From the NCBI GenBank assembly GCA_047651235.1, contig CP178758.1, forward strand, positions 60,001 to 92,000: a DNA stretch of 32,000 nucleotides. Reading direction: 5' to 3'. The notes under the pieces are model-generated. The model worked only from the letters and a program-made list of their open reading frames with translations, was not told where the DNA came from and searched no databases. This DNA is from Candidatus Electrothrix yaqonensis. GTDB taxonomy: Bacteria; Desulfobacterota; Desulfobulbia; Desulfobulbales; Desulfobulbaceae. The position numbers and the translations under genes are program-made. Shown here piece by piece: positions 1 to 32,000 of the stretch; position 1 is the stretch's first letter; each line of letters starts with the position of its first letter.

Positions 1-1
1 A

Positions 2-532
2 GACAGAACCAAGGATAAAATCCGGCAGTTGTCCCGGACAGACCAGCTGACCGGTCTGTGGAACATGAAGATGCTGCTGATTTTCATGCAGCGGGAATAT
101 CAGCGGATCCTTGCCAAGACCGGAAAATTTTCTGTTTTAATGATTGATGCCGACAGCCTCAAAGCGGTCAATGATGCCTACGGCCATCATGCCGGGACCA
201 TGCTGATCGTTTTTATCTCTGAGACCATGCGTACAGAGCTGCGGGAGGAGGATATGCTGGCCAGATTCGGGGGTGATGAGTTCGTGGCCTTTCTCCCTGA
301 CACTGACTGTCAGAAAGCCTGGAAAATTGCTGAAAAAATGCGGCTCAAGATAGCGGAAGCACCGCTGAACTATGAAGGACACCCGGTCAGCATAACCGTG
401 AGCTGCGGTATCGCCTGCTTCCCGCAGCATGGCCGGAACCTGACCCAGATTATGAAAATGGCGGATAAAGCACTGTACACCAGCAAGGGATACGGAAAAA
501 ACCGCTGCACCATTTATGAGCCGACGGAATAA
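2..532 (+). CDS. GGDEF-domain diguanylate cyclase, 5' end outside the window
   Basis: The frame is open from base 2 (DRTKDKIRQL precedes the listed ttg at 29). It has the DQLTGLWN domain start, the RFGGDEF active-site motif, and REED (RxxD I-site) five residues upstream of GGDEF. Stop at 530-532. Confidence 0.9.
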   Translation, partial: DRTKDKIRQLSRTDQLTGLWNMKMLLIFMQREYQRILAKTGKFSVLMIDADSLKAVNDAYGHHAGTMLIVFISETMRTELREEDMLARFGGDEFVAFLPDTDCQKAWKIAEKMRLKIAEAPLNYEGHPVSITVSCGIACFPQHGRNLTQIMKMADKALYTSKGYGKNRCTIYEPTE

Positions 533-556
533 TATATGAAAATTGTTTTGAAAAAA

Positions 557-1693
557 TCACGCATTAATGAATATTCTGGGAACCCGTGCGCTGATATTGG
601 TCAGTACCTCGTAACTGATTGTTCCAAGCTGTTCAGCAAGATCATCCGCAGTGATCTGCTCTTCTCCCTGCCGACCGATGAGCACGGCCTCATCCCCGTT
701 ATACGCTTCTCCATCACCGATGCAGATCATGACCTGATCCATGCATACCGTACCGACAACCGGATATCTCCTGCCGTGCAGCAGCACGTGACCTTTATTG
801 GATAACCCGCGCGGGTAGCCGTCACCGTAGCCGACCGGCAGGGTAACAACTCTGCAGTTACGGGGTGCTGTCCAGGTTCTGCCGTATCCCACGGAATTTC
901 CCTCCAGTACGACTTTAAAGTACATTACCTTTGCCCGAAAAGACAAAGCAGGCAGCAGGTGCGCTGCTGATGCGGAGTATCTGGAAGGGTGATAGCCGTA
1001 GAGCATGATGCCCGGTCTGACCATATCCAGATGACTTTCTTTCATCCGGAGAATTGCTGCGGAATTGGCAATCTGCAGCAGCGGTTTGGGGATTTGGTGC
1101 TGATCGTAGAAATGGACGGCCTCAAAGAAGCGTTCCAGCTGCAGCCGGGAAAAATGGAGGTATTCACTGTCGGCTGCTGCAAAATGGGAAAAAATCGAGA
1201 CCACATGGACATATTTTTCCGCTTTTGCGGCGGCGGCAAAGAGTTTATGGGCGTTTGCAGAGCGGATTCCTATCCGCATCATACCGGTATCAATTTTCAG
1301 ATGGATATTGACCTTTTTTTTATAAAACGAGGCAGCTTCAGAGATATACTGCAGGGCATCAAGCGAAGAAACAGTCAGATCGATATTGTTTTCTATGAAC
1401 AATCCTATCTGGAATTTTGAAAAAGGCCCGGACGTGATGATGGGCGTCGTAATCCCTGCTTTTCTCAGCTCCAATGCCTCCTCAACAAAGGCGGTGCCCA
1501 GATAATCCACTCCTTCTGCAGCCAGAAAAGCGCCGACCCGGACAAGACCGTGCCCGTAGGCATTGGCTTTGATCATAGCGACAATTTTCCTGCCCGGCGC
1601 TTTTTCCCTGACAATCCGGAGGTTATGGCGCATACAGTCCAGATCGATCACAACAGCGGAACGATGATATAAATTTCCAATGGTCGGGTGCAT
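557..1693 (-). CDS. alr: alanine racemase
   Basis: It has the PLP-lysine motif AMIKANAYGHG and the conserved C-terminus YEVLTNISARVPRIF. I place the start at the ATG at 1693 (MHPTIGNLYHRSAVVIDL, 378 aa), not the longer track ORF to 1825, whose extra 44 aa look non-coding. Confidence 0.9.
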   Translation of the reverse strand: MHPTIGNLYHRSAVVIDLDCMRHNLRIVREKAPGRKIVAMIKANAYGHGLVRVGAFLAAEGVDYLGTAFVEEALELRKAGITTPIITSGPFSKFQIGLFIENNIDLTVSSLDALQYISEAASFYKKKVNIHLKIDTGMMRIGIRSANAHKLFAAAAKAEKYVHVVSIFSHFAAADSEYLHFSRLQLERFFEAVHFYDQHQIPKPLLQIANSAAILRMKESHLDMVRPGIMLYGYHPSRYSASAAHLLPALSFRAKVMYFKVVLEGNSVGYGRTWTAPRNCRVVTLPVGYGDGYPRGLSNKGHVLLHGRRYPVVGTVCMDQVMICIGDGEAYNGDEAVLIGRQGEEQITADDLAEQLGTISYEVLTNISARVPRIFINA

Positions 1694-1851
1694 AGTGTTT
1701 TTGGATTTTTTGTTCAGAAGAACGCTCTGAGTAAGGCCCTTGCACTTTGGCGGATCAGGGGTGAAGCAGGGGGAAAGGCAAATGCGTTGTCTTTTCCCTG
1801 TTACGATGGTACGTTCACGAAGCACCTTTTTAAGAAGAGCAAGGAGAACCT

Positions 1852-2469
1852 ATGGAAACCGTCATAACCTACGGCATTGTTTATCTGCTGGTCTTCAGGC
1901 TGGCCGTGCTTCTGCTGGGCGGCTTATGTATCTTTTACGGCTACCGTCTCTTTCTGGTCAGAGGGCGGGAGTCAGGTAGCGGCCCTGAACAGGGCAGTGA
2001 AATGCACGGCAAGATCGGCACCAGTGAGTTGACAATTAAGAGCACTGCACCGGGCATCTTTTTTTCCGCATTCGGTGCAGCCATCGTTATTGCGGTACTG
2101 GCCGGGAGTCAGCCGGATGTCAAATATGACGAAAAGCAGAGCAGTACGCAGACCGGGGAGACCGTTCAGCAGCGCAGTACCGCCTTGCGCAGTCTCCCGC
2201 CAGCTGATGCAACGCAGCCGGATGCGGGCACAGCAGACTACAACAGCGTTGTCCGTGATATTCCCGAAGCCATTGACCGACTCAGGACAGCAGTCAGCAT
2301 GGCCCCGGACAACCCGGATTACCGTGACCTGCTGGCCCGGCTCCTCTTTGCCTGGGGCAAGGTGAAAGAGGCAGTGGCAGAGCAGCAACGGGCTGTGGAG
2401 CTGGTTGATACGGCACGCAGGGAGGAATTCCAGGCCCGGCTGAATCTGTATCAGCAGGGCGGAATGTAG
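1852..2469 (+). CDS. hypothetical membrane protein with a TPR-like C-terminal region
   Basis: There are two hydrophobic helices (IVYLLVFRLAVLLLGGLCIFYGY and GIFFSAFGAAIVIAVLAG). The C-terminus PDNPDYRDLLARLLFAWGKVKEAVAEQQRAVEL resembles a TPR helix pair. A strong intrinsic terminator follows. Confidence 0.6.
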   Translation: METVITYGIVYLLVFRLAVLLLGGLCIFYGYRLFLVRGRESGSGPEQGSEMHGKIGTSELTIKSTAPGIFFSAFGAAIVIAVLAGSQPDVKYDEKQSSTQTGETVQQRSTALRSLPPADATQPDAGTADYNSVVRDIPEAIDRLRTAVSMAPDNPDYRDLLARLLFAWGKVKEAVAEQQRAVELVDTARREEFQARLNLYQQGGM

Positions 2470-2497
2470 GGGCGAACCTATGTGTTCGCCCTTTTTT
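2470..2497 (+). terminator. rho-independent terminator after the 205-aa gene
   Basis: An 8-bp GC-rich stem gggcgaac (2470-2477) pairs with gttcgccc (2484-2491), with the 6-nt loop ctatgt, followed by T6 at 2492-2497. A second hairpin gggcagac/gtctgccc (2503-2524) sits between this terminator and the convergent gene. Confidence 0.75.
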
Positions 2498-2531
2498 ATA
2501 CCGGGCAGACACGCAGGTCTGCCCCTACAAA

Positions 2532-5486
2532 TCACGGTAGAAACACCACCGGGAAGTCAGGCACGTTCTCCGGGATAACCACTGCCGGAGTCTGCTGATG
2601 GTCGGTTAGCTCCGGCACCCGATGGGCGAGATAGGTATTAATCTCTGAGAGACGAACAGCCTTGTCCTGCACATAGTCGGCATCACCTTGCATGGCTTCA
2701 AGCAGGGCCAGAGTAAAGGCCCCGTGTTTCCACGCATCCCGCTCCTGCGCTGTCTGGTTGCCGGTGGTGGCGGAGAGCACCACTACCCCGTTCTCTGTCG
2801 CGCTCAGGTCGTTGATGATCTTAGTGATGTCCACTGTGTCGTTGCCACGTATCCCTGCCGCCTTGCCGGAATAGCAGGTATCAACAAAGAACAGGGCCTT
2901 GCCACGCAGCCGGGCCACTGTTCTGCGGATGGCATCGTAGGATACTGCGGAGCTGGTATAGCGCCACGGCTTAAAATCCTTGGGCAGAAAGTAGTAGTCG
3001 CCATGCGAGTCCAGCTTGCCGTGCCCGGCCAGAAAGACCATTGCCACGTCGTTGTCCGTGGTCTGCTGATCAATCCACTCCAGCCCTTGCAGTACCGCAT
3101 CCTGATCTGCCTGCTCATTGGTGCGCAACCGGGTCTTAACCTCACGGTAGAGCTTGCCCGGCCCGGCCTGCTGCTTCATCAGAGTAACAAAGGCCCGTGC
3201 ATCTGCACTGGCATACTGGAGATACCTCTTGTCCGTCATCTTGCCTTTGTCATCCACCACAAAGTTGATTGCCGGCGCATCATAGTCATCCACGCCCACA
3301 GCCAGCAGGTAGAGCACCGGCTTGAGGGCATCCTTGCCGCCCAGCCAGCGCAGACGGATTGTTGATGTCTTGTCCGTGGACACGGCCTGCCCGTTGTCAG
3401 CAAGCAGGCTGAGGGTCATGTCCTTGGCAGGCAGGGTCACGTCCAGACTGCCTTCCCATTCCGCATCCCTGCGCCGCTCCACTGTGGCCCGATGGCGGGG
3501 CCGGTTGTCAACCATGACTTGCAGGGCCGTGATTGGTGGGCCGCCGTGCGTGCGCACCCGGTAACGCAGAGTCAGGGTGGGGCTGCGGAAGCTGCTGTTG
3601 TTAGCCGGGGCGAGCAGCTCAATAACAGGGGGTTGGGCGTATTGAAACGGCGTGGTAACCTGCCTGCTGCTCCGCCCTCTTGCCGCATCAGCACGGGCCA
3701 CGGCCTTGTCTTGGTCCAGGGTCTCCAGCACCTTGGCGACCACATCCGGGCGGTAAAAGTGTTCGCGGAACTGGGCAGCCGGGAAGAAGTCGGCCAGCCG
3801 GTCTTTGCCGTTGTTGACCTGCCAGCCGATCAGGCTGTCCCCGCCCGGACTGCTGTCGTACCAACCCTTCGGAGTCCAGGCCACCCAATGCTCTGCGTCC
3901 CAGGTGTCCCTCTCCCTGTTGACAGAGACAAACAGGGAAAGCAACGGCTCACCATCGCTGAGGCGGTACCAGCGGATAGTGCCGTCCGCAAAGGCGACCA
4001 CTGCCAACTTCCCATCTCCGCTGATATTCACGCCCCAAGCCGTACCCGGCACCTGCTGCTGCCAGACCTCCCTGCCCTGGCGGTCAAAGTAGCGCAGCGA
4101 CCAGTTCGTGCCAAGGAGGAAATGCTGCTTGTCCGGGGCAATGGCCAGGCTGCGGGAGCGTTCGTAGTCCTCTAAGGCCAGCGGTTTGCCTTTGAGGGTG
4201 GGATTATATTCGTTCTTCCAATCCTCAATCTTCAGACCGGGGGCCGTAATGCGCGGAGTGTGCAGAGGATTATTGAGACTGCCTTCGCATTCGCCCTTGC
4301 GGAGCTGCCGTTGACTCAGGTCAAAGCAGACCGGCTCATTGCCCCATACCTTCAAACCAAAGCTGACCTGCCTACCGTCTGCGCTGACTTGAAACTTGTC
4401 ATAGTGAGCGCGCAAGTCCGGGAGATTGGGCCGCAGGTCAAAGAGCTTTCCGCCTTGGCTGTCATAGCGGAGCAGGGCCGGATCAAAGGTACCGACCAGC
4501 AGGCTGCCGTCGGCAAGGGGCTTGAGGTCCATCACCGCATTGTCAGAGGCCCGCCAACTCGTGCGTTGACCACGCCCCTTATTCGCCCAGCGAAACACGG
4601 GACAGGTGCTGCCATCATAATACCTTCCCCCGGCAAAGAGGAAGCTGCCGTCCGCAGACCAAGTGACAATGGAAATACTGCCGTTATCGATGCCCTCTGT
4701 GTCTACGGCATAGAGCTGAGTGAGCTGCCGGGCATCCAGCACCGAGACTGCGGTGCTATCCTGAAAGCCGATGGCAAGCCGGTCGCCTGTGGGATGAAAG
4801 GCGACCGCAAAGGGTTCCTTGCCGCCTTGGGTGGCTGCCTGCTGCTCCTTGCGAAAGGAGGCTGTGTTCATCCGACCCTCCACGCTATAGCGGCGGATCT
4901 GGCCGTCATCGCAGGTAGTAACCAGACTGCGGCTGTCCGGGCTGAAGGTGCAGCCGTAGCTGGAATCGCCGTAGTCATGGTCAGTAAAGGCAGAATTAAA
5001 CCCCTTTCGGCTATCGTACACCCGCAGCCCTGCTCGCCCGACCATAGCAGCTAAGTAGCGTCCGTCTGGAGAGACGCAGAGATGGCTGATAGCATCCCCC
5101 AGCCCTTCAATGCGCTGGCGCATCTGGCCCGTGGCCCGGTCAAGGATGTAGATGGAATCATCCCAATCCCATCCTCCCGTTGCCAGCCAGTCCCCTGCCG
5201 GGTCCATAGCCACGGCATAGAGCTTGCCCTCATTACCCGGCCCGCTGGGCAGGCGAAAGGTGCGGAGCAGGCTGCCGTCCTTAGCATCCCACAGGCGCAG
5301 GGTCTTGTCCTCCGAGGCTGAGGCGAGCCAACGGCCTTGGGCATCCGTGGCAATGCGGTTGAGCATGGCAGTGTGGAAGCCGGTTTCCAGGCGCAGCATG
5401 GGCGCGGTGGATGGTTCGCTGGCTTGGGTGGTTGCAGTTACAGCGGCCAGCAGCAGGGGCAGCAACACGGCAAGAAGGTATTTCAT
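2532..5486 (-). CDS. secreted WD40-repeat (beta-propeller) protein with a C-terminal caspase-like peptidase C14 domain
   Basis: The N-terminal signal peptide is MKYLLAVLLPLLLAAVTATTQA. Repeated WD-type units are present (SASEDKTLRLWDAKDG, ADGTIRWYRLSDG). The C-terminal domain carries the caspase dyad motifs VFLAGHGK (His) and FFVDTCYSGK (Cys). GGAGA lies 7 nt upstream of the ATG. Confidence 0.85.
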   Translation of the reverse strand: MKYLLAVLLPLLLAAVTATTQASEPSTAPMLRLETGFHTAMLNRIATDAQGRWLASASEDKTLRLWDAKDGSLLRTFRLPSGPGNEGKLYAVAMDPAGDWLATGGWDWDDSIYILDRATGQMRQRIEGLGDAISHLCVSPDGRYLAAMVGRAGLRVYDSRKGFNSAFTDHDYGDSSYGCTFSPDSRSLVTTCDDGQIRRYSVEGRMNTASFRKEQQAATQGGKEPFAVAFHPTGDRLAIGFQDSTAVSVLDARQLTQLYAVDTEGIDNGSISIVTWSADGSFLFAGGRYYDGSTCPVFRWANKGRGQRTSWRASDNAVMDLKPLADGSLLVGTFDPALLRYDSQGGKLFDLRPNLPDLRAHYDKFQVSADGRQVSFGLKVWGNEPVCFDLSQRQLRKGECEGSLNNPLHTPRITAPGLKIEDWKNEYNPTLKGKPLALEDYERSRSLAIAPDKQHFLLGTNWSLRYFDRQGREVWQQQVPGTAWGVNISGDGKLAVVAFADGTIRWYRLSDGEPLLSLFVSVNRERDTWDAEHWVAWTPKGWYDSSPGGDSLIGWQVNNGKDRLADFFPAAQFREHFYRPDVVAKVLETLDQDKAVARADAARGRSSRQVTTPFQYAQPPVIELLAPANNSSFRSPTLTLRYRVRTHGGPPITALQVMVDNRPRHRATVERRRDAEWEGSLDVTLPAKDMTLSLLADNGQAVSTDKTSTIRLRWLGGKDALKPVLYLLAVGVDDYDAPAINFVVDDKGKMTDKRYLQYASADARAFVTLMKQQAGPGKLYREVKTRLRTNEQADQDAVLQGLEWIDQQTTDNDVAMVFLAGHGKLDSHGDYYFLPKDFKPWRYTSSAVSYDAIRRTVARLRGKALFFVDTCYSGKAAGIRGNDTVDITKIINDLSATENGVVVLSATTGNQTAQERDAWKHGAFTLALLEAMQGDADYVQDKAVRLSEINTYLAHRVPELTDHQQTPAVVIPENVPDFPVVFLP

Positions 5487-5683
5487 GGCATGGTCTCCGG
5501 TAGATGCGGTTCGCGAACCGCCCCTGCGTCAGGAGTTAATCCTCAAGGCAATGATGCGTTCCGGCCCCTGTCGGGGCAGCACGGAAACAGACCGGTTCCA
5601 TTTTATCCCGGCGGGCAGGAAAAGTAAAGGCCCGCTCATTGCGCTCATTCACATTGATCGGGCACCTAATGGAATGTCTCTTT

Positions 5684-5998
5684 CTACCATTTGCTCAGTC
5701 TGATTCCTTCCACTGCCGAAAAATGCACATCACGACTCACCAAGGTCAGGTCGTGCTGCAGGGCAGTCGCCGCAATCCAGATATCATTCTCAGGAATCGG
5801 CCGCCCTTTCCGCCGAAGATTATTCTTCACTTCACCATAGAGCCGGGCGGTCTCCGTATCACAGCTCAGGACTGCATTGTCTGCAGCAAACTCTTCTATC
5901 CGCAGACAATTTTCCTCTGGCCGGCCCGACTTTTTCGCACCGTAAAAAAGCTCCCCGATGACTGCGGCAGGAATAAAAACCTCCTCTGCTGTTACCAT
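5684..5998 (-). CDS. PIN-domain (VapC-like) protein that is N-terminally short
   Basis: The sequence GELFYGAKKSGRPEEN...IPENDIWIAATALQHDLTLVSRDVHF matches the central and C-terminal PIN/VapC pattern. Its ATG lies inside GAATGGTAA, overlapping the stop of the upstream small ORF. Only 104 aa are present, and the usual N-terminal strand with the first catalytic Asp is missing. Confidence 0.75.
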   Translation of the reverse strand: MVTAEEVFIPAAVIGELFYGAKKSGRPEENCLRIEEFAADNAVLSCDTETARLYGEVKNNLRRKGRPIPENDIWIAATALQHDLTLVSRDVHFSAVEGIRLSKW

Positions 5999-6219
5999 TC
6001 ATCGGCATTTATCTGTCCACAGTCCCGTTCAATTACCTCGCTCATTGTCTGCAGGTCATCCGGCGGAATAGCCTCTGCATACTTCAGCAGACGTTTACCC
6101 GGTCTGCCGCGTTTGCCGGACGAAATCAGCTCCTTGATGAAGAGCAGCACTCTTTCCTGCATCCTGTAAGGGAGGTGTGTCATCTGTTCGGCGGCTTCTG
6201 CGATTAATTCACCGTTCAT
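5992..6219 (-). CDS. putative antitoxin partner of the PIN protein
   Basis: This small acidic ORF overlaps the PIN gene start by 7 nt. GGAGA (6226-6230, reverse strand) sits 6 nt upstream of the ATG at 6219, so I prefer that ATG to the GTG at 6225. The C-terminus IERDCGQINADEW resembles antitoxins paired with PIN toxins. Confidence 0.6.
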   Translation of the reverse strand: MNGELIAEAAEQMTHLPYRMQERVLLFIKELISSGKRGRPGKRLLKYAEAIPPDDLQTMSEVIERDCGQINADEW

Positions 6220-6326
6220 TTTCACTCTCCGTATTCCAGTTTTCTTTTTGTTTCCTTTTTCTTCTCTTCATGATACAGGATCGTTTCCCAATTCCGCACA
6301 GAAAATCTAAAGAAAGATAAATCTTC

Positions 6327-7376
6327 TCACTCAAACAGATTTGCCTGCTGGGTAAAGCCGCCCGGCACCGGCCTGCCGAAATGCTCATACACCGCAGCCG
6401 TGGCCATGCGACCGCGCGGGGTGCGCATCAGGAAGCCGGACTGGATCAGGAAGGGTTCGTAGACATCCTCCAGAGTGGTTTTTTCTTCGCAGACTGCCGT
6501 GGCCAGGGTATCCAGGCCAATGGGGCCGCCCTGAAATTTATCAATCAAGGTGAGGAGGATCCGACGGTCCATCTCATCCAGACCGAAGCGATCCACAGCC
6601 AGCATGTTTAGGGCATGGTCAGCCACCTCGGCGGTGATTGCGGCATGCCCCCCGACCTCGGAAAAATCGCGTACCCGGCGGAGCAGACGGTTGGCGATGC
6701 GCGGCGTGCCCCGTGAGCGGCGGCCGATCTCCAGGGCCCCGTCTTTTTCGATGCCGATGCCCAGCACCTGGGCTGAGCGCCGGACAATGGTGACCAGTTC
6801 TTCGGGCGAGTAGAATTCTAGGCGGAGCAGGACGCCGAAGCGGTCGCGCAGAGGCGGGGTGAGCAGGCCGGTGCGGGTGGTGGCCCCGACCAGAGTGAAG
6901 CGGGGCAGATCGATCTTGACCGAGCGGGCGCCCGGCCCCTGACCGATGACCAGATCGAGCTGATAATCCTCCATTGCCGGATAGAGGATTTCCTCCACCG
7001 CATGGTTAAGGCGGTGGATCTCGTCGATAAAGAGCACATCTCCGGCCTGCAGACTGGTGAGAATGGCAGCCAGATCACCGGAGCGCTCAATCACCGGGCC
7101 GGAGGTCGTCTTGATGCCTGCGCCCATTTCATTGGCAATAATATAGGCCAGAGTGGTCTTGCCCAGCCCGGGAAAACCGTGGAACAGGACATGATCCAAG
7201 GCCTCGCTGCGCTGGCGGGCCGCCTGAATGAACACCTTCAGGCTCTGCTTCACCTGCTCCTGGCCGATGTATTCGTCCAGCCGCTGCGGTCGCAGGCTGA
7301 CATCCGGTTGGACATCATCAACCTGTTTCTCACCTTCAACAATGCGTTTTCCGGTGAGATCCTCCTCGAAATTCAT
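6327..7376 (-). CDS. ruvB: Holliday junction branch migration helicase RuvB
   Basis: It has Walker [12 protein letters not shown], Walker [11 protein letters not shown] and RuvB-like sequence throughout. I place the start at the ATG at 7376 ([10 protein letters not shown]), with GAGGTG at 7383-7388 (reverse strand) 6 nt upstream. The track's GTG at 7385 lies inside that RBS. Confidence 0.95.
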
Positions 7377-7381
7377 GCCGG
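7358..7381. repeat. copy A of a 24-bp direct repeat (ruvB start-codon region)
   Basis: The sequence gatcctcctcgaaattcatgccgg matches 8595-8618 at 23 of 24 positions. Confidence 0.9.
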
Positions 7382-7449
7382 GCACCTCAGTCTTTCATGG
7401 CCTTTCATGGGCGTCTGCTGTAAAAACAGTCTGGAAAATTCCCTGCGTA

Positions 7450-8538
7450 TCATTCAGATAGGCCATAGGATGCCAGGATCTCCTGCCATTCAGGACTTTC
7501 AAGCTCTTTGAGAAGAGCAATATTGATTTCTTCCAGCAAACGGGAATTGCGCGGGGCACTGAAGCTGTAATAATCATTGCCGAACCTTTGGTCATGCAGC
7601 CGAATTTTATTGTCCAACTTCTTCTCCTGAAGAAGATACTTGAGAATGGGCTCATCATAGACAAAGATATCATTTTTTTTAGAGGTCAGTGCTGCGAGCC
7701 CTTCTTCCAGAGTTTTGAAAGCTCTAAAACCAACGTTATGATTGCGTAAGAATTCTGCACTGCTGCTTTTCTTGACTGTCCCTATACGGAACCTTTTCAA
7801 ATCATCAACGGTCTCAATCTGTAAGCCGATTTTATTCACCGTCAGAGTCGCAGCGATATTTGCGGTAAACCCGGAAATAATAATCACAGCCGTAAACATC
7901 CAGATGATCCCGATCAGCCGGCCCAACAGGGTGCGCGGGGACTTGTCTCCATAACCGACCGTTGTCATGGTCACCGCAGACCACCAGATACCATGCCCCA
8001 AGCCTTTGAACCCGGTGCCGAACTCATCATTCTGTCTTTTTTCCGCCAGCCACACCAGGAAGCCGAAGATGAAGATCACGATGAACAGCAGGCCGATTGC
8101 CTCTAAAAAACCAATAGAAAAAAAATTGCTCAGAAAAGCATAGATAGAATTCTCCCGGTCCGCATCCACTGCCAAGGCCAGGCTTGCAACGTAAAAGGGG
8201 TGGGTGAAATCCATTTTTTCCTCCCGTTCACTGGTGATGGAAAACGGATTAATGGACAAATCAACCCGACCTCTTTCAGTGGCTTTCAACAGTTCAAGGA
8301 AATTATACTCTTTATATTCGTAGGGAATATCCAACTGTTCTGCTATCCTCTCCCACAAATCAATGGACAGACCTGTATACCCGCTCTCTGACCTTTCCGA
8401 CTTCATGATAAAGGGCGGAGTGATTTTGACGCCGATGATCAAAGGGGATTCCACAGATTCAGATTCCGCAGGTTCGGTTTGCGCCTGAGCAGTGACTGAG
8501 CCCAGCAGGACAAGGAAAAGGATCAGGAGTTGTTTCAT
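7450..8538 (-). CDS. GluR0-type ligand-gated potassium channel (a periplasmic binding domain split by a K+ channel pore)
   Basis: It has a signal peptide, then an S1 lobe, then M1 (FLEAIGLLFIVIFIFGFLVWL), then a pore helix with the K+ selectivity filter TMTTVGYGD, then M2, then an S2 lobe. This is the prokaryotic ionotropic glutamate receptor architecture. Confidence 0.85.
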   Translation of the reverse strand: MKQLLILFLVLLGSVTAQAQTEPAESESVESPLIIGVKITPPFIMKSERSESGYTGLSIDLWERIAEQLDIPYEYKEYNFLELLKATERGRVDLSINPFSITSEREEKMDFTHPFYVASLALAVDADRENSIYAFLSNFFSIGFLEAIGLLFIVIFIFGFLVWLAEKRQNDEFGTGFKGLGHGIWWSAVTMTTVGYGDKSPRTLLGRLIGIIWMFTAVIIISGFTANIAATLTVNKIGLQIETVDDLKRFRIGTVKKSSSAEFLRNHNVGFRAFKTLEEGLAALTSKKNDIFVYDEPILKYLLQEKKLDNKIRLHDQRFGNDYYSFSAPRNSRLLEEINIALLKELESPEWQEILASYGLSE

Positions 8539-8594
8539 ACTCTTCTGCCTCTGTTAAAAATAATAATAATTATACTGGGTATCTGTGCTGATAC

Positions 8595-8618
8595 GATCTT
8601 CCTCGAAATTCATGCCGG
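8595..8618. repeat. copy B of the 24-bp direct repeat (orphan duplicate of the ruvB start)
   Basis: The sequence is gatcttcctcgaaattcatgccgg. On the minus strand it reads ATG AAT TTC GAG GAA GAT (MNFEED) and then diverges from ruvB. Confidence 0.9.
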
Positions 8619-8890
8619 ATTTCCAGCAGGCTCCTGATTTACCTGCCTGATATCGTATGGCTCCGCCTGATGCAGCATAACCTGCTGGAAGGCAATCCGC
8701 CAACCGTGTTTATTACTTCTACTTTGTCAACCATAACCTTTTGATCTATTTGTAAAAACTTCTTGCAATATCCGGATAAAGTTGTATCTTTCATTAGGAA
8801 AATTTTATCGCTTTTTGATCAAGATAGCACCTGATAACAGCTATCAAAAAAATACCCGTCAATCGCCCTGATTATAACTTTATTCTTTTT

Positions 8891-9342
8891 ATGAACGCTC
8901 CCAGCCCCGAAAAAAGAAGTCCCCATGACAAATTCTTTGAGTTGACCGGCATCGCCCGGCAACTTACGTCTTTTCACGAAAGATATCATCTCTTTTTTAA
9001 GAGACATACAGTAAGTTTGTCAGATAAAGCATTCCAATACTTGAAAGGTTTATTCCAGTCTGACAAAAAAACATGGAACGTATGGAGGAAAAGGTTCCGG
9101 GCGTTAAATATGAGCCCCTCCAGTATTTTCTTTCCGACTCGAACTGGGATTGGCGTCCTGTAAACAACCAAGTAGCTAAAGATGCAGATAAACTTTTAGG
9201 AGGAAAGGAAGATAGCGCTCTTTTAATTGATGAATCCGGGATACCCAAAAAGGGTAAAATGTCTGTTGGGGTTTCTCGTCAATGGTGCGGGCAGCTTGGT
9301 AAAACCGACAACTGTCAAGTAGTTCTACTTTGGCGATCATAA
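8891..9342 (+). pseudogene. IS701-like transposase, N-terminal fragment, frameshifted at an A7 run
   Basis: ORFs 8891-9163 and 9073-9342 together read ...GLFQSDKK/NMERMEEKVPGVKYEPLQYFLSDSNWDW...LLIDESGIPKKG, but only if the frame shifts by -1 at A7 (9065-9071). Homology to copy 2 stops at 9322/9323. Confidence 0.8.
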
Positions 9343-9438
9343 ACATAACTAGCTTATTTTTATTAAGTATTTAAAAACCCCTGTTTTTAGTATTATTAAT
9401 ATTATTAAATAGTTAATGGTATGGTCACCAAAGTAGAA
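9323..9438. mobile_element. 116-bp AT-rich MITE-like element with IS701-like terminal inverted repeats, nested in IS copy 1
   Basis: It starts TTCTACTTTGGCGATCATAAAC and ends GGTATGGTCACCAAAGTAGAA. The first 11 bp are a perfect inverted repeat, and about 18 of 22 positions match overall. The ends resemble the termini of the full IS. The interior has no coding potential. Confidence 0.7.
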
Positions 9439-9879
9439 TTAGTTGTCAGACGTGAGGTTAAGTCCCCGAAAAAAATTAAATATAGCCTAAGTAATGCGGA
9501 AAGTAACACGTCAACAAGACGACTTGCATATATGCAAGCTCAACGATATTGGGTTGAACGGCCATTTCAGGATGCAAAAAATGAATGTGGAATGGGTGAT
9601 TATCAGGCTCGGGGATGGCTGGCTTGGCATCATCATATGACTATGGTCATGATGGCCATGTTGTTTATGGTCGAGCAACGATTATACCATCAAGTCGGTG
9701 TCCCGTTATTGAGTTGCGCTGATATAACAACATTACTCAAGTCAATTCTTCCACGTCGAGATGTAAACGAAGATGAAGTTATAAGACAGCTTTGTCAACG
9801 GCATGAAAAGAGGCAAGCTTCGATTGATTTCGCATATGAGAAACAACGGAATTGCAAATTATTACCACAGCCTTTGTGA
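9439..9879 (+). pseudogene. IS701-like transposase, C-terminal fragment
   Basis: The sequence LVVRREVKSPKKIKYSLSNA...RYWVERPFQDAKNECGMGDYQARGWLAWHHHMTMVMMAMLF is identical at protein level to the 3' ORF of copy 2. The track ORF's ATG at 9421 lies inside the MITE. Confidence 0.8.
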
Positions 9880-10054
9880 GTGCCAAAGTAGAAGTAACAG
9901 CCTGTGAAAAATATTATTATTAAAATTGTTCTGAGTGCTTTTAATAGGTCGCTGAGGAAAAAAATTGTGCTGCGCATTTCCCGGTCTCCCGCATTGAGAT
10001 GATGATGGCTTTTTCAGCAAAACGCCGTAAGCCGCAGGAAATCTTTGTCAGATG

Positions 10055-11137
10055 CTATCGACGACTTTTCCTGTGCTTCATCACAGCCTTACAATGCTTA
10101 CTGAACTGCTTGTCTTTTATTCTTTTTTCCAAGTAGGACATTTCATTATACGTAGTTTCTCTGGTCATTTTTAAATAATTATGATAGCGGTCCGGAGATA
10201 ATTGACCTTGCTTGACAGCATCTAAAACGGCGCATCCTTTTTCTGCAACATGAGTGCAGTCGTTGAAATGACATTGTTCAGACAGACTGATTATGTCAGA
10301 AAATGTCTGATCAAGGCCAGTTTCTGCTCCAAATATGCCAAGCTCCCGCATGCCTGGCGTATCGATTACCATTGCCCCTGAATCTAACTTGATCAATTCT
10401 CTATGTGTTGTGGCATGTCTGCCTTTACTCTCTCTTTTGCTGACTTCTTTGGTTTTGTATCGGGATTCGCCTAACAGGTTGTTGAGTAAAGTTGTTTTGC
10501 CTACCCCTGATGATCCCAGCAGGCAATATGTCAAATTTGGCTTTATCAATCTGATAACATCGCGTAAACCGGATTCATCTTCATTATTAAAGGGAACCGT
10601 TCGGATATCGGGCATGATTTTATGAATTTCTTCGGTTCTGCAGGCTATATCTTCAGCTGAAAGCAAATCACTTTTGCTCAGCAGGACGACTGGTCGGATA
10701 TTGCTCTCGTTAACCATGACAAGATAACGTTCAAGTCGTCTGAGGTTAAAATTTTCATTCAACGATTGAACAATGAATGCAACATCGATATTGGCTGCAA
10801 TTAACTGAAAATCAACTTTCTTCCCTGGTGTTTTCCTTTTCAGCAAAGATTTTCGTGGTAATATTTCGTGAATTATAGAGAAAGTATTTTCATCATAAAA
10901 ACTGACAAAAACCCAATCACCTACCGTAGGATAGTCTACAGGGGAAGAAGCATTGAATAGTATTTTTCCGATCAATTCCGCTGCAGTGTCTACCTCTCCA
11001 TTACTGACGGTATAGCTGTCTTTGTGAACAGCGACCACTCTGGCGACTTCAAAGTTTTCCGGGTTGCTCTGCGAAGCAGCTTCCAGGTACCACTTATCAA
11101 AGCCAAAATCTTTTAAATTGTTCGGTATATTATTCAT
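10055..11137 (-). CDS. rsgA: RsgA/YjeQ-type circularly permuted ribosome-biogenesis GTPase
   Basis: It has an N-terminal OB-like region, then G4 LSKSD, then G1 GSSGVGKTTLLN, then G3 DTPGMRE, then the zinc knuckle CHFNDCTHVAEKGCAV. The gene is AT-rich relative to the backbone. Confidence 0.85.
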   Translation of the reverse strand: MNNIPNNLKDFGFDKWYLEAASQSNPENFEVARVVAVHKDSYTVSNGEVDTAAELIGKILFNASSPVDYPTVGDWVFVSFYDENTFSIIHEILPRKSLLKRKTPGKKVDFQLIAANIDVAFIVQSLNENFNLRRLERYLVMVNESNIRPVVLLSKSDLLSAEDIACRTEEIHKIMPDIRTVPFNNEDESGLRDVIRLIKPNLTYCLLGSSGVGKTTLLNNLLGESRYKTKEVSKRESKGRHATTHRELIKLDSGAMVIDTPGMRELGIFGAETGLDQTFSDIISLSEQCHFNDCTHVAEKGCAVLDAVKQGQLSPDRYHNYLKMTRETTYNEMSYLEKRIKDKQFSKHCKAVMKHRKSRR

Positions 11138-11329
11138 GTCGGATTAGACACCTGAATTCGAGTTCAACGTTGTGTTATCGAGGCGCATAGTGCACGTCTT
11201 GATCAACGTAAAGATCAGCAGACCTGAAGCACAAGTTTTCCAACTTTAAAAGAGGCAGCAAAGATGTACATGCCGTGCCCAAAGAAAGCGCGTCCTTGGG
11301 ATCTGCTGTGTTTTTTGGTTAACTGATTG

Positions 11330-12457
11330 TTATTCATTGATTATCTTTAAGTCTGATACCGCTTCTAATTGCCAAGAAGAACCTTTTCTTTCTAATATTC
11401 CCTGAACCTCAAGCTGTGCTCTTGACTTGTGAGCTTCGATTGCCAGAAGATACTGATTTACACCTAGTTCAATTTTTACATTTATATTCCCATAATTTTC
11501 ATGGTGATGTTTTAATATTATAATTCTCTTGCCAGATTCACTAGTTGGATCATTACTGCGAAGATTAACAACTTTTCCTAATATAAGTGAGTTTTCCGGG
11601 TCAACTTCTTTCATTTTATTTGCTGCATATTTAAGATATGAAAATTCTTCATCACCAAATGCTTGTACTTTAAAGTTTGATACATCTTCAGATGGAGGTA
11701 AACTGCTCGCCCAGTGTACAGCTAACTCTAAAGGTGTCTCAAGCTCTTCTCCCATTTCAACAATAGCTTCGCACATTCTTGAATTGAATCCGTATTGATA
11801 ACCGGAAGCCAAAATATCTGGATCTTGTTTAGAGATAGCTTCATTTGTTTTTTGAATTCCACGTATAATTCTTTCTATGATTCTCCTTTCGATAGGGGGA
11901 AAAAACATATCTTGTTGTTTAAATTCTTCGACAACTGGTGATTCAACAGAAAATCCAAAACTCCCGTGAAAAGTATGACCAAAACGTATTTTTTTTGCCA
12001 TGTTATAGCCAGTTCTTGATGGGGTTTCATGATGGGGAAGTGCTTTTTTTTCGGAGCAAGCGCTATAGACAAAAAGATTGCGAAGGCCATTTACTTCTTT
12101 TTTGGCAACTTCTAATGGGATGCTAAAAGGAAAATTATCATCGGGGGAGATTTTGACAAAGAACTTGTCGATATTAAGACTTTTTAAGATTCTTGACAGT
12201 GCAGCCGGTTCTATTTCGTAAAGATTTGACAATAAAGAAAAAACATCATAAATTCTTTTAGTCAAGTCCTCGAAATCATTAGAACTAGGAAGAAACACTT
12301 CTAAGGGGTTACCTGAATCACCCTCCGGCCCCTGAAACACTGAAAGTTTTCGGTTTGTACAAGATATTTCCAGCCAACCTTTAGACCTTAAAAAAGATTT
12401 TAAATCATAAAGAGATATCCCTTGAACAATATCAAGAGGAGAATTCGAGTTACTCAT
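11330..12457 (-). CDS. hypothetical protein (375 aa), no recognisable motif
   Basis: This is a long ORF in an AT-rich segment. Its ATG overlaps the stop of the upstream DUF4365-like gene (ATGA at 12454-12457), which implies translational coupling. I found no NTPase, HEPN, nuclease or TM motif. Confidence 0.7.
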   Translation of the reverse strand: MSNSNSPLDIVQGISLYDLKSFLRSKGWLEISCTNRKLSVFQGPEGDSGNPLEVFLPSSNDFEDLTKRIYDVFSLLSNLYEIEPAALSRILKSLNIDKFFVKISPDDNFPFSIPLEVAKKEVNGLRNLFVYSACSEKKALPHHETPSRTGYNMAKKIRFGHTFHGSFGFSVESPVVEEFKQQDMFFPPIERRIIERIIRGIQKTNEAISKQDPDILASGYQYGFNSRMCEAIVEMGEELETPLELAVHWASSLPPSEDVSNFKVQAFGDEEFSYLKYAANKMKEVDPENSLILGKVVNLRSNDPTSESGKRIIILKHHHENYGNINVKIELGVNQYLLAIEAHKSRAQLEVQGILERKGSSWQLEAVSDLKIINE

Positions 12458-12966
12458 GATAGCTCCCCTTTTTTTATTTTTATTATTAAATCTTTTATTT
12501 TGGAAGGAGTTAGAAGTTGTTTCCTGGGGATTTTAACTCTAATTGTTGCCTGGTTTTTCGTTGGTTCTCCATTTACTGAAAAATAATAGCAACTATTTTT
12601 TATAGTTAAAGACTCTTCAGATACACAAATCCATTCTTTCTTATCTTTTGGTAGACACATGACGACAAGGAAGCATGGAATGCTAGAATTATTCTTACGA
12701 TATAATAATTTGTTGTAAGTATCTGCATCTAAATCATAGATGACAGAATTGTCATCTTTTCCCCAGTTAATTGTCGCTTTTAACTGACAATCAAAAATAC
12801 CCCCCATGTCCATTCTCTTTCCTCCAATCGAATCAACTCTACGTACAGTGAGATCAACACCATAGTCTTGACTTACTATGTCAAATGTAGCCCCCGCACG
12901 AGATACAATAGCGCCTACCCAAGACACACTTATTGATTCTTCGATTGATTGAATCGGAATGGTCAT
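12454..12966 (-). CDS. DUF4365-like PD-(D/E)xK-fold protein (putative nuclease)
   Basis: The sequence SIEESISVSWVGAIV...DYGVDLTV...FDCQLKAT...IPCFLVVM follows the pattern I associate with DUF4365. That pattern is an N-terminal Glu helix, D-Y-G-V-D (D34, D38), then Q61-L-K63. The gene is very AT-rich. Confidence 0.65.
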   Translation of the reverse strand: MTIPIQSIEESISVSWVGAIVSRAGATFDIVSQDYGVDLTVRRVDSIGGKRMDMGGIFDCQLKATINWGKDDNSVIYDLDADTYNKLLYRKNNSSIPCFLVVMCLPKDKKEWICVSEESLTIKNSCYYFSVNGEPTKNQATIRVKIPRKQLLTPSKIKDLIIKIKKGELS

Positions 12967-13039
12967 TTGTATTTTATTATTTAGAAATTGTTATATCTGC
13001 TAATTTAATCGTTTAGCAGCGGTACTTAATCAGAAATCA

Positions 13040-16000
13040 TCACTTCGTTTCAGGATTACCTGTATCTTTCTGCGGAACCAGCTTCAGCCAGCCCTCCCGC
13101 ACTTCCTGCGGTCTGCTGAAATCAGCAGATAAGCTATATTGATCCACCCCCTGTTCCTGCCAGTCATCTCCGTCCTTTTCCACCCAGACCCATGCATAGC
13201 CCGGTTCTTCCGGTAGGGGCAGTTCGATTCCGCCGCTCCGTGTGAGCACAGGGGCGGTGAGAAAGGTTACTTCAATGGACTGCAGAGCATCCGCATACTG
13301 TTCCGGGGGAAGGATCTCCTCTTTGACCGGCAGGATACCTGTAGTAATGTGCAGGGTTCCCAGAGGGTCCATCAGCAGAGTCAGGGTGTGGGCCGGATCG
13401 CGGAAAGCCTGATACAGGGTCGGGTGCTCCTTATCCGGTTCTTTAGTACTGTAAAAGGCAGTGTCATCCGGGCCTTCCAGCCAGTAGCCCAACAGACCGT
13501 CATTCTGCTGTTTATGATTTCCCAGCCTGATCGGGATGTTGACAGCGTCAAACCCTTCTGTTTCCCGCTGACTATCTTTCTGTTGAATATCCTCCCGAAA
13601 CACACTCCAGTCCTGGTTGATCACCGGCAGCCCCTGCAGCTCAAGGTTCAGTGAGGCTCTGACAACGGCAACAGGTCGGCCTATGAGTAAGGCGGTTCCC
13701 TTGTACCGGGAAAAGTTCCTCGGATTAATCCGGTCCAGAGCCGTGTTGATGGTTCTGAGAAACTGGCTGAATCCGTTGTCACCCCCCTGATCCCCGGTTC
13801 CGGTTGTTTTGATACGCTGCACGGTTTCGCGCAGACAGGAATCCGAAATCTGTTCCGGCTCTTCCAGGCCGTCTTTTCCCGGAGCCGGGATCCAGTTCTG
13901 CTGGTGATCAATGATCCCAAGGGCTTTGCCTTTGCTGTCGTACACTGCCAGGGAGCGTTCCAGATTATTGGGCATCAGCCAGCCGCAGACAGCGGTCTGT
14001 TCAGGATGATTGCTGCTCTCTTCCGGTCTGTTTTCCGAGGCATCCGGCCGGGACGACAGCCAGCGGAAATCAATCCGGGCAGGCTGCATACAGCGGGGTG
14101 GCAGCACAATCCTGTCCGGTTCCGGCGCGGTTATAGTTTCCGAGCGGATAACTTCTTTCCAGCGCAGCTCTTTTCTCTGACCAAAGGTATCGATCAGCCG
14201 CAGACGGCTTATCCGCATCTTCCCTGCCCGCAGGGGAGCAAAGCTGTTCAACGGCTCCGGGGCATTGATGATACTGTCACCCACCAGCTGTTCCACCCTT
14301 TCAGTAAAATTTCGGTACTCCTGAAAGCCGATAGGCTCCCGGACAGCCAGCTGAAAGGTTTGTTTATGCATGAGCAGCGCATCGTTCAGACCGCTCAGAG
14401 CCTGGGAAAGGCTCTGCATCTTGTCCAGTTTTTCCCCCGCTTTGCGGACAAAATCATCAAATTGCTCATTCTTCTGCGCAGATGTATCTTTGAGCCGTGA
14501 TTCTACTTTCTCCCGCAGCAGTTCTGCCGCATACGGGGTCAGCAGACTTCGACCACTGTAGATATACCGTATCTCCGGAACCTTTTTCCCTTCTCTGGCT
14601 GTCAGGTCTGTTGCATGCTCGTTAAAAGTATAATCTCCCGTAAAATAATCCGGCGGGTATTTTTTCTGTTCACTGTCCAGGGTTTTCTGCAGCTGGATTT
14701 TCACCTGCCATTCCAGCAGAAAGGGATGCCAAGGTTGCTGCTGCCATTCAGCTGCCGCAGGCAGCTTCTCCCGAATACGGTCAATACCGTCAGCTTCCCC
14801 GTTGCGGAGCAGGTTGCTGAAACAGGCGGATGCAGCTGCTGCGCCGGTGACCTGCAGAGGGCCTGACGGCCGGGCCTGATCGGTGCTCACCACCTCATCC
14901 CCGTCGAGCAGAATGACCGGTTCCACGGGCTGCCAGTACCGGGAAGCCGGTTCTGACTGCAGGGTAAAGGTGGTTTTGTGTTCCTGGTTGAACGCCTCAA
15001 GTCCGGAGCGCAGCGTCTCTATCCGGTCCCCGATTTCTGCCTGCAGCCACCAGCTTTCTGCAATTCTGCGTTCCAGGGGAGCAAGATCCCGCTGCTCTAT
15101 AAAGACTCTGACGGTATCAATATCCAGATGATCATCCGAGACCGTCTCCGGCGGATAGGAACAGAGCATATATTTATACCAGTCAGCAAAGGTCCGCCTG
15201 CGTATGGATTTAATTTCCGCCTGCTGTCTGTCGTATTCTTTTTGCCGGGCATTCAGGGCAGCAAGCCGGGCAAGCAGGTCCGGGGACAGCGGTGTCTTTG
15301 CCTGCCGCTCTTTCTCCTGCTGTTCCTGTTGCTTGGAAAACACGAGCCACTGCAGACCGGCCTGTTTGGCCATGAAGCCCTTTTCGTGCCGGAGTTCATG
15401 CAGTTTGTACGGGGCATCCGGGTTGACGCCGGTAAAGATTTCCGGCTGAATCAGGGCTTCGAACTGCTGTTCTTTTTTCTTTTTCTCTTCCGGACTGCCG
15501 GACATGGCAGCAGCCAGATACGCAGACAGAGCCTCCGGCCCGGTACTGCCCACTGCAACCTTGACCCAGCCGTCAGATTGATCCGGATGCAGGGCCAACG
15601 GATCGGGGTTCAGTTTATCAGACTTCAGCCTGTCTCTGCTGATTTTTATCCGTGCGCAGCACAGGAGGTAATTGTCTTTTCCGGCCAGCTCCTCCGGCGC
15701 AACCTGCCAGCCGAATTCCTCTGCAAGATAGCTGACCGGATCATCGCCGGAATATTTCTGCAGTTCCCTGGACAGATGGTCTGCTGCTGGGTCGCTGTAC
15801 CAGCCGATAACCTCGTATTCCACGCTGTCCCGAAGGTTCTCGGCCGCAGCTTCCGGATCATGAAAGCCGAACACACTTAAGCAGTTGGGGTAGAAGGCGG
15901 CAAAGGAGGGCTCACCATATCCTACTGCCGTGAGATAGGGATAATATTCAGCCGTGCTAGCCGAGGACTGCAGCTGCTCCAGCCATTGCTCCAGGGGCAG

Positions 16001-16444
16001 GGCTCTTCCCATGTACCGGTACGGCGGATCATGCGGTCCTTTGGGCTGGCACGGCATAATGATGCTTTCCGCATAGCTGCCTGCCGGATACAGAAAATTG
16101 CTTTCCACCACCCACTGTTTTATGCTGCCGTCCCCGGTGCGGTGGGTGATCAGCCAGCGGTCAGGGACTGCGGGAAAGCTGACCCCATTCTTTTCTTCCC
16201 GGCCTGCAGTCAGTGCATCAGGAAGCTGCCAGTGCAGATGAATGCCGGGCTGGAGAAAGAGATTTCTGTTCTGAAAGGGCTGGGAGTTGAACTCCTCGCT
16301 GACATACGCGCTATTTGGATTGATATCCTGCATTCCGTCGGAATACGGCAGTTGGCTGAAATCAACCATGCTTTCAACAACCCGTCTGGAACGGGTAAGG
16401 TATAAGGCATCCAGGTGGGTGGGGATCAGAAGAAAATTGCTCAT
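13040..16444 (-). CDS. large hypothetical protein (1134 aa), no recognised catalytic motif
   Basis: This is an uninterrupted 3.4-kb ORF with backbone-like composition. The central region is charged and coiled-coil-like (KKKKEQQFEAL, QQEQQEKERQAKT, ARQKEYDRQQAEIKSIRRR). It has no Walker A motif, no signal peptide and no TM helices. All antisense ORFs across it look like shadows. Confidence 0.8.
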   Translation of the reverse strand: MSNFLLIPTHLDALYLTRSRRVVESMVDFSQLPYSDGMQDINPNSAYVSEEFNSQPFQNRNLFLQPGIHLHWQLPDALTAGREEKNGVSFPAVPDRWLITHRTGDGSIKQWVVESNFLYPAGSYAESIIMPCQPKGPHDPPYRYMGRALPLEQWLEQLQSSASTAEYYPYLTAVGYGEPSFAAFYPNCLSVFGFHDPEAAAENLRDSVEYEVIGWYSDPAADHLSRELQKYSGDDPVSYLAEEFGWQVAPEELAGKDNYLLCCARIKISRDRLKSDKLNPDPLALHPDQSDGWVKVAVGSTGPEALSAYLAAAMSGSPEEKKKKEQQFEALIQPEIFTGVNPDAPYKLHELRHEKGFMAKQAGLQWLVFSKQQEQQEKERQAKTPLSPDLLARLAALNARQKEYDRQQAEIKSIRRRTFADWYKYMLCSYPPETVSDDHLDIDTVRVFIEQRDLAPLERRIAESWWLQAEIGDRIETLRSGLEAFNQEHKTTFTLQSEPASRYWQPVEPVILLDGDEVVSTDQARPSGPLQVTGAAAASACFSNLLRNGEADGIDRIREKLPAAAEWQQQPWHPFLLEWQVKIQLQKTLDSEQKKYPPDYFTGDYTFNEHATDLTAREGKKVPEIRYIYSGRSLLTPYAAELLREKVESRLKDTSAQKNEQFDDFVRKAGEKLDKMQSLSQALSGLNDALLMHKQTFQLAVREPIGFQEYRNFTERVEQLVGDSIINAPEPLNSFAPLRAGKMRISRLRLIDTFGQRKELRWKEVIRSETITAPEPDRIVLPPRCMQPARIDFRWLSSRPDASENRPEESSNHPEQTAVCGWLMPNNLERSLAVYDSKGKALGIIDHQQNWIPAPGKDGLEEPEQISDSCLRETVQRIKTTGTGDQGGDNGFSQFLRTINTALDRINPRNFSRYKGTALLIGRPVAVVRASLNLELQGLPVINQDWSVFREDIQQKDSQRETEGFDAVNIPIRLGNHKQQNDGLLGYWLEGPDDTAFYSTKEPDKEHPTLYQAFRDPAHTLTLLMDPLGTLHITTGILPVKEEILPPEQYADALQSIEVTFLTAPVLTRSGGIELPLPEEPGYAWVWVEKDGDDWQEQGVDQYSLSADFSRPQEVREGWLKLVPQKDTGNPETK

Positions 16445-16725
16445 GCGGTGTGTTGGTGTGTGCGGGGGTTGGTTGTTCGGAATAATGAGTACAAAGCAGA
16501 AAGGGCGGCTTTTGTCAATTGAAATAATATGTTTGAGGATTCAAATCTGCAAGCCGCTTCTCTGTGCCCCGTCGCTGCGCAATCTGTGAAAGGGGTATCA
16601 TATCGGCGGGGATACTTTTTTGTCCCACAGTGTCGTATTTTCGTTTACTTTCTTCATCCCGTGTGGTTATCTCCTTGGATACTTCATTGTGTCAGTTATG
16701 AAATATAGTCAAAAAGGAGATTAAG

Positions 16726-17904
16726 ATGGGAAAACTGTCAGGTGTACTGTCAGGTGTAATTGCATTATGTATGATTCTTTTTTCTGCCGCTGCCGGTGCA
16801 GCGAAGCCTGCAGCACTTATGTATGTGGCGAATGAAGGGGAAAACAACGTCATGGTAGTTAATCTTGAAACGGAAGAAATTCTTGCCACGATACCGACCG
16901 GATATTTTCCTCACGCTATTGTTTTCGCAGCAGGTAAGGCATACGTGAACAACAGAGGTTCTGAGCATCTCACTGTAATTAATACGGAGACCCTTGAGGC
17001 AGGTGAAGATATTCCCCTGCCGAACGTTTCTTTCCAACTGGCTCTTTCTCCTGACGGAAAAACAGTTGCGGTCTCCTACAAAGATGCGCTCAAGGTCTCT
17101 CTCATAGATGTGGCGTCCGACACTGTCTCCACACTCCCGCTCAGTGAAACTCCCGAAGCTCCAGAAAGAGGTTTCCCTGAAAAACCGATGAAACATCCTC
17201 ATTGGTCTAAACACGGCAGATATCTTTATGTACAAAACAATATAGATGATCTGATCATTAAGATAGACACTGACACCTTTACTGTTGCTACTGAAATTCC
17301 CATGCCCGGCTCTAATCACGACCTCGTGGCAAGCTCGAACGACAAAGTTCTGTACGCTGTCAATCAGGATACCAATGACCAAACTGAACCGATGCTGACC
17401 GTGATTGATACTGAAACCGACAGTGTTATCGAGAATATCACCATTCCTCTTTCTCCCGATGAAACCGGCTTCGGTCACCATGGAGGACTGACCCGGAACG
17501 GAAAAACCTTTTACTTCTGCAATGAACGCGGATACAGCGTGTCTCTTGTTGATACCGTTAACATGGAGGTCAGGAAGTCTCTTGAGGTCGGCAAAGGGGC
17601 GGGACATCCGGTCTTTTCAAAAGATAACAAAAAAGCCTTCATTATCCCGCATAAAGATAATATTATCTCGGTGATTGATACTCATTCCGAAGAGATCATT
17701 GAAGAGATTGAAGCTGGCGAAGCTGGTATAAAACCTAAAATAGCTCATAGTTCCTATATTACCAATGACGGTAAATACCTGTACGTTATTAATGTGCCTG
17801 ACCAGAATGTTGTGAAAATCAATACCGTGACGTTAAAGGTGGTGTCAACCATCCCCATAGGTCAAAAAGCATTGGCCTTCGCTGTTACAAAAGCGCAGCT
17901 GTAA
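16726..17904 (+). CDS. secreted YVTN-family (YncE-like) beta-propeller repeat protein
   Basis: It has the signal peptide MGKLSGVLSGVIALCMILFSAAAGAA and AAGGAGA upstream. Roughly 40-residue units recur (YVANEGENNVMVVNLETEEILATIP, YVNNRGSEHLTVINTETLE, LYAVNQDTNDQTEPMLTVIDTETD, YVINVPDQNVVKINTVTLKVV). Confidence 0.8.
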   Translation: MGKLSGVLSGVIALCMILFSAAAGAAKPAALMYVANEGENNVMVVNLETEEILATIPTGYFPHAIVFAAGKAYVNNRGSEHLTVINTETLEAGEDIPLPNVSFQLALSPDGKTVAVSYKDALKVSLIDVASDTVSTLPLSETPEAPERGFPEKPMKHPHWSKHGRYLYVQNNIDDLIIKIDTDTFTVATEIPMPGSNHDLVASSNDKVLYAVNQDTNDQTEPMLTVIDTETDSVIENITIPLSPDETGFGHHGGLTRNGKTFYFCNERGYSVSLVDTVNMEVRKSLEVGKGAGHPVFSKDNKKAFIIPHKDNIISVIDTHSEEIIEEIEAGEAGIKPKIAHSSYITNDGKYLYVINVPDQNVVKINTVTLKVVSTIPIGQKALAFAVTKAQL

Positions 17905-17920
17905 GACCTTGCAGGAATGA

Positions 17921-17959
17921 AAAGAAGGTCAGTAGCTTATGCCTGCGGCCTTCTTTTTT
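17921..17959 (+). terminator. probable intrinsic terminator after the beta-propeller gene
   Basis: The stem aaagaagg (17921-17928) pairs with ccttcttt (17949-17956). The long loop contains an inner cag/ctg pairing, and the stem runs into the T-run 17954-17959 (T6). Confidence 0.5.
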
Positions 17960-17999
17960 CAAATCAAAACCTGTTTTGCCCTGTAAACCAACTTACCTG

Positions 18000-19612
18000 G
18001 TTACTTCTACTTTGGCACTCACAAAGGCTGTGGTAATAATTTGCAATTCCGTTGTTTCTCATATGCGAAATCAATCGAAGCTTGCCTCTTTTCATGCCGT
18101 TGACAAAGCTGTCTTATAACTTCATCTTCGTTTACATCTCGACGTGGAAGAATTGACTTGAGTAATGTTGTTATATCAGCGCAACTCAATAACGGGACAC
18201 CGACTTGATGGTATAATCGTTGCTCGACCATAAACAACATGGCCATCATGACCATAGTCATATGATGATGCCAAGCCAGCCATCCCCGAGCCTGATAATC
18301 ACCCATTCCACATTCATTTTTTGCATCCTGAAATGGCCGTTCAACCCAATATCGTTGAGCTTGCATATATGCAAGTCGTCTTGTTGACGTGTTACTTTCC
18401 GCATTACTTAGGCTATATTTAATTTTTTTCGGGGACTTAACCTCACGTCTGACAACTAAATGCCATTTTCTTGCTTCAGCCTCTTTACCGTCCCATAGCC
18501 ACTTCCCTATGCAGAATATCCACAATGAGTTTGCCTTTGGTCGTATTTCGAACTTTCACCCGTTTCCATGCATTATTAAGTTGTTGCATCACCCATTTAT
18601 CAACACGTATGCCTTCTTTTTGTGCTTCGAGCTTGCTCGGGCGTTTCCCTTTGTTCGATTTTGCTTTTGGAACGACAGGGTTGGGATCTTCAATATAAAT
18701 TATAAATTATCTGGTCTTTATGAACATCTGCCATGAACTTTTCATCGTTATCATCAAGTTTCCGAAGAAATTGAGAATTCTTCCCGTAAAAACCATCACA
18801 ACCCACCCAGTTAAAACGAACGCCATTCTTTCGCGCATGGAAGACCATGTCAAGAGCCTGTTCATGCTTTGTTTTGAAAACAATTTTGTCGGCGGGAATC
18901 TTAGCCTTAAGACAACGTTCCTTGTCATCCGTCCAGCTTTTCGGTAAATACAACCGAAAATCAATCGGCGTTGAAAAGCGACCATATCCCAAAGTTGCAA
19001 ACACTACTACTTGACAGTTGTCGGTTTTACCAAGCTGCCCGCACCATTGACGAGAAACCCCAACAGACATTTTACCCTTTTTGGGTATCCCGGATTCATC
19101 AATTAAAAGAGCACTGTTTTTCCTCCCTCCTAAAAGTTTATCTGCATCTTTAGCTACTTGGTTGTTTACAGGACGCCAATCCCAGTTCGATTCGGAAAGA
19201 AAATACTGGAGGGGCTCATATTTAACGCCCGGAACCTTTTCCTCCATACGTTCCATGTTTTTTTGTCAGACTGGAATAAACCTTTCAAGTATTGGAATGC
19301 TTTATCTGACAAACTTACTGTATGTCTCTTAAAAAAGAGATGATATCTTTCATGAAATGACGCAAGTTGTGGGGCGATGCCGGTCAACTCAAAGAATTTG
19401 TCATGGGGACTTCTTTTTTCGGGGCTGGGAGCGTTCATAAAAAGAATAAAGTTATAATCAGGGCGATTGACGGGTATTTTTTTGATAGCTGTTATCAGGT
19501 GCTAGCTTGATCAAAAAGCGATAAAATCTTCCTAATGAAAGATACAACTTTATCCGGATATTGCAAGAAGTTTTTACAAATAGATCAAAAGGTTATGGTT
19601 GACAAAGTAGAA
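18000..19612 (-). mobile_element. IS701-family-like insertion sequence, copy 2 (full length, 1613 bp, transposase decayed)
   Basis: It has the same termini as copy 1 (GTTACTTCTACTTTGGCAC at 18000; GTTGACAAAGTAGAA ending at 19612). It carries the whole transposase region, split over four reading frames. Confidence 0.85.
18019..19438 (-). pseudogene. IS701-like DDE transposase disrupted by at least three frame changes
   Basis: Four segments were identified. They are 19438-19166, 19256-18690, an unlisted frame of about 18700-18497 (IYIEDPNPVVPKAKSNKGKRPSKLEAQKEGIRVDKWVMQQLNNAWKRVKVRNTTKGKLIVDILHREV) and 18525-18019. Together they make about one IS701-type transposase. The breaks are at T7 19258-19264, at the 7-bp tandem duplication 18694-18707, and near 18500-18560. 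Confidence 0.8.
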
Positions 19613-19797
19613 CTGTTGTTCAAAGCGAGTAAAAATAAAGGTTCAGAGCGGGTAATGATGTTTGCATATCGTGTTGGTAATAATTATTATTTAACTATTA
19701 AATTCTTTTAAAGATCTAAATATAAAGTATAATAGCATATGAAATGAATTCTATTTTCAAATATAGGCAGGAGATGAGCAGTCTATTTCTATCGAAC

Positions 19798-19902
19798 TTA
19801 GGAATGAGGATTTAATAACTGGTACGTTTGCCTGATCGAGATGCACATGATGACTGGCATCGCTTCCACGAAATGCGGCAGTTATTTAATTCCCGTTCCT
19901 TA
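19798..19902. mobile_element. roughly 105-bp MITE-like element with ISAzo13-like terminal inverted repeats
   Basis: The left end is TTAGGAATGAGGATTTAATAAC (19798-19819). The right end is GTTATTTAATTCCCGTTCCTTA (19881-19902). About 17 of 22 positions are complementary. The right end matches the terminus of the IS remnant at 23363-23384 almost perfectly. Confidence 0.6.
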
Positions 19903-20170
19903 GTTTTTCTCTTCTTGTTCTGATTTGACGAAAACGTTCCGTTTTCTGAATTGAAAGGGTCTGGAACGGTATTAAGAATCGCCTTATATTGAAAGCAGTA
20001 TAAGGGAACAACTTAAAACAACCTAAGTTTATTGAAATAATTAACATTCATGCAGGATAATTTTTGATTTAAAAGGAGGAACGGAATTATGAAAGAATAT
20101 TGAAATAGTTGTCTGCACAGCTCCTTGTTTCAAGGAGTACTATTCATTATGAAGAAAAGGAGGACAGTAA

Positions 20171-23100
20171 ATGAAGAAAGCACATAAGTACAGAAACTTC
20201 GCCTTGATTGCTGCATTGACTTCCGGTTTTGTTTTTCAAAGCGGATTTCAGTCAGCAAGCGCAGGTGGTTCCTGGTTTTCCAAAGCCCGACAGGAACAAC
20301 AACTGCAACCGAAAAGTCCTATGGCAAGGACAGCCGGTTCAGTTCCGATGACCAGCGGTGACATTGGTACCACTGTCTTTGATATGGTTATTTCGTTATA
20401 TAATAATCCGACAATACCTGGTGAGCAGCAACCCTATGAGAAAATTATCCGTTTCTGGGCCGATGCAGTTTACGAACAGTCCAACGGTGCTTTTAAACTC
20501 GGCAAGATACGGATCTTCAGGAATGGCCTCTACGGTTCCCTGGCCGATGTCGTTTGGAATAACAGTGAATGGCCGAGAGCATACCCGTCAGGATTCGGTG
20601 TCATGCAGCTGCCTATTATTTTTGGCGATATTTTCCCTGACGGCTGCGGATCAGGTTGCGATTATGACTTTCTCGAATCTGCAACTCACCAAAGGGGTGG
20701 AGGTTACACCCTGGCGCATGAATTCGGACATTATGTGCTTGGTCTCTATGATGAATATCGGGGCAGTGCCGGGACCAGCCCGTGGATAAGTACACCTCTG
20801 GCGGGAGATACTCCTGTTGTCCCCTCAATCATGCATAACCAATGGAATGCGTTGGGAGGGGATTTTACTTGGCTTAATCATTCTACTTCCAACAACTATC
20901 AAGCTGATACTGCGCAAGGAAGATGCTATGGGGCGGGCAGCTGGGAGGTTATGACCCGGCCGATAGCAGACGATCCCAAGGTCGGTCAACAGGCTACCTT
21001 GGCTCAGCGGGTGCATTATACAGGTCTTGACGGTAATGAACCTACTGCCGCCGACAGCTGGATGCGTCTGGAACTTCCGGGCCAGCAAAGTAATGCCCGC
21101 AACCAGCTTGATATTATCTGGATGCAGGACGATATTGAGATGCAGATCGTGTTTGATCGTTCGGGCAGTATGCTTGGTGATCCCCTGAATAATGCAAAGC
21201 AGGCAGCTCTGACGCTGGCGGATGAAGCCAAAAACAGCAATACCTCCTTGGGGCTTGTATCGTTCAGTAACACACCTGTACAGGATGAGCCTGTCGGCAC
21301 GCCAACAGAGGAAATCAAGCTGGCAATCGATGCGTTGGAGGCAGGAGGCTGTACCGCGATGTTCGATGCAGCCAAGTTGTCTCTGGATAATCTTTCTGCA
21401 GCAGATAACGCAAAACTCGTTTTCCTGCTGAGCGACGGAGAAGATAATGTCTCGGATATTCCGGCAGGTTGCGAGGATGAATGTCAAGATCGTCTGTTCT
21501 GTTCAGCGGCCCCTGTCCAGGATGCCTGTCAGGAATGTTTGAGGAATAAAGTAATAGGGGCGTATCACGGTACAGATATCCCCCTCAATACCTTTGCCTA
21601 TGGTCAATTTGCACCGGATGGTACCCTGCGTCAGCTGGCTGAGGCTACAGGAGGTATTTTCCGTACTACACCGACTGAGCTGGCGGAGCTGCAGAGCGCA
21701 TTTCTGGCTGCAAAAGCAGCACAGACCGCCTCTGTTGCAGTTCTTCAGAAAAAAGCCGCAACCCCGGCAGGCAGTTCAATCGAATTCCCATTTGCTGTGG
21801 ACGGCACAATGAAAAAGTTTGCTGTTTTTGCAAACTACAAAGGGACAGACGATGCTGTCAACTTTACGCTTAACGGACCGGACGGTCCGGCAGCAGACTT
21901 TGCCTGTACAGCGGTCTCTGATGCTGTAAGCTGCACCAGCATGATCGCTGAATCAGACATACAGCTCGGTGCGTGGAGTCTCATTGCTGAAAACAACACC
22001 TCCGAATCCATTGACGTAGGTGTCGATATCCTTGCGGATCCCAAATCTGAACGAACCTATGATCTGGTCGTCTCATCTTTGAACGGTACAGAAGTAACCT
22101 ACCCGAATCCTATCCTGCTGACAGCCGTTCCCGGCAAAGGCCTGCCCATCACAGGAGTGAGCATCTCTGCTACGGTTACAGATCCTGACGGCATTGTAAC
22201 ACCTGTTACCCTGAAAGATACCGGAGAGAATGGAGACGGAATCGCCGGGGACGGTGTCTATTCTGCCATCTTGGATTACACGCGGGACGGCAATTATCTT
22301 GTCAGACTTACTGTAGACAACCATGAACAGAAAGCCGAATTTACCGTCAAGGGTTATGCACCTTCGGCTGCTGAAGATGGAAGTATGCCTACGCCGGAGT
22401 ATCCTCCAATCACGGAAAATTTTACCCGCACAGCAAGTGCACAGGTAGTTGTTTCCGGTTTTGCGGACGATGATCATCCTGATACAGCACCGGGAACGGA
22501 TGTTACACCGGACAACAGCGATATGCCGGGCCGGATAGATACCGCAGGAGACCTTGATGTCTTCACGGTCGCAACAACAGACTATGATTATCTGGTCTTT
22601 CGGGTGACTGATCTGGCATTAGGCATGGAAACCCGGCTCAGAATATTGGCAGAGGACGGGACAACAGAAATTGCAGGCGCGACTATGGAACAAATGTCAA
22701 GCGATGCAGAATACGTGGCATTAACGGTTCCGGTAGACGGAAATGCAGAACTCCATGCTGAGGTCAGTCATGCCAGTGGCGGTACCGGCACATATCACTT
22801 CAGTGCAGGTTCCCGAATCTTCAGGGAGCCGACAATCGGGGTGAATGCCGAGATAACCGGCATGATCATTGATAAACCCCAGGAAGATCATAGAGACGTT
22901 GCCTCGTTTGAAATAAAAGGTGCGACCGGTATCAAAGCGGCTACAACATATGCCGCTGCTGGCGAGATCCCCTTGAAGTTCCAGTTCGGCGGTGATGACG
23001 GGCCGATATACAGCTTCACGGGAGCCGACTTTGATGCTGCAGGTAACCGCTTGGTCTATAGCGATGCTGACGGCAATATGGTACGGTGTATCTTCAACAA

Positions 23101-23281
23101 GGAGATATGTACCATCAAAATCCGATATGTTGATTTTGACGGGGAAGCCCTGGATAATCTCCTCTCCGGAAACATGACGGTGAGCCTTGAAATCGGTGAT
23201 ACGAACTACACCAACACCGGTATCTGGGAGCAGATTGACAGCGGCAGCGGTACCTGGACCAAGTACAGGAAGGACAACTGA
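20171..23281 (+). CDS. secreted CLCA-like zinc metalloprotease-VWA domain protein with a C-terminal pre-peptidase (PPC)-like domain
   Basis: It has a signal peptide and AAGGAGGA upstream. The motif HEFGHYVLGLYDEY matches the CLCA N-terminal HExxH...DEY signature. The VWA MIDAS residues are DRSGSM, TAMFDA and LLSDGEDN. Downstream are Ig-like repeats and the PPC-like GRIDTAGDLDVFTV. Confidence 0.8.
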   Translation: MKKAHKYRNFALIAALTSGFVFQSGFQSASAGGSWFSKARQEQQLQPKSPMARTAGSVPMTSGDIGTTVFDMVISLYNNPTIPGEQQPYEKIIRFWADAVYEQSNGAFKLGKIRIFRNGLYGSLADVVWNNSEWPRAYPSGFGVMQLPIIFGDIFPDGCGSGCDYDFLESATHQRGGGYTLAHEFGHYVLGLYDEYRGSAGTSPWISTPLAGDTPVVPSIMHNQWNALGGDFTWLNHSTSNNYQADTAQGRCYGAGSWEVMTRPIADDPKVGQQATLAQRVHYTGLDGNEPTAADSWMRLELPGQQSNARNQLDIIWMQDDIEMQIVFDRSGSMLGDPLNNAKQAALTLADEAKNSNTSLGLVSFSNTPVQDEPVGTPTEEIKLAIDALEAGGCTAMFDAAKLSLDNLSAADNAKLVFLLSDGEDNVSDIPAGCEDECQDRLFCSAAPVQDACQECLRNKVIGAYHGTDIPLNTFAYGQFAPDGTLRQLAEATGGIFRTTPTELAELQSAFLAAKAAQTASVAVLQKKAATPAGSSIEFPFAVDGTMKKFAVFANYKGTDDAVNFTLNGPDGPAADFACTAVSDAVSCTSMIAESDIQLGAWSLIAENNTSESIDVGVDILADPKSERTYDLVVSSLNGTEVTYPNPILLTAVPGKGLPITGVSISATVTDPDGIVTPVTLKDTGENGDGIAGDGVYSAILDYTRDGNYLVRLTVDNHEQKAEFTVKGYAPSAAEDGSMPTPEYPPITENFTRTASAQVVVSGFADDDHPDTAPGTDVTPDNSDMPGRIDTAGDLDVFTVATTDYDYLVFRVTDLALGMETRLRILAEDGTTEIAGATMEQMSSDAEYVALTVPVDGNAELHAEVSHASGGTGTYHFSAGSRIFREPTIGVNAEITGMIIDKPQEDHRDVASFEIKGATGIKAATTYAAAGEIPLKFQFGGDDGPIYSFTGADFDAAGNRLVYSDADGNMVRCIFNKEICTIKIRYVDFDGEALDNLLSGNMTVSLEIGDTNYTNTGIWEQIDSGSGTWTKYRKDN

Positions 23282-23315
23282 TCCTCCCTGAATGGTAAAG
23301 AGGAAGTTCCGTAAC

Positions 23316-23346
23316 AGCCCCGCATGATGCGGGGCTTGGTGGTTTT
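23316..23346 (+). terminator. probable intrinsic terminator after the CLCA-like gene
   Basis: A 9-bp stem agccccgca (23316-23324) pairs with tgcggggct (23328-23336), with loop tga, followed by tggtggtttt. Confidence 0.55.
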
Positions 23347-23362
23347 ACACATTAAATGCGAA

Positions 23363-23983
23363 TTAGGAACGGGAATTAAATAACTACGGGAATCAAAGCC
23401 GTCCTGACGGAACAGCGGCATAATTCCACTTCGGCAGAAACTCGTCGAATTGAATTTTCATATTTTCTTTAAAACCGTCAGCCGTTTTGCGGCCTGTCTC
23501 GAAGAGGAATTCAGATTTTCCATGTGTCGTCCACCAGTTCCGAATACAGGCGCACCCGAACTCGGAGGTGTCACCGTTTGTCCCTAATCCCGCCGTGTGA
23601 TTTTTCAGCACCGCGAAAAATGCGTCGTCAAGGCCGACGGCGGTCGAGAGGACGGATTTACGTCCCCCGCCCGGTTTGCGGATTCGTTCTTCTTTTTCAG
23701 GCAGAGGCTGTTTCAGCTCATTCATCCCGCGACGGACCCGGTCAGAATCACACCGCAACACGTCGCATATATACGTTATGCCGCCGTATCCGAACTTTTC
23801 CGCTTCAACTGCGGCGTATCGACGACGGTCTTTTTCAGACAGGCTGCCGTAAAAATTACGCATTCGCGTTTCTATCTCAGGAGAATATGTCTTTATCTTC
23901 ATAACCGGATGAGAATAAACGCAACTATGAAATTGTCAATGACCTGTCAGCAAGTTCCGTTGTTATTAAATTTTCATTCCTTA
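23363..23983 (-). mobile_element. ISAzo13-family-like IS remnant (internally deleted)
   Basis: The imperfect terminal inverted repeats are TTAGGAACGGGAATTAAATAAC (23363-23384) and GTTATTAAATTTTCATTCCTTA (23962-23983). They enclose a 169-aa chimeric transposase remnant. Confidence 0.7.
23393..23902 (-). pseudogene. ISAzo13-like transposase with large internal deletions
   Basis: The N-terminus (LSEKDRRRYAAVEAEKFGYGGITYI...RIRKPGGGRKS) is joined directly to a mid-protein piece (GDTSEFGCACIRNWW) and to the extreme C-terminus (FDEFLPKWNYAAVP). That is about 170 aa of an expected 400+ aa. Confidence 0.7.
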
Positions 23984-24393
23984 CTGAGCCCGGCTGCCCG
24001 ATACGCCGGGCCTGCGGCTGAATTTTCTGTATGACGGACAGGGTCAAAGTACTTATCGTTGATGATAAGCCGAATAATCTTGTTGCCATCGGCATAATGT
24101 ACCAAATCGGCGTCTTTACGGTCGGTTCTTTATAGTTACGCTGTTCCGGGGGAAAATGATTTGACAGCAGGGTGACTCATGATTAAAATGTTCCATTTTC
24201 ATAAAATGACCGGATTTCACCCTCCTGCTTTGCTCTGTCCGATTTTTTGGACTTGCGTTTCGTGTAGCGCATAAATATACATGGATACCGGAAAGATAAG
24301 CCAGCAGGAAAAAGGGTTGCCGGCAGACAGCGGCAGGCCGGTGCAACAGATTTCAACGAGATAACCCAGGAACAAGAAAAGAGGAACTATACC

Positions 24394-24531
24394 ATGAGCA
24401 AAAGAACTTTTCAGCCCAGTAACCTCAAGCGGAAACGGACGCATGGATTTCGGGAGCGCATGCAGACCCGCGCCGGGCAGGCAGTAATTAAACGGCGGCG
24501 TGCCAAAGGACGGAAGCGCCTTTCCGCCTGA
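24394..24531 (+). CDS. rpmH: 50S ribosomal protein L34
   Basis: My own translation is [45 protein letters not shown] (45 aa), the canonical L34 sequence. AAGAGGA lies upstream. It sits directly before rnpA. It is missing from the ORF track because it is short. Confidence 0.95.
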
Positions 24532-24536
24532 TCCCG

Positions 24537-24893
24537 ATGAAGCGGTTCGGACTGCCGGACTCCTGCTGTCTCAGAAAAACTGCAGAGTTCAACAGGGTGT
24601 ACCGGCGGGGCATCCGGCTGTACGGCAATGGTTTTCTGCTGGTATATCTGCATGGCGACCAGCTGGCCAGCCGTCTGGGGGTCAGTGTGCCGCGCAGAGT
24701 CGGCACGGCGGTCCGGCGCAACAGGATCAAGCGTCTTGTCCGCGAGGTTTTCCGGCTGCACAGGGAAATTTTCCCCCGGTCCAGTGATATTGTCTTTGCA
24801 GTGCGTCCGGGGTTCTCTTTCCCGAATATACACACTGTCCGGGATGCTGTTGCCGGGTTGACCGGAAAAACCGGAAAACTGGAGCAGGGCTGA
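24537..24893 (+). CDS. rnpA: ribonuclease P protein component
   Basis: It starts 6 nt after rpmH. The basic RNR-type motif is [15 protein letters not shown]. The size (118 aa) and synteny fit. Confidence 0.9.
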
Positions 24894-25210
24894 TGTGCTG
24901 TCCGGATGATCCGCAGAACGGACTGCACGGAACTCGCGGGAACTCTCCGGTAGCGTCCGCAAAGAACGCATCTGAACGGTCTGAACAGAGGCCCGGCGGA
25001 GTCGCGGGCTTTTTTCTGCTGCTGATCAAAGGATATCAATACTGTATTTCGCCGTTGTTTCCTCCCTGTTGCCGCTATGTACCGACCTGTTCGGAATATG
25101 CAGCTGAAGCGGTTGCGCGGTACGGAGCGGTACGGGGCATCCGGCTTGCAGTCTGCCGGATACTGCGCTGCCATCCCTTTGCCGCTGGCGGATATGATCC
25201 TGTAAAATAA
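24893..25210 (+). CDS. yidD: membrane protein insertion efficiency factor YidD
   Basis: The conserved core is [35 protein letters not shown]...[13 protein letters not shown]. Its start overlaps the rnpA stop (TGATG). The true start could be further downstream, because the first roughly 35 aa are not conserved-looking. Confidence 0.85.
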
Positions 25211-25292
25211 GATAATTTTCACTTTTCCGCTCCGCTCTCAGAGAGGTCTCCGGTTCAGGGGGGCCGCTAACCTCAAGGAAAAAGTAAGTTTC

Positions 25293-27038
25293 ATGGATAC
25301 ACAACGGGCCTTTCTTGCTGTCATTATCTCCTTTATTATCCTGATCGGGTATCAGTATCTTTTTATGCCCGCCCGTGCTCCGGTGCCGCCGAAACAGGGC
25401 ACACAGGCGCAGAATACGCAGCAGAATAGAGAAGCGGCTGCTCCGGGTGGGAATTCTGCCGTACAGCAGGAAAACCGGAAAAATACACCGACGGCGGCCT
25501 CTGAGGCGCCTTCTCCGACATCCTCTCCGGCTGCAGCTGTACAGGCTGTGCAACCCGACCCGACAGCCCGTGATATTACGGTGGAAACGCCGCTGTATAC
25601 AGCAGTTCTTTCCGAGCAGGGCGGCGGACTAAAGAGCTTTATCCTGAAAAAATACCGGACCGCAAAGGAGGAGGATGCGCCGTCCATGGAGATGGTCACC
25701 ACTTCCAATCCGGCAGAACTTCCCATGATTTTTTCCCTGAATAACGGCACAGAAATGGATCTGCTTCGCTTTACGGCTGATACTGTTTCCCTGCAGGTCC
25801 TGGAAGGGGGAAAAGGCGAGCTGCTTATGCGTACGCCGAGGGAGGACGGCATAACCGTTGAGCGACGTCTGACCTTCAACGCAGACAGCTATCTGATCGA
25901 CAGTGTCTATACAGTCAGCAATACTGGTTCTGCCCCGCTGCAGATCAGTCCGGCAATGGTGATGACCAATGCTCCGTTCAAGTCCGGCAGCGCAGATGGC
26001 CATTACATGTTCAGCGGCCCGAACGCCTATGTGAACGGTAAGCTGGAGCAGGTTAAAGCAAAAAAGCTGGCTGAAGGACCGGCTTCCCTGCAGGGCACAG
26101 TCCGTTGGGCAGCCCATGTGGATAATTACTTTATGAGCGCTCTGGTTCCGGAGCAGAACACTGTCAGTCTGGTTACTTTTACTTCCGTTCCCTTGACAGG
26201 CAAGGAGCAGGAGAAAGTCCGCACTGTCCTGAGCAGCGGTATAATCAGCCTGGCACCGGGGGAAACAAAGGACTTCCGGTATGAAGGGTATTTCGGACCG
26301 AAAAAATTGGCCTATTTGAAAAAGACCGGCTATGATCTTGCTGGGGCAATCAATTTCGGCTGGTTTGATATTCTGGCCAAGCCTATGCTGTACCTGCTTA
26401 ACTTTTTTTATTCCATTCTGGGGAACTACGGGATCGCCATCATTCTGCTGACCTGTCTGGTCAAGGGTTCCTTCTGGCCCATCACCCAGAAGGGGATGAA
26501 GTCCATGAAGAATATGCAGAAGCTGCAGCCCAAGGTCGCCAAGTTGCGGGAGAAGTACAAGGATGACCCGGTAAAGATGAATCAGGAGATGATGGCCATG
26601 TACAAAACCTACAAGGTCAATCCGGTAGGCGGCTGTCTGCCCATGCTGATTCAGATTCCCTTTTTCTTTGCCCTGTACCGGGTGCTGATGGCGGCTATTG
26701 AACTGCGTCACGCTCCGTTCATGCTGTGGATTGATGACCTGTCCGCACCGGACCGACTGATGATCGGCTTTGATATTCCGGTCCTGCATGGAATTCCGGT
26801 ACTGACTATTCTGATGGGCATTTCCATGTATCTGCAGCAGAAAATGACCCCGACAACCGCAGACCCGACCCAAGCCAAAGTTATGCAGTTTCTGCCGGTT
26901 ATTTTTACGGTCATGTTTGTTAATTTTGCATCCGGTCTGGTGCTTTACTGGTTTGTCAACAACCTGCTCTCCATTCTCCAGCAGCAGCTCATCAATCGGC
27001 AGACCGGCGGCAACAACAGAACGGCTGCGGCTGCCTGA
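25293..27038 (+). CDS. yidC: membrane protein insertase YidC
   Basis: It has an N-terminal TM helix, a large periplasmic domain and the C-terminal 60-kDa insertase core (GIAIILLTCLVK...PITQKGMKSMKNMQKLQPK...GCLPMLIQIPFFFALY). Synteny fits. Confidence 0.95.
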   Translation: MDTQRAFLAVIISFIILIGYQYLFMPARAPVPPKQGTQAQNTQQNREAAAPGGNSAVQQENRKNTPTAASEAPSPTSSPAAAVQAVQPDPTARDITVETPLYTAVLSEQGGGLKSFILKKYRTAKEEDAPSMEMVTTSNPAELPMIFSLNNGTEMDLLRFTADTVSLQVLEGGKGELLMRTPREDGITVERRLTFNADSYLIDSVYTVSNTGSAPLQISPAMVMTNAPFKSGSADGHYMFSGPNAYVNGKLEQVKAKKLAEGPASLQGTVRWAAHVDNYFMSALVPEQNTVSLVTFTSVPLTGKEQEKVRTVLSSGIISLAPGETKDFRYEGYFGPKKLAYLKKTGYDLAGAINFGWFDILAKPMLYLLNFFYSILGNYGIAIILLTCLVKGSFWPITQKGMKSMKNMQKLQPKVAKLREKYKDDPVKMNQEMMAMYKTYKVNPVGGCLPMLIQIPFFFALYRVLMAAIELRHAPFMLWIDDLSAPDRLMIGFDIPVLHGIPVLTILMGISMYLQQKMTPTTADPTQAKVMQFLPVIFTVMFVNFASGLVLYWFVNNLLSILQQQLINRQTGGNNRTAAAA

Positions 27039-27065
27039 GAACCTTATCCAAAGGAACTGTTTTTT

Positions 27066-27989
27066 ATGAGCAAAGGAAAAGAGTTTTACGGCGGCACAGT
27101 GACTGACGCTATCGCCGAAGCCTGCAAAGCATTCTCCGCATCTCAGGAAGAGCTTGAAATCGAAATTCTGGAGACCGGTTCATCAGGTATTTTCGGCCTG
27201 TGCCGGAAGAAAGCGCATATCCGGGTGGCAAGGCGGGAAGAGCACTCTTCTGCTGATCCCCCTGCTGATGCTGAAAACCGGGCTGCACAGAACAAAAATT
27301 TCAAAGAAGCAAAGAAAGAGGAAAACGCATCCGGGGCGAACCGGAAACCAGCTGAGACCGCTGAGACTACTGAGACCGTAGAGAAAAAAAAGGAGAAGCA
27401 GACAGGTGGAGGAGCGGCCGATCCAGCAGCAGCCCCTCCGCCGGAACTTCCTTCTGATGAGGTGCTGGCAGGTATTCAGGAAGATATTACCACCATGGTA
27501 GAACTTATGGGATTCCCCTCCGCTGTCACGGTTACTCTGGAGGAATATACCGTTGCCTGCCGGATCAGCGATGCGTATCAGGAGGAACTGGTCGGCAGAG
27601 ACGGCAGGGTCGTGGACAGTCTCCAGTATCTGCTGCGCAAAATGATGTCGAGACGGCTGCCGGAGCGGATCATGCTTTCTCTTGATGTGGGTAATTACCG
27701 GGAGAGCAGGGCGGAAGAGCTGAAGGAACGAGCCTTGGAACTTGCCGCCCAAGTCCGGGAGGACGGCAAGACCCGCGCTGTACCTGCTCTTAATCCCTCT
27801 GAACGGCGGGTCGTGCATATGACCCTGCAGGATGATAAGACAATCCGCAGCCGTTCTGTGGGGGACGGGCTGTTTAAAAAGGTTCTGATCTACAAGCCGG
27901 GCAGAAAGCGGTCCGGCCCCCGCAAGGGCAAAGGCAAAGGTCTGGGGAACAAGGGGCAACGGAGTGAGCGGTCGTCCGACAGCAAATGA
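27066..27989 (+). CDS. jag: Jag/KhpB-type RNA-binding protein (Jag_N, KH, R3H) with a long low-complexity linker and a basic tail
   Basis: The Jag_N region is GGTVTDAIAEACKAFSASQEELEIEILETGSSGIFG. The R3H region is LNPSERRVVHMTLQDD. It occupies the conserved position between yidC and mnmE. Confidence 0.85.
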   Translation: MSKGKEFYGGTVTDAIAEACKAFSASQEELEIEILETGSSGIFGLCRKKAHIRVARREEHSSADPPADAENRAAQNKNFKEAKKEENASGANRKPAETAETTETVEKKKEKQTGGGAADPAAAPPPELPSDEVLAGIQEDITTMVELMGFPSAVTVTLEEYTVACRISDAYQEELVGRDGRVVDSLQYLLRKMMSRRLPERIMLSLDVGNYRESRAEELKERALELAAQVREDGKTRAVPALNPSERRVVHMTLQDDKTIRSRSVGDGLFKKVLIYKPGRKRSGPRKGKGKGLGNKGQRSERSSDSK

Positions 27990-29388
27990 CACCATAGCTG
28001 CCATAGCCACTGCTCCGGGCGCTGCCGGTATCGGGATTATCCGGATCAGCGGTCCTGATGCTGCTGCTGTTCTGCAGCAGCTGTTTGTCCCGCATAGAAC
28101 GCACCTTCTTGAAGACGACGCTCTGCCCAGCCACCGGCTCTGTTACGGCACAGTAACTGATCGTCACGGAGGTATGCTTGACGAGGTAATGGCTGTCCTT
28201 ATGCGGGCACCGCACACTTATACCCGCGAGGATGTGGCGGAGATTCAGAGTCACGGCAGTTATCTGCTGCAGCAGGCTATTCTGGCAGAAATCCTTGCGG
28301 CAGGGGTACGGGTGGCTGAACCCGGTGAATTTACCAAACGTGCCTTTCTGGCCGGTCGGATTGATCTCACCCGCGCGGAAGCTGTGATTGATCTGCTGCA
28401 GGCCCGGAGTATGGGCGGGGTCAAACTGGCTGCGGGGCAGCTGCAGGGAAAACTGTACGAACAGATTGCCGCTGTCCGGGATGCCCTTGTCGAGCTGCTG
28501 GCCCTTGTTGAGCTGGCCCTGGATTTTCCGGACGATGATGTTGAGATCCTCGTGCCGGAGCAATTGCTTGCCCGGCTGGAGGAACAAGTGGAACAGCCTC
28601 TGCAGAACCTGCTGGCCCTGGCCGAGCGCGGCAAAGTAATCCGTGAGGGAATCAGTGCGGTCATTGCCGGACAGCCCAATGTGGGCAAATCCAGTCTGCT
28701 CAATCAGCTGCTCCAGGAAGATCGGGCCTTGGTCACGGATATTCCGGGGACAACACGGGACACTATTGAGGAGCTGATTGTTGTGCGCGGCATTCCTGTC
28801 CGCCTGGTCGATACCGCTGGTATCCGCGAGCATGAAAATCTTGTCGAGGAACTGGGCATTGAGCGGGCCCGGCAGAAGCTGCAGGAGGCCGAGCTGGTAC
28901 TCTTTGTCGTTGATGCAGGTCGGGAGCTGAGCAGGGCGGACCGGCAGCTCTACCGTTCTCTGGGGGAGCAGCAGAAAAAAATCATTGTGCTGAACAAGAC
29001 GGATATTGCGGAACCAAGACGGCTGGAGCAGATCAGCCGGGAATTTGCCGAAGTGCTGCAGGTGCGGACAGCGGCCCGTGCAGGCACGGGAATCGGGGAA
29101 CTGCTGGATGCCGTGTATCAGATCATCATCGGGACAGAAGATAAAATGCAGGACAAGATGCAGCAGGATCAGATTTCCTGCGCTCCCAATCTCCGGCATA
29201 AAACAATTTTGGAGAAAACCCTTGCCGCCTGCACACAGATCAGACAGACGCTGCTGGCCGGTGCGCCCGCCGATCTGCTGGCGGTTGACCTGCAGGCAGC
29301 TCTTGATCACCTTTCCGACATTGTAGGACTGACCACTCCTGATGATGTACTTGATATTCTTTTTTCTCAGTTCTGTATCGGAAAATAA
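27964..29388 (+). CDS. mnmE: tRNA uridine-5-carboxymethylaminomethyl modification GTPase MnmE
   Basis: It has the N-terminus DTIAAIATAPG, G1 GQPNVGKSSLLN, G3 DTAGIRE, G4 NKTD and the C-terminal CIGK. The GTG start at 27964 overlaps jag by 26 nt. Confidence 0.95.
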   Translation: MSGRPTANDTIAAIATAPGAAGIGIIRISGPDAAAVLQQLFVPHRTHLLEDDALPSHRLCYGTVTDRHGGMLDEVMAVLMRAPHTYTREDVAEIQSHGSYLLQQAILAEILAAGVRVAEPGEFTKRAFLAGRIDLTRAEAVIDLLQARSMGGVKLAAGQLQGKLYEQIAAVRDALVELLALVELALDFPDDDVEILVPEQLLARLEEQVEQPLQNLLALAERGKVIREGISAVIAGQPNVGKSSLLNQLLQEDRALVTDIPGTTRDTIEELIVVRGIPVRLVDTAGIREHENLVEELGIERARQKLQEAELVLFVVDAGRELSRADRQLYRSLGEQQKKIIVLNKTDIAEPRRLEQISREFAEVLQVRTAARAGTGIGELLDAVYQIIIGTEDKMQDKMQQDQISCAPNLRHKTILEKTLAACTQIRQTLLAGAPADLLAVDLQAALDHLSDIVGLTTPDDVLDILFSQFCIGK

Positions 29389-29606
29389 AGGCAGAACAGG
29401 TAGATTCCTGTCGCTGTTCATGATCCGACAGCGGTCGTTTTTGTTTCTGGCGGCGGAGAACGCATTTTTCTGCTTGACATTTATCCCGTTCAGCCTGTTA
29501 ATATATAGTATGTTTTCGTGTAAGAACACGAATTTGAGGTCCCGCTGCAATTAGGCGGGAAAAAGGGTTGGAACCACAATACCATACATTTTTTGGAGGA
29601 GAAATT

Positions 29607-29816
29607 ATGGAAATTAGACTGAACGGAGAGTCACGTTTTATTGACAAAGTAACAAAAATGACTGTTGCGGGCCTGCTCGAACATGAAAAAGTAGCATCCC
29701 CGGAAATGGTGGCGGTCCAGATAAACGGTGAAATTGTTGACCGGGGCACGTATCATAACACGATTGTTGCGGATAAAAACGAGGTGGATTTCCTCTACTT
29801 TATGGCAGGCGGCTGA
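29607..29816 (+). CDS. ThiS/MoaD-family sulfur-carrier protein (C-terminal Gly-Gly)
   Basis: I place the start at the ATG at 29607, preceded by GGAGGA (29595-29600). The 69-aa product runs MEIRLNGE...VAVQINGEIVDRG...FMAGG and ends in GG immediately before the stop. Confidence 0.8.
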   Translation: MEIRLNGESRFIDKVTKMTVAGLLEHEKVASPEMVAVQINGEIVDRGTYHNTIVADKNEVDFLYFMAGG

Positions 29817-30013
29817 TTTTTCCGGTCAGACCTCGTTACAATAAATAATATTGTAATAACGAAGGTTGTATCAGAAAATAGCAGTGCCGATCCGCTGCAG
29901 TGAAGTTGTAATGAAGTTGTTCAGCCCTGATGAGACATGAAACCGTGTTTTGTCAGGGCATTCTTGTATGACTGACTGTATATTTTTTGATTTTTTGACT
30001 GAACGGGGTCTGT

Positions 30014-30823
30014 ATGTTGAATTTAACTGATGAACAGCTGGAGCGTTACAGCCGCCACATCATTCTTCAGGGAGTGGGCCCGGAAGGGCAGGCGGCGCTG
30101 CTGGAGGCCAAAGTGCTGGTTGTCGGCACCGGCGGATTGGGCTCTCCGATTTCTCTGTACCTTGCTGCTGCCGGAGTCGGCACCATCGGTATTGTGGATG
30201 CCGATGTGGTGGATATATCCAATCTTCAGCGCCAGATCATTCATTCCACCAAAGATCTGGACCGCCCGAAAGTAGAGTCGGCTGCTGAAAAAATGCGGGC
30301 CATTAATCCTGATATCGAGGTACGCCCCTATAAATTGTATCTGGATGCCGCCAATGTTGAGGAAATCATTCGGGAGTACGATTTTGTCATTGACGGCAGC
30401 GATAATTTTCCCACCAAATTTTTGGTCAACGATGCCTGCGTGATGGCGGGTATTCCCTTTTCCCACGGCGGCATTCTCCGTTTTGACGGCCAGACCATGA
30501 CTGTGCTTCCCGGTGAATCAGCCTGCTACCGCTGCTCGTTCAGACAGCCCCCGCCGCCGGACGCGGTCTCCAGCTGCTCACAGGCCGGTGTGCTCGGTGC
30601 AATAGCCGGTATGCTGGGTGCTATCCAGGCAGCCGAAGCTCTGAAATTCATTACCGGAGCAGGCACCCTGCTCACCGACACCCTGCTGACTTTTGACGCC
30701 GCAACCATGCGGTTCAGACGGGTGAACCTGAAAAAGCGTTCTGACTGCCCTCTCTGCGGAGAGAACCCCACCATCCATCAGCTTGAACAGAATAAACGGC
30801 CGACCTGTGATCTGTCAGCCTGA
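30014..30823 (+). CDS. ThiF/MoeB/HesA-family E1-like adenylyltransferase
   Basis: It has RYSRHIIL, the nucleotide-binding loop VVGTGGLGS, DxD...NLQRQ, the zinc-site pairs CYRC and CPLC, and the conserved Cys in SSCSQAGVLG. There is no rhodanese domain. Confidence 0.9.
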   Translation: MLNLTDEQLERYSRHIILQGVGPEGQAALLEAKVLVVGTGGLGSPISLYLAAAGVGTIGIVDADVVDISNLQRQIIHSTKDLDRPKVESAAEKMRAINPDIEVRPYKLYLDAANVEEIIREYDFVIDGSDNFPTKFLVNDACVMAGIPFSHGGILRFDGQTMTVLPGESACYRCSFRQPPPPDAVSSCSQAGVLGAIAGMLGAIQAAEALKFITGAGTLLTDTLLTFDAATMRFRRVNLKKRSDCPLCGENPTIHQLEQNKRPTCDLSA

Positions 30824-30943
30824 TCTGCTGTTGCTGTTCTGCAGAGCTGCCCAAAAGATAGAAAGAGAAATAACGAATACAGATGATCTGTCGGTCCGGT
30901 CTGCCCGGCAAAGGAAAAACACCGCCGTAGAAAGAGGGTATTC

Positions 30944-32000
30944 ATGATACATTATGCACTTCCGCCATCCTTGGATGACGATATTTTCCGTTTTGAACAT
31001 GATTTTGCAGAATTCGGGGCCGGGCGGCTCCACGAGACCGCATTCACTGCCAAACGGGTCAAAATGGGGGTCTATCTTGAGCGGAATTACACGACCTATA
31101 TGTGCCGTATCCGGTGCAGCGGCAACATTATCAGCCCGCAGCAGCTTGCCGCTGTTGCGGAACTTGCCCGGAAATACGGGAACAGCCGAGTACATGTCAC
31201 CACCCGGGCGGAGCTGCAGCTGCATCGGATTGAGGAGGGCAATGTTGTTGCTGTTCTGCGCGGCCTGCAGGAGGCCGGACTTGCCTGCATAGGCGGGGGC
31301 GGCAATACCATCCGTAATATTATCGCTAACCACGATTCCGGGATCAGCCCGGATGAAGTGTTTGACGTGCTGCCCTGTATTATCGCCTTGACTGACCGGC
31401 TGATCGCGGAACCGGACAGCTGGGAAATGCCGAGAAAGGTCAAGATAGCCTTCAGCTCCCTGGCCGAAGAGCAGGCCTTCTGCCATATTCATGACATCGG
31501 CTTTGTGGCCCGGCGTAATACAGAAGGAGAACAGGGCTTCAGGGTGCATATCGGCGGCGGTCTGGGGGCACGGCCGAAAGCAGCTGTCCTGCTGCATGAG
31601 TTCATCCCGGAAGAGGACGTCTATCATGTGGTCAAGGCAGTGAAAAAACTGTTCCATCATTATGGAAACCGGAAGAACAAACACCGGAACAGGATTAAGT
31701 TTCTGCTGCATGATGACCTTGGTATCGAGGCCTTCCGTACCTACTATGAGCAGGAACTGTCCAGGGTCGTTGACCGGGGACATGCGAAACTGTACCCTGA
31801 ACCAATTGACAATACAGGAAATATCAACAGGGACATCGATCTTGCTCCGCAGTCCGAGCATTCCGATGATTTTCAGCTCTGGAAAAAACGGCATGTTGCT
31901 GCCCAGAAACAGAAAGGATTATGCCGGATCAGACTGCCCCTATCTGCAGGCGATCTGCAGGCCGGGGCCTGTTGCGCACTGGAAGAATTTCTCCGTCCTT
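30944..32000 (+). CDS. nitrite/sulfite reductase family protein (ferredoxin-like half-domain region), 3' end outside the window
   Basis: My own translation from the ATG at 30944 (in-frame stop at 30884-30886, AGAGGG upstream) stays open to base 32000. It reads MIHYALPPSLDDDIFRFEHDFAEF...FTAKRVKMGVYLER...YMCRIRCSGNIISPQQLAAVAELARKYGNSRVHVTTRAELQLHRIEE...GLACIGGGGNTIRNI. It is not in the ORF track, which instead lists an antisense 359-aa ORF. Confidence 0.8.
   Translation, partial: MIHYALPPSLDDDIFRFEHDFAEFGAGRLHETAFTAKRVKMGVYLERNYTTYMCRIRCSGNIISPQQLAAVAELARKYGNSRVHVTTRAELQLHRIEEGNVVAVLRGLQEAGLACIGGGGNTIRNIIANHDSGISPDEVFDVLPCIIALTDRLIAEPDSWEMPRKVKIAFSSLAEEQAFCHIHDIGFVARRNTEGEQGFRVHIGGGLGARPKAAVLLHEFIPEEDVYHVVKAVKKLFHHYGNRKNKHRNRIKFLLHDDLGIEAFRTYYEQELSRVVDRGHAKLYPEPIDNTGNINRDIDLAPQSEHSDDFQLWKKRHVAAQKQKGLCRIRLPLSAGDLQAGACCALEEFLRP

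Follow-up and report, generated by a model that had tools for sequence, protein, structure and literature searches.

The described systems closest to the gene pair discussed here are built around nucleases of the DUF4365/DREN type, all characterized members of which act as indiscriminate collateral nucleases once they have been activated. In SPARDA, the effector is a DUF4365/DREN nuclease of the PD-(D/E)xK class that is fused to an APAZ domain, and its partner is a short Argonaute (MID-PIWI). The catalytic residues of the SPARDA DREN have been validated by mutation, and the isolated DREN is monomeric and inactive, its activity being turned on by tetramerization. A DUF4365 domain is also found in Divona, an experimentally active anti-phage cassette of Vibrio chromosomal integrons, in which a single protein carries DUF4365 fused to a RecB/Mrr-like nuclease and crr6. 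A further system, PDC-M02, is the cassette CAS_00021 (FAM_01850>>FAM_00842; Payne et al., bioRxiv 10.1101/2024.01.29.577857), which was defined on the principle of guilt-by-embedding, from its occurrence inside BREX, DISARM and type I RM loci. It stands among the untested candidates of that paper, and phage protection is its candidate function (bioRxiv 10.1101/2024.01.29.577857). No mention of PDC-M02 by name was found in the literature searched.

Gene organization and composition of the locus

The window analyzed here is a stretch of 32,000 nucleotides from the chromosome of Ca. Electrothrix sp. YB6. It contains four genes, designated A to D, that the initial annotation had proposed as a single conflict or defense module. 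A check of the ORFs placed all four head-to-tail on the minus strand, with the spacing that had been described for them. Gene A (13040-16444; ORF call, 1134 aa) is followed after a gap of 73 bp by gene B (12454-12966; 170 aa), the stop of which shares a 4 bp ATGA overlap with the start of gene C (11330-12457; 375 aa), and 192 bp separate C from gene D (10055-11137; 360 aa). In a promoter and terminator scan of the block the counts were not above those in shuffled sequence, and no convincing intrinsic terminator was found between A, B, C and D. Co-directional as they are and with no such terminator between them, the four genes may be co-transcribed in YB6. Scans with Rfam models and for tRNAs found no RNA genes in the window. 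The flanks of the window carry ruvB and yidC-jag-mnmE.

The block lies between two inverted IS copies of the DDE_5 type, in a segment that also holds a beta-propeller gene on the plus strand (16726-17904). The left copy (8717-9898) was delimited from its inverted repeats, a transposase fragment and its end sequences; the right copy (18000-19612) is inverted relative to the left, and the transposase in it is read as three separate ORFs (90, 188 and 168 aa), possibly by way of a programmed frameshift. The bracketing proposed in the initial annotation is borne out by the inverted arms, which are 98% identical over 607 nt and 100% identical over 460 nt, but the copies themselves appear degenerate. 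The left copy has an internal replacement, in which 115 bp (9324-9438) stand in place of the 546 bp of the right copy. A Reticulibacter DDE_5 transposase gave no match to the IS. Movement of the whole segment as a composite transposon was considered and found no support, its outer ends having no target-site duplication in common: the outer flanks, …TTTATTAC and (plus strand) CTGTTGTTC…, share no repeat.

Base composition is not uniform along the block. GC3 is very low in B (0.275) and C (0.247) and intermediate in D (0.39), and to this extent the block is compositionally foreign, as had been suggested; gene A, however, is host-like (GC 0.55, GC3 0.62). A sharp step in GC is found at about 13040-13100, at the stop codon of A.

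Co-occurrence of the four genes

Co-occurrence was assessed in 80 genome, 17 viral and 80 metagenome loci (177 scanned), together with about 10-11 loci that were looked up individually. Of the 80 genome loci, 75 carry a relative of B immediately upstream of C in the same orientation; among the 17 viral loci, 16 have one immediately upstream of C. The -4 overlap of start and stop is kept in 47 of the 75. Taken together, these 97 loci, across which B and C are tightly linked, represent many phyla as well as phages. Relatives of A or D were found beside the pair at none of the 80 genome loci and none of the 17 viral loci. Near the homologs of A, no relatives of B, C or D were present in the 80 metagenome loci and four genomes, nor were B, C or A found near relatives of D in the three contexts examined. 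Because A and D are absent from B-C loci, and B and C are absent from the loci of A and of D, the hypothesis of a four-gene module fails. A scatter of homologs with no conserved neighborhood, which had been named in advance as grounds for giving it up, is what the locus scans revealed for the set of four, but the neighborhood of B and C is conserved. What survives of the original proposal is a conserved pair made up of a nuclease-fold protein and its partner, on DNA that moves horizontally.

When the window was compared by blastn with B-C loci from a Thermodesulfobacteriota MAG and from other cable bacteria, shared DNA was found only at 12982-11318, and the extent of the transferable B-C unit on the minus strand was set accordingly (11318-12982). 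Over this unit the DNA of the window is 65-73% identical to loci L004, L006 and L008, and similarity ends outside the two genes. The DNA that D has in common with loci of other cable bacteria is limited to 11139-10044. The block is a mosaic of three unrelated pieces, namely A, B-C and D.

Several features would nevertheless suit a single conflict system encoded by one operon, in which B-C would supply the nuclease and its partner, A a large scaffold or sensor, and D a GTPase switch. All four genes point the same way, the gaps of 73 bp (A-B) and 192 bp (C-D) are short, no convincing terminator separates them, and one IS-bracketed segment encloses them all; moreover, a homolog of A adjoins BREX in one genome and a homolog of D lies near CBASS and Mrr genes in one genome. 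Such a system is strongly disfavored, and we regard it as extremely improbable, in view of its zero co-occurrence in the 177 scanned and about 10-11 looked-up loci, the three codon-composition classes represented by A, B/C and D, and the DNA homology blocks that stop at gene borders. In addition, A is a member of a different, strictly conserved operon, and D is a complete RsgA that scores above the NCBI equivalog cut-off, as described below. A three-gene, low-GC unit of B, C and D was also rejected: the GC3 of D differs, the DNA homology blocks are separate, and D is found at 0 of the 97 B-C loci.

The best joint explanation, which we consider probable, is a chance juxtaposition of A, B-C and D in which B-C is the sole defense-type module, with C as the sensing component and the nuclease B as the effector. 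Three unrelated units would have been brought side by side by chance in an accessory part of the YB6 chromosome that is rich in IS elements. Gene A, though intact, would be an orphan, the first gene of a widespread, uncharacterized operon that continues with LamG_3 and DUF6603 genes; B-C (12982-11318) would be a self-contained, horizontally mobile two-gene cassette of the same kind as PDC-M02; and D (11137-10055) would be a stand-alone RsgA-family GTPase.

B and C correspond to the candidate system PDC-M02

The initial annotation could match the genes to no named system, a statement that is now out of date. When the PADLOC check that it had recommended was run, full-length matches were obtained for both B and C. 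The match of B is to PDC-M02A (PDLC04290), the predicted effector, with E 8.5e-58 (residues 3-167 against positions 2-166 of the 170 in the model), and that of C is to PDC-M02B (PDLC04333), the predicted sensor or regulator, with E 3.1e-111 (residues 11-374 against positions 10-378 of 379). The two genes are adjacent and on one strand, with the PDC-M02A gene upstream of the PDC-M02B gene and a 4 bp overlap between them. This is the gene order, strand and adjacency of PDC-M02, in which the overlap is kept family-wide, and we saw no structural difference between PDC-M02 and the pair in the window. Judged by these profile matches and by its arrangement, B-C is a copy in a cable bacterium of an already catalogued candidate, PDC-M02.

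The family is large. That of C has 4954 representatives at 50% identity, the best 150 of which are all about 300-410 aa long and include no fusions. Copies of the pair were also found in E. gigas, where it sits among TA pairs, in Electronema aureum, where B is frameshifted and the adjoining C is intact, and in a Thermodesulfobacteriota MAG; the flanks are wholly different in each. The pair is carried as well on IMG/VR viral contigs, on Leptospira phage LE1 and on plasmids. In LE1, gp38 and gp37 (176 aa and 381 aa) have the same order as B and C, and the 381-aa protein shows 28% identity to C across 91% of its length; at an IMG/VR locus matching LE1 (L096), a relative of B lies upstream. The LE1 genes differ from the pair in the window in being phage-borne, and they are annotated as hypothetical proteins only. 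In 40 of 43 loci the GC content of C falls below that of the DNA flanking the pair. Among the neighbors of B-C at 33 loci are type I methyltransferases, MmeI/Eco57I, PtuA and HEC-01A, known defense genes being only a minority of those sampled.

This distribution bears on whether B-C could be a housekeeping pair for DNA repair or recombination, consisting of a nuclease and an SSB-like protein, with the adjoining D reflecting ordinary core-genome organization. A nuclease together with an OB-fold partner is indeed reminiscent of repair factors, D comes from a housekeeping family, and the flanks of the window contain ruvB and yidC-jag-mnmE. We nonetheless find this reading very unlikely, given that the genomic position of the pair differs among three cable bacteria, that its GC deficit is strong and that phages and plasmids carry it. 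No NCBIfam model calls the pair, and it has a place in a catalog of defense candidates, where it was entered because it is embedded in defense loci.

The nuclease B

The earlier description of B as a DUF4365-like PD-(D/E)xK protein is confirmed by a match to Pfam DUF4365 (E 2.4e-21) that extends over residues 10-161 and profile positions 1-136 of 139. Residues D38, Q61 and K63 do not vary among the 50 family members compared. They correspond to the catalytic D41, Q60 and K62 of the NbaSPARDA DREN, and to Q62 and K64 of TmuRE, a link between B and the SPARDA DREN that runs only through the Pfam DUF4365 model. When SPARDA chains were sought among PDB sequences with phmmer and with a profile of 50 relatives of B, at E up to 10, only spurious matches were returned. 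B and the SPARDA effector have in common the DUF4365/DREN nuclease type, with D…QxK at almost equal positions, and the location of the nuclease gene, which in TmuRE-Ago is directly upstream of its partner, as B is before C. Unlike the SPARDA nuclease, B has no APAZ domain; since DUF4365 fills residues 10-161 of its 170 aa, there is no room for one. Divona shares the DUF4365 domain with B but, as a single protein, has no separate OB-fold partner of the kind seen in B-C.

The partner protein C

C, for which no recognizable motif had been reported, indeed has no match in Pfam or NCBIfam, but it is detected over almost its full length by the PADLOC model PDC-M02B (E 3.1e-111). The proposed structure prediction and Foldseek search led to a predicted OB fold at the C-terminus. 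In the AF2 model (pLDDT 87, pTM 0.81) there are three folded regions, and the OB fold occupies residues ~285-373, with strands β1-β3, a helix, and strands β4-β5. A Foldseek search of the PDB with C aligned its last ~100 residues almost only with SSB/RPA OB folds, and the matches were weak (E 8e-3 to 0.1). The first 280 residues had no recognizable relative in Pfam, among PDB sequences or in the Foldseek search of the PDB. In 74 diverse members of the family T162, S166, R191 and D97 are invariant, and H161, R196, E136 and H343 are nearly so.

Kinship of C with Argonaute or APAZ proteins was considered and rejected: there is no Pfam Piwi or MID match and no match among PDB sequences, and the best 50 Foldseek matches contain only OB folds. 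Nor did any other ORF of the window match Piwi. C is not an Argonaute, in contrast to the partner in SPARDA, and guide-dependent recognition therefore cannot be assumed.

The properties of C are also relevant to a possible toxin-antitoxin or addiction function, in which C would continuously neutralize a toxic nuclease B and the main role of the pair would be to stabilize the mobile DNA that carries it. The tight two-gene cassette with its overlapping stop and start would suit this function, as would the patchy distribution, low GC and occurrence on plasmids and prophages, and the position of the E. gigas copy among TA pairs. However, with 375 aa, three folded regions and strongly conserved surface or pocket residues, C is unlike the small, labile antitoxins. 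The frameshifted B beside an intact C in Electronema, though compatible with such a role, fits poorly with an indispensable antitoxin. We judge this explanation to be unlikely. TA-like behavior and defense are not mutually exclusive.

Genes A and D

Gene A belongs to a family of >800 homologs with ~40% identity over the full length, the alignment of which has 94 invariant columns. It has no match in Pfam or NCBIfam, in agreement with the initial impression that it lacks a recognizable motif. A phage structural protein or other known fold was looked for and rejected: no Foldseek match below E 0.1 was found in PDB or BFVD, there was no PHROG match, and no viral contig carried a homolog. Downstream of A homologs, a LamG_3-type gene (gene 2) was present at 41 of 42 loci and a giant DUF6603 gene at 30 of 30; tblastn searches of the window with these LamG_3 and DUF6603 partners found neither. 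A normally heads a conserved A / LamG_3 / DUF6603 operon, and in the window it is separated from its usual partners and lies outside the B-C module. Nothing was found for DUF6603 by name in the literature searched.

GTPases of the RsgA/YjeQ family act in the assembly of the small ribosomal subunit. D has the full architecture of this family, that is, an OB domain, a circularly permuted GTPase and a C-terminal zinc finger, for which the motif CHFNDCTHVAEKGC is present in the translation of D. Its identification as an RsgA-type GTPase proved correct, with E 4.1e-49 to Pfam RsgA_GTPase and 176.3 bits to TIGR00157, for which the equivalog cut-off is 100. D departs from RsgA/YjeQ in its scores with two PRK equivalog models, 166 and 113, which are below the respective cut-offs of 360 and 483, and its GC is low for the YB6 genome. 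There are thousands of relatives of D, of 360 aa and with 71-83% identity, and among the best 120 no other named cable bacterium is represented. Its close relatives sit in unrelated contexts in the three cases examined. D is not part of the B-C module.

Possible mode of action of B-C

From the conserved linkage, the catalytic residues of B and the predicted fold of C, we infer that the most likely mechanism is one in which C senses infection and switches on B as an indiscriminate nuclease. Translational coupling would yield B and C in a fixed ratio, from which a complex of the two could form. C would be the sensor and would detect a cue of infection by means of the OB fold at its C-terminus and a conserved pocket of polar residues (H161, T162, S166, R191, R196); the cue most plausibly would be single-stranded DNA or another nucleic-acid intermediate. 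On encountering the cue, C would release or assemble B. As a DREN-type nuclease, B would presumably be inactive alone and active when oligomerized, as in SPARDA. Active B would then degrade DNA, and possibly RNA, indiscriminately, so that phage replication would stop and the infected cell would be lost, as in abortive infection.

A more specific version of this mechanism, which we put forward tentatively as possible rather than probable, is that PDC-M02 is an Argonaute-free and guide-free counterpart of SPARDA. Here C, through its OB fold and H/T/S/R pocket, would bind a phage-derived single-stranded nucleic acid or a nucleotide cue and would assemble the monomeric DREN B into an active oligomer. 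A search for literature linking DREN, defense systems and the OB fold found nothing relevant.

Alternatively, B-C could be restriction-like, cutting the DNA of the invader without death of the host. C would then recognize the target, for example single-stranded, modified or replicating phage DNA, and guide B to it, in the manner of type IV or Mrr-like systems. The restriction-endonuclease fold of DUF4365, the predicted OB fold of C, which is of the nucleic-acid-binding type, and the frequent presence of the pair within or next to RM and BREX loci are all in keeping with this. On the other hand, the only characterized DUF4365 nucleases are indiscriminate, collateral nucleases after activation; Pfam and NCBIfam detected no methyltransferase or modification-reader domain in C, and no principle of discrimination between self and non-self is evident. 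A restriction-like action thus seems rather unlikely, and activation of a collateral nuclease B by C is the reading that we prefer.

Implications

For annotation, the YB6 locus teaches that co-directional genes with short gaps in IS-bracketed DNA can be an accident of rearrangement. The candidate of four genes shrinks to a two-gene cassette that defense-finding tools already list. The A / LamG_3 / DUF6603 operon, which is strongly conserved over several phyla and has a first protein without detectable fold relatives, seems more novel than the B-C finding. The B-C family is itself large, and its effector is of the nuclease type of SPARDA, with a completely different and uncharacterized partner; study of the pair could reveal a new way to trigger a collateral nuclease, which would be of interest for diagnostics. 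If PDC-M02 is indeed a guide-free counterpart of SPARDA, C would represent a new class of sensor for a collateral nuclease, spread across thousands of bacterial lineages, prophages and plasmids.

Insertion sequences and composition of the four-gene block

The four minus-strand ORFs of the initial annotation were confirmed exactly in size and spacing: a 1134-aa gene (A, 13040-16444), a 170-aa DUF4365 gene (B, 12454-12966) after a 73-bp gap, a 375-aa gene (C, 11330-12457) overlapping B by 4 bp and, after 192 bp, a 360-aa RsgA-type GTPase gene (D, 10055-11137). The pair of inverted IS copies that had also been described is of a single DDE_5-type element with ends TTCTACTTTG…CAAAGTAGAA; besides the four genes it encloses a plus-strand gene for a YncE-like beta-propeller protein. 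The left copy lies at 8717-9898 and the right at 18000-19612, where the transposase is split into several ORFs. At 9324-9438 the left copy has a 115-bp AT-rich segment delimited by the IS's own terminal repeat (TCTACTTTGG…CCAAAGTAGAA), and the right copy has 546 bp at the corresponding place; the segment resembles a nested deletion product or a MITE-like derivative. No sign was seen that the bracketed segment had transposed as a unit; the two outer IS flanks have no target duplication in common. IS decay shows elsewhere in the stretch too: the 169-aa ORF at 23393-23902 (minus strand) is a fragment of an ISAzo13-type transposase, with only about 28 positions of the profile matched.

The core genes alr, ruvB and yidC-jag-mnmE are outside the bracket. 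A GluR0-like ligand-gated potassium channel, its periplasmic binding domain interrupted by the ion-channel pore, is encoded between ruvB and the left IS copy (7450-8538, minus strand). Just beyond the right copy (20171-23281, plus strand) a vWA protein of 1036 aa is encoded; it carries a "choice-of-anchor X" domain and shows CLCA-like similarity. Also outside the bracket, a 984-aa protein (2532-5486, minus strand) combines WD40 repeats at its N terminus with a caspase domain (Peptidase_C14) at its C terminus; it resembles conflict-system proteins described in multicellular bacteria and scores below the cut-off of the NCBIfam model "caspase, EACC1-associated type". The adjoining 69-bp intergenic stretch (2464-2532) has an 83% identical counterpart, likewise intergenic, close to nitrogenase-like genes of Ca. 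Electrothrix gigas (locus L004, 20369-20436), and may represent a terminator or a small repeated element.

The block had been regarded as compositionally foreign, and it proved instead to be heterogeneous. GC3 is 0.247 in C, 0.275 in B, 0.39 in D and 0.62 in A, and the core genes of the window range from 0.55 to 0.73.

A PDC-M02 cassette and its distribution

B belongs to DUF4365 (Pfam E 2.4e-21). A check against PADLOC-DB, as the initial annotation had proposed, gave end-to-end matches of B to PDC-M02A (E 8.5e-58) and of C to PDC-M02B (E 3.1e-111). Payne et al. (bioRxiv 10.1101/2024.01.29.577857) list PDC-M02 in their supplementary tables as cassette CAS_00021 (FAM_01850>>FAM_00842). It is one of 145 "phage defence candidate" systems, which they derived from genes found inside BREX, DISARM and type I RM loci; the name was absent from the main texts covered by a literature search. 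The B-C pair is therefore a further member of an already catalogued candidate system.

Searching one genome per species with an alignment of C relatives gave 80 loci in many phyla. A B relative was directly upstream on the same strand in 75 of these, with the 4-bp overlap seen in YB6, the cable bacterium studied here, in 47 of the 75; three of the other five were cut by a contig end. Among 17 viral C loci in IMG/VR, B was upstream in 16. Relatives of A or D were found in none of the 17 viral loci and, within 10 kb, in none of the 80 genome loci, and B, C and D were absent from all of the 80 additional A loci found in a metagenome scan. The homologues of A, B-C and D shared no neighbourhood in these loci, and the proposed single four-gene module is not upheld. 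The initial interpretation is partly supported: B and C form a candidate defence pair, to which A and D do not belong. The real feature here is a two-gene PDC-M02 cassette flanked by an orphaned A and the RsgA GTPase D.

The pair is also present in Ca. Electrothrix gigas, Ca. Electronema aureum and a Thermodesulfobacteriota MAG (58-70% identity to YB6 in C), with different neighbours in each: nif-related and TA genes, sugar-nucleotide genes and dnaB, and a DUF87 ATPase, respectively. DNA similarity of YB6 to these three loci is confined to 12982-11318 of the window, that is, B and C plus about 15 bp on either side. In Ca. Electronema aureum (L006, 9451-10004; L007, 3590-4140) the DUF4365 gene is split into two overlapping frames, with a called gene of 117 aa, and C is intact; this copy may be decaying. 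In the MAG (L008 and L013, 11263-14117) genes for a 402-aa protein and a 548-aa DUF87/HerA-like ATPase follow B-C directly with touching frames, and may form a further defence-type pair.

In 33 loci, the immediate neighbours of the pair, two ORFs to either side, were heterogeneous; they included type I methyltransferases (5), MmeI/Eco57I (2), PtuA (2) and HEC-01A (2), and no RsgA. In 40 of 43 loci the GC content of C was below that of the pair's flanks (median gap 8.7 points). B-C relatives occur on eight plasmids, and gp38 and gp37 of Leptospira phage LE1 are likewise relatives. With the C profile, 4954 cluster representatives at 50% identity were recovered, 1400 of them at E ≤ 1e-30; the best 150 were all of about 300-410 aa and included no fusion proteins.

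Predicted function of the B-C pair

Residues D38, Q61 and K63 are invariant across the B family. DUF4365 is also the effector domain, DREN, of SPARDA, in which the matching D41, Q60 and K62 (NbaSPARDA) and Q62 and K64 (TmuRE) are needed for activity; on its own, the DREN domain is an inactive monomer, and it becomes a collateral DNase/RNase only once filament formation unites four copies (PMC12205087, PMC10810196). Unlike the SPARDA proteins, B has no APAZ domain and C is not an Argonaute.

The predicted model of C (pLDDT 87, pTM 0.81) ends in a five-stranded barrel of OB topology, and nearly every Foldseek match is to an OB-fold protein such as SSB or RPA (best E 8e-3); two other regions of the model had no recognizable relatives. 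Invariant or near-invariant residues in 74 diverse members include D97, E136, H161, T162, S166, R191, R196, C229 and H343, and these, with the family motif CRFGHTFxGSFGF, point to a putative conserved polar pocket.

Less probably, these features are those of a direct restriction system, a toxin-antitoxin or a repair pair. We propose a scheme of sensing by C and activation of B, based on the catalytic residues of B, the behaviour of the SPARDA DREN domain and the OB fold of C. C would sense a nucleic-acid cue. Beyond the observed gene linkage, catalytic residues and OB fold, we infer that C would then license B or assemble it into an active oligomer, and that active B would degrade indiscriminately, with abortive infection as the outcome.

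The flanking genes

D is a stand-alone RsgA. It scores 176 bits against TIGR00157 (cut-off 100) and 4e-49 against Pfam RsgA_GTPase, and has the RsgA zinc-finger motif. Its thousands of 360-aa relatives (71-83% identity), from Desulfobulbaceae and other environmental bacteria and including many metagenome proteins, form an unusually uniform subfamily; the best 120 included no other named cable bacteria. Three contexts of D relatives (L010-L012) had nothing in common among themselves or with the window, and DNA similarity was limited to the gene itself. In two of the three loci the relative had a lower GC than the DNA flanking it, and one copy adjoins CBASS and Mrr genes.

A matches, at 100% identity, a protein encoded on a 3.74-Mb contig of the MAG Candidatus Electrothrix sp. 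YB6. It has more than 800 homologues, about 40% identical over their full length and all annotated as hypothetical, from sources such as Microcystis, Okeania, Moorena, Reticulibacter and Blastocatellia; 94 alignment columns are invariant. There was no Pfam match, and the AF2 model (pLDDT 77, pTM 0.76), which has a long helical hairpin, was matched to nothing below E 0.1 in Foldseek searches of PDB and BFVD.

In each of four genomes a LamG_3-type protein, with weak DUF2345 or H_lectin matches, is encoded after the A homologue and on its strand; a small ORF separates the two genes in two cases. Further downstream is a DUF6603 protein of 1290-1495 aa, preceded in three of the four by a 410-640-aa gene (also given as 400-640 aa), with a weak metallo-β-lactamase match in two. 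A LamG_3-type gene was directly downstream of A in 41 of the 42 metagenome loci extending at least 3 kb, and a DUF6603 gene was present in all 30 extending at least 8 kb. This strictly conserved operon, which an A-family gene normally heads, occurs in Chloroflexota, Cyanobacteria, Acidobacteriota and many metagenomes (L001, L002, L003, L110 and L111-L190); one copy adjoins BREX. None of these partners was detectable in the window, and A is therefore intact but orphaned here. Low-GC DNA may have replaced its downstream partners, in agreement with a step in GC from about 0.36 to about 0.56 at the stop codon of A (200-bp windows). The literature searched had no mention of DUF6603. The A/LamG_3/DUF6603 operon is a more unusual lead than the B-C cassette.

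Follow-up and report, generated by a model that had tools for sequence, protein, structure and literature searches.

A horizontally acquired PDC-M02 gene pair in Candidatus Electrothrix yaqonensis with a predicted stand-alone DREN-type nuclease and a conserved partner protein

The window analysed, a 32,000-nucleotide stretch of DNA from Candidatus Electrothrix yaqonensis, carries on its minus strand two adjoining genes: gene A (12454..12966, 170 aa), which encodes a predicted stand-alone DUF4365 or DREN-type PD-(D/E)xK nuclease (PDC-M02A), and gene B (11330..12457, 375 aa), which encodes its conserved partner (PDC-M02B). Both open reading frames lie where the first-pass annotation had placed them, and their minus-strand orientation was confirmed. 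The ATG start codon of B and the TGA stop codon of A share the tetranucleotide ATGA (12454..12457, minus strand), which can be read directly from the sequence at 12457-12454, as had been claimed. A 4-nt overlap of this kind is present in 62 of 76 related A genes (ATGA in 50, GTGA in 7 and TTGA in 5). Within the last codons of A lies a Shine-Dalgarno-like GGGGAG for B (12463..12468, minus strand), the GGAG core of which ends 5 nt upstream of the B start codon. This element overlaps the codon for G167, which is nearly invariant in A, and a Shine-Dalgarno core precedes B in 48 of the 62 related loci with the 4-nt overlap. No Shine-Dalgarno sequence was found upstream of A, so that the earlier statement that both genes lack one stands for A but not for B. 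Judging from the ATGA overlap and from the position of the B Shine-Dalgarno sequence within the last codons of A, the two genes are translationally coupled.

The 73-nt gap upstream of A contains a weak sigma-70-like promoter match (12976..13003, minus strand; TTAGCA, 16 nt, AATAAT; 9 of 12 positions), which is a consensus match only, and the number of promoter-like sites in the region (9) was not significantly different from that in shuffled sequences (6.4 ± 2.9). Terminator-like sites were found only within coding sequence, the fold of the spacer between B and rsgA was not significant (z = -1.45), and an Rfam search of positions 9000-17000 gave zero matches.

The A protein matches Pfam PF14280 (DUF4365) over model positions 1-136 of 139 with E 2.4e-21 and 76.7 bits, against a gathering cut-off of 24.3, which bears out the suggestion that it is DUF4365-like. 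The AF2 model of A (pLDDT 81.2) consists of the elements H6-23, E39-47, E50-65, E74-80, H81-93 and E98-104, and the top ten Foldseek matches of this model were all SPARDA DREN-APAZ chains, with a probability of 1.00 for the DREN chains. The best of these was 9qcc at E 1.3e-07, followed by 9vx6, 9jt2 and others, with TMq of about 0.6. The next-best matches, to archaeal Hjc Holliday-junction resolvases (E 6.5e-04), were about 1000-fold poorer, and the homing endonuclease I-Ssp6803I was matched at E 6.2e-03. The PD-(D/E)xK fold proposed for A is thus supported, the predicted fold having its best matches in the SPARDA DREN domains. Archaeal Hjc and I-Ssp6803I share the same minimal PD-(D/E)xK core fold, but they match A far more weakly than DREN does, have no sequence-level match to it and occur in a different gene context, and A has extra C-terminal elements. 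When A was compared with the PDB by sequence, the sole match was phycoerythrobilin synthase (E 0.002), which is spurious; the true relatives came from the fold search.

In A, D38 would be the catalytic Asp of beta-2, and Q61 and K63 the (D/E/Q)-x-K motif of beta-3. Among 65 relatives of A, D38, Q61 and K63 are conserved in 65/65, D34 in 63/65 and E10 in 58/65, while E9 is variable; the residues cited in the first-pass annotation exist and, E9 apart, are conserved. Catalysis is predicted to involve E10, D38, Q61 and K63. Taken together, sequence and model identify A as a predicted stand-alone DREN-type (DUF4365) PD-(D/E)xK nuclease in which the D38/Q61-x-K63 site is complete.

For B, nothing significant was found in Pfam, NCBIfam or the PDB (by sequence and by profile), and a DUF7661 match in 2 of 63 members of its family (E 7.5e-4) was treated as noise. 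The protein is not the orphan it had been taken for, since its family comprises at least 1,923 representative clusters (50% identity) at E<=1e-3. In the AF2 model (pLDDT 87.7) an alpha/beta domain forms the N-terminus, the motifs RFGHTFxGSFGF, PxERRxxERxxRG and NSRMC lie in a central domain, and the C-terminus (about residues 285-373) is an OB-fold, a five-stranded barrel in which a helix separates strands 3 and 4 (E285-301, E311-319, E323-330, H333-344, E348-358 and E361-373). The top Foldseek matches of B in the PDB were all OB-folds (SSB, RPA, PolC and RecG) with probabilities of 0.97-1.00, and they were modest, the best E being 2.4e-03 and TMt reaching 0.56. No solved structure for the N-terminal and central domains was among these top matches. 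Conserved in B are Y336 and H343, which sit on the helix of the OB-fold, and W362, together with the invariant D97, T162 and R191 and the GSFGF pocket. The idea that B binds nucleic acid is weakened by the pI of the OB domain (6.5; family median 6.1), which is not basic, and by the acidity of B as a whole. Variants of B that do not have the OB domain also occur (as in locus L069). No HTH, RHH or AbrB domain was detected in B by Pfam and profile searches.

Both proteins correspond almost end to end to profile models of the defence-system resource PADLOC. A matches PDC-M02A (PDLC04290) with E 8.5e-58 and 192.8 bits, residues 3-167 aligning to model positions 2-166 of 170, and B matches PDC-M02B (PDLC04333) with E 3.1e-111 and 369.8 bits, residues 11-374 aligning to positions 10-378 of 379; PDLC04290 and PDLC04333 are the PDC-M02 models of PADLOC-DB v2.0.0. 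In addition to the two HMM matches, A is followed immediately by B on the same strand, with the 4-nt overlap. Order, strand and adjacency are those of cassette CAS_00021 (FAM_01850>>FAM_00842, count 894), for which Payne et al. 2024 (bioRxiv 10.1101/2024.01.29.577857) give the entry 'Assign as candidate PDC-M02'. The authors describe their 145 PDCs as untested (bioRxiv 10.1101/2024.01.29.577857), and our literature search retrieved no experiment on any PDC-M02 member or on a stand-alone DUF4365 gene with a partner. The architecture is identical. No BREX, DISARM or type I RM system surrounds the present copy. The pair is almost certainly a member of PDC-M02, which PADLOC already catalogues as a defence candidate, a point missed in the first-pass annotation; it represents one more ordinary copy of that known candidate.

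The association of A with B is strict. In 70 of the 71 other loci with room for it, in many phyla, A is found directly upstream of B, and the pairwise identities of A and B correlate with r = 0.84, whereas 500 permutations gave no value above 0.10. What surrounds the pair varies from locus to locus. Among 80 loci there was no conserved third gene (the most frequent neighbour family is present in 6) and no conserved link to integrase or replication genes. Restriction-modification genes recur, with a type I methyltransferase in 5 loci, a type IIG restriction-modification enzyme in 3 and an HmaB-like DUF1156 methylase in 3, and further recurrent neighbours are SoFic (4 loci) and PDC-M08B (3 loci). 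In one locus (L008) a SAD_SRA-HNH gene overlaps the start of A; in another (L007) the pair lies between an Abi_C gene and a serine recombinase gene, the latter beside phage-type portal and connector genes; and in a third (L001) it is part of a cluster of toxin-antitoxin genes (HipA_C, PIN/PhdYeFM). In others, such as L005 and L010, it is found among housekeeping genes.

The pair was also found on 8 plasmids and in the temperate, plasmid-like Leptospira phage LE1 (NC_048892.1), where the same A-then-B arrangement is formed by gp38 and gp37, annotated as hypothetical proteins. The gp38 protein matches the A profile with E 2.9e-38 and gp37 the B profile with E 9.8e-78, and the B model aligns over its full length with the predicted structure of gp37 (E 1.2e-28, TM 0.65). 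The phage copy differs in that B identity is about 24-28%, the genes are 2 nt apart rather than overlapping, and it is phage-borne and not chromosomal. A and B are inherited as one unit, which moves between distant bacteria, plasmids and a temperate phage.

In the present genome, the pair coincides with a low-GC islet (11300..13000) of 26-47% GC per 100-bp window, beyond which, from 13000 onwards, GC climbs to 45-59%. The first-pass annotation had called the pair compositionally foreign from spot counts in two 60-nt lines; these counts were exact (17/60 G+C at 12481-12540 and 32/60 at 13081-13140), and the windowed analysis that we ran upheld the contrast as one beyond chance. The GC content of the pair is 35.1% (GC3 25-27%) against 51.3% for the genome, which puts it at the 0.7th percentile among all 1637-bp windows of the genome, and the adjacent 1134-aa gene has 55% GC and a GC3 of 62%. 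In 64 of 65 related loci the pair is likewise more AT-rich than its flanks. B was found in 4 of the 119 genomes of the family, this genome included; within the genus, a search of other genomes did not find it. Of 401 genomes of the phylum, only 13 have DUF4365. On the basis of the GC percentile, the patchy presence in family and genus and the AT-richness relative to flanks in 64/65 loci, the pair is horizontally acquired.

The location is accessory DNA bracketed by IS701 copies in a cable-bacterium-like chromosome, the neighbours of the pair in the window being rsgA, an unclassified 1134-aa protein and the IS701 copies. No recognised defence gene adjoins the pair within this window by Pfam, PADLOC and NCBIfam searches. 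Comparison with congeners gave no clean empty site that could be reconstructed: the pair-bearing side of rsgA differs in every relative compared, and the usual 3' neighbour of rsgA is 165 kb off in this genome. A four-gene system that includes rsgA and the 1134-aa gene was considered and rejected. Only 2 of 119 family genomes encode the 1134-aa protein, neither of them together with B, it has no homologue in about 90 related loci, its gene is 20 GC points away from the pair, and rsgA is kept in 12/12 congeners.

The closest comparison for A is with the SPARDA DREN domain (NbaSPARDA 9jt2/9jsz; XauSPARDA 9qcc), the triad spacing being D38/Q61/K63 in A and D41/Q60/K62 in NbaSPARDA, where these residues are catalytic and only the tetrameric domain is active (PMC12205087). 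The isolated SPARDA DREN domain is an inactive monomer and becomes a nuclease once the Argonaute filament forces it into tetramers (PMC12205087). In SPARDA, however, the nuclease is fused to APAZ and adjoins a short Argonaute (MID-PIWI), whereas A is free-standing, with 170 aa that end without APAZ, and there is no Argonaute gene at the pair. B resembles neither APAZ nor pAgo by profile comparison with the PDB, and no SPARDA chain is among its top 50 fold matches, although such chains were in the library. Guide-RNA-directed filament assembly therefore cannot be what activates A. An identification of the pair as SPARDA itself was rejected, as A has no APAZ, and B has no Pfam match, no PDB profile match and only OB-folds as its top fold matches.

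DUF4365 is an N-terminal module of longer proteins in SPARDA DREN-APAZ, in Divona and in open frames of 247-1203 aa elsewhere in the phylum, and it had been suggested earlier that the pair is a split version of such a protein. This idea is largely refuted and appears very improbable to us. No ORF matching both the A and B profiles was found in any of 80 loci, and the best 150 representatives of the B family have 231-411 aa, which is too short for a fusion. In 8 DUF4365 architectures of the phylum outside PDC-M02 no B-like region was detected (E<=1e-3), and a PDB search with the B profile retrieved no sequence, not even a SPARDA chain. SPARDA is also absent from the top 50 fold matches of the B model. 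ORFs of 449-561 aa in three loci (L050, L057 and L090) had the appearance of A-B fusions, and these are artefacts of choosing the start of the longest ORF; separate A genes are present.

We lean modestly towards the view that the pair is an intact, horizontally acquired PDC-M02 copy that serves in anti-phage defence by a mechanism in which a sensor activates a nuclease. A would be the effector, held inactive in uninfected cells, and B a sensor or scaffold responding to an infection cue, for which a phage protein or an intermediate of phage nucleic acid would be candidates. On this cue B would assemble or release A subunits to form an active nuclease that cuts DNA, and the outcome would be a direct block to the phage or death of the infected cell. 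Oligomerisation is proposed here by analogy with SPARDA, the DREN domain of which is an inactive monomer until tetramerised. It is possible, if doubtful, that PDC-M02 represents an Argonaute-independent control of DREN, where B replaces the pAgo/APAZ guide machinery as a new infection sensor and drives the nuclease into an active oligomer. The suggestion of a defence role for PDC-M02 comes from gene context alone. We count against a defence reading that no defence gene lies beside the pair here and that several related loci are among housekeeping genes. The non-basic OB domain, the OB-less variants of B and the modest Foldseek E-values of the OB-fold are counted against the explanation that we consider best.

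The tight translational coupling and strict co-inheritance of the genes would also fit a toxin-antitoxin or addiction module, in which A would be a constitutively active, toxic nuclease and B, acidic overall as many nuclease inhibitors are, its stoichiometric inhibitor. Such a module would mainly stabilise the mobile DNA that carries it, and would act when B is degraded or host translation stops, without specific sensing. Carriage by plasmids and a plasmid-like temperate phage is consistent with this, as is the location of one related pair (L001) among toxin-antitoxin genes. However, antitoxins are typically far smaller than 375 aa, and B, with three domains and strongly conserved motifs, is also far more constrained than they are. 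The antitoxin of a type II system is small and labile, has a DNA-binding autoregulator domain and is usually encoded first, while here the toxin gene would come first, an order unusual for type II, and B has no such domain by the searches described above. It also argues against toxicity of A that the isolated SPARDA DREN domain is inactive (PMC12205087). We regard an addiction module as unlikely, and note that this reading overlaps, and is compatible with, abortive-infection defence.

An even less probable role, to which we give little credence, is in housekeeping or mobile-element DNA processing outside any conflict. Here A would be an Hjc-like, structure-specific nuclease and B a DNA-binding protein with an OB-fold, and together they would serve the recombination, repair or replication of their carrier element. 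This would fit the Hjc resolvases being the second-best fold matches of A (E 6.5e-04), the resemblance of the B C-terminus to the OB-folds of SSB and RPA, and the loci among housekeeping genes. It agrees poorly with the very patchy distribution (4/119 family genomes for B; 13/401 phylum genomes for DUF4365), the foreign composition in 64/65 loci and the recurrence of restriction-modification genes beside the pair. The roughly 1000-fold better match of A to SPARDA DREN than to Hjc also speaks against it, as does the lack of a conserved link to integrases or replication genes in the 80 loci.

By itself this copy adds little, being one more intact member that PADLOC can detect, and for annotation of the genome it represents a small, horizontally acquired defence-type islet within IS-bracketed accessory DNA. 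The PDC-M02 family, on the other hand, is very widespread, with at least 1,923 clusters, and occurs in many bacterial phyla, on plasmids and in a temperate phage. It couples the type of nuclease that is the effector in SPARDA with a partner that is mostly without a known fold, and it merits experiment. If control of DREN independent of Argonaute is true, DREN would be a portable effector reused by unrelated sensors, and B would be a new sensor family. Argonaute-free switching of DREN, if shown, would extend the principle of activation by assembly, and may offer a compact triggerable nuclease.

The two minus-strand open reading frames described in the first-pass annotation are present in the window exactly as reported, with the gene for the 170-aa DUF4365 protein (A) at 12454-12966 and that for its 375-aa partner (B) at 11330-12457, and the start codon of B and the stop codon of A share ATGA (12457-12454, minus strand). 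The annotation also held that neither gene has a Shine-Dalgarno sequence. This is right for A, which has none, but not for B, which has GGGGAG at 12468-12463 (minus strand), within the last codons of A; 5 nt separate the end of its GGAG core from the ATG. A similar core precedes 48 of the 62 overlapping B starts in related loci. The search around the pair for a terminator, an Rfam family or significantly structured RNA found none of these. The earlier spot counts of 17/60 G+C at 12481-12540 and 32/60 at 13081-13140 are exact, and the foreign composition proposed from them was upheld by windowed GC analysis. GC is 35.1% in the pair and 51.3% on average in the whole 3.74-Mb genome, in which only 0.7% of 1637-bp windows are equally AT-rich. 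GC3 is 27.5% in A and 24.7% in B, compared with 62% for the neighbouring 1134-aa gene and 73% for ruvB. From these GC and GC3 figures, the compositional contrast of the pair is real and unusual.

In PADLOC-DB v2, A corresponds to PDC-M02A (E 8.5e-58) and B to PDC-M02B (E 3.1e-111), with each match covering almost the full length, which makes membership of the phage defence candidate PDC-M02 virtually certain; the pair is an ordinary intact copy of this catalogued candidate. The PDC systems were put forward by Payne, Hughes, Fineran and Jackson (bioRxiv 10.1101/2024.01.29.577857), who inferred defence function from the location of genes within Hma, BREX, DISARM and type I RM loci; the authors themselves label the 145 PDCs 'untested'. 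In their supplement, cassette CAS_00021 (FAM_01850>>FAM_00842, count 894) carries the remark 'Assign as candidate PDC-M02' (10.1101/2024.01.29.577857). According to a Nature paper of August 2026 the PDC systems are still not all experimentally validated, and our literature search for an experimental test of PDC-M02 found no such paper.

The assignment of A to DUF4365 is confirmed by Pfam (E 2.4e-21, 76.7 bits, cut-off 24.3). DUF4365 is the DREN nuclease domain of the SPARDA literature, and the ten best PDB matches to the fold of A are all SPARDA DREN-APAZ chains (9qcc, 9vx6, 9jt2, 9jsz and 9qbp; E 1.3e-07 to 7.5e-06, TMq 0.54-0.63), followed by archaeal Hjc resolvases and then I-Ssp6803I. Among the PD-(D/E)xK-type residues that had been proposed, D38, Q61 and K63 are invariant in all 65 aligned family members, D34 is found in 63 and E10 in 58 of the 65, and E9 is variable. 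The invariance of the first three and the retention of D34 and E10 indicate that the motif had been read correctly and that the predicted site of A is intact. The catalytic residues of NbaSPARDA are D41 in beta-2 and Q60 and K62 in beta-3 (PMC12205087). On its family profile and modelled fold, A is a predicted intact DREN-type nuclease.

The description of B as an orphan did not survive an exhaustive HMMER scan of 1.84 billion representatives, which gave at least 1,923 clusters at E<=1e-3, with lengths of 231-411 aa among the best 150 of these 1,923. No match to B was found in Pfam, NCBIfam or PDB sequences, even with a 63-sequence profile. The structure model of B is confident (pLDDT 87.7, pTM 0.79). 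In its top hits, likeness to solved structures is confined to a C-terminal OB-fold (about residues 285-373) matching the OB domains of SSB, RPA, PolC and RecG (best E 2.4e-03, probability up to 1.00); these hits include no structural match to the N-terminal or central part. The central part holds the strongest motifs of the family, RFGHTFxGSFGF (158-169), P188-x-ERR-xx-ER-xx-RG and N225-SRMC, and an unbiased alignment of 63 members shows no variation at D97, T162 and R191. B, the partner of A, is conserved and consists of three parts. Since the OB domain, with a pI of 6.5 (family median 6.1), is not basic, the whole of B is acidic and one tandemly duplicated variant lacks the OB domain, binding of nucleic acid by B is plausible and draws no support from charge. 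This variant is found in an uncultured Chloroflexaceae MAG (L069, 9447-12533), where two A-B pairs stand in tandem; the B copies, of 303-304 aa, cover profile positions 3-287 of 378, and the spacer between the pairs has many short CCCTGA/AACCCG-type repeats.

A scan with one genome per species gave 80 related loci, distributed over Thermodesulfobacteriota, Alpha-, Beta- and Gammaproteobacteria, Bacillota, Chloroflexota, Chlorobiaceae, Planctomycetota, Verrucomicrobiota, Chlamydiota, Cyanobacteria, Acidobacteriota, Saccharimonadales and Leptospirales. Of the 71 loci with room for an upstream A, 70 have it immediately before B on the same strand, and 62 of 76 A genes have a 4-nt overlap with a start codon, the overlap reading ATGA in 50 cases. 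The pairwise identities of A and B are correlated with r = 0.84 (at most 0.10 in 500 permutations), and the two therefore travel together. No third gene is conserved, the commonest neighbour family being found in 6 of the 80 loci, mostly of one clade. Compared with its flanks, the pair has the lower GC content in 64 of 65 loci, with a mean difference of 8.3 points. It is present on eight plasmids and in the temperate Leptospira phage LE1 (gp38 with the A profile, E 2.9e-38; gp37 with the B profile, E 9.8e-78), and the full length of the B model matches the predicted structure of LE1 protein Q6NE06, which at 381 aa is as long as gp37 (E 1.2e-28). A and B thus form an autonomous two-gene module with coupled translation, joint inheritance and horizontal transfer. 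Its nearest homologues are in cable bacteria and other Thermodesulfobacteriota. B occurs in 4 of 119 genomes of the taxonomic family, this one counted, and was not found in the other congeneric genomes searched; DUF4365 occurs once in this genome. A Bryobacteraceae MAG (L042, 600-2369) has the sole B that lacks A despite upstream room, probably a decayed copy since stops fill all three forward frames upstream.

It had also been suggested that the pair is a split version of a longer DUF4365 protein. DUF4365 is found in 13 of 401 genomes of the phylum, five of which, this window included, have A-B pairs; the remaining eight have other architectures in open frames of 173-1203 aa, with no B-like region at E<=1e-3. 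As no open reading frame in the related loci matches both profiles, no fusion was seen among the best 150 representatives of B, and no similarity of B to APAZ or pAgo was found either, the suggestion is left without support.

Defence genes are frequent beside the pair and make up the neighbours found repeatedly in unrelated taxa: a type I methyltransferase (5 loci), SoFic (4 loci), a type IIG restriction-modification enzyme (3 loci), PDC-M08B (3 loci) and, directly downstream of B, an HmaB-like DUF1156 methylase (3 loci). On a Paenibacillus contig the pair is flanked on one side by an Abi_C gene and on the other by a serine recombinase gene, itself adjacent to genes for phage-type structural proteins (portal, connector); in Candidatus Electrothrix gigas it adjoins HipA_C and PIN/PhdYeFM genes, and at some other loci it lies amid ordinary genes. 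On metagenome contig k141_290198 (L008, 9129-11640) a type IV restriction-like SAD_SRA-HNH_2 gene shares 4 nt with the start of A, giving an apparent three-gene operon. Four loci from distant phyla (L028, L036, L048 and L052) share unannotated proteins of 947 and 342 aa upstream of the pair, three of them with an HmaB-like DUF1156 methylase, of 1205 aa, directly downstream; these look like pairs embedded in an Hma-like system.

In the window, the pair is part of an 8.1-kb segment bracketed by two inverted IS701-like copies, with arms of 607 nt (8717-9323 and 19006-19612, 98% identity) and 460 nt (9439-9898 and 18000-18459, 100% identity); neither copy has an intact transposase (ORF fragments of 152-188 aa). 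The segment contains rsgA (10055-11137, 40% GC) downstream of B, the pair, the 1134-aa gene (13040-16444) upstream of A and a beta-propeller gene. Being kept in 12 of 12 congeners searched (67-72% DNA identity), rsgA is a resident gene and not cargo. Its usual 3' neighbour, seen in three relatives, is here 165 kb away, at about 235 kb, which points to IS-associated rearrangement beside rsgA, and the side of rsgA that holds the pair differs in every relative; the site is a rearranged, variable spot. The 1134-aa protein, without a match in Pfam, NCBIfam, PADLOC or PHROG, was ruled out as a module member by its 55% GC, its rarity in the family (2 of 119 genomes, the second being a congener with a distant homologue of 1229 aa) and its absence from all related loci. 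Possibly another conflict-related gene of the window lies at 2532-5486; its 984-aa product carries a C-terminal caspase domain of the EACC1-associated type (NCBIfam NF047832, E 4.5e-22, below cut-off).

The PDC-M02 family probably acts in defence or conflict. We infer that A would be the effector and B the infection sensor that switches it on. By itself, the DREN domain of NbaSPARDA is monomeric and shows no detectable activity, becoming a nuclease only upon filament-driven tetramerisation (PMC12205087); by analogy, B would most likely assemble A subunits into an active oligomer. Alternatively, A might be held inactive by B until B is displaced. The outcome would be degradation of phage DNA, or of all cellular DNA. 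The main rival reading, a toxin-antitoxin-like module, overlaps with abortive infection and seems to us rather unlikely. Taken jointly, a PDC-M02 copy with a defence function in which B senses and A is the nuclease is the reading we lean towards, by a little. The pair is in any case one more intact copy of an already catalogued candidate.
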